Under the pieces are notes generated by a model. It had not been told where the DNA came from and did no database searches. It saw nothing but the letters and a program-made list of their open reading frames with translations. The translations under genes were made by a program, and so were the position numbers. From Candidatus Micrarchaeota archaeon (GTDB taxonomy: Archaea; Micrarchaeota; Micrarchaeia; Anstonellales; Bilamarchaeaceae), in assembly GCA_040754495.1 (NCBI GenBank), contig JBFMCO010000071.1:1-28112 (forward strand): a stretch of 28,112 nt of DNA. The letters are read 5' to 3'. How positions within the stretch are numbered: the first letter of the stretch is position 1; the number at the start of each line of letters is the position of its first letter. Below, one piece after another: positions 1 to 28,112 of this stretch.

Positions 1-2
1 TG

Positions 3-299
3 CTGAGGATAGACAAATACGAGCGCGAGGTCGCAATCTGGGACAACCAGCTGACCAAGCTCATCAAGGGCGTGAAGCCCATGGGCGTGATAGCGTACGC
101 CCAGACCACCGCTGTAGGCACGAGCAAGGAGGCGGCCGTCGCGTCAGCGAGGGCGCAGGCGAACGAGCTCCGCACGGTGCTCGCGAACGCGCTCAACGTG
201 GAGGTCGTGCTCCTTTCCGGCGACGAGATGCTGAAATGCTTCGAATGGGAGAAATTCTTCCCGACGACGACGCAGGAGCTCGAGGAGAGCGTGAGCTGA
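3..299 (+). CDS. 5'-truncated ORF; C-terminus of a protein resembling the N-terminal/accessory domain of VirB4/TrsE-type ATPases
   Basis: Frame open from base 3 (LRIDKYEREVAIWDNQLTKLIKG...ELEESVS*). Stop TGA abuts the ATG of the ATPase at 300. The pattern Y..T.A...EEA...A....EL...L....V.V..LSGDEML recalls VirB4 N-terminal regions; this is an impression, not a search result. Confidence 0.6.
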   Translation: MRIDKYEREVAIWDNQLTKLIKGVKPMGVIAYAQTTAVGTSKEAAVASARAQANELRTVLANALNVEVVLLSGDEMLKCFEWEKFFPTTTQELEESVS

Positions 300-1883
300 A
301 TGGCCATAAGCGGCAAGTTGAGGCTGGTCAAGCTTTCCAACTCCTCAATCTCCAAGCGCAACCTCCTGGTGCACCCGCCGGAGCCGCCGATGGAGGTGCT
401 TTTCGCAGACCCCACCAACTCGATTTTCATCGGCCGCACGAAGATATTCAGCGTCCCCTACTACTGGACATTCGAGAACGTGGCGAACCCGCACATCGCG
501 ATTGTGGGGATATCGGGCTCTGGAAAGTCCTACTTCATCAAGACATTCCTGCTGCGCTCGGCTTTCGTCTGGAACAGCAACGCCCTCATAATCGACTGGG
601 CGGGCGAGTACAAGGACTGGGTGAAGCAGAGCGGGGGCAAGATAGTGTCGCTCGGAAAGGGCTCGTACCTGAACCTGCTGGACCTGGGCGGCATGAAGCC
701 CTATGACCGCATCAAGCAGGTCATGAGGACCATGGAGCTCCTTACCGACATCCAGAACTACCCTGAGCAGAGGCGCCTCACCGAGCAGGCCATAGAGAAG
801 GTCTACATGGAGTCCAAGTTCAGGATGGACGCCCGCGAGCAGAAGGACGAGCTCGGCAAGCCTCTCGCGCCGCCCACGCTCAAGGACGTAGTCCGCGTGC
901 TCAGCGAGCAGTCTCAGGTCGGCACCTACGAGTTCCCGGCCGAGCTCGAGAACGCAATCTACAGGCTCAAGCAGTTCACGAAGCCCGGCGAAGACTTCTT
1001 CGCGCAGCAGAGCACTGTCAGCCTGGACGAGCTCATCAGCTCCGGCCTCGTGGACCTCGACCTCTCGGGACTGCCGGACGAGACCTCGCGCGCCCTTGCC
1101 GCACTCACTGCCCTCCAGTTCATCAAGGAGAAGATGCGCATCGAGGGCTGGAGCTACTCCAAGGGGCTCAAGCTGCTGATAGTCCTGGACGAGGCGTGGA
1201 AGATAGGCAAAGACGAGAACTCGGACGCGGTCATGATAGTCCGCGAGGGCCGCAAGTACAACTTCGCCATGATTATCGCGTCCCAGAACCCGACCGACAT
1301 CAGCGAGGCCATCTTCTCCAACGTCGGCACCACGTTCATACTGAAAGTGAAGTTCGAGAAGTTCCTGGACTACCTCCAGGGCTCGCTCAACTTCAGCAAC
1401 TACATGCGCGACGAGATAAGCCGGCTCGGCGTCGGGCAGTGCGCGGTCAACGTTGCGCTCACTCTTCCGACGCCTTATCCCTCCACCTTCCTGATAGAGA
1501 AGATAGAGGGAGAGGAGCCGACCAAGGAGTACTTCCTTGATCTGTCGGGCGTGCTCACTGACAAGCAGAGGAGGGATGTTTCGGTGTCGAGGAGCGTTTC
1601 GTTCCTGAAGGAGGATTTCAGAAGGAAGTTGAGGCAGTTCGGCCTGACCGACGAGAAGATAGAGGAGCTGACCAAGGTGTTCGAGAAGTCGAACCGGCGC
1701 ATGGACGTCGTCTCGTTCGTCATCCAGCTCGAGCGCGACGGCATAGCGAGGCGCAACATCAGCGACTTCCTGAAAGACGCGGGCATAGACGACATAACGA
1801 TAATCAACATCTTCGGCAAGGTGGACCTCAAGAAGAGCGGCGGCGTAGGCCGTGAGATAAGCCAGGTCGTCCTAGAGGAATGA
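300..1883 (+). CDS. VirB4/HerA-like (DUF87, FtsK-HerA superfamily) P-loop ATPase with ~115-aa helical C-terminal extension
   Basis: NPHIAIVGISGSGKS (Walker A), IIDWAGEY, LLIVLDEAW (Walker B), REGRKYNFAMIIASQNPTD (Arg-finger and SQ motif). No transmembrane segment. Confidence 0.9.
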   Translation: MAISGKLRLVKLSNSSISKRNLLVHPPEPPMEVLFADPTNSIFIGRTKIFSVPYYWTFENVANPHIAIVGISGSGKSYFIKTFLLRSAFVWNSNALIIDWAGEYKDWVKQSGGKIVSLGKGSYLNLLDLGGMKPYDRIKQVMRTMELLTDIQNYPEQRRLTEQAIEKVYMESKFRMDAREQKDELGKPLAPPTLKDVVRVLSEQSQVGTYEFPAELENAIYRLKQFTKPGEDFFAQQSTVSLDELISSGLVDLDLSGLPDETSRALAALTALQFIKEKMRIEGWSYSKGLKLLIVLDEAWKIGKDENSDAVMIVREGRKYNFAMIIASQNPTDISEAIFSNVGTTFILKVKFEKFLDYLQGSLNFSNYMRDEISRLGVGQCAVNVALTLPTPYPSTFLIEKIEGEEPTKEYFLDLSGVLTDKQRRDVSVSRSVSFLKEDFRRKLRQFGLTDEKIEELTKVFEKSNRRMDVVSFVIQLERDGIARRNISDFLKDAGIDDITIINIFGKVDLKKSGGVGREISQVVLEE

Positions 1884-2344
1884 ATATGAAAGTCTGCGTC
1901 TCGTGCCAGCAGGACGTGTCCGCGAAGAAGGCCATGCCGGTCAAGGAGGACCGCATCATAAAGGGCATCCGCGCTGCCAAGAAGCTCCTCGGGATAGCCC
2001 AGATGAACGAGCTTTTCGTGTGCGAGGAGTGCATGCAGAAGCACCTCGAGCGGAGGCGCTCGTTCGAGAAGACGATGCTTTTCGCCAGCGTATTCGCAGG
2101 CCTGCTCCTCGTGATAATCATCCTCGTCCCTCTGCTCTCAGGGCGCTTCGACCCGTGGGCCGTCGTGTCAGGCGTGATAGTCGCCCTGTTCATACTGACG
2201 CTGCCCGTGTTCAAGTACGCGCCTGCGGTAGAGGGCGTCAGCGCGAACGCGTTCAAGATGGCAGCCAAGCCCGCCGCTGCGCCGTCCGCAACCCCTGCCC
2301 AGCCGGCCGGAGAGGCCCAGAAAAAGAGGAAAAAGAAGAAATGA
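1880..2344 (+). CDS. Zn-ribbon membrane protein (CxxC...CxxC, 2 TM helices, poly-Lys tail)
   Basis: KVCVSCQ and VCEEC, two hydrophobic stretches, C-terminus KKRKKKK. ATGA overlap with the ATPase stop. Confidence 0.8.
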   Translation: MNMKVCVSCQQDVSAKKAMPVKEDRIIKGIRAAKKLLGIAQMNELFVCEECMQKHLERRRSFEKTMLFASVFAGLLLVIIILVPLLSGRFDPWAVVSGVIVALFILTLPVFKYAPAVEGVSANAFKMAAKPAAAPSATPAQPAGEAQKKRKKKK

Positions 2345-2353
2345 GGTGCAATT

Positions 2354-3151
2354 ATGCCGCTTCCCGCAAAAAAGACCGACAAGCCGTCTCCGGCCGCTTC
2401 CGCTCCCCAGCCTGCCGCCGCCCAGTCGACGAAGGAGGAGGCCCACCCGCCGCAGGTCGACGGCTTCAAGATAAAGGGCAGGCTGAAAGGGAAGCTCAAG
2501 GACCTTGCGGGGGTCCTTCGCTCGATATCATTCCTCGAGCTCGCGCCTGAAAAGGAAGTCCTGAACGTCATATACGTTGAGAGCAGGGACATAGACAAGA
2601 ACCCCTACCTCTTCTCCATACTGAAGATGAAGGAGGACGAGATAGAGGTCCTCTACACCATCCCGCCCGAAATCGGCCCGAAGAAGAGGCGCGTGGACGT
2701 CATCCGCTACCTGCTGAACATCCTGTCCCTCATCGAATCTTACTTCGAGGTGGACAACAAGACCGTCTACCAGCTCATAGAGAACTCGATAAAGGAGCTG
2801 GCCGGCTCGGTGACAATGGATTACAACAAGCTTTACACCTCCTACGACTCGCTCAAGAAGGAGGTCGACGATTACAAGAAGAAGATAGACCGGCTGACCG
2901 AGCAGAGCCAGGCACTGACCTCGTCCAACTACGAGCTCAAGACGCAGAACGACGAGATGAAGCTCAGGCTGCAGCAGCTCGAGGGCCTTTCGGACGATGC
3001 GCTCAAGGCGAAGCTGCAGGAATGGGTTTCGGAGCACAGCGGCACCATAAACATCACTGAGTTCAGCAAGCTCCACAAGGTGGCCGAGGCAAAGGTGGAG
3101 GAGATGCTGAACCGGCTCGTGAGCGAGGGTTATCTCGAAGTGGTCCAGTAG
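2354..3151 (+). CDS. Hypothetical protein: alpha/beta domain, coiled coil and C-terminal winged-helix-like domain
   Basis: Strong codon bias. Heptad-rich segment YNKLYTSYDSLKKEVDDYKKKIDRLTEQSQAL...LQQLE. C-terminal INITEFSKLHKVAEAKVEEMLNRLVSEGYLEV matches a wHTH pattern. Confidence 0.75.
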   Translation: MPLPAKKTDKPSPAASAPQPAAAQSTKEEAHPPQVDGFKIKGRLKGKLKDLAGVLRSISFLELAPEKEVLNVIYVESRDIDKNPYLFSILKMKEDEIEVLYTIPPEIGPKKRRVDVIRYLLNILSLIESYFEVDNKTVYQLIENSIKELAGSVTMDYNKLYTSYDSLKKEVDDYKKKIDRLTEQSQALTSSNYELKTQNDEMKLRLQQLEGLSDDALKAKLQEWVSEHSGTINITEFSKLHKVAEAKVEEMLNRLVSEGYLEVVQ

Positions 3152-3238
3152 GCTTAGATGGGGAACGGATGACGGCCCGGTATATGGGCCGGAATCCGGA
3201 CGGAAACCCCACTAAGAAGGGCGTAGAGGGTTTTCACA

Positions 3239-5806
3239 ATGGTCGAAATGGGCGCGAAGGTCAAGCGAAAAACGTACAAGTTCGAGCTCAAGAAGAAGTA
3301 CCAGTACGTGAGCCACTACAAGATAAAGCAGAGGCCGCCCATAGATAAGATAAAGGACAAGTTCCGGGAGCTCCTCTCCCCGAAAAAGGCCGAGAAGAAG
3401 GCAGAGCCGGCCGCCCTGCAGCAGCCGCCCAAGGGCGGATTCAACTTCCTCGTTTTCGGAGGCTTCATACTCATAGCGCTCATCCTGCTCGCCATAGCCT
3501 GGCTGTACCTGACAATCCAGGTCGTCCAGCCCGGCGCCGGCGTTTTCCAGCCGCAGGTGGAAAAATCTTCCATAGACAACACCATCGAGAACGGAGATAT
3601 CCTGACGACCGGATTGCGCGGCAGCACGAAGAACCTGGCGGCCGTGTTCGTGGACTACAATACCGTCAACCTGAAGAACTACACGGTCACGGTGACCACG
3701 TACGACACGAGGCTGCCATCCGAGGTATTCATACTCAACAGCGAGAGGTTCGAGGCCTCCACGTACCCGGATTTCATCCGCGTACTCAGGTCTAATTTGG
3801 CCAAGCGGAAGATACTTCTCAACGAGATAACAATCAAGCAGCTCGAGACGCTCCCCGAGGGCGCAGTCGTCATAGTGCCGAGCGGGGCGATCCCCAAGGA
3901 AATAATCGGCATAGACAGCCAGCTGACCATGAACGAGCTCTCTGACCGCGGCATAGTCCTCATATACCTGGGCCAGCCCTTCACCAAGATGCTGAACGGC
4001 ACCCTGGTCTCATTCACGCCGCGCGACACCCTGAAGGACGTCCCGGCCACCTTCGACGAGAACGCCCAGCTCGAGTCCGAGCCCGGATTCAGCCTTTTCC
4101 AGCCGCTCTACCGCGTTGCTCCGCTCGGCGGCTGGAAGGGGGCGATAGCATACGGCTCGGTGAGCATCACAACCCGTGGCAACGGCGCCTTCGTTTTCGT
4201 CCCGCAGACGCTTGATGGCGGCTGGAGGGGCGACTACGAGGCCGCTGCGGACGACATCTCCCGCATCGTGTTCGAGACCCCCTGGGCGCAGCCGAACTCC
4301 GAGCCGAAGGTCTACGAGTTCACGAACCAGACCAATTACAGCGGGAGGCAGTATTTCTTCTCGAACGAGTTCGATTCTCCGAACGTCACGACCAAGGTGG
4401 AATTCATCGGCTACCCGCCGGCCTCGAACATCTCCATCCGGGAGACGCTCTTTGCCCAGCTCGAGAAGAGGAGGAACAACACCCTCCTCATAGAGCAGGG
4501 GGGCCGCGTCGTGTCGGCCAACATCACGAACCAGCCTGTCAGGATAAACGCCCAGCTCCGCGAGCCGGTAGCCGCGCAGCCGAGCATGTTCCTCTCGGTG
4601 GTCGACAACAAGGGCAATGAGATACAGACATTCCCGCAGGGCAACGTGAACGTCCAGGCCGACCAGAGCTTCGACGTTCTCATCTACCTCGACCGCGGGG
4701 AATACATCGTCAAGCTCGTCGATGACGAGTCCAACGTCTATGGCGAGACGTACATGAAGGTCGTGTCCATAGACATCAACTACCTCGGGCAGGACGTCCA
4801 GAAGCGCTCGACGTACAAGTTCTCGGTAACGATGGATGGCTCCCCGCGCACCCTCAGCGAGGTCACGGTGAGGGTGGATAACGGCCAGTACGGGACGCAG
4901 AAATTCACGAACGTCGACAACATGAGGGTGGACCTCAGCCAGTACGTGGGCAACGAGCCCCTTCCGCTGGGCAACCACACCTTCGAGTTCACGGCAGGCG
5001 CGCTCAAGGTCAACATACCGGTGGTGCACACCCGGCCCAAGACCATCTTCGATGAGCCCATCTTCTGGATAACCCTGATACTCACGGGCGGAATCGTGGG
5101 CGTGGGAGCCATCTTCGCAAGGGCGGAGGAGGTCTTCTTCGCGATTGACATCCCTGACTTCCCGCCTGTCGCCCGCACCAAGATTCCGCTGTCGCCGGAC
5201 GTGGTCCTGAGCATCTTCGACAAGGTGAACGAGACCTACCGCTGGCAGACTACGCCGCTTACGGCCGCGGAGATGAAGAACGGCTTCAAGGACATATTCG
5301 TCCAGGGCAAGCCCATTTACATAACCGACTTCAACGTGGAGTACCTGCTGGTCGAGCTCGAGAAGAAGGGCCGCGTGAAGGAGTCGCTCGGCTACTTCGG
5401 CATGAGCGACTGGGAGCAAAAAAGCGGGCACACGATCGAGTACCTGGCGCTCATGCGCAGGCTGCGCGACATATGCGTGAACAACGCCATCCCGTTCACC
5501 GGCCTCGGGGAGTCAGAGGAGGCCGACAGCGTGATAACCGTGGTGGGCCAGCAGATGTCCATACACTTCTACGAGAGGCGCATAGACGTCGGGAAGCTCC
5601 TTGGCCGCGTCATACCGACGATAGGCCATGGCATCGCCATAATCATGTTCAAGAGCCCGCCGGACAAGGAATACTTCCAGACCATGATGAACTCCTCGCC
5701 CACAATCGGCCCGCTGATTGTGAAGATGGAGGCCGACAGCAGCTCCCTTCTCCTCCTCACGGCTGACGAACTCGAGAAGATGATGCTCGAGTTCAAGAGC
5801 ATGTAG
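3239..5806 (+). CDS. Large 2-TM membrane protein with ~530-aa extracytoplasmic region and ~225-aa cytoplasmic C-terminal region
   Basis: 855-aa ORF with typical codon bias. TM1 FLVFGGFILIALILLAIAWLYL, TM2 IFWITLILTGGIVGVGAIFA. Many N-x-S/T sequons between the two TMs. Confidence 0.8.
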   Translation: MVEMGAKVKRKTYKFELKKKYQYVSHYKIKQRPPIDKIKDKFRELLSPKKAEKKAEPAALQQPPKGGFNFLVFGGFILIALILLAIAWLYLTIQVVQPGAGVFQPQVEKSSIDNTIENGDILTTGLRGSTKNLAAVFVDYNTVNLKNYTVTVTTYDTRLPSEVFILNSERFEASTYPDFIRVLRSNLAKRKILLNEITIKQLETLPEGAVVIVPSGAIPKEIIGIDSQLTMNELSDRGIVLIYLGQPFTKMLNGTLVSFTPRDTLKDVPATFDENAQLESEPGFSLFQPLYRVAPLGGWKGAIAYGSVSITTRGNGAFVFVPQTLDGGWRGDYEAAADDISRIVFETPWAQPNSEPKVYEFTNQTNYSGRQYFFSNEFDSPNVTTKVEFIGYPPASNISIRETLFAQLEKRRNNTLLIEQGGRVVSANITNQPVRINAQLREPVAAQPSMFLSVVDNKGNEIQTFPQGNVNVQADQSFDVLIYLDRGEYIVKLVDDESNVYGETYMKVVSIDINYLGQDVQKRSTYKFSVTMDGSPRTLSEVTVRVDNGQYGTQKFTNVDNMRVDLSQYVGNEPLPLGNHTFEFTAGALKVNIPVVHTRPKTIFDEPIFWITLILTGGIVGVGAIFARAEEVFFAIDIPDFPPVARTKIPLSPDVVLSIFDKVNETYRWQTTPLTAAEMKNGFKDIFVQGKPIYITDFNVEYLLVELEKKGRVKESLGYFGMSDWEQKSGHTIEYLALMRRLRDICVNNAIPFTGLGESEEADSVITVVGQQMSIHFYERRIDVGKLLGRVIPTIGHGIAIIMFKSPPDKEYFQTMMNSSPTIGPLIVKMEADSSSLLLLTADELEKMMLEFKSM

Positions 5807-5950
5807 GCCCTTCCTTCTCCTTATCCAAGGATAAAGGGCTGCGAAACTTCCTGAGCCCGGACTAGTTCGATGTTGGGGGCGTCCAGGCTGCCCATGCTTA
5901 TCATGGAGAAAAGCCGCCGAATCCGCTTCCCTTCCCCCATATCCCCAGAA

Positions 5951-6625
5951 TCAGCCCTTCGATTTCTCGTACAATTCGTTCATCTTCTTCTCGTCGATGA
6001 ATTCCAGCATCCTGTTGCAGCGCTCGCACCTGAACTCGCAGGTCGCGGCGGATTCGAAGTTCGTTATGCTCGAGGAGCCGCAGGCGGGGCAGAAATAGTA
6101 ATCCTCGCCGGCCTCCGTCCCCATCGGGTTCAGCCGTCCTGCATGGTTCACGGCCCACTTCTCCATCCTCTGGTGGTTCAGGGACCAGCTGTAGGAATAC
6201 CACCCGGTCTCGCTGTCCTTCTCGCGGATGTAGTTGACCAGGCCCTCGTTGTGGAGCTTGTTCAGCGTGGCGCGGACGTCGGAAATCTTGATTTTCAGCT
6301 TCTTGGCGAGCTCCTCGTCGCTGTGGTTGCCGTAGAAGTTGCGGACTATCGCCAGGGCGTTCTCGCCGCCTATCTCTATCAGGTTCTGCCTGACATTAGA
6401 GTCGCCGAGTATCTTCCCTACCTTCCTCAGGGTCTCCTTCTCGAGCTCGTCCCTCTTCACGACCGGCTCGATGGGAGCCTTCGCTTTCACGGGCGCCTTC
6501 GCCTTCCTGGCTTCCTTGACCGGCACCTTGGCAGGCTTCCTGACAGGCTTCGCCTTCCTGACGTCCCTTTTGACGACATTCTTAGATTTAGGAGTTTTAG
6601 TTTTCTTCCTGACCGCCACTAACAT
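5951..6625 (-). CDS. tfe: Transcription factor E (TFE alpha) with Lys/Ala/Pro-rich N-terminal extension
   Basis: wHTH SDEELAKKLKIKISDVRATLNKLHNEGLVNYIREKDSETGWYSYSW and Zn ribbon YYFCPAC...FRCERCNRMLEFID. ATG at 6625 preceded by GGGTG. Confidence 0.93.
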   Translation of the reverse strand: MLVAVRKKTKTPKSKNVVKRDVRKAKPVRKPAKVPVKEARKAKAPVKAKAPIEPVVKRDELEKETLRKVGKILGDSNVRQNLIEIGGENALAIVRNFYGNHSDEELAKKLKIKISDVRATLNKLHNEGLVNYIREKDSETGWYSYSWSLNHQRMEKWAVNHAGRLNPMGTEAGEDYYFCPACGSSSITNFESAATCEFRCERCNRMLEFIDEKKMNELYEKSKG

Positions 6626-6659
6626 CACCCACAACAAGCCTATATTAGCTCATTTTTGA

Positions 6660-6667
6660 TATTTAAA
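6660..6667 (-). promoter_or_regulatory. TATA box (TTTAAATA) for tfe
   Basis: Consensus archaeal TATA about 35 nt upstream of the tfe ATG, overlapping the DUF460 stop codon. Confidence 0.55.
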
Positions 6668-7148
6668 TGTTTCTATCCAGCCGCTCCGCTATCCTCTGCC
6701 CCGCTATCACCATCCTTTTCAGCTCCTCGGCGTCCGGAGCAGCCATGGCGTCTATCTGCCTCAGGCGGTTGGCGTATTTCCGGTACGCTTTCACCGCCGC
6801 GGCGTAGGAGTCGCGCACGTGGGGGTCGTCTATGTGGCCGCCGATTTCCCGCTTTTCCACCCTGCTCATGCTCTCGGCGGGGCAGAAGACCTTCACATTG
6901 AGCCTTGCCGCCACCTTCTGCACGAAATGCGACGGCGGATGCGTGTCGGATGCTACAAGCACCGGGATGCCGAAGGACGAGACGGCCCGCACTATTCTCT
7001 CGTCGCTCGCCTCCTTCTCGCAGCCGCTCCCGACAAGGCTCCCGGACAGGTCGAGGACCGCATAGCCGGTGTTTATTCCGGCATCTATGCCGACAATCAG
7101 GTACCTACGCCTTCCGGACGAGCCTGCGGTATATCCTGAGGGTTTCAC
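6663..7148 (-). CDS. DUF460-like RNase H-fold predicted nuclease (short stand-alone form)
   Basis: LIVGIDAGINTGYAVLDLSG, GIPVLVASDTHP, HVRDSYAAAVKAY match the DUF460 N-terminal domain pattern. Start uncertain (GTG 7148 or TTG 7151, overlapping the GT4 3' end). Confidence 0.75.
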   Translation of the reverse strand: MKPSGYTAGSSGRRRYLIVGIDAGINTGYAVLDLSGSLVGSGCEKEASDERIVRAVSSFGIPVLVASDTHPPSHFVQKVAARLNVKVFCPAESMSRVEKREIGGHIDDPHVRDSYAAAVKAYRKYANRLRQIDAMAAPDAEELKRMVIAGQRIAERLDRNI

Positions 7149-8262
7149 CAACGCTGTTTTCTATCGAATACCTTTTAGCGGTTTTCTTCCCTGCCTCGCC
7201 CAGCCTCTCCCTGAGCCGCTCATCGTCGAGGAGCCTCTCCATGGCTTTGGCCAATCCCGCGGTGTCCCCTGGCTCGACGAGAAGGCCGTTCCTCCCGTGC
7301 CTGATTATCTCCTTGGCGCCGAGCCTGCGGACGCCGATTGCAGGCACGCCCGCGTGCATCGCCTCCACGAAAGTCAGGCCGAAAGTCTCGCTGTCGGATG
7401 CCGAGGCGAACACGTCAGCGCAGCAGTATGCCGCCGCAGGGCGCTTCACGAAGCCGGCGAACACCGCGTTTTTCAGCCCGCGCGTCTTCGCGAAGTCCCT
7501 GAAGTCCTTCAGGTACGGGCCGCTGCCGGCGACGACGAGCACCCGCCCTGGCTTCTCGATCCTCCTGAATGCCTCGAGGAGCGCATCCAGCCGCTTCTCG
7601 AACGATATCCTCCCTAGGTATAGGACCACCTTCTTGCCCGTGAGGCCGTGCGATTTCCTGAAAGCCGCCGCCTCCCTCGGACTGCACCTCAATTTCGAGA
7701 AGTCTATGCCGTTCGGAAGATACTCGACATTGGTCAAGCCGTAGGAGCGCAGCTCGGCCGCAAGCTCGTTTGTGGGGGCGGTGACTACGTCCGCCATGCC
7801 AAAGACGTGCCTTATCATTCTTTTCACGGTGTAGCCGCTTATGTCGGCCAGCACCTTCGGGAGCTTGCCGTTCAGGAGGTGCGGCACGTAATCCGGGAAG
7901 TGCGTGTGGTAGGTGACGACAACGGGAATTTTTTTCCTCCTTGCCGCTATTATGCCCTGGAGACCGAGGTTCACCGGCGCGTGCGCATGCACCACGTCGG
8001 GCTTCTCCTTCCTGAGCAGGTTGCTCACCCGCTTGTAGTTTATCGAGGCTATCCGGTAGCCCTCGTAAAACGGGAACGGCGAGGAGGGCACCCAGTACGT
8101 CCTGAGCCTCCCGGCCTGCTCCACCCTAAGCTGGCGGCCAACGCCTGGCGCGAAAACCACCACGTCGTTGTCCCTGGAAAGCAGCCGGATCGCGTCGGAA
8201 AGATACGCGACGACTCCGTTCATCTGGGGGACGTACGTGTCCGTGAAGATGGCTATCCTCAT
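7105..8262 (-). CDS. Glycosyltransferase family 4 (GT-B; PimA/diacylglycerol glucosyltransferase-like)
   Basis: MRIAIFTDTYVPQMNGV N-terminus, HAHAP, LYLGRISFEKRL, SETFGLTFVEAM (E-x7-E motif). Confidence 0.92.
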   Translation of the reverse strand: MRIAIFTDTYVPQMNGVVAYLSDAIRLLSRDNDVVVFAPGVGRQLRVEQAGRLRTYWVPSSPFPFYEGYRIASINYKRVSNLLRKEKPDVVHAHAPVNLGLQGIIAARRKKIPVVVTYHTHFPDYVPHLLNGKLPKVLADISGYTVKRMIRHVFGMADVVTAPTNELAAELRSYGLTNVEYLPNGIDFSKLRCSPREAAAFRKSHGLTGKKVVLYLGRISFEKRLDALLEAFRRIEKPGRVLVVAGSGPYLKDFRDFAKTRGLKNAVFAGFVKRPAAAYCCADVFASASDSETFGLTFVEAMHAGVPAIGVRRLGAKEIIRHGRNGLLVEPGDTAGLAKAMERLLDDERLRERLGEAGKKTAKRYSIENSVGETLRIYRRLVRKA

Positions 8263-8318
8263 GCATGGCTTGCGCTGACATGGATTAAAATCCCTCCCAA
8301 AGAGGGGAAAAACAAGAA

Positions 8319-9515
8319 TCAGCCGGTCCCGTTGGTCGCGTTCTGCCCCTCGCTCTCGTTCTTGCCGTAGTTCTCGAAATAGTTCAGCAGCTTCTGGGGG
8401 TCCACCTCGAGGTCGCTCTCGTTCTTCGGGGACGCGGCCTGCTGGCAGTTTTCGAGCTTGCTCTGGTCCTTGACGCCCTCGCAGTAAGAGCTGTCCTTGT
8501 AAGCGCCGGCAAGCTCTATGTAGCAGTCGTCCTTGAACGATGCGTCCCTAATTGCCCCGCATATGGTCTGGTCCTTCGTAAGGGGGACGAGGGCGACCAG
8601 GCAGCGGTCCCTCCTGGAGCCGGCAAGGTCGCACAGGTCCTTCCTCTTGAGGATGAGCGCAAGGTCGGAGACGCATTTTTCGCGCTCCTCGCCCTGCCTT
8701 TCCGTGTGGCAGCCGGCGAGCTTTATCTGCTGCTCCCTCTCCTTCCTGAAGACCTCCACCGCGTCGCCGCTGAGGTTGGCCGGCGGCGTAATCGACGGCA
8801 CCTGCTCCGTCCTGAAAAGGCTGACCCTCACGGTCCGGTTGTGCTCCATCCCGGATTTGTCGGCATACTCGAGGCTGGTCTCGTATGGCAGGCCGATTTC
8901 GGAGATGCATGCGCTGAGCCAGAACGTCTTTGGCGAGTCCGAGCTGATGCTGAACCTGCCCGCCTCCTCGAGCGAGAGGTTGCTGTAGTCTATGACATAG
9001 GATATGCGCCTGCACGGGATGGTGCCGACCGTCGCGTTCTCGACGGAAGGTCCGACGCTCAGGTAGCCCCTTGTCATGAGGTACTGTATGTTGCCCTTCG
9101 CCCTGTCCACGTTGGTGTCGTTGAAGAACCTGGACTGCACGAACTGGATGTAATTCTGCATCTCGGTGTCGTTCGCTATCGAGGAGCACGTCTCGTTGAC
9201 CGGGTATTTTATGCAGAGTATGGTGTCGTTGCCAAGAAGGTAGACGCGCTTGGTGGACAGCGGGTTCTGGACCTCGGCCATCATCGCCCCTCCCTTCCTG
9301 ATCAGGGAATATGTGGTCCGGTATCCGTCCGATACCTCGGTATATGAGTAGGCGTAATCAGCGAGTCCCTTGCCGAATCCGGAGCTGTTGAGCAGGAGCT
9401 CTTCCGCCTCGCTGCTGTCAGGGGCGGCCGGTGCCGGGGCGGTCGTGAAAGCTATGTAGAGAGCCGCCGCTACGAGAATCGCTGTAATCAGGAGCAATTT
9501 GTGCTGGTATTCCAT
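8319..9515 (-). CDS. Membrane-anchored surface protein with beta-rich middle domain and C-terminal Cys-rich helical repeats
   Basis: N-terminal TM LLLITAILVAAALYIAF. Repeats EKCVSDLA..KRKDLCDL / RDRCLVAL..KDQTICGAI / KDDCYIELA..KDSSYCEGV. GAGGTG upstream of the ATG at 9515. Confidence 0.8.
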   Translation of the reverse strand: MEYQHKLLLITAILVAAALYIAFTTAPAPAAPDSSEAEELLLNSSGFGKGLADYAYSYTEVSDGYRTTYSLIRKGGAMMAEVQNPLSTKRVYLLGNDTILCIKYPVNETCSSIANDTEMQNYIQFVQSRFFNDTNVDRAKGNIQYLMTRGYLSVGPSVENATVGTIPCRRISYVIDYSNLSLEEAGRFSISSDSPKTFWLSACISEIGLPYETSLEYADKSGMEHNRTVRVSLFRTEQVPSITPPANLSGDAVEVFRKEREQQIKLAGCHTERQGEEREKCVSDLALILKRKDLCDLAGSRRDRCLVALVPLTKDQTICGAIRDASFKDDCYIELAGAYKDSSYCEGVKDQSKLENCQQAASPKNESDLEVDPQKLLNYFENYGKNESEGQNATNGTG

Positions 9516-9615
9516 CTGCACACCTCTCAATCATTTCGGGCGTGCCGGTTTTATAGCTTTGCGTGTGTTCCGGCCGCGACCGCAACCCTTAAATCAGCGC
9601 CGCAGATTTCCCATC

Positions 9616-10164
9616 ATGGACTTCATCCCGAAAAAGCTCTTCTTCACAAAGGGAGCCGGCAAGAGCACCGAGCAGCTGACGTCATTCGAGTTCGCGCTGA
9701 GAGACGCCGGCATAGCGTCGTTCAACCTCGTCTCGGTCTCGAGCATCCTGCCGCCCGGGGCCGAGATAATCCCCAGGACCGAGGGGGTGAAGCTGCTCCG
9801 GAGCGGCCAGGTCGCGTTCGTCGTGCTTTCCCGGGCGGCATCGAACGAGCCGAACCGCCTGATTGCGGCCTCGGTCGGCTGCGCGGTCCCTGCGGACAAG
9901 GAGGCATACGGATATCTGAGCGAGCACCACGCTTTCGGGCAGACGGAGGAAAAGGCCGGCGATTACGCGGAGGACCTGGCCGCCACGATGCTGGCCTCAT
10001 CGCTCGGCATGGAGTTCGACGCGCAATCCGCCTGGGACGAGCGCGAGCAGCACTTCCGGATGAGCGGAAAAATCGTGCGGACCATGAACGCGACGCAGTC
10101 CGCGGTCTCGGACAAGGGCGGGATGTGGACATCGGTGGTCGCCGCTGCTGTTTTAATATTTTGA
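9616..10164 (+). CDS. pdaD: Pyruvoyl-dependent arginine decarboxylase
   Basis: SFEFALRDAGIASFNLVSVSSILPP (Ser-Ser autocleavage site), GYLSEHH, WTSVVAAAV. Confidence 0.92.
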   Translation: MDFIPKKLFFTKGAGKSTEQLTSFEFALRDAGIASFNLVSVSSILPPGAEIIPRTEGVKLLRSGQVAFVVLSRAASNEPNRLIAASVGCAVPADKEAYGYLSEHHAFGQTEEKAGDYAEDLAATMLASSLGMEFDAQSAWDEREQHFRMSGKIVRTMNATQSAVSDKGGMWTSVVAAAVLIF

Positions 10165-10188
10165 TGTTATATAATTGCAGGTGATTAT

Positions 10189-10623
10189 GTGGGGTTCTGG
10201 GATTCTATCGTGGGCTCTGAGAAGCCTTCCGGGGAACAGGCACAGGGGGCGCAGTCGGCCAATCCGTTCAACGTGGCCGTGTCATTCGCGCCGCTCCGCC
10301 TCTCAGCCAACGCGCGCAGCTCGGTGAACCTTGTCGTCAAGGTGAAGAACGTTTCCGGCTCGCCGCAGCTGGTCTCCGTGGATGCCCTTCTTCCCCGCAA
10401 CGCGATGGTCGGCTTCGACCCCGCGTGCATCAACAAGGCCGCGGAGAAGCGGGTTGGGGAGCTCAAGTCCGGCTCGAGCATCGAGGTCCCCATCACCATC
10501 TGGTCGAACACCCAGACGAAAGAGGGCAACTACCCGGTCGAGGTCACGGTCTTCTCGCACTACATCGGCTACGACAAGGTGCTAAGCTACATCAAGAAGA
10601 GCACGGCCCTCCGGGCGGTCTGA
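10189..10623 (+). CDS. Hypothetical protein, single Ig-like beta-sandwich, no signal peptide
   Basis: Typical codon bias; GGTG before the ATG. Alternating beta pattern VNLVVKVKNVS...IEVPITIW...GNYPVEVTVF. Confidence 0.75.
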   Translation: MGFWDSIVGSEKPSGEQAQGAQSANPFNVAVSFAPLRLSANARSSVNLVVKVKNVSGSPQLVSVDALLPRNAMVGFDPACINKAAEKRVGELKSGSSIEVPITIWSNTQTKEGNYPVEVTVFSHYIGYDKVLSYIKKSTALRAV

Positions 10624-10753
10624 TGGGCCCGGCAGGCTTGTCATCGCCGGCCGCTCATGCCTTCCTGGCCTTACAGGCACGCTTACATCCCACTAGTCCT
10701 CCCCGCATGGCGGGCCGCGCGGAGTCGCAGCCTGAGCCTTCGCCGATGATTCT

Positions 10754-11749
10754 ATGACGCCGCCACGGATGGTGCCGCAAGCTCCCGAGCCAGCCGAAAC
10801 GCAGAGGCAGGCGGTCCCGGTCCGCATTCAGCAACCCGGCCGCGAGAGGCCGGCGCGAATCATCCGCAACGAGCAGGAGGCGCGGCTGCACATGGCCGAG
10901 CAATCACGGCACTTTCTAAATCTCATCGAAGAGGCGAGGCGGCAGAGCACCCTGGCGGATGTGGTTGTAAGCGTCAGGCGTGCCGGTGGGACGGCCTACC
11001 GCGTGCTCCTGCCCCAATTGCGCAGGCTCGAGATGTTGTATGAGGAAACAGCGCGCGTCCCTCCGGGCAGGGCGCGTGAGATAGCCCTGGAGGAGACGGC
11101 CTTCCTGACAGGGGGGTATCTCGGCGATGCCCTTTACGCCCGCTTCACCGAAACGCCACCGTATGTCAGCTTCGTGCCGCGCGAAGTTCTTGAGGTGATG
11201 ACCGACGCATACGGCTGTTTGTGGCGCGGGCAGTATATTCCGGATACCAACCATCTCCTTATGCATCCCTACGTGCGAAGCGAGGGCGAGATGCGGCTGA
11301 CTATCGTCCACGAGCTTCTTCACTATGCATCATGGCTGGGAGGCGGCGCTACCGAATACAGATGGGCTGGCAATGACGGAAGGCCGGTTCAGCGGAACAT
11401 CCCATGGCTGGACGAAGGCCTGACCGAACTCCATGCGCAGCAGATGCTCCGTGGGCGCGGCTTCGGATTGGATGTCGTCAGCTATGCCCCGGAAACAATC
11501 GTGGGCATCTACCTCCAACAGATCGTCGGCGCAGACATTCTCAGGCGCGCCTACCTGAGCGGGGATTTCCAGGAGGCCGGCCGGATTGTGGACTCCAGGC
11601 TCGGCGCAGGGTCTTTCGAGCGCCTGGCCGGCTACGGGCGGGGGGCCGAGGCGCTCTCCTTCCTGGAGCAGAGGCTCGATTCAGCGCGCATCGACCGCTC
11701 TTCGTGGGAAAGCGACCCAGTGGTCGTGCTCGCAAGGAGCCGGATGTGA
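10754..11749 (+). CDS. Gluzincin-like metallopeptidase domain protein
   Basis: TIVHELLHYAS (HExxH) followed about 20 aa later by PWLDEGLTELHA (third-ligand Glu motif). Start codon uncertain. Confidence 0.7.
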   Translation: MTPPRMVPQAPEPAETQRQAVPVRIQQPGRERPARIIRNEQEARLHMAEQSRHFLNLIEEARRQSTLADVVVSVRRAGGTAYRVLLPQLRRLEMLYEETARVPPGRAREIALEETAFLTGGYLGDALYARFTETPPYVSFVPREVLEVMTDAYGCLWRGQYIPDTNHLLMHPYVRSEGEMRLTIVHELLHYASWLGGGATEYRWAGNDGRPVQRNIPWLDEGLTELHAQQMLRGRGFGLDVVSYAPETIVGIYLQQIVGADILRRAYLSGDFQEAGRIVDSRLGAGSFERLAGYGRGAEALSFLEQRLDSARIDRSSWESDPVVVLARSRM

Positions 11750-11774
11750 TTTTTTCGGGAATCGGCAGGCGCTG

Positions 11775-12035
11775 CTAGCCCTCGACCGCGGTCTTCAGCT
11801 CGTCTATTGCCTTGGCCACCTTCATCCCCTTCTCCGTGAGCCTGACAATCCTCTTCTTGCCCTTCGCCTCCACGGTGACGAACCCGGCCTTCGCGAGGTT
11901 CGCCACCAGCTTGGTCACATAGACGTACGTCGTCTCGCTTCCCTTGGCGAGCCGGGAAAGGTGCCAGGGGTTCTCGGAATCGCGCAGGATGAGCATGATG
12001 CGGCAGGGCTTTGGGCGCGCGAAGACGTTTAGCAT
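11775..12035 (-). CDS. Winged-helix (MarR-like) DNA-binding protein
   Basis: HLSRLAKGSETTYVYVTKLVANLAKAGFVTVEAKGKKRIVRLTEKG. ATG at 12035 lies 22 nt from a TTTATAAG box, consistent with a leaderless transcript. Confidence 0.85.
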   Translation of the reverse strand: MLNVFARPKPCRIMLILRDSENPWHLSRLAKGSETTYVYVTKLVANLAKAGFVTVEAKGKKRIVRLTEKGMKVAKAIDELKTAVEG

Positions 12036-12056
12036 GCATGCCATGCGCCGGCCGCG

Positions 12057-12064
12057 CTTATAAA
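12057..12064 (-). promoter_or_regulatory. TATA box (TTTATAAG) for the wHTH gene
   Basis: Consensus sequence at canonical spacing from the ATG at 12035. Confidence 0.6.
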
Positions 12065-12133
12065 CATGCGGCGCGCGCGAATGGTAACTCCTCTTTAAAA
12101 ACATGCTTTCTACGTCGTTCCGTCGGTGATAGC

Positions 12134-12171
12134 TTTATAAAATATCTCTCGGTGTATCTCTCGGAAATCTC
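12134..12171 (+). promoter_or_regulatory. TATA box (TTTATAAA) followed by direct repeats TATCTCTCGG x2 plus a partial third
   Basis: TATA at 12134-12141; TATCTCTCGG at 12143-12152 and 12155-12164; ATCTC at 12167-12171. Confidence 0.55.
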
Positions 12172-12206
12172 AATTCCTCCCCGCGGGAGGCCAAGAAGGT
12201 GACAAC

Positions 12207-12422
12207 ATGGGACAGAAAGTTGGAAGCGAAAAGATTGCCAGGGAAGATGGATATCTGTACTTCGTCGGAAAGGACGGCTACGTCTGGGCCGCTCCCATGA
12301 AGCACAACAAGAAGGGTAAGAAGAAGAAGGTCGGCAACGAGAGAATCAGCAAGGAAGACGGCTTTATGTACTACCTCGGCAAGGACGGGTACGTATACAA
12401 GGCCAAGCTGAAGAATGCCTGA
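12207..12422 (+). CDS. Small basic protein with internal duplication; possibly CC1-like nucleic-acid-binding/chromatin protein
   Basis: Two ~29-aa repeats, KVGSEKIAREDGYLYFVGKDGYVWAAPMK and KVGNERISKEDGFMYYLGKDGYVYKAKLK, joined by a Lys-rich linker. GGTG SD; T-rich terminator follows. The CC1 resemblance is from memory. Confidence 0.75.
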   Translation: MGQKVGSEKIAREDGYLYFVGKDGYVWAAPMKHNKKGKKKKVGNERISKEDGFMYYLGKDGYVYKAKLKNA

Positions 12423-12449
12423 ACTTTTTCTTTTTCCTCATCTTTTTTA
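12423..12449 (+). terminator. Oligo-T archaeal terminator
   Basis: actttttcttttcctcatctttttt directly after the stop codon. Confidence 0.5.
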
Positions 12450-12498
12450 AAATCATCCCCTGCTAATCCTCTTATCTGCTATTTGTCGAGGTGAAAGA

Positions 12499-12888
12499 AT
12501 GCGGATAGTCATATCAGAAGCCAGCGGGAAGAGCTACCAGCTCGAACTCCCCAAGGACAAGGAATCGAACGTGATAGGCAGGAAGCTCGGCGAAGAGCTG
12601 GACGGCAACCTCGTGGGCGTGGCAGGCTACGTTCTCGAGCTGACCGGCGGCAGCGACGGAAGCGGCTTCCCGATGAGGAAGGAGGTGCACGGCGCCGCCA
12701 AGAAGATGGTGCTCACAAGCGAAGGCATCGGCTTCAAGGCCGAGCGCGGCGGCGAGCGCAGGAGGCGCTACGTGCGCGGGAACACCTACTCGGCGGAAAT
12801 CGTCCAGGTGAACACGCGCGTCAAGTCCGCAGGCCCGACGTCCCTGGAGCAGCTCCTCCCGAAGGCCGAGAAAAAGGAGACCAAATGA
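12499..12888 (+). CDS. rps6e: 30S ribosomal protein S6e
   Basis: IGRKLGEELDG, LELTGGSDGSGFPMR, GERRRRYVRGN. Conserved archaeal adjacency to eif2g. Confidence 0.96.
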   Translation: MRIVISEASGKSYQLELPKDKESNVIGRKLGEELDGNLVGVAGYVLELTGGSDGSGFPMRKEVHGAAKKMVLTSEGIGFKAERGGERRRRYVRGNTYSAEIVQVNTRVKSAGPTSLEQLLPKAEKKETK

Positions 12889-14075
12889 TGCAGGCCGAGA
12901 TGAACATCGGCATGCTGGGGCATGTCGACCACGGGAAAACCACGCTGACAAAGGCCCTGACGGGCAAATGGACCGATACGCACAGCGAGGAGATTAAGCG
13001 GGGCATATCCATCCGCCTCGGCTACGCGGACGCATACATATACGAATGCCCGAAATGCCAGATGCTGGTTACGGGTGCCAAGTGCCCGCAATGCGGCGGC
13101 AAGACGAAGCTCCTCCGCAAAATCTCTATAGTGGACGCGCCAGGCCACGAGACGCTGATGACGACCGTGATATCCGCGACCAGCATACTCGACGGCGTGA
13201 TGTTCCTGATAGCGGCCAACGAGCCCTGCCCGCAGCCGCAGACGGCAGAGCACCTCCTGGTCCTCAATTCGACAGGAATAAAGAACATCATCGTGGTGCA
13301 GACCAAGATAGACCTGGTGCCGCGGGAGAAGGCCATCGAGAACTACAAGCAGATAAAAGCGTTCCTCAAAGGCTCCGCAGCCGAGAACGCGCCAATCGTC
13401 CCAATATCGGCCAACGCCGGGCTGAACATAGACGCGCTCCTCAGGACCATAAACTCGGTCATGGCCGCCCCGAAGCACGAGGGCAAGGAACTCAGGATGT
13501 ACGTATCCCGCTCATTCGACGTGAACCGCCCCGGAACGGCCATCAAGGACCTGAAAGGTGGCGTGCTCGGCGGCTCCATAGTGCAGGGCGTGCTGAGCGT
13601 CGGAGACGAGATAGAAATCAAGCCGGGCATAACCAAGAAGGAGGGCGCGAAGCCCGCCGCGGTGGTCTGCACGGTCAAGAGTCTGATGGAGGAGTCAGAG
13701 GCGCTGGACTCGGCCGGAGCCGGGGGGCTTGTCGCCATCGGCACCTCACTGGACCCCTCGCTCTCCAAGTCAGACTCGCTCGTCGGCTCGGTCGTGGGCC
13801 ACAAGGGCCAGGTGCCGGAGCCCGTCGATGCCATCAGCGTCAAGTACAGCGTCCTTGAGAGGGCGGACATGCAGAACATGCCGCTGCGCGAGGGCGAGCC
13901 TGTCGTCGTCAACGTCCACACCTCGACCGGAGTCGGGGTGGTCGCCAAGCTCGGCAAGGGCGTTGCCTCGATAAAGCTCAAGAAGCCGACCGTGGTCTAC
14001 AAGGACATGCATGTGGCGCTCTCGAGGCGCGTGGGCCAGAGATGGCGCCTGGCGGCATGGGGCAGGATCGTGTAA
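12885..14075 (+). CDS. eif2g: Translation initiation factor 2 subunit gamma
   Basis: NIGMLGHVDHGKTTL, HSEEIKRGISIRLGYAD, Zn-binding CPKC/CPQC, DAPGHE, PQPQTAEH, TKID, SRSFDVNRPG, GGVLGGS, RWRLAAWG. Confidence 0.98.
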   Translation: MMQAEMNIGMLGHVDHGKTTLTKALTGKWTDTHSEEIKRGISIRLGYADAYIYECPKCQMLVTGAKCPQCGGKTKLLRKISIVDAPGHETLMTTVISATSILDGVMFLIAANEPCPQPQTAEHLLVLNSTGIKNIIVVQTKIDLVPREKAIENYKQIKAFLKGSAAENAPIVPISANAGLNIDALLRTINSVMAAPKHEGKELRMYVSRSFDVNRPGTAIKDLKGGVLGGSIVQGVLSVGDEIEIKPGITKKEGAKPAAVVCTVKSLMEESEALDSAGAGGLVAIGTSLDPSLSKSDSLVGSVVGHKGQVPEPVDAISVKYSVLERADMQNMPLREGEPVVVNVHTSTGVGVVAKLGKGVASIKLKKPTVVYKDMHVALSRRVGQRWRLAAWGRIV

Positions 14076-14264
14076 ACAGATATATTCATTTCTTGTCTAC
14101 ATCAAGTGGTCTCCCGTTTCCAGTTTCGAGTTTTGATGGTACTGGGTGGGGACCAGAACTGCCGGATTGTTCCGAACGGAGTTCCGTTCGCGTTCCTCCG
14201 GCTTAGTCAAACCGGCTGAAGTTTGATGAAAATTTATCCGGCGTTTTATCTAAGGAAATTTTCC

Positions 14265-14348
14265 GCTGGGGTCGCCTAGACTGGTAGGGCGGCAGGTTGC
14301 TAACCTGTTGCGCGCAAGCGTCCGGGAGTTCAAATCTCCCCCCTAGCG
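14265..14348 (+). tRNA. tRNA-Ser(GCT), class II, intronless, CCA not encoded
   Basis: Acceptor GCTGGGG/CCCTAGC; anticodon arm GCAGG-TTGCTAA-CCTGT; long variable arm TGCGCGCAAGCGTC; T arm GGGAG-TTCAAAT-CTCCC; discriminator G. Confidence 0.95.
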
Positions 14349-14351
14349 TTT

Positions 14352-14466
14352 TTTGTTCACATGCCTCGCTTTTGTTCGTTAGCTCGCCTTCGGCTCGCAC
14401 GAACACTCGCTCGGCGTGAACAAACGGGCCAATAACCCTCGCTTTGCCTTGCTCCGCTCGGCTGCT
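14352..14466 (-). repeat. REP-like nested hairpin cluster
   Basis: TTTGTTCAC(14352-60)/GTGAACAAA(14416-24) encloses TGTTCGT/ACGAACA, which encloses GCGAGCCGAAGGCGAGC (minus strand). A second degenerate unit, GCCGAGCGGAGCAAGGC, lies at about 14446-14462. Confidence 0.6.
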
Positions 14467-14545
14467 TTTACTGGCAAACTGTGGTGAATACTGGTTTAAA
14501 AACGTTTTTTCCCTAAACTAACTCAAGGCACAGAGGTATCTTCAC

Positions 14546-14890
14546 ATGGACATCCCCAAGTGCTCGCATTGCGCGATGCCGGTCGAATCCAGCAATATCC
14601 ACCTCCGGGGCATGCTCCTCAAATGCCGCTACTGCGGATATTCCGGCCTCCCGCTGAACGCAGGCGCCTGCTTCTACGATAAAATCGAGATAGAGCGGCC
14701 GGAGCCGTATGATGCATTCAGGGGAGAGTTCGGCCCCCGGTCCGTCCTCTCGCATCTGGCCCTGCTCAGCCTGTTCTCCGCGATGCTGTCGCTGTGGTGG
14801 GAATCCCTTGGCGGCCTCACCCTGGCCCTATTCTCTGGCTTCGCCCTGTTTTCCGCCCTTTACGTCTTTGCCAGGCTGAAGCGCGCATGA
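14546..14890 (+). CDS. Small Zn-ribbon membrane protein
   Basis: CSHC...CRYCGY N-terminus and 2 C-terminal TM helices. GAGGT SD; TTTAAAAA box at 14495-14502. Overlaps the convergent gene by 63 nt. Confidence 0.65.
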   Translation: MDIPKCSHCAMPVESSNIHLRGMLLKCRYCGYSGLPLNAGACFYDKIEIERPEPYDAFRGEFGPRSVLSHLALLSLFSAMLSLWWESLGGLTLALFSGFALFSALYVFARLKRA

Positions 14891-15373
14891 TGCGCATGCG
14901 CCCTCAATCCTCTGTGCGGTGAGGTAGAGCGAAGATAAGGCCACAACTGCCGTAATGACGCTTATCTCGAACCTGTGCTCCAGGAGGAAAAGCACCCCGC
15001 TGAAGCTGAGGAACGAGAACAGGGCGGAGATGCAGCTTGCGCAGGTGGCGCTCGCAAAAAGGCCGGATAACGCCCCGGATATGAATCCGGCGAACCCTAT
15101 TCCGGCGTTCTCCACGGCCTTCACGCCCCTCCTCCAGGCGTATATCTGCATGGAGAACACGATGCCCATAATGAGCGACAGGCCGGCCATGGCGGCGAGT
15201 TCAGCCGGGGGCGTAGCTGCGAAGAAGAACCCGTAGGAGTTGCCGGGCACTGAGTAGACCGGTAGCGAGACATATAGAAAAAATGAGGAAATGGAAAGAA
15301 AAAGCGCGAGCAGCAAATATCGCGCCGCGCCGAAAACCCGCCCCATCGCGGCGGGAACGTTGCCAAGCCCCAT
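14828..15373 (-). CDS. MerT-like membrane protein with intramembrane CxxC (paralog 1)
   Basis: About 4 TM helices; ASATCASC and C-terminal GACASC; 4 nt downstream of dsbA. Confidence 0.75.
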   Translation of the reverse strand: MGLGNVPAAMGRVFGAARYLLLALFLSISSFFLYVSLPVYSVPGNSYGFFFAATPPAELAAMAGLSLIMGIVFSMQIYAWRRGVKAVENAGIGFAGFISGALSGLFASATCASCISALFSFLSFSGVLFLLEHRFEISVITAVVALSSLYLTAQRIEGACASCALQPGKDVKGGKQGEARE

Positions 15374-15377
15374 AGCC

Positions 15378-16193
15378 TCACTGCAATAGCTGGTCTATGG
15401 TAGACTTGAAAACACTATACGGCTGCGCCCCGCTGATTGGCACTATGCTGCTCCCGTCCCTCTTTCCTATGAGGAATGCGGGCGTGCCCCTCACGCCTGC
15501 GGCCACGCCGTCGTCCTCATCAGCCTGCACCTCGCTCGCGTACTTGCCCGAATCGAGGCAGGTGTTGAACGCCGATGCATCAAGACCGCTTACCTGGGCT
15601 GCCCATGCCTTTATGTCGCTTACGCTGAACTGGACTGTTCCCTGGCCTTGCTTTGCCTGCTCCTGGAATATCTTGTCATGCATCTCCCATCCTTTGCCCT
15701 GCTCGTCCGCGCACTCCACGGCCTCGGCAGAAGGCTGTGCGGCAGGATGGAAGCTAAGCGGGAAATCCCGGTACACCAGCTGGACTTTTCCGGTGTCGAT
15801 GTAGTCTTTTTTTATGCTGGGGAAGCTGCTCTCGAAGAAGCTCCTGCAGAAGGGGCACTGGAAATCCGAGAATTCCACGATGACGACTGGGGCGCTGTCC
15901 GAGCCGAGCTTCATGTCGTCGTCCATGAGGTCCTTGATGTCGCCGGCATTGCCGGCAGCCGCCGTGCCTCCGCTGCCCGCAGCCGCGGAGGGTTGCGTGC
16001 CGCCAGAAGGCTGGGTTGCGCCGGAAGGCTGCGATGGCTGGGCCGCTGGTGCGCCTGCCTGCTGTGCTGGAGCCTTCACGATGCCGAATCCCTGCGTGAA
16101 AATAGAAAGCATGAGCAGGGCCGCCAGGCCGACAATTAAGATGCCGTAGAGCGTATCCTTTCCGATAGTTATGCTGTCTTTTCCATCCGACAT
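15378..16193 (-). CDS. Membrane-anchored DsbA-family thioredoxin-fold protein
   Basis: VVIVEFSDFQCPFC active site, YRDFPLSFHP, cis-Pro loop GVRGTPAF, N-terminal TM and QPSG-rich linker. Confidence 0.92.
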   Translation of the reverse strand: MSDGKDSITIGKDTLYGILIVGLAALLMLSIFTQGFGIVKAPAQQAGAPAAQPSQPSGATQPSGGTQPSAAAGSGGTAAAGNAGDIKDLMDDDMKLGSDSAPVVIVEFSDFQCPFCRSFFESSFPSIKKDYIDTGKVQLVYRDFPLSFHPAAQPSAEAVECADEQGKGWEMHDKIFQEQAKQGQGTVQFSVSDIKAWAAQVSGLDASAFNTCLDSGKYASEVQADEDDGVAAGVRGTPAFLIGKRDGSSIVPISGAQPYSVFKSTIDQLLQ

Positions 16194-16204
16194 ATTCACA
16201 CCTT

Positions 16205-16245
16205 ATGTAATGTTAATGTAACCTTAATGTAATAACCTTTATAAA
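16205..16245. promoter_or_regulatory. Divergent promoter: three ATGTAA boxes at 11-bp period plus palindromic TATA (TTTATAAA)
   Basis: ATGTAA at 16205-10, 16216-21 and 16227-32; TTTATAAA at 16238-45. Confidence 0.65.
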
Positions 16246-16276
16246 CCTGCTCCCGACCATTCCTACAGGTGAAATA

Positions 16277-16591
16277 ATGATAACTGAAATCTCCGGGCTT
16301 CTCGACGTACTTCATCTGGCCGCAGGTGTCGGGTTCCTTGCGGCGGTCGCGTTCGCGCTCAAGCTCTATCTGGAGACGGATAAGGGCTGGTACTGGCTCT
16401 CCCTTGTCCTGTCAGCGGTGTTTTTCGCGCTCGCGCACTGGAGCTCTATTATCTTCCCAATCAGCCTTGAGAACTTCGAGTTCCTGGCAATAATCCAGGA
16501 GACGAGCGAGATAGTCGCCAGCATTCTCCTCTCAGTCTCGTGCTACGGCATCTACAAAACCATGAAGGAAATCCGCAAGAGGGTAGAATGA
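16277..16591 (+). CDS. 3-TM membrane protein, candidate sensor module
   Basis: Three hydrophobic helices; AGGTGA SD; ATGA overlap with the downstream wHTH gene. Confidence 0.75.
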   Translation: MITEISGLLDVLHLAAGVGFLAAVAFALKLYLETDKGWYWLSLVLSAVFFALAHWSSIIFPISLENFEFLAIIQETSEIVASILLSVSCYGIYKTMKEIRKRVE

Positions 16592-16854
16592 AGACCATTC
16601 TTTTCTACTGGAGCAAGGGCTCCGACACGCGCAGGAAGCTGGTGCGGGCGATTGCCGAGTGCGAACGCCATGGGGAAGCCTGCTACCTGAACTCACTTGC
16701 GGAAAAGATGGGCCTCAGCCATGTAGCGGTAAAAAAACACATGGCTCTTCTCGTTGATGAAGGGTATGTGAAGGTGCTGAACCCCGGCGGCAAGCCCATC
16801 TACCTCGCCCTTACTGACAAGGGCATTGAGGTGCTGAAGGAGTTCTCCGCCTGA
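16588..16854 (+). CDS. ArsR-like winged-helix transcriptional regulator
   Basis: KGSDTRRKLVRAI...YLNSLAEKMGLSHVAVKKHMALLVDEGYV...LTDKG. Confidence 0.85.
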   Translation: MKTILFYWSKGSDTRRKLVRAIAECERHGEACYLNSLAEKMGLSHVAVKKHMALLVDEGYVKVLNPGGKPIYLALTDKGIEVLKEFSA

Positions 16855-16873
16855 GCGCCTGATGCCGGCTAGC

Positions 16874-17305
16874 TCAGCATGCTTTCCCATCGAGCTTCTG
16901 GACGATGGCGAGCGCAAGGGCCGCTATCGATACCACGCCCAGAAGGGGGCGCAGCGGGTCGAACCATTCGAAGAGGGCAGCATACCCGAGGAGCATCACG
17001 AGGAGCTTGTTGCATATTGGGCATGCGAAGGCAAGCAGGCCGAAGAAGGTGCCCCCGGCTGCCTTGCCATCCGCCGCGCAGGCATTGGTCGGAAGCGCAA
17101 GATACGCCCCTCCCAAAAGAGCGGTCGTGGCCAGGAAGAAGAAGTCCAGGGGCGAGGCCGGCATCATCCTCATGAAGATGGGGTTCGGTATCGTTGCCGT
17201 CACAAGGCCGAATAGCGCCAGGATGCCGATTGAATAAAGCAGCAGTCTAATCATCGTCCGCGCTTCGGAGAATGCGGCCGCGGCTTTCTGGAGTATGCGT
17301 TGCAT
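16874..17305 (-). CDS. MerT-like membrane protein with intramembrane CPIC (paralog 2)
   Basis: IPNPIFMRM, LLAFACPICNKLLVMLLG, DPLRPLL, C-terminal KAC. The start could be 17254. Confidence 0.75.
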   Translation of the reverse strand: MQRILQKAAAAFSEARTMIRLLLYSIGILALFGLVTATIPNPIFMRMMPASPLDFFFLATTALLGGAYLALPTNACAADGKAAGGTFFGLLAFACPICNKLLVMLLGYAALFEWFDPLRPLLGVVSIAALALAIVQKLDGKAC

Positions 17306-17311
17306 CCCTGC

Positions 17312-17590
17312 TCACCGTTCCTCGAACCGGATTTCTTTGCCGCCTATCCTGCCGGGCATGGCGCTGAATGCTATCCTTCCTTTTTTCTCCGCCGCCCCGG
17401 CCTTCCGCCTCTCTCCGAGGTACTCCACCAGATATGGCCCGAAAGTGAGCAGCAGCATGGCGGCAACGGCCGGAACGAAAAATGGCGATGCGGCCATGAA
17501 CGACCCTGCTCCCCCCAGCAGCATTAGCACCAGCACAAGTACCACCAGGTCCTGCTTCAGGCGCTGCTTAAGAGGCTTTTTGGCTTCCAT
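17312..17590 (-). CDS. Small 2-TM hypothetical protein
   Basis: GAGGTG SD before the ATG at 17590; two hydrophobic helices; operon-packed. Confidence 0.6.
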   Translation of the reverse strand: MEAKKPLKQRLKQDLVVLVLVLMLLGGAGSFMAASPFFVPAVAAMLLLTFGPYLVEYLGERRKAGAAEKKGRIAFSAMPGRIGGKEIRFEER

Positions 17591-18281
17591 TGCCGCCACC
17601 TCCGCTTTCAAGCGCGTTCAGCATCGGGACTGTGAACATCCCGGCTGCGATTCCTGCGATTGCCCCGGTTATCCACCTTATTGTATTGGTGCTTTCCTGC
17701 AGGCCGAAAGGATTCAGCCAGTAGAAAGAGGGATTGTCGAAAATGCCAGCGAGCATCTGCGTCGTGCCGTCAATCGCCAGCGGCAGCAGCCCCAGAACAA
17801 GCCAGAGAACGTGCGGGACCTTCGTCTGCTTCAGCCCGAACACAATGGGATACGCCATCATCGTAAGCATCCAGGGTATGTATATCGCGTAATCCCTGGT
17901 GTCGTTCGCGAACTTGTAGCCCGTCATCCCGTTCCTCACGACCCTCTCCGCCTTGTTCCTCCCTATCTGGTCCTGCTTGTATTCGGCGAATATGCCGTTA
18001 TAGCGCGGGTCGCCATCGCCCGTATAGAGCGTGCTTATGTTTGCTTCCGCTTCCCGGCCGCGGACTATGCAATCCTCTATGCCGAGGCTGCCGCTGGCAT
18101 CCTTGAAGACGCATTGCGAGCGGTAAATCCACTGGTGGTCATACGAGTGCACGTTATAGAGGAACGCCCCGGCCTCCTCGAAACCCGCGAATATGAGGAA
18201 CGGCGGGGCGAGTATCGAGAGGTTGAGAATGAGAAAAAAACCCACGACCAGATAATAAACCGGCGAAGAGGGCAGGGCCAT
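17568..18281 (-). CDS. DUF2085-like membrane protein
   Basis: DHQWIYRS (compare CHQxxxRS), LLPLAIDGTTQ, STNTIRWITGAIAG. Confidence 0.75.
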   Translation of the reverse strand: MALPSSPVYYLVVGFFLILNLSILAPPFLIFAGFEEAGAFLYNVHSYDHQWIYRSQCVFKDASGSLGIEDCIVRGREAEANISTLYTGDGDPRYNGIFAEYKQDQIGRNKAERVVRNGMTGYKFANDTRDYAIYIPWMLTMMAYPIVFGLKQTKVPHVLWLVLGLLPLAIDGTTQMLAGIFDNPSFYWLNPFGLQESTNTIRWITGAIAGIAAGMFTVPMLNALESGGGGNGSQKAS

Positions 18282-19901
18282 CTAATCCACCTCGAAGCTC
18301 GTCATCATGCCGGAGCCAAGATGCTCCGCGATGTGGCAGTGCATCATCCATTCCCCTTCGTTAGGGAAGTATGTGAGCAGCTCGGCAGTTTTCCCGGACG
18401 GTATGTTCACCGTGTCCTTCCACACCAGATTCCCGTTCTTCTGGCCGTCCATGCTGAGCACGAGGAACTGCGCCCCGTGCAGGTGGAGCGCGTGCTGCAT
18501 CGGATGGGCTGAATTCCCGTCGTTCTCAATCCTTATCTTCACGACCTTGCCTTTCGGTATGGCCGCCGCTGCATCCATGTTTTTCTTGCCGCTCATCCTG
18601 TCCTTTATGACCCAGGTTGTCCTGTTGCTTGTGGAGAAGCTGTTCATGGCGAACATCGTGTCCTCCCACTCAATCCCTTCTTCGATGTGGGCCATCATGT
18701 CCCCCATCCCTCCGCTTTCCATGCCCATTCCCTCAATGTCTACCGTGAGGACATAGTCGAAATCCGCCGGATTGTCGAAATATTCCTCATAAGCGCCGAT
18801 TTCCGAGATTATGTCGCTGTTATTCTTGAGAGCATAGAACCCCCCTTCACCCTCTCCATCCCCGCCCGATTCTTTCACGACTACTCTGCCCAGCGTCTGC
18901 TCGCCGAGCGGGTTCCTGTTTTTGATGGCGTATGTGCTAGGCTTGTCGAATTCAACCTCGACGATGAGCCTTTCCGAAGGCGAAATGATGACGGAATCAG
19001 CTAAATACTCCCTCTCCGCCTTCCCGCCGTCGCCTCCCACCACCTTCATGCGCATCCCATCTATCGAAAGATTGAACGTGCGGACGTTCGCCGCATCCAG
19101 TATGAAAAACCTCACTCTCTCCCCGTTCTCAACTTCGAGGGAGTAATCTGTCCTGCCATTCACGAGCATGACGTTGCCGAACCTTCCCATCAGGGCGAAA
19201 TTGGTTTCGTTGCTGTCGAATGGATAGACGTCCCCGCCGGATAGCAGGATGTCGTCCAGGGCAAGCACCTCCTCCCGGTCGACTGCATTGTAATATCCGC
19301 TTTCGTTTGGCTCCACCAGGATGAATCCGTACAGGCCAAGCTCCTGCTGGAGGTCCTCCCTCACATGCGGATGGTACCAGTACGCGCCTTCATCAGGGAA
19401 CTCCAGCCGGTAAAGGAAGCTTTCTCCGGGCATTACGGCCCGCTGCGTGACATCCGGAACGCCGTCGTACCTGTTCTGCAGCCTGAGCCCGTGCCAATGG
19501 ACGGTCGTGTTTGAGTCCAGCGAGTTGGTGAAATTGACGAAAACCGTGCTTCCCTGCCTCACACGGATGACTGGTCCCGGGATTTGGCCGTTATAAGCGA
19601 ATGCCCGTATCATCTTCCCGTCTATCTCCTTGGCAACCGGCCCGGCTTCGAGCGCGAAGACCGAGCCGTTCTCAAGCTCGTAAACCCCCTGCCCCGCTGC
19701 GGCCTCCAGACCGGTCGTATCCCTGTTTATCGGCTCGAAATCCCGGCCGCCCATCATGCCGCCGGCCATGCCGTTTCCTGCACCCGGCATCCCTCCCCCC
19801 GAGGCCAGCCCTGCGCCTCCCATCATCCCGCTTCTCTGTTGCGCTGAGCATCCGGCGGAAATAATTGTGGCCAGTAAAACAATCGCGAAAACGCCTCTCA
19901 T
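18282..19901 (-). CDS. Secreted three-domain multicopper oxidase (CueO/laccase-like), Met-rich
   Basis: Cu motifs TVHWHG, YWYHPH, HALHLHG, MHCHIAEHLGSGMM; signal peptide ending ISAGC; GGMMGG-rich N-terminus. Confidence 0.95.
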   Translation of the reverse strand: MRGVFAIVLLATIISAGCSAQQRSGMMGGAGLASGGGMPGAGNGMAGGMMGGRDFEPINRDTTGLEAAAGQGVYELENGSVFALEAGPVAKEIDGKMIRAFAYNGQIPGPVIRVRQGSTVFVNFTNSLDSNTTVHWHGLRLQNRYDGVPDVTQRAVMPGESFLYRLEFPDEGAYWYHPHVREDLQQELGLYGFILVEPNESGYYNAVDREEVLALDDILLSGGDVYPFDSNETNFALMGRFGNVMLVNGRTDYSLEVENGERVRFFILDAANVRTFNLSIDGMRMKVVGGDGGKAEREYLADSVIISPSERLIVEVEFDKPSTYAIKNRNPLGEQTLGRVVVKESGGDGEGEGGFYALKNNSDIISEIGAYEEYFDNPADFDYVLTVDIEGMGMESGGMGDMMAHIEEGIEWEDTMFAMNSFSTSNRTTWVIKDRMSGKKNMDAAAAIPKGKVVKIRIENDGNSAHPMQHALHLHGAQFLVLSMDGQKNGNLVWKDTVNIPSGKTAELLTYFPNEGEWMMHCHIAEHLGSGMMTSFEVD

Positions 19902-19905
19902 CTCA

Positions 19906-20355
19906 TCACTCGTACCTTATCTCGATAACGTCTCCGTCCGCCATCACATAATGCTCGAAATCGCCGTTTTCCCTTCCGTTGACGAGCATCTTCACGCCCT
20001 TTCCGCCCGCATTGCAGTAGTCGAAGACGCACTCGCTGTTGAATCTCTCCCCCCACACCTCGTTCATGAAATAGCCGACCGTCAGCTGGTTCTTGGGTAT
20101 GGTGGCCTGGCTGAACTCGAAATGCACAGTCCCATCGCCCTCCTCATGGGTGTGCACCGGGAGATGGCGCCCGCCGCCAAGGCCGAGGTTGTCCGGAACC
20201 CCGACCTCTTTCCCATCGATAAAAATGGCGATTCTGGAGTGCCAGTGCAGCGGCCCGCCGACCGAGCCCTCGGCATACGCGTTCCTGCTCCCAAGAAGGA
20301 GGTACGCGGACACGGCGAGCGCAAGGAGGATGAATGCGTATACGTATCCTTTCAT
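19906..20355 (-). CDS. Membrane-anchored His-motif protein (HWH...HTH...H)
   Basis: N-terminal TM; GPLHWHS, PVHTHEEGDGTVHFE, CVFDYC; operon-packed between copA and the oxidase. Confidence 0.75.
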   Translation of the reverse strand: MKGYVYAFILLALAVSAYLLLGSRNAYAEGSVGGPLHWHSRIAIFIDGKEVGVPDNLGLGGGRHLPVHTHEEGDGTVHFEFSQATIPKNQLTVGYFMNEVWGERFNSECVFDYCNAGGKGVKMLVNGRENGDFEHYVMADGDVIEIRYE

Positions 20356-20358
20356 AGC

Positions 20359-22818
20359 TCACAACCTCGGCTTCCAGCCTCTCATCAGCAGGCTGTTCGA
20401 GACCACGCTCACCGAGCTGAACGCCATCGCAGCTCCTGCTATCACCGGACTTAGCAGGAAACCTGAGACCGGGAACAGGATGCCCATGGCAACCGGTATT
20501 CCTACAGTGTTGTATAGGAAGGCCCAGAAGAGGTTCTCCTTGATTTTCCTCATGGTATACCTGCTGAGCTGTATGGCGGATACGATGTCGCGCAGGTCGC
20601 TTTTCACCAGGACTATGCCCCCGCTCTCGATGGCCACGTCAGTACCGGCGCCAATCGCTATCCCCACATCCGCCTGCGCCAGTGCAGGAGCGTCATTTAT
20701 GCCATCGCCGACGAACGCCACCTTGCTGCCTTCGTCCTGGAGCCTCTTCACCTCGTTGGCCTTGTCCTCCGGCATCACGTGCGCTAGCACCCGGTCGATG
20801 CCAGCCTGCTTCGCTATCGCCTGCGCGGTCCTCTCGTTGTCGCCGGTTATCATGGCAGTCTCATAGCCCATTTTGTGGAGCCTGTCGACGGCTTCTCTCG
20901 AATGCTCTTTTATGGTGTCCGCTATCGCTATGAGCCCGGCTATCCTATCCTCCGCAGCGACTATCACGACCGTCTTGCCCTCTTTCTCGAGCCCGTGCAT
21001 CCTCTTTATAGCCCTGTCATCGACTTTCACGCCTTCCTTCTGCATCAGTGCCACGTTGCCGACAAGCACCCTCACGTTGCCGAAGACGGCGGATATGCCG
21101 TGGCCCGGAATCGCCTTGAAATCCCCGGGCTCCCCTATCCGGAGTTTCCTCTCCTTCGCCTTTTTCACGACCGCCTGGGCAAGATGGTGCTCGGAGTTGT
21201 TCTCCGCAGAGGCGGCTATCCGGAGGAGCTCATCATCCTTCATCCCGAAGGCAATCATCTCGGTGACGATCGCCTCCCCTTTTGTTATGGTGCCAGTTTT
21301 GTCGAACACCACTATCTTCACCTGATGCAGGAGCTCAAGCGCCTCGGCATTCTTTATAAGGATGCCGTTCTCGGCTCCCTTGCCCGTCCCTATCATGACG
21401 GCTGTGGGCGTGGCGAGGCCCATCGCGCACGGGCATGCGATGATAAGGGTCGATACGAGGATGGTAAGGGCAAAGAGGAATATCTGGCCCGCAAGGAAAT
21501 ACCAGTATACGAACGCCGCCAGGGCGAGGATTATTACGCCCTGAACGAAATAGCCGGCCACGGTATCCACAAGGCGCTGAATCGGAGCCTTGCTGCCCTG
21601 CGCGTCCTCGACCAGCTTTATTATCTGGGCGAGCATGGTGTCGCTCCCTACCTTGGTGGCCCTGAACCTGAAAGAGCCCGTCTTGTTTATGGTCGCTCCG
21701 ATGACAATGTCCCCCTTGGTCTTATGCACCGGCAGGCTCTCCCCGGTTATCATGCTCTCATCGACGCTGCTGGCTCCATCAGCGACCACGCCGTCCACAG
21801 GAATCTTGTCCCCGGGCTTGACGATGATTATGTCGCCAACCACGACGTCCTTTATGGGTATCTCCATCTCCTTCCCGTCCCTTATGACCAGGGCGGTCTT
21901 GGGCTGAAGCCCTATCAGCCGTTTTATCGCCTCGGAAGTCTTCCCCTTGGCCACCGCCTCCAGGTACTTGCCGAGGACTATGAACGTCAGGAGGAGGGCC
22001 GCGGTCTCGTAGTATATGCTTCCCTCGATGAACCCGAAACCCACCAGAACGCTGTACGCATAAGCGGTCCCCACGCCAAGAGCCACCAGGCTGTCCATGC
22101 CCGGCATGCGGTTGAGCAGGCCCCTGAATCCGCGGGTGAAGAAATCCCTGTTCAGGTACATCACAGGGGTAGAAAGAAAGAACTGGAGCGCGGCCATGTT
22201 CTTCATGAGGAAATCAGGGTATTCGAGCGCGACGATGCCCTTGAGCATCTCCGGCAGCGCGAGGAGGAGGACCGGGACGGTGAGGAGCGCGGACCAGAGC
22301 ACCCTGCCTTTCAGCTCCTTCACCTCTTTTTCCCGGGCGAGCTTCTCCTTGTCTATCTCCTCGCCGAGCTCCATCAGCTCTGCGTCGTATCCCGCGTCCA
22401 CGATGGCTTTCCTGATGCGGGTGAAACCGGTTTTCCCCTTGTCATATTCTATGACGGCCTTCTCCAGGCCGAAATTCAGCTCGAACTTCTCCACTCCCGG
22501 AGCCTTCCTGAGCGCCTTCTCCACTATCCCGGCGCAGTGCAGGGAGTCCATGCCTATGACATGGAGGTACATCCTGTCCTTCCCTTTCTTCGGAGCCTCC
22601 TCCCCGATGTCCGCCCCGTAGCCAAGGCCTTCTATGGACTCCTTGAAATTACCCGGCCCGACTTTGGCTTCATCGTACTCGACGGTGGCCCTGCTGGTCG
22701 CGTAATTGACGTTCGCGCTCCGGACGCCATCGAGCTTCTTGAGCCTCCTCTCTATGTTGAGGGCGCAGGATGCGCAGTGCATCCCGCTTACCGGGATAGT
22801 CATCTTCATCATCATCAC
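20359..22818 (-). CDS. copA: Cu(I)-translocating P1B-1 ATPase with two N-terminal HMA domains
   Basis: [42 protein letters not shown] and MAFSSVSV (Cu+ ligand signature). Confidence 0.96.
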
Positions 22819-23745
22819 CTACGGATATACCAGGATGCCCTTGGGCCCATAAACCATCATCAGGGAAAGCGCTATGGCGAACGCGGCGCATGTTGCGGCG
22901 AACCCGGCGAAGCGGGTGCTGAATGCCTCCTTCGGGGCCGCCCCGCTCTCCCTGTACATCATGTAGCTGAGCCCGCCGAGGACGAAAGCGCATATCCCGA
23001 ACAGGATATACAGGAACAGCACCAGGTTCTCCCGCAGCATCATCACCGAGGTCATTGCCCCCATGATGCCGGCCATCAGGCCCGCCATCACTCCTTCCAT
23101 AGTGCCCATGACGCCGCAGCACCTGCCGAGGTTGCCGCCAAGGGCGATGCCGGCGGCCATCCCTACCGTGGAGCCTATGAACATGCCGTTCGTAGCGCCT
23201 ATCAGCGCCCCGACCATGAAGCCGCTTATCATGCCCATGGTCATGCCGACCATCATGCCGTTGTTGCAGGATATCCCTTTGCCGTAGCTGCTCATGTGCA
23301 GGTACGAGAATACCGTCATGACGGAGGTCAGGATGGCCAGGGCAAGGAGGGGCATGTACGCCCCGAGCGATGATACCGAAGGGAGCGCCGCGGCGTATCC
23401 AAGGCCGCCCAGTACTACAAGGGCCGCGGTGGAGCCAAGGGCGTAATTCACGAGCTTCGATTCCACCTCGACATGCGGCTCTCCGGCTATGATGGACGAA
23501 AGGTACGTCTTCACCCTTGCCGGGTCCCCCCGCTGGCCGGCATCGCCTGCCTTTTCATTGAATCCTTTCTCGGCAAGCTGCCTCCTCAGCGTCTCGAGGG
23601 TGCCTTCCTCGCAGGAAAGCGCAACAACGCCGCTCTTCGCGTCTATCTCTTTGACTTTGGCGCCGTTCTGCTCGGCCACCCTCTCGATGAGCTTCTCGCA
23701 CGAGCCGCATGTCATGCCGTTCAGCCGGAGCGTGTAATCATTCAC
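22819..23745 (-). CDS. HMA domain fused to a Met/Gly-rich ~7-TM domain
   Basis: GMTCGSC N-terminus; TMs GMMVGMTMGMISGFM and CCGVMGTMEGVMAGLMAGIMGAMTSVMM; stop abuts the copA start. Confidence 0.82.
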   Translation of the reverse strand: MNDYTLRLNGMTCGSCEKLIERVAEQNGAKVKEIDAKSGVVALSCEEGTLETLRRQLAEKGFNEKAGDAGQRGDPARVKTYLSSIIAGEPHVEVESKLVNYALGSTAALVVLGGLGYAAALPSVSSLGAYMPLLALAILTSVMTVFSYLHMSSYGKGISCNNGMMVGMTMGMISGFMVGALIGATNGMFIGSTVGMAAGIALGGNLGRCCGVMGTMEGVMAGLMAGIMGAMTSVMMLRENLVLFLYILFGICAFVLGGLSYMMYRESGAAPKEAFSTRFAGFAATCAAFAIALSLMMVYGPKGILVYP

Positions 23746-23746
23746 C

Positions 23747-23947
23747 TCAAACCACCTTATAGCCCTCTTTCAATATAGTCTTCCTCACTTCATCGAGCAC
23801 GCGCTCGTCCCTCACGCTGACGCGCACCAATCCGCCTTTGTGATCGGCACTGACCTTCTCAACGCCATTTACCTCTGATATCGAATCCGTGAGCAGCATC
23901 TCGCAGGACCTGCAGTGCATGCCTTCAACCTTCATTGTCTTTTCCAT
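23747..23947 (-). CDS. copZ: CopZ-like copper chaperone
   Basis: 66-aa single HMA domain, KVEGMHCRSC...EGYKV. Confidence 0.88.
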   Translation of the reverse strand: MEKTMKVEGMHCRSCEMLLTDSISEVNGVEKVSADHKGGLVRVSVRDERVLDEVRKTILKEGYKVV

Positions 23948-24403
23948 CTATCTCACCTCGCACGTACCGGATGCGGCCTTCAGCGAATTGTGCAGCGAAA
24001 ACACCAGCAGCCCCAGGCTGAGAAGCCCCATATACAATCCTATGTCCGCCAGGAACGCCGTCGCCGAGCCGAGGCCGAGCCAGACCAGCCAAATCGGCTG
24101 GCAGACCGGGCAGGCGCTCGTGAAAAGCGCGGCCAGCGTCCCCAATGCGGTCGTCCCTCCGGCGGCCTTCATGGCCTCGTAGTTGTGGAGGAGCACTGCT
24201 CCGTTTAAGGCCATTAGGGATGCCACCGCGCCCATGATGGCTATCTTCGGGGCCTCTGCGGTCGGATTCAGCTCCAGCGTCCATGGTATTATTGTGGACG
24301 AGCTGACGCTAAGAAGCGGCAGGAGGATGACGAGGAGGGCGAGAAATGCCGTCCTGTACCTCCACTGCCCGAGGACAGCGGCAAGGGGCTCCAGGTAAAT
24401 CAT
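23948..24403 (-). CDS. MerT-like membrane protein with intramembrane CPVC (paralog 3)
   Basis: LAALFTSACPVCQPIWLVWLG; C-terminal GTC; 4 TM helices; ATGA overlap with the cupredoxin gene. Confidence 0.78.
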   Translation of the reverse strand: MIYLEPLAAVLGQWRYRTAFLALLVILLPLLSVSSSTIIPWTLELNPTAEAPKIAIMGAVASLMALNGAVLLHNYEAMKAAGGTTALGTLAALFTSACPVCQPIWLVWLGLGSATAFLADIGLYMGLLSLGLLVFSLHNSLKAASGTCEVR

Positions 24404-24843
24404 GCCGTCACCACGAACCTCCCCGGCGGGAACATCCTCATGCCGCAGTTGTATTCGTAGGTGCCTTCCTTATCAGGCGTGAATTCCACAACGGCCTCCT
24501 GGCCGTTCCTGGAGATGACCCTCACATCCGTTCCGTATATTACGAGCTGGGCCCCGCAGCCGGCATTTATGGCCGTGAAATGCAGCCTGACCGGGATGCC
24601 CCTCCTCACGGTTATCTCGCTCTTGTCATACCCCTGGGCTGTCGCCTTGAGGTAAACGTCCTGCACCCCGGGCACCGTGCCGGGAGCCGTATCAGCTCCG
24701 GTGGGCGGCTCCTGCGTGAGCGCCTGCGGCGTCCCGCTTCCTGCGCTGGCGCCGAAAACTATGAATCCCCCGACCGCGACGGCCAGAAGCAGGCCGGCCA
24801 GCAGGAATGCTGTCGTCTTCTGAATCTTTATCTCATTGCTCAT
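24400..24843 (-). CDS. Membrane-anchored cupredoxin-domain protein (CupA-like)
   Basis: N-terminal TM; ITVRRGIPVRLHF, GCG, FTPDKEGTYEYNCGMRM (Cys/Met ligands as in CupA). Confidence 0.85.
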   Translation of the reverse strand: MSNEIKIQKTTAFLLAGLLLAVAVGGFIVFGASAGSGTPQALTQEPPTGADTAPGTVPGVQDVYLKATAQGYDKSEITVRRGIPVRLHFTAINAGCGAQLVIYGTDVRVISRNGQEAVVEFTPDKEGTYEYNCGMRMFPPGRFVVTA

Positions 24844-24876
24844 GATTTCACCTATCGCGTCCGAGGCCGCGATAAC

Positions 24877-24906
24877 ATTGTTTCATTTACCCGAAACAAT
24901 ATATAT
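24877..24906. promoter_or_regulatory. Perfect inverted repeat ATTGTTTC-N8-GAAACAAT abutting a TATATA box of the copper operon
   Basis: Arms at 24877-84 and 24893-900; AT-alternating tract at 24899-906. Confidence 0.6.
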
Positions 24907-24982
24907 TGATTCGTGAAACTATCCTCTGGTTTAAAGAAATGATATCGCACAAAGATGAAACATACATTCCATCAGTGGTACT

Positions 24983-25465
24983 ATGGACATCCGTAAGAAG
25001 ATAGTTCTTGGCCTCGTTATTGTCTCCGTATTCATCTTCCTGGTGACGGTGCTCGTATTCGCATACGCACTCTCGTCCCAAGGCCAGCCGCTCCCGGGCA
25101 TCCTCGCCCCCTTCATGGAGTTTCACATCCACTTCATGGTCCTCATGGGCTTCTTCGGCGTCTTCTCCGGCCTTGTGGTATTCAACATCCTCAACGACAC
25201 CCTAGAGAAGCAGAAGAGGCTCGTCAAGACCAATATCGGCATAATCATGAAGTTCCTCACCCCGGAAGACCGGGAGGTGGTGAGCCTGCTGATCAGCAAG
25301 GAGGGGATGACCACGCAGAGCGAAATCGCCCGGCTGCCCGGCATGAGCAGGCTGAAGGCGCACCGGATTGTCAAGAGGCTGGAGGAGCGCGGCATTATCC
25401 ACGTCGAGAAATACGGCAAGGTGAACATGGTCCGCATCGTGGAGGAGCTGAGGGGGGTGCAATGA
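24983..25465 (+). CDS. Membrane-tethered winged-helix transcriptional regulator (2 TM plus wHTH)
   Basis: Two N-terminal TMs with loop MEFHIHFM; C-terminal LTPEDREVV..LISKEGMTTQSEIARLPGMSRLKAHRIVKRLEERGII. Confidence 0.85.
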   Translation: MDIRKKIVLGLVIVSVFIFLVTVLVFAYALSSQGQPLPGILAPFMEFHIHFMVLMGFFGVFSGLVVFNILNDTLEKQKRLVKTNIGIIMKFLTPEDREVVSLLISKEGMTTQSEIARLPGMSRLKAHRIVKRLEERGIIHVEKYGKVNMVRIVEELRGVQ

Positions 25466-25770
25466 TGGCAGCGAGCCGTTTCGAGAAGGCGGTCTATTCG
25501 GCCTGCGTTAGAATCCCTAAAGGGCGGGTTTCCACATATTCGGCAATCGCTTGGGCGATAGGGAAGCCTGGAGCCTCAAGAGCGGTCGGCAACGCCCTGA
25601 ACAGGAATCCCTTCAAGGGAGTGCCATGCCACCGGGTGGTCCGCAGCGACGGGACGGTTGGCGGGTTCGCGCACGGAACGGCCCGGAAAGTTGCGATGCT
25701 TCTGAAAGAGGGCGTGAGGGTGGAAAACGGGAAAGTGGCCGGTTTCGGGAGGCTTCTCAAGAAACTTTAA
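25462..25770 (+). CDS. ogt: Methylated-DNA-protein-cysteine methyltransferase (catalytic domain only)
   Basis: IPKGRVSTY..IA, SRAVGNALNRNP, VPCHRVV active site. Confidence 0.9.
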   Translation: MMAASRFEKAVYSACVRIPKGRVSTYSAIAWAIGKPGASRAVGNALNRNPFKGVPCHRVVRSDGTVGGFAHGTARKVAMLLKEGVRVENGKVAGFGRLLKKL

Positions 25771-25778
25771 CCGCCGCC

Positions 25779-26051
25779 CTAATATTCAACGCTTATCCTG
25801 CCGCTTTTAATCCTGCAGACGCACATGAGCCTGTCCTTCGGGTCCGTTGAGAATGCCGAAAGTCCGGCCTGCTCAGCCTCGTTCGGCGGCTCGAGGTTCT
25901 CGCCGCCCTCCACGACCCTGACCTTGCATGAGCCGCAGCTTCCGACCTTGCAGGCGAAAAGTATGGAGCATTTGCCGTCCAGCTCTACGAGAAGGGAGCC
26001 GTCCGGCACCTCGACCTGCAGATTGTCGTTCTTGACTTCTACTAGCGCCAT
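25779..26051 (-). CDS. [2Fe-2S] ferredoxin
   Basis: FACKVGSCGSC...RLMC (Cx4Cx2C...C). Confidence 0.9.
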   Translation of the reverse strand: MALVEVKNDNLQVEVPDGSLLVELDGKCSILFACKVGSCGSCKVRVVEGGENLEPPNEAEQAGLSAFSTDPKDRLMCVCRIKSGRISVEY

Positions 26052-26075
26052 TGCCTCACCTTTGTTCTCTAACCC

Positions 26076-26603
26076 CTACTCAATCCGTTCGATATCCAGC
26101 TTTATGGGATTCGTCAGGCAGTAAACGCCCGGGCATCGCTCCTTCGCAAGCCTCATCAGCTCTTCGACGTCTTTTCCGCCGGATACGCTGACCTTCAGTC
26201 TTACGCTTTCCACTATCGGCTCTTCGCCAAGGCCAAGGGCTTTGCGCAGATTTACCCTATTCGCGGCGCTCACCTTCAGCTTCTTCAGCATTATCCCCTT
26301 CTCGGCCGCTACCGCGGCTAAGGTCTGCGCATAACAGGCTGCAAGGCCGAACAGGCAGTACTGGACCGGGTCCGGCTTCGAAGAAGAGCCGCCCATGAAT
26401 CCGGGGCCGTCGGCTTCCACCACCGTACTTGCCTCCCCATGCTTCAGGCTCGCCCTGAACTGGGGTTTGCCGTCATCAAAAACCCACTCGCCTTCCACGC
26501 TCTTTTCTTTTATGGCCTTTTTCGGGTCCGCCTCCGCTTCCGCGATAAACGCTCCGGCTTTTTCCGTGTCGATGTTGTTTATCCTCATTCCACAGCGCCT
26601 CAT
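26076..26603 (-). CDS. OsmC/Ohr-family protein
   Basis: ADGPGFMGG, PDPVQYCLFGLAACY, ERCP. Start at 26603 (ATGA overlap) or 26588. Confidence 0.85.
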   Translation of the reverse strand: MRRCGMRINNIDTEKAGAFIAEAEADPKKAIKEKSVEGEWVFDDGKPQFRASLKHGEASTVVEADGPGFMGGSSSKPDPVQYCLFGLAACYAQTLAAVAAEKGIMLKKLKVSAANRVNLRKALGLGEEPIVESVRLKVSVSGGKDVEELMRLAKERCPGVYCLTNPIKLDIERIE

Positions 26604-27223
26604 TCAAGGGATTTCTTCATCTCCTCGTACTCCTTCTTCGAGATCTCGCCCTTTGCGAATCTCTGCTTGAGTATCTCGGCCGCAGACTGGCCGGCGCTGC
26701 GTCCGGTGACGCTCCGGTAAAGCCAGACAACCACCAGAAGGAGGGCGATTATAAGCAAAACCCAGAACACCAAACCCGCAAGCCATCCATACCCGCCCAT
26801 CATGTCGTAACCATAGCCCATCATCCCGTATCCCATCATATCGCCTCCGGCACCCGGACCCCAGCCACCAGCACCCGGCATCCAGCCCCCTGCATAGAAC
26901 ATGGGCATCATCGCCATCATCCCCCCGTAAGTCACGTTCGTGTCCGTCCGGCCGCAGTGCAGGACCAGCGCCATCTGGATGTGCTGGCGCTTCAGGCTCT
27001 CGCTTCCCTCCCCGCCCATCATCCTGTCCATGGCTTCGTGGGCCTGTCCAGGATGCATCTGCTCCATGTAATACTCGCCTATGAGCTCAAGCTGCGAGTC
27101 GCTGAGGCTGTCGCAGCTTGCGTTGGAATCGACAAGTTGTCTCGCTCTAGAAAAATCCTCAGCGCTCATGGTCGCATATGCGATACCTGCCAGCAATACC
27201 AGGATAAGAAAGGGGGCTCTCAT
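26600..27223 (-). CDS. Secreted Met/His-rich domain, TM helix and SHOCT domain
   Basis: Signal peptide; EQMHPGQAHEAMDRMMGG...QHIQM; GMMGYGMMG linker; TM; EILKQRFAKGEISKKEYEEMK (SHOCT). Confidence 0.85.
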   Translation of the reverse strand: MRAPFLILVLLAGIAYATMSAEDFSRARQLVDSNASCDSLSDSQLELIGEYYMEQMHPGQAHEAMDRMMGGEGSESLKRQHIQMALVLHCGRTDTNVTYGGMMAMMPMFYAGGWMPGAGGWGPGAGGDMMGYGMMGYGYDMMGGYGWLAGLVFWVLLIIALLLVVVWLYRSVTGRSAGQSAAEILKQRFAKGEISKKEYEEMKKSLE

Positions 27224-27245
27224 GGATAGTGCGAAGCGTCAGACA

Positions 27246-27253
27246 TTTATAAT
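27246..27253. promoter_or_regulatory. TATA box in divergent intergenic region
   Basis: TTTATAAT / ATTATAAA, 22 nt from the minus-strand ATG at 27223. Confidence 0.5.
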
Positions 27254-27303
27254 TGTTTGTCGCTGGGGGAATATTTTTAGTCTTTTGCAGGGGAAGCCTG
27301 CGC

Positions 27304-27531
27304 ATGGCCGGAAGAAAGGCGGTTCTGCTCATAGGTGACATGGACTGCGCAAGCGACTGCCCCATCATCGAAAAGACGCTAAAAAAGAAGGATGGCGTAA
27401 TCGGGGTCACGGTGAATTTCGTGACGGAGAAGATGTACATACGATATGATGATAAGCGGCTATCCCTTGGCGAGATAGAAAATGAGATAAAGAGGCTGGG
27501 ATATACTGATATAATTCTGAAAAATGCATGA
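27304..27531 (+). CDS. Second stand-alone HMA-domain protein with CxxxC variant motif
   Basis: GDMDCASDCPIIEKTLKKKDGVIGVTVNFVTEKMYIRYD. ATG at 27304 preferred over 27253. Confidence 0.75.
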   Translation: MAGRKAVLLIGDMDCASDCPIIEKTLKKKDGVIGVTVNFVTEKMYIRYDDKRLSLGEIENEIKRLGYTDIILKNA

Positions 27532-27543
27532 TCCGGGGTAAAT

Positions 27544-27996
27544 ATGCAGGTTGATGTAGCTATCGCAGGAGCAAGTTTTGCGGGCTTAGGCGTAGCCCAT
27601 TATCTTCGGGATGCCGGTTTCGATGTGCTGCTGATAGACCGGAAAGATGTCGGGGAGGGCAGAACATCGACATGCGGCGTGCCAAAGAGACTCGTTGATG
27701 AGGTCGCGCCAGGCACGATACTCCGGACAGTCAAAAATTTTTACATCGAAACGCAGAGGCTGAGAAGAAAATTCGAGATTCCTGAAGAATATGGCGTAAT
27801 CGATTACAAAAAGTCATGCGTTTCGCTTTTCGAAAAATCAGCCGCCGGGTTCATGAAAGCGGAGGTTCTGGGAACTGCGGACGGAAAGATAAACACCTCG
27901 GAGGGCGGGGTAGAAGCGAAATTCATCATAGATTGCACAGGCTGGCGGAGAGTTCTGTCGGGAAACAAGGGTGCGGGCAAGCTGCTCATAGTCTAG
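27544..27996 (+). pseudogene. 3'-truncated geranylgeranyl-reductase-family FAD oxidoreductase
   Basis: DVAIAGASFAGL (Rossmann), TCG, IDY, IIDCTG, then TAG at 150 aa. All three frames are stopped within about 40 nt downstream; family members are normally more than twice this length. Confidence 0.65.
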
Positions 27997-28112
27997 GACA
28001 AAATTAGACGAACTTTTATAAATTGTCCTCCGTAGATACTATCTATGGTCTGGCATCTACCAAAAGGAGATGAATTCCTCCCCAAAATATCCGTTGAAGA
28101 GTTAAGGCAAAC
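27989..28112 (+). mobile_element. Possible left end of an IS630-like insertion sequence with 5' part of a transposase ORF (28045-end)
   Basis: Abrupt shift to AT-rich DNA after a TA. TTTTATAAA at 28014-22, then a leaderless ORF MVWHLPKGDEFLPKISVEELRQ..., recalling the SVEEL-type N-termini of archaeal IS630-like transposases. Only 22 codons are visible. Confidence 0.4.

Follow-up and report, generated by a model that had tools for sequence, protein, structure and literature searches.

The minimal component set of archaeal T4SS/conjugation machinery comprises VirB4, VirB6 and VirB2 (PMC9905601). The Ced system of Sulfolobales consists of CedA, CedA1, CedA2 and CedB, together with CedD/CedE (PMC9905601, PMC11868833); the Ted system belongs to Thermoproteales. 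In bacteria, a chromosomal T4SS is present in Patescibacteria/CPR, where VirB4 was found in 2,417 of 3,035 genomes and forms a lineage-specific clade; this system has VirB2-like pilins, mostly lacks a relaxase, and is reportedly essential for epibiotic growth in Saccharimonadia (PMC12102498). A further point of reference is SPEARE, nanohaloarchaeal giant proteins in which Ig-like repeats and a TM segment are joined to a VirB4/TraG-like ATPase domain, and for which a role in host contact has been proposed (PMC10266531). DPANN archaea have to obtain what they are unable to make themselves. For Ca. Micrarchaeum harzensis in co-culture, a scarcity of transporters and a likely dependence on direct contact between cells were reported, with no mechanism being named (PMC8975820).

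Here, we analyzed a five-gene operon from a Candidatus Micrarchaeota archaeon that, as far as we could find, has not been described in the literature. We consider it probable that these genes represent the conserved motor and accessory operon of a T4SS-derived (Ced/Ted-like) envelope machine of Micrarchaeota, which is chromosomal and seems to be inherited vertically. The preliminary description had proposed a distinct membrane system; we regard it instead as the motor/accessory half of a Ced/Ted-like apparatus, whose pilin and CedA/VirB6-like genes directly adjoin the operon in other families of the phylum.

The Micrarchaeota machine shares with Ced and Ted its chromosomal location, its T4SS ancestry and, as far as two families were searched in an 80%-complete genome, the lack of a relaxase or coupling protein. 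In the motor, too, a TM anchor and a VirB4-NTD-like domain go together with a HerA/VirB4-like ATPase (here contributed by the products of genes 1 and 2, termed F3 and F2, together). A VirB2-like pilin is common to these systems, judging from sequence comparison, and VirB6-like channel paralogs may be so as well. Similar to CedB and CedD of Ced, two paralogous motor modules are present per genome. In contrast to Ced and Ted, the Micrarchaeota motor is encoded by two genes, with a third in some families, and the putative channel gene occurs in six copies side by side, three arrays of this kind being present in the genome studied here. Moreover, the products of genes 3, 4 and 5 (F6, F4 and F5) have no counterpart in Ced, Ted or any described T4SS, and no link to an Ups-type system or to DNA damage is known.

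With the Patescibacteria T4SS, the machine has in common its occurrence in ultra-small, host-dependent cells, a VirB4 that is found in most genomes (137 of 151 in Micrarchaeota) and makes up a clade specific to the lineage, and VirB2-like pilins mostly unaccompanied by a relaxase; that system, however, is bacterial, derived from MPF-FATA, and has an unsplit VirB4 and other accessory genes, and we found no evidence of a link by descent between the two. SPEARE, which also belongs to DPANN, can be likened to it by architecture alone, in that an extracellular Ig-like adhesin part is joined through the membrane to a VirB4-like motor; while SPEARE is one giant polypeptide, Micrarchaeota have one gene for the surface protein F5 and another for the ATPase.

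Organization and genomic setting of the operon

The window, i.e., the whole stretch of 28,112 nucleotides analyzed, is an entire contig of a Micrarchaeota MAG. In line with the preliminary description, positions 3–5806 harbor five co-oriented genes with tight junctions, which measured 0, −4, 9 and 87 nt on the DNA (Table 1): the TGA of gene 1 (297–299) immediately precedes the ATG of gene 2 at 300, genes 2 and 3 share an ATGA overlap (1880–1883), and 9 and 87 nt separate gene 3 from gene 4 and gene 4 from gene 5, respectively. Since all five ORFs were kept as proteins at every related locus checked, they are genuine genes rather than ORFs arisen by chance in DNA of 59% GC. A scan of the locus for bacterial promoters and terminators was uninformative, the organism being an archaeon.

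Table 1. Coordinates of the operon genes and of the features discussed in the text.
Feature	Position	Strand	Details
Gene 1 (F3, C-terminal fragment)	3..299	+	98 aa, 5' end open at contig start; full length ~270 aa, rest on contig C34
Gene 2 (F2 ATPase)	300..1883	+	527 aa; soluble HerA/VirB4-superfamily ATPase, CedB/VirB4-like motor domain (Pfam, NCBIfam)
Walker A (P-loop), G70-I-S-G-S-G-K-S77	507..530	+	40 orthologs/paralogs
Walker B, V-L-D297-E298	1182..1193	+	40 orthologs/paralogs
F2c, C-terminal helical extension, residues ~410–527	1527..1880	+	Locus comparison
Gene 3 (F6)	1880..2344	+	154 aa; small membrane protein: CxxC...CxxC, 2-TM hairpin, Ala/Pro-rich stretch, KKRKKKK tail
Gene 4 (F4)	2354..3151	+	265 aa; cytoplasmic protein: coiled coil ~146–215, C-terminal winged helix 216–265
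Gene 5 (F5)	3239..5806	+	855 aa; bitopic 2-TM protein: basic cytoplasmic tail, large extracellular region, cytoplasmic C-terminal domain
F5 extracellular region, residues ~97–606	3527..5056	+	Structure search with model
F5 cytoplasmic C-terminal domain, residues 627–855	5117..5803	+	Winged helix (650–724) and alpha/beta domain

The window holds nothing upstream of the operon, where missing members had been suspected; the absent N-terminal 138 aa of gene 1 were found on contig C34 instead, with purB before them. The operon is thus flanked by purB on one side and by housekeeping genes on the other, a setting which recurs in the family; GC content is even along the window (55–63%), and no integrase, relaxase or repeat boundary was detected. 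These observations agree with the chromosomal location inferred initially, and the suggestion that the organism might be a DPANN symbiont was correct as to its being a DPANN archaeon.

A VirB4-like motor divided between F3 and F2

Members of the F3 family are around 270 aa long and consist of an N-terminal 2-TM hairpin and a soluble domain similar to the N-terminal domain (NTD) of VirB4; the fragment encoded by gene 1 shows 83% identity to residues 173–269 of a same-genus ortholog. When the model of an F3 ortholog (pLDDT 87.7) was compared by VIA-align, residues 71–270 matched residues 219–383 of TrwK/VirB4 with Z values of 12.3 over 151 aa (8rtd_g) and 9.4 over 164 aa (7o42_A), which, for a predicted structure, lie little above the helical-hairpin background of about 8–9. 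In this search, which is independent of Foldseek, the TrwK/VirB4 NTD ranked first among 48,161 chains and was the sole full-domain structural match of the F3 soluble domain, the recognizable part in F3 being limited to the second half of that NTD. No match was obtained in direct HMM searches with F3, no informative homolog in the PDB with the F3 profile, and no consistent family when 57 F3 proteins were compared with NCBIfam.

The F3 profile also matched the N-terminal part of fused CedB-like proteins. In the relatives P0152, P0162, P0165, P0173, P0191 and P0203, a match to the F3 profile (1e-3 to 3.5e-12) is followed by one to the F2 profile, and P0152, P0162, P0165, P0173 and P0191 reached 94–144 bits against the NCBIfam CedB model, on which the label 'CedB-like' rests, the alignment extending up to positions 13–587 of 590. 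P0165 adjoins two Pfam CedA1 genes, and another CedB-like relative, L095, adjoins an integrase. Given that F3 and F2 are fused in related archaea into proteins that are CedB-like from end to end, VirB4 is here split into an anchor and a motor. In its model, the soluble domain of F3 folds like the latter half of the NTD of VirB4.

In comparison with VirB3/VirB4 (TrwM/TrwK) of the R388 T4SS (7o41, 7o42, 8rtd), the modeled F3 soluble domain superposes on TrwK 219–383, the N-terminal TM hairpin of F3 resembles VirB3 fused or adjacent to VirB4, and F2 aligns continuously with the VirB4 C-terminal domain. Unlike in bacterial VirB4, the NTD and the ATPase are separate polypeptides, and sequence identity amounts to 9–26%. 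Homologues of VirB8, VirB9, VirB10, VirD4 and relaxase were not recognized by the searches run.

F2, which has no hydrophobic segment, is, as read from its sequence, a catalytically intact P-loop ATPase of the VirB4/CedB class. Residues G70, I71, G73, G75, K76 and S77 of Walker A and V295, D297 and E298 of Walker B are invariant in 40 orthologs and paralogs, followed by the likewise invariant R315-E-G-R-K-Y320 and Q329. In 16 of 40 loci from a later set, chiefly in families f9–f11, F2c is encoded by a separate gene of around 100 aa. The best Pfam match of F2 was DUF87 (1.7e-15), ahead of AAA_10 (2.3e-13) and P-loop_TraG (4.3e-9), and NCBIfam scores were 69 bits for CedD, 69 for CedB, 65 for VirB4_plasma and 37–46 for HerA. 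All of these NCBIfam scores lie far below the curated cut-offs, namely 68.7 against 700 bits for CedB (NF041017), 44 against 643 for TIGR00929, 61 against 325 for CD1110, 65 against 590 for VirB4_plasma, 44.5 against 567 for TraC, and 37–46 against 800–970 for the HerA models NF040819/NF040937, of which the C-terminal part only was covered. F2 aligned continuously with VirB4 (4ag5; positions 59–330) and TraC (63–375), and its tblastn matches in plasmids were mostly TraC. The F2 family profile matched HerA in the PDB at 3e-15, in two short stretches only, and VirB4 at 5e-10. All homologs retrieved in a search with the ATPase were orthologs from Micrarchaeota, annotated as 'ATP-binding', 'DUF87' or 'HerA-like' and hence unsuitable as an outgroup.

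Phylogenetic trees of the ATPase were calculated with FastTree (130 rows) and IQ-TREE (49 rows) from a sample devoid of bona fide CedB, CedD and TedB and of multiple HerA references. The best tree placed the VirB4 references together with the CedB-like and window clades and HerA apart from them (SH-aLRT 90); deep nodes were weak, and TraC, TraD and FtsK had very long branches. Profile scores and the best tree therefore speak against a grouping with HerA, which had been named beforehand as the outcome contrary to a transfer machine, but the AU test did not reject it (p 0.29).

With regard to the earlier reading of these two genes, the VirB4-N-like nature of gene 1 is backed by the fold and the fused relatives, and the soluble VirB4/HerA-like ATPase of gene 2 proved to be VirB4/CedB-like according to profile scores and neighbors.

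The partner proteins F6, F4 and F5

F6 carries its CxxC...CxxC domain on the cytoplasmic side and TM segments at residues 67–85 and 99–117. It occupies the same position at 46 of 48 Micrarchaeota loci, and no Pfam or NCBIfam family was matched above cut-off. It had been described as a Zn-ribbon 2-TM protein; both the CxxC...CxxC pattern and the two TM segments are present, but the four cysteines are not conserved across the whole family.

In F4, a basic, low-complexity N-terminus is followed by a conserved alpha/beta region, and the coiled coil and winged helix foreseen for this protein were located as listed in Table 1. By sequence, the winged helix was closest to the protein-binding winged helix of CdvB (2xvc, E 0.0011); the F4 profile retrieved no informative homolog from the PDB. 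F4 clusters in the protein atlas contained Microcaldota (= Micrarchaeota) only, and a paralog of F4 lies downstream of the paralogous ATPase on contig C32. The poly-basic tails and winged helices had been taken to suggest nucleic-acid handling. This is weakly founded: basic tails are a poor sign of it because the positive-inside rule predicts them beside TM helices, and the best winged-helix match is the protein-binding one of CdvB.

F5 was confirmed as an 855-aa protein with two TM segments (71–89 and 608–626; model pLDDT 86.1). Its extracellular part is predicted to comprise a beta-sandwich, a flavodoxin-like alpha/beta domain (161–348) and two Ig/FnIII-like sandwiches (412–598). In the wide VIA search, residues 161–348 resembled a GH42-trimerisation/ThuA-like domain (Z 8.7–11.4), residues 412–598 macroglobulin/FnIII domains (Z 8–9.5) and residues 650–724 the winged helix of YceH (Z 8.1), and Foldseek likened F5 to the MG domains of A2ML1 (E 4e-8). 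The extracellular region is the least conserved (17–31% mean identity) and the C-terminal domain the most conserved (34–44%); the latter contains all the invariant residues of the family, i.e., D637, W669, P673, N699 and R743. F5 matched no Pfam or NCBIfam family, its profile found no informative homolog in the PDB, and the C-terminal domain yielded only sub-threshold leads (0.80–0.85) in the protein atlas. A 927-aa gene which, in the paralogous locus on C32, separates F3 from the ATPase was considered as a relative of F5 and rejected (hhalign probability 0.2%).

Conservation in Micrarchaeota and association with pilin and candidate channel genes

In agreement with the conserved neighborhood expected of a genuine system, the order F3-F2(-F2c)-F6-F4-F5 was identical in 48 of 48 Micrarchaeota loci, with F6 undetected in two of them, and the block order F3-F2-F6-F4-F5 is kept across at least 14 families. 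The F2 ATPase was found in 137 of 151 genomes of the phylum (E ≤ 1e-10), with orthologs at 52–91% identity, and F5 in 134 of 151, with the same family pattern; 547 species-level genomes carried the motifs of the ATPase ortholog. The second of the two motor modules per genome is represented here by the paralogous locus on C32, whose ATPase scored 94.7 bits against the CedB model.

In families f9–f11, the block forms the end of a cluster of around 17 kb, with F15, F8, six F1 genes and two F3 genes upstream. F8, a VirB2-type pilin, heads the cluster in f9–f11, f14, f15 and f17; 13 of 18 F8 proteins matched Pfam T4SS_pilin (best 8.3e-7) and 12 of 18 TrbC/VirB2, and the best PDB sequence match was TrwL. 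The six F1 (putatively CedA/VirB6-like) paralogs adjoin the motor in f9–f11, and on C32 F1 paralogs are likewise found beside it. The F1 profile matched a 287-aa neighbor of a CedB-like ATPase (5e-7); against the PDB it gave no VirB6 match and no informative homolog.

In the genome studied here, pilin and F1 genes reside on contigs other than the window: F8 copies at C46:49266-49640 and C5:22116-22370, and three F1 arrays. The absence of a pilin stated in the preliminary description thus holds for the window but not for the genome. The absence of a relaxase and a coupling protein was corroborated for the two families searched, PF03432 and PF02534 (VirD4), which had no match in the window or in the 80%-complete genome.

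Proposed mechanism, substrate and alternative explanations

In the mechanism we propose, F3 would tether a hexamer of F2 beneath a channel built of F1 paralogs, and ATP hydrolysis would drive pilin extraction or pilus growth, the passage of a macromolecule, or both. F5 is predicted to span the membrane, with a fast-evolving, adhesin-like part outside and strongly conserved winged-helix and alpha/beta domains inside, and probably links outside events, cell-cell contact for example, to the motor. At the cytoplasmic face, F4 (coiled coil and winged helix) and F6 (small 2-TM protein) may act as lineage-specific adaptors. DNA uptake or exchange, as in Ced, is slightly favored among the possible functions, though less likely than not; the exchange of other cargo with the host is nearly as likely. 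A more specific reading, to which we give still less credence, is that the operon encodes the cytoplasmic, contact-sensing half of a host-contact translocon present in most of the phylum, a domesticated conjugation machine importing host DNA, nucleotides, lipids or proteins, in which F5 would be a surface receptor gating the split VirB4 motor via its cytoplasmic domain. In that case, the essential Patescibacteria T4SS would have its archaeal counterpart here.

As part of a Ced/Ted-like apparatus, the operon is a candidate machine of known ancestry for the supply of DPANN archaea, in which the motor is clear, pilin and channel have candidates, and three partners are specific to the lineage. The machine would extend domesticated archaeal conjugation machinery from two Thermoproteota orders (Ced and Ted) to a DPANN phylum, and the parallel with the T4SS of the ultra-small Patescibacteria suggests convergent use by episymbionts. 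Furthermore, a VirB4 naturally divided into anchor, motor and tail provides material on how VirB4 domains cooperate.

A function in pilus formation or adhesion only, in which the VirB4-like motor would assemble a VirB2-type pilus for attachment to host or sister cells, with no cargo and with F5 as co-adhesin or pilus base, is unlikely in our view. It would fit the pilin genes at the cluster head in the families given above, the adhesin-like Ig/FnIII domains of F5 and the missing coupling protein and relaxase matches (two families, 80%-complete genome), as well as the role of VirB4 in powering pilus biogenesis in bacterial T4SSs (PMC12102498). However, six F1 paralogs, two motor modules and conserved cytoplasmic winged-helix proteins seem excessive for a pilus, and the closest studied relatives, the Ced systems, import DNA (PMC9905601, PMC11868833). 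Far less probable is a HerA-type module apart from secretion, i.e., a membrane-associated helicase or translocase for repair, chromosome handling or defense with a superficial likeness to VirB4, despite DUF87 ('HerA central domain') being the top Pfam match, solved HerA proteins the best PDB sequence matches, the HerA grouping unrejected in the AU test, and CedB and CedD having formerly been placed in the HerA clade (PMC11868833). Against it, F2 has no room for the N-terminal HAS-barrel domain of HerA because its Walker A begins at residue 70; the neighbors of the operon are membrane proteins, with no NurA, Mre11 or Rad50 nearby, and a separate, genuine HerA is encoded on contig C31 (154 bits to HerA). 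In addition, F3, the obligate partner, is modeled with a VirB4-NTD fold and forms a single protein with the ATPase in CedB-like relatives, and other families have pilin genes and genes for polytopic membrane proteins contiguous with the operon.

Conjugation machinery usually resides on mobile elements, a CedB-like relative (L095) lies beside an integrase, and the plasmid tblastn matches were to conjugative TraC, all of which would be compatible with the decaying remains of an integrated conjugative element or of a plasmid instead of a host-owned system. We rejected this reading, which is almost certainly wrong, on the basis of the recurrent purB/housekeeping flanks, the even GC content and the synteny fixed throughout the phylum; nor is there an integrase, relaxase or repeat boundary. 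Inteins typically sit at conserved sites of conserved genes, and one F2 ortholog carries an intein in its P-loop. The ATPase identity of 52–91% over most families, together with the fixed gene order, is the opposite of what a patchily distributed mobile element would display.

Genomic Setting and Layout of the Operon

The window makes up the whole of contig C71 in a genome assembly of 1.63 Mb (72 contigs, 80% complete), with five ORFs on the plus strand between positions 3 and 5806 (see the table). The tight junctions reported in the preliminary description were confirmed from the DNA: the F3 stop TGA directly abuts the F2 start ATG (297-302), F2 and F6 share an ATGA overlap (1880-1883), and 9 nt separate F6 from F4. 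The 87-nt F4/F5 gap (3152-3238) is the sole sizeable one in the operon. Within it lies a hairpin, GGCCC-GGTATAT-GGGCC, with a TATA-like motif in the loop, about 55 nt before F5 begins; this may represent an internal promoter or else a site of processing.

The upstream sequence, whose retrieval had been proposed as a check, was found on contig C34 (2.5 kb), the end of which adjoins the beginning of the window across an unassembled gap of about 100 nt. This contig carries purB, the adenylosuccinate lyase gene, together with the 138 N-terminal residues missing from F3, which include two TM helices. Based on this adjacency and on the identical purB-F3-F2-F6-F4-F5 layout common to genomes of the same genus, the operon in this lineage consists of five genes and is chromosomal, as it had first appeared to be. 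Genes for TFE-alpha, DUF460, a glycosyltransferase, eIF2-gamma, a DsbA-like protein, a multicopper oxidase and a Cu-ATPase follow on its 3' side, and GC content is even over the window. The multicopper oxidase (539 aa) and the heavy-metal P-type ATPase with HMA domains (819 aa), both on the minus strand at 18282-22818, are probably a copper-resistance pair; conserved ORFs without a Pfam family lie nearby (8319-9530, 10754-11749, 17295-18512 and 22819-23745).

Genes of the operon and related genes on other contigs of the same genome
Feature	Position	Strand	Details
F3, VirB4-NTD-like putative anchor	3-299	+	5' end cut
F2, ATPase	300-1883	+	ORF
F6, small 2-TM protein	1880-2344	+	ORF
F4, coiled-coil/winged-helix protein	2354-3151	+	ORF
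F5, 855-aa bitopic protein	3239-5806	+	ORF
F1 (CedA/VirB6-like), six-gene array	C1:92-7893
F1, six-gene array	C31:34530-41875
F1, six-gene array	C37:1025-8122
F8, VirB2-type pilin	C46 and C5
F15	C6
Paralogous module	C32:44352-51684 (= L005:6353-13685)		F1, F3, F2 paralog, F4 paralog
F5 paralog	C53:2646-4550		634 aa; hhalign 99.6%

Conservation across Micrarchaeota

The ATPase F2 was matched in 137 of the 151 sampled genomes of the phylum (E<=1e-10); F5 was present in 134 of the 151, and its distribution over the families mirrors that of F2. Both tallies count the unpublished genome G029, whose sequence was used in nothing else, and become 136/150 and 133/150 when it is excluded. F2 orthologs were 52-91% identical and mostly full length, with further weaker matches in many genomes. 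F5 occurred throughout families f1-f11, bar one f9 genome, and in f14, f15 and f17, and among the 151 genomes was not found in f12, f16, f18 and f20.

Conservation of the neighbours had likewise been suggested as a check: the order F3-F2-(F2c)-F6-F4-F5 was observed in 48 of 48 Micrarchaeota loci from at least 14 families, F6 being undetected in two. A pattern scan of species-representative genomes yielded 547 stretches encoding relatives, the best 80 of which all came from Micrarchaeota MAGs. In f9, f10 and f11, the block closes a co-directional cluster of about 17 kb in the order F15, one to three F8, six F1 paralogs, two F3 paralogs, F2, F2c, F6, F4 and F5; F2c, a separate gene of about 100 aa, is equivalent to what forms the C-terminal tail of F2 in the window. 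F8 genes lie directly upstream of F3 in f14, f15 and f17.

Affiliation of the ATPase F2

F2 matched the Pfam families DUF87, AAA_10 and P-loop_TraG; its best NCBIfam models were CedD, CedB and VirB4 (61-69 bits) versus 37-46 bits for HerA, all far below cut-offs. The Walker A, Walker B, REGRKY and ASQ motifs are invariant in the family, and F2 has neither a TM segment nor space for a HAS barrel. In a tblastn search of 72,556 plasmids, 235 records were matched, mostly F-type TraC, with residues 63-375 aligned. The real HerA of this genome is another gene (C31:21269-22780; 147-154 bits with HerA models). A further P-loop ATPase of 573 aa, with weak CedD, VirB4 and TraD-like matches, is encoded at C14:15153-16874. 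The F2 ortholog at L068:4995-8135 (minus strand; an f11 genome, G006), 1047 aa long, is interrupted just after the P-loop by an intein that carries a LAGLIDADG homing endonuclease (Pfam Intein_splicing 1.7e-20, LAGLIDADG_3 8.7e-24), a layout also seen in database representatives P0122 and P0123 (1026 and 1196 aa).

Grouping of the ATPase with HerA had been named as an outcome that would speak against a transfer machine. In an IQ-TREE phylogeny (49 rows, LG+C20 PMSF, FtsK outgroup), one branch (SH-aLRT 90) united bacterial VirB4 references with the clade of fused CedB-like proteins and with 32 rows that form a clade (support 96) holding the window family and its paralog, with the genome's HerA and the C14 ATPase falling outside. 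However, deep branches were long, and since an AU test with the window clade forced with HerA did not reject that grouping (delta lnL 4.9, p 0.29), the tree alone does not settle VirB4 versus HerA. This ambiguity is in agreement with the remark that CedB and CedD, whose N-terminal domains are VirB4-like, were earlier put in the HerA clade (PMC11868833). The VirB4-type assignment rests on architecture and neighbourhood.

The Proposed F3 Anchor and Its Fused Relatives

Because sequence searches with F3 gave no informative match, we predicted the structure of a same-genus ortholog (83% identical to the window fragment; 57 homologs; pLDDT 87.7). The best 12 Foldseek matches of this model were all TrwK, the VirB4 of plasmid R388. 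With VIA-align, model residues 71-270 were superimposed on TrwK 219-383 (8rtd_g: Z 12.3, 151 residues, rmsd 2.9 A; other TrwK chains: Z 9.0-9.6, 161-164 residues). A Foldseek-independent search of 48,161 representative chains also ranked TrwK first (Z 9.4, 164 residues), the other top rows covering just a helical hairpin of about 55 residues. The initial view of gene 1 as VirB4-N-like is thus sustained by the predicted fold, and also by fused relatives.

These were among the 1,861 matches of an exhaustive phmmer search against 1.84 billion representatives: proteins 689-913 aa long, in which roughly the first 250 residues correspond to the F3 profile (E from 1e-3 to 3.5e-12) and roughly the following 360 to F2. 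All five fused proteins scanned scored best with the NCBIfam CedB model (94-144 bits, up to positions 13-587 of 590). At locus L094 the fused gene directly follows two genes with a Pfam CedA1 domain, and at L095 a 287-aa upstream neighbour matches the F1 profile (5e-7). Without recourse to the fold prediction, these fusions provide a link between F3 plus F2 and CedB.

A compact relative was observed in another archaeal MAG among archaeal housekeeping genes (L100; GCA_027363435.1, 5834-10570), encoding a pilin (F8 profile 3e-16), one F1 (4e-46), F3 (6.5e-16), a 373-aa ATPase and then proteins of 225, 195 and 69 aa. Given that its short-ATPase group makes up about 70 of the best 150 database representatives, the split motor is distributed far more widely among ATPase groups than the ortholog clade of the window alone.

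Pilin and Accessory Proteins

F8 has a signal peptide and a basic loop between two hydrophobic helices. Pfam T4SS_pilin was matched by 13 of 18 members and TrbC/VirB2 by 12 of 18, and the best PDB sequence match was the R388 pilin TrwL (E 0.0065). F6 comprises a CxxC...CxxC head, the Cys ligands of which are absent from several orthologs, followed by a 2-TM hairpin and a basic tail. F4 has an alpha/beta region that is conserved, then a coiled coil, and ends in a winged helix whose closest counterpart in sequence is the protein-binding winged helix of CdvB (2xvc, E 0.0011). In the F5 model (pLDDT 86.1), a basic N-terminal tail precedes TM1. The predicted extracellular region then consists of a beta-sandwich, a flavodoxin-like domain similar to the GH42-trimerisation/ThuA fold (Z up to 11.4) and a pair of Ig/FnIII-like sandwiches, and TM2 leads into a cytoplasmic winged helix with an alpha/beta domain. 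The outer part is fast-evolving (mean identity 17-31%), and conservation is highest in the cytoplasmic part (34-44%), where all invariant residues lie.

Dispersed Components and a Second Module

The remaining parts of the system are scattered over other contigs of the genome. Three F1 arrays are present in its 1.6 Mb, versus one per single cluster in f9-f11; each may serve its own motor module, or strains may be mixed in the bin (contamination estimate 1.5%). The F2 paralog of the C32 module is 39% identical to the window ATPase and scores 95 with CedB and 85 with CD1110-VirB4. Between F3 and this ATPase lies an unrelated 927-aa gene in the reverse orientation, and the module is flanked by thioredoxin and purD genes. 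The gene on C53 is the F5 paralog matching this module.

Proposed Mechanism and Comparison with Known Systems

An F2 hexamer, anchored by F3, would energise a pilin-and-channel apparatus, the conserved inner domain of F5 would connect the cell exterior to the motor, and F4 and F6 would act as adaptors. In line with the reported lack of a visible relaxase and coupling protein, neither VirD4 nor a MobA-type relaxase was matched in the 80%-complete genome. DNA is one candidate substrate among others; the winged helices and basic tails, previously taken as nucleic-acid cues, are not specific for it.

No description of a T4SS- or Ced-like system in Micrarchaeota was found in a full-text literature search, and the Micrarchaeum co-culture paper (PMC8975820) does not mention one. 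The closest known systems are Ced of Sulfolobales and Ted of Thermoproteales (PMC9905601, PMC11868833), which likewise lack VirD4 and a relaxase. In contrast to these, the Micrarchaeota system belongs to a DPANN phylum, its motor is distributed over two or three genes, its putative channel is multiplied six-fold, and its three conserved partners are new. With regard to lifestyle, analogues are the T4SS of Patescibacteria (PMC12102498) and the nanohaloarchaeal SPEARE/VirB4-like proteins (PMC10266531).

Follow-up and report, generated by a model that had tools for sequence, protein, structure and literature searches.

What is carried across the membrane, and for which partners, by three small membrane proteins with buried CxxC motifs encoded in the copper-defense island of a tiny, symbiotic-type archaeon? 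The question is raised by a stretch of 28,112 nucleotides (the window) from Candidatus Micrarchaeota archaeon (GCA_040754495.1, contig JBFMCO010000071.1, positions 1 to 28,112), in which one island holds all three genes, p1, p2, and p3. They are the sole family copies in the 1.63-Mb, 80%-complete assembly, and their ORFs were recovered on the minus strand at the coordinates that a reading of the sequence alone (the sequence-only reading) had given them. The island contains the following genes.

14828-15373, minus strand: p1, family member of 181 aa with four transmembrane (TM) helices and a Lys-rich tail
15378-16199, minus strand: DsbA-like thioredoxin-fold protein (Thioredoxin_4, E = 5e-31; DSBA, E = 2e-17)
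16277-16854, plus strand: divergent pair of regulators, namely a membrane protein of 104 aa (16277-16591) and, overlapping it, an ArsR/SmtB-type winged HTH protein (16540-16854)
16874-17305, minus strand: p2, family member of 143 aa, last gene of the long cop operon
17312-17611, minus strand: small ORF with two TM helices between the DUF2085 gene and p2; starting at an ATG some 20 codons downstream, it would have about 92 aa
17568-18281, minus strand: DUF2085 membrane protein (E = 1e-11) with a large loop bearing a Cys pair
18282-19901, minus strand: multicopper oxidase of the CueO/CopA type with a lipobox-like leader (copper_res_A, E = 4e-49; CueO, E = 5e-48)
20359-22818, minus strand: Cu(I) P1B-type ATPase CopA with two N-terminal HMA domains, assigned from its sequence and kept in related operons
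22819-23745, minus strand: N-terminal HMA domain (E = 2.5e-4) fused to a Met/Gly-rich polytopic membrane protein
23747-23947, minus strand: cytoplasmic CopZ-type HMA copper chaperone of 66 aa, beginning at the first base after the p3 stop codon
23948-24403, minus strand: p3, family member of 151 aa, characterized by an AF2 model, synteny, and alignment with MerT
24400-24843, minus strand: membrane-anchored CupA-like cupredoxin-fold Cu(I) chaperone (Cupredoxin_1, E = 4e-10)
24983-25465, plus strand: divergent membrane-tethered winged-HTH protein, putative regulator of the cop operon (DUF7343, HTH_24)

The genes from 24843 to 16874 form a tightly packed operon with p2 as the final gene, the apparent 262-bp gap upstream of p2 being occupied by the ORF with two TM helices. 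The CupA-like gene overlaps p3 by 4 nt, p3 abuts copZ, and the DsbA-like gene is spaced from p1 by 4 nt.

Judging from profile alignments, p1, p2, and p3 are diverged paralogs of one unnamed family of four-helix membrane proteins. BLASTP among the three connected the p2-p3 pair only (E = 1e-5). Comparison of their profiles (A1, A2, and A3) by hhalign matched the Cys sites with one another and covered the full length for p1-p3 (98.3%, E = 1.6e-14), p2-p3 (97.0%, E = 1.1e-10), and p1-p2 (82.9%, E = 9e-6). In alignments with orthologs of each paralog at 35-87% identity, all four Cys are invariant in the p1 family (8 orthologs), as are C98, C101, and C148 in the p3 family and the CPxC in the p2 family, where the C-terminal Cys or CxxC is variable; the sole invariant element common to the three is the CxxC. 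The proposal that these ORFs are real, conserved, homologous genes sharing this motif was thus borne out. The family comprises 2130 clusters at 50% identity, its members having about 150-180 aa (143 aa in p2) and four helices, and is found in DPANN, Halobacteria, methanogens, Archaeoglobi, and some bacteria. It lacks a Pfam or NCBIfam model, and a literature search found no paper on it, in agreement with its earlier designation as undescribed.

The paralogs differ in their Cys complement. A CASC motif (111-114) is located inside TM3 of p1, and a second one (160-163) just past TM4; p2 has CPIC (95-98) in TM3, a DPLRP outer loop (116-120), the terminal Cys143, and an additional Cys76 in the cytoplasmic loop; p3 has CPVC (98-101) in TM3 and Cys148 past TM4. 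K+R counts are 2.5 in the N-terminus, about 1.2 in loop 2, and 2.6 in the tail, versus 0.95 in loop 1 and 0.6 in loop 3. Both termini are predicted to be cytoplasmic, with the CxxC within TM3 and no Cys in the outer loops. In the AF2 model of p3 (pLDDT 84.6), the CPVC breaks the helix into segments 86-96 and 101-108, and the CxxC is predicted to lie at this break, roughly one to two turns beneath the outer surface. The predicted layout is MerT/CcdA-like, not DsbB/VKOR-like. As the outer loops lack Cys, there is no shuttle loop to reach a protein partner, and the single invariant cytoplasmic Cys of p3 could act as a metal ligand, but an intramolecular disulfide would need a second Cys. Foldseek searches of the PDB with two AF2 models gave no match at E<=0.001, a profile search of PDB sequences was empty, and the best VIA-align match (Z 8.6), an unrelated helical protein, is within the noise range for helical bundles.

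The likeness to MerT proposed in the sequence-only reading gained support at the profile level. The family profile (A5) was aligned by hhalign with a 5-sequence MerT alignment at 92.1% (E = 6e-7) over 66 columns spanning TM1-TM2 of MerT, a similarity limited to the two-helix hairpin and of a kind in which hydrophobic profiles inflate scores. MerT C24/C25 fall in register with the CxxC, EPYRP with the (D/E)PxRP outer loop, and C76 with the C-terminal Cys of the family. A single MerT sequence scored 91% against the family profile, and another family profile (A4) 79% against MerT (E = 1.5e-5); MerC (14.6%) and MerE (1.2%) were not significant. MerT was the only Pfam family matched repeatedly (12 of 145 members, best E = 5e-5, all sub-threshold), and residues 101-140 of p2 matched NCBIfam MerTP (MerTP_fusion; E = 6e-4) with 19.5 bits against a cut-off of 180 bits. 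None of the three proteins matched Pfam at E<=1, and PF02411 had no match in the genome at E<=10. At the position of the vicinal CC of MerT, p1, p2, and p3 carry CASC, CPIC, and CPVC, respectively; a vicinal pair in place of CxxC was seen in one distant relative (L126). The C76/C82 pair of MerT has as its counterpart a pair (CxSC) in p1, the single invariant Cys in p3, and a variable site in p2. Together, these comparisons support a family that is a remote homolog of MerT and not a MerT member; by the same alignments, its last two helices share ancestry with the two-helix core of MerT/MerF. Common to both are a TM hairpin with the predicted orientation in, out, in, a Cys pair in its first helix, an outer loop of the (D/E)PxRP type, a cytoplasmic Cys that follows the second helix, and, as with periplasmic MerP, a Cys-bearing partner encoded next door. 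Unlike MerT, the family adds two N-terminal TM helices, lacks the third MerT helix, falls below the Pfam and NCBIfam thresholds, and is mainly archaeal; in place of HMA-fold MerP, it is paired with a DsbA-like protein or a CupA-like cupredoxin.

Homology to the MerT core might suggest that the three proteins are Hg(II) importers, divergent forms of MerT/MerC that feed a mercuric reductase encoded elsewhere. We consider this highly improbable: in contrast to the mercury context of MerT, all three copies lie among copper genes, and the genome contains neither MerT nor any MerA above the cut-off. The window contains no merA, merR, or true merP, as had been noted, and none of these and no mer operon were found in about 115 related loci sampled, where the best MerA matches were flavoprotein paralogs about 33% identical, one of which was checked and lacked the C-terminal Cys pair.

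The copper context is clearest for p3. Of 19 related loci, 18 have a p3-type gene directly after the CupA-like gene, between it and copZ; the gene for the HMA-polytopic membrane protein is kept right after copZ in 14 related loci, and the winged-HTH regulator is a conserved divergent neighbor in 13. The best explanation of the three proteins, which we favor tentatively and with somewhat less than even confidence, is that p1, p2, and p3 relay Cu(I) by MerT-like thiolate ligand exchange. Cu(I), a soft metal ion, would be handed from the Cys site of the partner encoded just upstream to the buried CxxC, move on to the cytoplasmic Cys, and finally reach an acceptor in the cytoplasm. In the case of p3, the route would lead from the CupA-like chaperone through p3 to CopZ and CopA, clearing Cu(I) from the cell surface, or from the membrane face, into the chaperone and pump pathway; p1 could likewise serve the DsbA-like CPFC protein as an ScsC-like Cu(I)-binding thiol protein, and p2 the DUF2085/oxidase end of the operon. 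We infer the cargo, its direction, and the contact with the partners; the homology to MerT, the predicted topology, the single cytoplasmic Cys of p3, the place of p3 between the CupA-like gene and copZ, the presence of all three copies in one copper island, and the oxidase and CopA genes in some related loci elsewhere argue for Cu(I). On the other side, CPxC is also a classic redox motif, importing and then re-exporting Cu(I) would be of no obvious use in a periplasm-less cell, the fold searches gave no solved relative, and the gene context across the family and in haloarchaea, described below, points to redox.

The partner of p1 is anchored through its N-terminus and contains a low-complexity linker, CPFC as the active site, and a Thr-cisPro loop; it matches the Rcas_1661-type thioredoxin-like lipoprotein (E = 3e-36, below the cut-off), and its best named matches are DsbG-type. 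Of 8 related loci, 6 have the p1-type gene immediately after a DsbA-like gene, so that both this pairing and that of p3 with the cupredoxin, which had been proposed from the window, represent conserved synteny. The adjacent regulator pair, whose ArsR/SmtB-type member matches HTH_metalloreg (E = 2e-5), is kept beside DsbA-p1 in relatives L016, L027, and L128. Taken alone, the arrangement resembles that of DsbB and VKOR, small 4-TM proteins with a CxxC beside DsbA, and p1 could reoxidize the DsbA-like protein, passing electrons to quinone or another acceptor. No DsbB was found in the genome, and VKOR, present in 3 of 76 sampled genomes, is uncommon in this archaeal family. The earlier remark that DsbB, VKOR, and DsbD are absent holds for the window but not genome-wide: a bona fide, standalone VKOR, with a CxxC and a Cys pair in a loop, is encoded on contig C19, four CcdA/DsbD homologs (DsbD_TM matches) on other contigs, and there are two further DsbA-like genes. 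With these proteins present, p1 fills no obvious gap, and the suggestion that a DsbA partner is missing does not hold. Nor do the family and VKOR replace each other: of the four genomes in the genus that have VKOR, three encode family members as well. Moreover, p1, p2, and p3 resemble DsbB or VKOR neither in sequence nor in fold (no Pfam match to PF02600 or PF07884), lack an outer-loop Cys pair, and have a second Cys site predicted to be cytoplasmic, and quinone synthesis is not expected in many of the hosts (DPANN, CPR). An oxidant of this kind is therefore very unlikely.

A further case for redox comes from the p2-type family (more than 535 related loci), for which neighbors were counted in 80 loci from other lineages. 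The association of p2 with the oxidase, proposed from the window, stands here and in some relatives; in relative L123, a single 427-aa ORF directly after the oxidase combines DUF2085 with a p2-type domain. It is a minority pattern outside the host phylum, where the oxidase occurs in 14/80 loci and CopA in 9/80, and where p2-type genes travel instead with a DsbA-like gene and a p1-like paralog (present together in 38 loci, absent together from 36, and discordant in 6). The commonest family-wide neighbor is the DsbA-like protein (43/80 p2-type loci, the haloarchaeal counts being inflated by relatedness). Cytoplasmic thioredoxin was found in 15 loci with this triad versus 1 singleton locus, and haloarchaeal loci contain thioredoxin, a TlpA-like redoxin, a CcdA-like protein, and a non-MerA glutathione-reductase-type flavoprotein disulfide reductase. 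The haloarchaeal DsbA-like neighbor, 31% identical and with the same CPFC, has a twin-arginine leader and is thus exported.

Such neighbors would suit a reductant relay functionally analogous to CcdA/DsbD/ScsB, a reading that is the chief alternative to the Cu(I) relay and that we hold possible but rather doubtful. Thioredoxin would reduce the C-terminal Cys/CxxC or the buried CxxC, and the partner Cys pairs (CPFC in the DsbA-like protein, the two Cys of the CupA-like chaperone site, and the DUF2085 loop pair) would be kept reduced under copper-catalyzed oxidative stress. The tight DsbA-like pairing in p1-type and p2-type loci, the Thr-cisPro loop and DsbG-type matches of the exported partner, and the need to keep an extracellular bis-thiolate Cu(I) site reduced are in favor of it. 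ScsB-ScsC and CcdA/DsbD with TlpA/ResA/DsbC likewise have a buried-Cys membrane protein beside a DsbA-like CxxC protein and copper-defense genes, and Cys sites laid out from the cytoplasm to the outside, a layout that suits a DsbD-style cascade. However, the family has no sequence similarity to DsbD_TM (no Pfam match of p1, p2, or p3 to PF02683 or PF13386), four TM helices and not 6-8, and its CxxC on a single helix, whereas in CcdA/DsbD two pseudo-symmetric TM helices carry a Cys each. Four genuine CcdA/DsbD-type proteins are already available in the genome, a second cytoplasmic Cys is missing from p3 and from many p2-type members, and the buried CxxC would be hard for a folded partner to reach unless an oligomer forms around a cavity. 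To our knowledge, no member of the Mer superfamily carries electrons. A further-reaching version, unlikely in our view, would add the family, as a MerT-derived fourth class, to the membrane thiol-disulfide transporters DsbB, VKOR, and DsbD/CcdA; it would be widespread in archaea and ultra-small bacteria, its three paralogs here being client-specific reductases that supply dedicated extracytoplasmic clients, namely the DsbA-like, the surface-displayed CupA-like, and the DUF2085 proteins, with reducing equivalents drawn from cytoplasmic thioredoxin.

Either way, a family of more than 2000 sequence clusters, tied to DsbA-like enzymes and copper chaperones, offers a testable partner for orphan archaeal DsbA-like proteins. 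If the Cu(I) relay is correct, the MerT mechanism of Cys ligand exchange would extend from mercury to copper, and archaea would gain a surface-to-cytoplasm copper route comparable to CopC/CopD or MerP/MerT. If electrons are moved, the family would constitute a new class of membrane thiol-disulfide oxidoreductase and explain the upkeep of extracytoplasmic thiols in organisms with little respiratory machinery. Haloarchaea possessing DsbA and the two paralogs are genetically tractable, which opens the question to experiment.

The cupredoxin next to p3 had been listed as a redox/Cu protein. A role as a blue copper electron carrier was rejected, as the protein has a Cu(I) site of the CupA/CopA-MBD type (Cys96 and C133-G-M-R-M) and matches PDB 4f2f (E = 2.4e-7) and CupA 4f2e/2mry (E = 1.6e-6, with the Cys and CGMxM aligned). 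CupA is cytoplasmic in Streptococcus pneumoniae and was described in a review as limited to a few streptococci (PMC7558416); chaperones of this type thus occur well beyond them. The cupredoxin fold, N-terminal anchor, Cys...CGMxM site, and copA operon are shared with the S. pneumoniae CupA-CopA system; the system described here differs in being archaeal, in having CopZ as well, and in a CopA whose N-terminal domains are HMA and not cupredoxin.

The three open reading frames and their cysteine motifs proved to be precisely as the sequence-only reading had described them:

14828-15373, minus strand: p1, 181 aa
16874-17305, minus strand: p2, 143 aa
23948-24403, minus strand: p3, 151 aa

In the p1 family alignment (8 sequences, 35-87% identity), all four cysteines are invariant; the p2 alignment has an invariant CPxC and DPLRP loop and a variable C-terminal Cys or CxxC; and in that of p3 (26 sequences) C98, C101 and C148 are invariant. 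BLASTP connects p2 and p3 only (E 1e-5). The homology proposed for the three proteins is confirmed by profile-profile comparison, which linked all of them in alignments that span the full length and match up the Cys sites (98.3%, E 1.6e-14; 97.0%, E 1.1e-10; 82.9%, E 9e-6). The sole invariant columns of a joint alignment of 37 sequences are the two cysteines of CxxC (below, the CxxC family). Pfam and NCBIfam scans of p1, p2 and p3 gave no match at threshold, PDB sequences searched with the family profile returned only noise, the 145 members scanned have no Pfam family in common, all ESM Atlas neighbours are "hypothetical", and no publication on the family was found.

The family is large. A profile search over 1.84 billion representative proteins retrieved 2130 clusters with E<=1e-3, of which 833 reach E<=1e-10. 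The central CxxC is found in nearly all of the 150 best matches, with a Cys or a second CxxC some 47-49 residues further on. Members are present in 90 of 401 genomes and 54 of 155 genera of the phylum sample, and two short p2-type patterns alone matched >535 loci in species-representative genomes. The p2-type loci belong to many Halobacteria (often plasmid-borne), Archaeoglobi, Methanosarcinales, Woesearchaeota and Nanohaloarchaea, as well as to Thermomicrobia/Chloroflexia, one actinomycete and one CPR bacterium; neighbourhoods in Chloroflexi and Actinomycetes contained nothing informative. The genome under study (1.63 Mb in 72 contigs, of which the window is C71), in its 80%-complete assembly, holds exactly three copies, p1, p2 and p3. 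The closest protein relatives of the window carry the names Micrarchaeota or Candidatus Bilamarchaeum.

All three genes are on the minus strand, within an island of copper and thiol genes at 14.8-25.5 kb. From 24843 to 16874 the genes are packed into a single operon, whose members overlap or are spaced by 0-6 nt; it encodes, in this order, a CupA-like cupredoxin, p3, CopZ, a Met-rich membrane protein with a fused HMA domain, CopA, an exported protein of 149 aa, a multicopper oxidase, DUF2085, a putative small two-TM protein and p2. Two of its genes call for separate mention:

19906-20355, minus strand: His-rich exported protein of 149 aa without a family match, between CopA and the oxidase
17312-17611, minus strand: small ORF of ~92-99 aa with two hydrophobic helices, previously unlisted, where DUF2085 and p2 appear to be separated by a gap of 262 bp

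As the small ORF closes this gap, p2 belongs to the same packed operon as the oxidase. The second unit consists of a DsbA-like gene and p1, 4 nt apart, and both units are flanked by two divergent membrane-linked winged-HTH regulators. The 149-aa His-rich protein was found again beside a DsbA-like gene in two relatives (L118 and L128).

The AF2 model of p3, built from 145 sequences (pLDDT 84.6), has helices at 14-34, 51-80, 86-96, 101-108 and 112-144; CPVC occupies the break that separates helices three and four. Among the 145 members, Lys and Arg residues average 2.5 per sequence in the N-terminus, ~1.2 in loop 2 and 2.6 in the tail, and only 0.95 and 0.6 in loops 1 and 3. From this distribution and the model, the proteins are predicted to span the membrane four times, with N- and C-terminus inside; the CxxC would lie in TM3, nearer the outer leaflet, and the final Cys in the cytoplasm. 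The outer loops are devoid of cysteines. Foldseek with two AF2 models and VIA-align wide yielded no meaningful match among solved structures, MerF included.

The proteins had been called MerT-like. MerT is the sole Pfam family matched by more than two of the 145 members, although all 12 matches are below threshold (best E 5e-5), and p2 matches MerTP weakly. When the family profile was compared with an alignment of the plasmid R100 MerT and four diverse plasmid MerTs, 66 columns were aligned (92.1% probability, E 6e-7): C24/C25 in TM1 of MerT fall on the CxxC helix, TM2 on TM4, C76 on the C-terminal Cys, and the EPYRP loop on the outer loop of the family, at the position of DPLRP in p2. The orientation of the MerT hairpin also matches that predicted for the CxxC family, and in one relative (L126) a vicinal CC replaces CxxC. 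On these profile alignments, we accept the two-helix Cys core as a remote homologue of MerT. To this extent the label stands; membership of MerT proper is rejected, as the matches are below threshold, the CC pair is not typical of the family and the mer context is absent. A "MerC-like" label was dropped, the hhalign comparison with MerC being not significant, and neither was that with MerE.

The claimed lack of mer genes held well beyond the window. The genome has no MerT and no MerA above cut-off, and tblastn of Tn21 MerA, MerP and MerR over all fetched loci matched nothing but CopA HMA domains and paralogous flavoproteins. A 452-aa flavoprotein near haloarchaeal loci was rejected as MerA: it lacks a C-terminal CC and matches best with dihydrolipoyl dehydrogenase and mycothione reductase. 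None of the fetched loci encodes MerA, MerR or MerP, and the function of a classical Hg importer is very unlikely. In L057:8458-8718 (+) and another 23 loci of haloarchaea, the gene right after the p2-type gene encodes a two-TM protein of 85-100 aa that has an invariant vicinal CC in its first helix and a Cys at the C-terminal end, a MerF-like design. As a MerF-like protein this candidate (87 aa, 24 haloarchaeal loci) was rejected, since homology to neither MerT nor the CxxC family could be detected.

Each paralogue had been assigned a different redox or copper partner. In the phylum context sample (29 loci), 18 of the 19 loci with a p3-type gene have it directly after that of the cupredoxin, usually in the order cupredoxin, p3, copZ, HMA-membrane protein and copA, plus a divergent regulator. 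The pairing is therefore sound. The membrane-anchored cupredoxin of the window (24400-24843, minus strand) matches the metal-binding domain of S. pneumoniae CopA (PDB 4f2f, E 2.4e-7) and CupA (4f2e/2mry, E 1.6e-6); it retains the bridging Cys and the CGMxM motif, and is thus a Cu(I) chaperone and no electron carrier. According to a review (PMC7558416), CupA is a cytoplasmic protein with a membrane anchor that only a few streptococci possess; in contrast, CupA-like genes are kept in cop operons across the Micrarchaeota phylum (18 related loci). The anchor charges of the CupA-like and DsbA-like proteins favour neither orientation.

The pairing of p1 with a DsbA-like gene is upheld, the p1-type gene directly following it in 6 of 8 related loci of the phylum. 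That of p2 with the oxidase applies to Micrarchaeota, where the p2-type gene comes after the oxidase and DUF2085, but seldom to other lineages: among 80 p2-type loci, mostly haloarchaeal and so not phylogenetically independent, an oxidase occurs in 14 and CopA in 9, while a DsbA-like gene is no more than ~3.5 kb away in 40-43. A second, p1-like paralogue is found within 3.5 kb in 42/80, in most cases as the adjacent upstream gene in the same orientation. The two neighbours are both present in 38 of these mostly related loci and both absent from 36, with 6 discordant. Pairing with DsbA was seen in DPANN and CPR as well as in haloarchaea. With the DsbA-like protein of the window, its haloarchaeal counterpart shares 31% identity, the CPFC and the Thr-cisPro loop; it also has a twin-arginine leader and is hence exported. 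Haloarchaeal loci with this triad also hold an ArsR-type HTH gene with DUF7521, a TlpA-like redoxin and a CcdA-like protein; a cytoplasmic thioredoxin is encoded in 15 triad loci versus one singleton locus, and a flavoprotein disulfide reductase other than MerA in nine haloarchaeal loci. Direct comparison revealed no homology between DUF7521 and the 104-aa regulator-linked membrane protein of the window. In 17/80 loci a ~200-aa class I SAM methyltransferase gene, generic UbiE/ArsM-like (sub-threshold), overlaps or directly follows the p2-type gene (e.g., L082:5204-5845, L100:2319-2972, L113:609-1238 and L097:8628-9224, from Woesearchaeota, a CPR bacterium and Methanosarcinales).

Gene fusions were also found. 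A 427-aa single ORF directly after a multicopper oxidase gene (L123:720-2003 (+), G330 contig C79) combines DUF2085 with a p2-type protein; its DUF2085 part is orthologous to window 17568-18281. As a Rosetta-stone link, this fusion ties p2 to DUF2085, a protein with a conserved Cys pair in its large loop. In L124:650-2011 (-) and L125:1226-2647 (+) (genomes G045 and G204), an additional TM helix and an ectodomain of ~230 aa are fused behind the family domain; the ectodomain has a dense Cys cluster (CxxCC ... CxC) and no Pfam, NCBIfam or PDB match.

As to the suggestion that p1 is the missing redox partner of DsbA, there is no obvious gap for p1 to fill. Beside three DsbA-like proteins, the genome encodes four DsbD_TM-type proteins and, on contig C19 (L004:1246-1872 (+)), a standalone homologue of VKOR that has a CxxC and a Cys pair in a loop; DsbB was not found in this 80%-complete assembly. 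Nor are the CxxC family and VKOR complementary in distribution: VKOR occurs in 88/94 and 71/82 genomes of two sister families and in 3/76 of the host's family (tallies that include two unpublished genomes, G198 and G029, on which no other result depends), and three of the four VKOR-bearing genomes of the host genus hold both. A DsbB- or VKOR-like oxidase role, despite the DsbA-like neighbour of p1, is very unlikely.

The buried CxxC, cytoplasmic Cys, MerT-type hairpin and Cys-site partner encoded just upstream fit a membrane relay, in which cargo would cross the membrane by thiolate exchange via the CxxC and the cytoplasmic Cys. We tentatively favour Cu(I) as this cargo, since every characterised relative moves a soft metal, the p3 gene lies between the genes of two Cu(I) chaperones, a single cytoplasmic Cys is all that p3 needs, and the buried site lacks a shuttle loop through which a folded client could be reached. 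The main rival, a CcdA/ScsB-like relay of reductant, is a serious possibility to which we lean less: it accounts better for the dominant DsbA-like, thioredoxin and redoxin context and has a clear physiological rationale, as surface thiol sites would be held reduced under copper stress. The Cu(I) and reductant relays are not mutually exclusive; for ScsC and ScsB, both client reduction and Cu(I) binding have been reported.

One relative (G123, contig C6, loci L127 and L128) contains five members of the family, of which four are distributed over two islands within 21 kb. The operon order there, namely the 149-aa protein, DsbA-like, p1, a second CupA-like gene, oxidase and p2, indicates that partners have been shuffled among the paralogues.

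Follow-up and report, generated by a model that had tools for sequence, protein, structure and literature searches.

What is the function of a polytopic membrane protein, rich in Met and Gly and carrying a metallochaperone domain at its N-terminus, whose gene is inserted between copZ and copA? This is the question raised by a locus within a 28,112-nucleotide stretch of DNA from a Candidatus Micrarchaeota archaeon (the window hereafter), for which a preliminary description had suggested an ATP-independent Cu(I) permease or intramembrane buffer. The analysis of the locus retains an undescribed, copper-linked family from that suggestion, whereas no specific support was obtained for a buffer. Judging from the sequence, we favour a membrane protein that handles Cu(I), belongs to an undescribed family and would relay Cu(I) from the fused HMA domain and CopZ on the inside to a cupredoxin on the outside, probably in the outward direction, a proposal whose chances we regard as evenly balanced. 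The features of the locus are collected in Table 1, and the family to which the protein belongs will be referred to as the Met-ladder family, after the Met residues of its third and fifth membrane helices.

Table 1. Genes of the copper operon in the window, with the domains and membrane helices (TM) of the HMA-fused membrane protein.
Feature	Residues	Nucleotides	Strand	Basis and remarks
copA, P1B-type Cu(I) ATPase	819 aa	20359..22818	(-)	ORF and translation; two HMA domains, CPC motif
HMA-fused membrane gene, whole	308 aa	22819..23745	(-)	ORF list and translation; GTG start
HMA (ferredoxin-like metallochaperone) domain	1-66	23548..23745	(-)	Pfam, family profile, AF2 alignment
Seven-helix membrane domain	90-299	22849..23478	(-)	AF2 on domain alone
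TM1 and TM2	90-123, 127-157		(-)	AF2
TM3	160-186	23188..23268	(-)	AF2; C160 at cytoplasmic end
TM4, Gly-zipper helix	188-210	23116..23184	(-)	Ends R208-C209-C210, cytoplasmic side
TM5, seven-Met stripe	212-236	23038..23112	(-)	AF2 helix 212-235; followed by outer MMxND(N/H) motif
TM6 and TM7	241-267, 279-299		(-)	AF2
copZ, stand-alone HMA chaperone	66 aa	23747..23947	(-)	Pfam HMA, E 2.4e-13
Membrane protein with ACPVC, between cupredoxin and copZ	151 aa	23948..24403	(-)	ORF
Membrane-anchored CupA-type cupredoxin, Cys...CGMRM	147 aa	24400..24843	(-)	Pfam Cupredoxin_1, E 4e-10
Winged-helix regulator (DUF7343), membrane-tethered, divergent		24983..25465	(+)	Pfam DUF7343, E 4e-9

No strand had been named for the gene in the preliminary description; the ORF is found on the minus strand, and the plus-strand frame at the same place does not correspond to the protein. 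Read on that strand, all the peptides quoted earlier are found (CCGVMGTMEGVMAGLMAGIMGAMTSVMM at residues 209-236, SCNNGMMVGMTMGMISGFM at residues 159-177 and GMTCGSC at residues 10-16), and both reported junctions are exact: the stop codon of copZ ends at 23747 and the start codon of the HMA-fused gene lies at 23745, leaving a gap of 1 nt, and its own stop codon (22819-22821) is followed by the start of copA at 22818 with a gap of 0 nt. The protein contains 25 Met (8.1%, versus 3.7% in the neighbouring CopA) and 43 Gly (14%), of which 16 Met and 19 Gly are concentrated in residues 160-236. The genome has one copy of the gene, and its product matches the model of the Met-ladder family with an E value of 7e-81.

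Domains of the HMA type are characterized by a β-α-β-β-α-β ferredoxin-like fold and a GMxCxxC metal loop, and only the N-terminal part of the window protein belongs to this class (PF00403). Its own Pfam match has an E value of 2.5e-4, under the gathering score; the domain was matched in 25 of 31 relatives scanned singly, the family profile retrieved the HMA domains of ATP7B and CopA among PDB sequences at an E value of 5e-11, and the HMA part of the AF2 model superimposes on CsoZ/CopZ with a Z of 10.8 and an rmsd of 1.6 Å over 65 residues. With its CxxC motif at residues 13-16 (nucleotides 23698-23709), the fused domain that had been proposed from GMTCGSC is therefore genuine. Nonetheless, a motif test found it in about 55 of 75 species members and not in the other 20 or so, and most of these shorter forms still adjoin the cupredoxin and CopA/CopZ. 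As for the P1B-type ATPases, which are defined by E1-E2 ATPase and HAD domains, the DKTGT sequence and a CPC membrane motif, the window protein matches them through its HMA domain only and does not have the cytoplasmic catalytic domain, so it is not one of them.

The membrane domain is a different matter. When modelled alone by AF2 with an alignment of 65 diverse sequences, it gives a confident monomer with seven helices (pLDDT 94.8, pTM 0.91). A first AF2 run, based on 31 sequences, had drawn TM3 and TM4 as a single helix of 51 residues (160-210), a solution that was rejected because the loop charges and three types of natural fusions described below require an odd number of spans; in the model from the deeper alignment, a break at G187 separates TM3 from TM4, with N186-G187 as the outer turn after TM3. 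TM4 reads as a tandem copy of TM3, the repeat being a Gly-zipper helix of 24 residues (NGMMVGMTMGMISGFMVGALIG versus NGMFIGSTVGMAAGIALGGNLG), and hhalign pairs the two with a probability of 95.6% and an E value of 1e-8 over 22 columns, a score that the low-complexity composition may inflate. No other internal repeat reached significance with hhalign among those compared (TM3 or TM4 with TM5, TM1-2 with TM6-7, and TM3-4 with TM5-6).

The novelty of this domain was addressed both by sequence and by fold. Neither Pfam nor NCBIfam gave any match to it, in the window protein or in 31 relatives scanned singly, and the family profile search of PDB sequences retrieved HMA domains only, leaving the membrane domain without a relative. 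Foldseek and an exhaustive VIA-align search, for which both the complete model and the membrane domain served as queries, returned HMA domains or generic helical bundles among the matches listed, so that no solved relative by fold appears among them either. The best VIA-align match of the membrane domain is a designed helical filament (Z 8.6, rmsd 6.0 Å), which is the level expected of any helical bundle, the best Foldseek match has an E value of 0.2 and a TM-score of at most 0.30, and the ESM Atlas search yielded unnamed clusters only. The Gly-zipper_YMGG profile (PF13441) matches 10 of 31 members, with a best E value of 0.011 and approximately 16-17 bits against a cut-off of 28.9, a resemblance taken to be driven by composition and below threshold.

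How is this domain oriented? Four lines of evidence agree and directly support a topology with the N-terminus and the HMA domain inside, seven spans and the C-terminus outside. First, Lys and Arg amount to 4.76 per sequence in the loops placed inside, versus 1.68 in those placed outside. In the relatives P0196 and P0204 a cupredoxin is fused directly C-terminal to TM7, and in P0235 the C-terminus bears a SurA_N-type domain and then a cupredoxin, SurA_N-type domains being periplasmic. In relative P0228, the HMA domain and TM1-5 are followed by an additional helix and then by a histidine kinase, and since the kinase must be cytoplasmic, TM5 has to end outside. The fourth line is the N-terminal hydrophobic anchor of all 89 neighbouring cupredoxins, to which we return below. 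On the basis of this topology, a group of soft and polar ligands (C160, C209/C210, M213, M164/M165, H150, E95 and E266) is gathered at the cytoplasmic face, and N186, M231, M235 and D239-N/H240 (the M235-x-x-N-D-N/H motif) are located at the outer face, both placements being directly supported. The same degree of support applies to TM3-TM5 as the conserved core and to the Met ladder itself, formed by residues 164, 165, 168 and 172 of TM3 and 213, 220, 224, 228, 231 and 235 of TM5. In this arrangement, Glu217 would sit approximately one and a half turns into TM5. The kinase fusion of P0228 also represents a Met-ladder domain able to act as a sensor, an observation that weighs against the relay.

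The preliminary description was drawn to seven Met residues along one face of a helix, and these are indeed present in TM5 (213, 216, 220, 224, 228, 231 and 235, that is, offsets 0, 3, 7, 11, 15, 18 and 22), directly followed by a further Met, M236. The almost exact 3.6-residue periodicity ascribed to them did not hold, as the best fit within TM5 is 3.75-3.83 residues (resultant 0.79); at 100 degrees per residue, the stripe has a p of 0.0075 against the shuffled helix. The parallel Gly stripe exists and is much longer than had been noted, with 13 consecutive Gly from G163 to G211 at a period of exactly 4 (resultant 0.93), and the second helix with MxxxM motifs is TM3, with M164, M165, M168 and M172. 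The CC pair is there too, at 209/210, although its conservation is partial: in an alignment of 243 family members to a single model (mean identity 33%), Cys occupies position 209 in 127 and position 210 in 170, with at least one Cys at these positions in 180 and none in 63. C160 is Cys in 216 members, and 13 of the remaining 27 carry His instead.

The Met residues of the ladder are far more constant. None of the 243 members has anything but Met at positions 168, 172, 224, 228 and 235, and Met is found at 231 in 242, at 164 in 241, at 165 in 238, at 220 in 237 and at 213 in 236; the stripe is thus conserved, six of its seven Met reaching at least 97%. At the seventh, M216, 66% of the members have Met and 28% have Leu, and positions 216, 188, 196, 177 and 262 swap freely for Leu, Ile or Phe. 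Given that no Leu, Ile or Val position of the same helices is conserved above about 78%, the fixation of ten positions as Met is not a matter of chance, and their invariance, while the neighbouring Leu/Ile/Val and other Met vary, suggests that the thioether itself is required and not just any hydrophobic side chain. Together with them, Glu217, on the Met face of TM5, is Glu in 225 of 243 members (93%), Gln in 12 and His in 5, N186 is conserved in 235 (97%), and D239 is Asp in 211 (87%) and Glu in 19 (8%). The Gly residues of TM5 occupy the face opposite to Met and Glu217. In helical wheels, an angle of 105-180 degrees separates the conserved Met and E217 from the most variable face of each helix (119-179 degrees for the Met of TM3), and that face is taken to be the one exposed to lipid; indirectly, this suggests that the Met stripe would look towards protein or a cavity and not towards lipid.

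The family is composed of 152 close homologues with the same N-terminus and of more distant relatives, 624 cluster representatives at E values up to 1e-3, which come mostly from DPANN archaea. Species-representative genomes with the family include Micrarchaeota, Iainarchaeota, Woesearchaeota, Pacearchaeota and Nanoarchaeia, and it is also present in a few Methanosarcinales and Thaumarchaeota bins, in one Patescibacteria genome and on contigs that bear sigma-70-family genes and are therefore probably bacterial. Its core motifs are C-M-x-G-M-M-x-G-M-T-x-G-M in TM3, T-N-G-M-F-x-G in the turn and G-x-M-G-x-M-E-G-x-M-A-G-x-M-x-G-x-M-G-A-M-x-x-x-M in TM5, and the window protein carries every invariant residue, in an operon with the cupredoxin, CopZ and CopA. 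A literature search of incomplete coverage found no description of the family; with no match in Pfam or NCBIfam, no solved relative and no publication found, it appears to be undescribed, as had been anticipated, and constitutes a new protein family, whose kind of job is known and whose arrangement is new.

The genomic context was evaluated in 75 species loci, considering as neighbours those genes within 3 kb on the same strand. A CupA-type cupredoxin (Cupredoxin_1), the most constant partner of the family, accompanies the Met-ladder gene in 71 of them, a CopA of at least 400 aa in 63 (most exceptions being truncated contigs), and both together in 62. A small HMA gene is found at no more than 3 kb in 66 loci. 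In 47 loci CopA is found immediately downstream, and the synteny is kept down to 36% identity. The frequency of the cupredoxin and CopA neighbours supports a very strong link of the family to copper. The layout differs between lineages: in Micrarchaeota it comprises the divergent regulator, the cupredoxin, the optional 151-aa membrane protein, CopZ, the Met-ladder gene and CopA; in Woesearchaeota and Pacearchaeota an HMA-less Met-ladder form is accompanied by the cupredoxin, with CopZ and CopA further on; and the probably bacterial contigs keep the Met-ladder gene and the cupredoxin and nothing else, which makes this pair the minimal module. The DUF7343 protein, which most Micrarchaeota loci also encode divergently at this place, probably regulates the operon.

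In pneumococcus, CupA is considered a cytoplasm-facing protein, and this orientation, opposite to the one proposed below for the window cupredoxin, is another observation that weighs against the relay. By sequence comparison, the window cupredoxin is a true CupA homologue with its putative Cu(I) ligands intact: it matches the cupredoxin domain of S. pneumoniae CopA (4F2F) at an E value of 2.4e-7 and CupA (2MRY/4F2E) at 1.6e-6, and both its Cys and its CxMxM motif align with the sites of CupA and 4F2F. The motif is kept in 85 of 89 neighbouring cupredoxins, all 89 of which have an N-terminal hydrophobic anchor, followed in example sequences by a linker rich in Ser, Thr, Pro, Gln and Asn. Taken with the natural fusions, these traits point to an outward-facing protein. 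The role of CupA as a Cu(I) chaperone anchored in the membrane, with one bis-thiolate site and one rich in Met, is established (PMC7558416, PMC5646241), and chaperones of this type have been described as confined to a few streptococci (PMC7558416).

How could these elements work together? In the relay that we favour, CopZ would load Cu(I) onto the fused HMA domain, from which it would pass by ligand exchange to the Cys/Met site at the cytoplasmic face and then travel along the thioether ladder formed by the Met of TM3 and TM5, until the membrane-anchored CupA-type cupredoxin took it outside with its binuclear site of two Cys and CxMxM. The transfer would proceed outwards, alongside CopA in detoxification, and Glu217 might neutralise the bound Cu+ and exchange it for a proton, resulting in a Cu+/H+ antiport; the direction and the exchange are the least certain steps. 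The outward direction is favoured by the co-transcription with CopA and CopZ under one regulator and, as the antiport is, by the conserved membrane Glu, which is the usual mark of proton-coupled cation antiport. It weighs against this reading that exporting a cation against an inside-negative potential needs some coupling, and that the coupling is here guessed from E217 alone. A bolder version, tentative and clearly less probable than the relay as such, would make the window protein the founding example of a new family that exports Cu(I) across the cytoplasmic membrane independently of ATP, seven-helix Cu+/H+ antiporters passing the metal from the cytoplasmic HMA domain to an extracellular CupA-type chaperone and acting as the main copper defence of genome-reduced DPANN archaea and some ultra-small bacteria. 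Conjecturally, such an antiporter would carry Cu(I) by means of the thioether ladder and one carboxylate.

Other explanations deserve consideration, since the same elements can be read without export or even without transport. The protein could be a non-transporting copper-binding accessory, that is, an adaptor gathering Cu(I) at the membrane for CopA, a small intramembrane buffer or a sensor for the membrane-tethered regulator, and the position of CopA directly downstream in 47 of 75 loci, the use of HMA and TM1-5 as the input of a histidine kinase in P0228 and the equally membrane-anchored regulator of the operon are in line with that; in addition, copper resistance in pneumococcus requires the membrane anchoring of CupA (PMC5646241). 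This appears unlikely to us, as the module exists with the cupredoxin in loci that have neither CopA nor the regulator, the conservation of ligand-type residues at both faces and along the whole of TM5 exceeds what one-sided docking would need, and a stoichiometric buffer would offer little protection. Somewhat less probable still is an inward Cu(I) permease, in which the outside cupredoxin would capture Cu(I) or reduce Cu(II) and the metal would run down the membrane potential through the Met ladder to HMA and CopZ, by analogy with the logic of CopC/CopD (YcnJ) and MerP/MerT/NmerA. Import would account for the minimal module of the bacterial contigs, a membrane protein plus an outside metal-binding protein without CopA, and requires no energy-coupling domain, none of which is recognisable here; CopCD and MerTP are likewise located in resistance operons, and CupA is able to reduce Cu(II) in vitro (PMC5646241). 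However, the Met-ladder gene shares its strand with the CopA exporter in 63 of 75 loci, abutting it in 47, and with one divergent regulator for both, the protein would be made exactly under copper excess; moreover, DPANN genomes have few copper enzymes to supply, and the almost invariant carboxylate of E217 would be superfluous in a passive inward channel (to our knowledge, Ctr1 has no membrane carboxylate).

Two possibilities remain. What would be relayed could be reducing power instead of metal, with Cys160 and Cys209/210 keeping the thiols of the outside cupredoxin reduced in the manner of CcdA/DsbD. The Cys at the cytoplasmic ends of TM3 and TM5, the expected oxidation in air of the two Cys of the cupredoxin and the redox chemistry in which the cysteines of CupA engage in vitro (PMC5646241) fit with this idea. 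It is nonetheless improbable, given that Cys varies more than any other of the notable residues (positions 209/210 are without Cys in 63 of 243 members, and C160 is missing in 27), that the proposed topology leaves all of them on the cytoplasmic side and none near the outer face, that the invariant residues are Met, incapable of thiol-disulfide exchange, and that no DsbD or CcdA match appears in Pfam at E values up to 1. Least probable of all, to the point of being hardly credible, is a generic glycine-zipper membrane protein in which Met would be structural only and the copper context would come from the fused HMA domain alone. It could appeal to the sub-threshold Gly-zipper_YMGG matches mentioned above (10 of 31 members, best E 0.011) and to a possible knob-into-hole packing of Met with Gly, but about 20 of 75 members have no HMA domain and are mostly still beside the cupredoxin and CopA/CopZ, and ten positions stay Met, without replacement by Leu or Ile, at a mean identity of 33%.

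Does the relay have any precedent? The nearest operon is the copY-cupA-copA of S. pneumoniae, where an anchored CupA homologue, with the two Cys and CxMxM, is likewise encoded together with a CopA pump. However, nothing equivalent to the Met-ladder membrane protein exists in pneumococcus, and its CupA, taken to face the cytoplasm, feeds a cupredoxin-type domain of CopA, whereas the window cupredoxin would face outward and the window CopA has ordinary HMA domains, with a CopZ in addition. Ctr1 (PF04145), which works without ATP and delivers Cu(I) to chaperones in the cytoplasm, shares MxxxM on a membrane helix and tight packing of the GxxxG type. Ctr proteins are nevertheless defined by three membrane helices, the second with MxxxM and the third with GxxxG, unlike the seven of the Met-ladder protein, and Ctr1 has neither a fused HMA domain nor a membrane Glu nor an outside cupredoxin partner; the likely direction of the Met-ladder protein is also the opposite one. 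The Ctr profile gave no match at E values up to 1 in 31 members, and when the membrane-domain model was compared by Foldseek and VIA-align, Ctr1 was not among the matches listed. What is shared with Ctr1 is chemistry, not family.

The layout, on the other hand, recalls CopC/CopD (PcoC/PcoD, fused in YcnJ) and MerP/MerT (fused in MerTP), in which an outside metal-binding protein and a small polytopic membrane protein form a pair or a fusion within a metal-resistance operon, to which mer adds a cytoplasmic acceptor of the HMA type, NmerA. Both systems import metal, and these importer precedents are an observation that weighs against an outward relay. CopD uses His ligands and MerT Cys pairs, unlike the Met of the Met-ladder protein, and the outside partner is CopC or an HMA protein instead of a cupredoxin; CopD/PcoD (PF05425) and MerT/MerC/MerTP gave no match in Pfam at E values up to 1, and the sole NCBIfam match, MerTP_fusion, covers HMA residues only (E 0.056, 13 bits against a cut-off of 180). 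For the putative Cu+/H+ antiport, the closest mechanistic analogy would be a combination of CusA, the RND Cu(I)/Ag(I) pump that transfers Cu(I) stepwise over methionine clusters, with H+-coupled antiporters of the EmrE Glu14 type, in which a membrane acidic residue could alternate between proton and cation, although there is no homology to either, their size and fold are different and no tripartite partners are found here. All in all, the Met-ladder protein works most like Ctr1 or the CusA Met relay in chemistry and like CopC/CopD or MerP/MerT in layout, and is a member of none of them.

The known routes of Cu(I) through the prokaryotic cytoplasmic membrane are the P1B ATPases, importers of the CopD/YcnJ type and a few MFS importers, and the Met-ladder protein may be a new one. 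If this were true, a small, widespread and ATP-independent protein would represent both a new transporter family and a new fold, the hand-off chain by which copper is never free would extend through the membrane, from a cytoplasmic chaperone domain to an outward CupA-type chaperone, and chaperones of the latter type would turn out to be common in DPANN archaea. The invariant residues, with five Met in 243 of 243 members, and Glu217 are ready targets for mutagenesis. Finally, the 151-aa membrane protein with the ACPVC motif, which has no match in Pfam or NCBIfam, occupies the same position in about 20 of 82 loci and is thus an optional member of the operon.

The cupredoxin gene at the head of the operon encodes a protein of the CupA type, a family named after the membrane-anchored Cu(I) chaperone of Streptococcus pneumoniae, whose range was given in a 2020 review as a few streptococci only (PMC7558416). 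Here the host is a DPANN archaeon, and the CxMxM motif is kept in 85 of the 89 cupredoxin homologues that adjoin the Met-ladder gene. The cupredoxin of the window appears to be oriented outward, not inward. Unlike it, the cupredoxins encoded upstream of the Met-ladder gene in two related loci (L036 and L017) carry an additional Cys-rich element, GGCGCGG, in the linker between the anchor and the cupredoxin domain.

Genes neighbouring the Met-ladder gene, in window coordinates
Product	Position	Strand	Remarks
Multicopper oxidase	18282-19901	-	Downstream of copA; Met/Gly-rich N-terminal tail MMGGAGLASGGGMPGAGNGMAGGMMGG
His-rich protein, 149 aa	19906-20355	-	Between copA and multicopper oxidase; HWH...HLPVHTHEEGDGTVH
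Membrane protein, 151 aa	23948-24403	-	Between cupredoxin and copZ; ACPVC motif
CupA-type cupredoxin, putative Cu(I) chaperone	24400-24843	-	Cys...CGMRM
Likely regulator	24983-25465	+	Divergent to operon; DUF7343 winged helix and two membrane helices
SHOCT-domain membrane protein	26600-27223	-	Long Met/Gly/Tyr-rich stretch MMGYGMMGYGYDMMGGYGW

As for the control of the operon, the DUF7343 protein is likely its copper regulator, since the divergent placement of this gene is retained across most of the Micrarchaeota loci. In one relative (P0228, 499 aa), the HMA domain and TM1-5 of the Met-ladder domain are joined to a HisKA_3/HATPase_c histidine kinase, and this fusion is possibly a membrane copper sensor made from the module.

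Among the remaining neighbours, the 151-aa membrane protein has no Pfam or NCBIfam match, and a homologue occupies the same place in about 20 of the 82 related loci. The SHOCT-domain protein may be a further copper-binding protein. The 149-aa His-rich protein has no Pfam match; it has homologues at a small number of the related loci, namely L014, L024, L061 and L074. Several of the related loci (L001, L016, L060, L069 and L078) carry homologues of the SHOCT-domain protein a few kb away from the operon.
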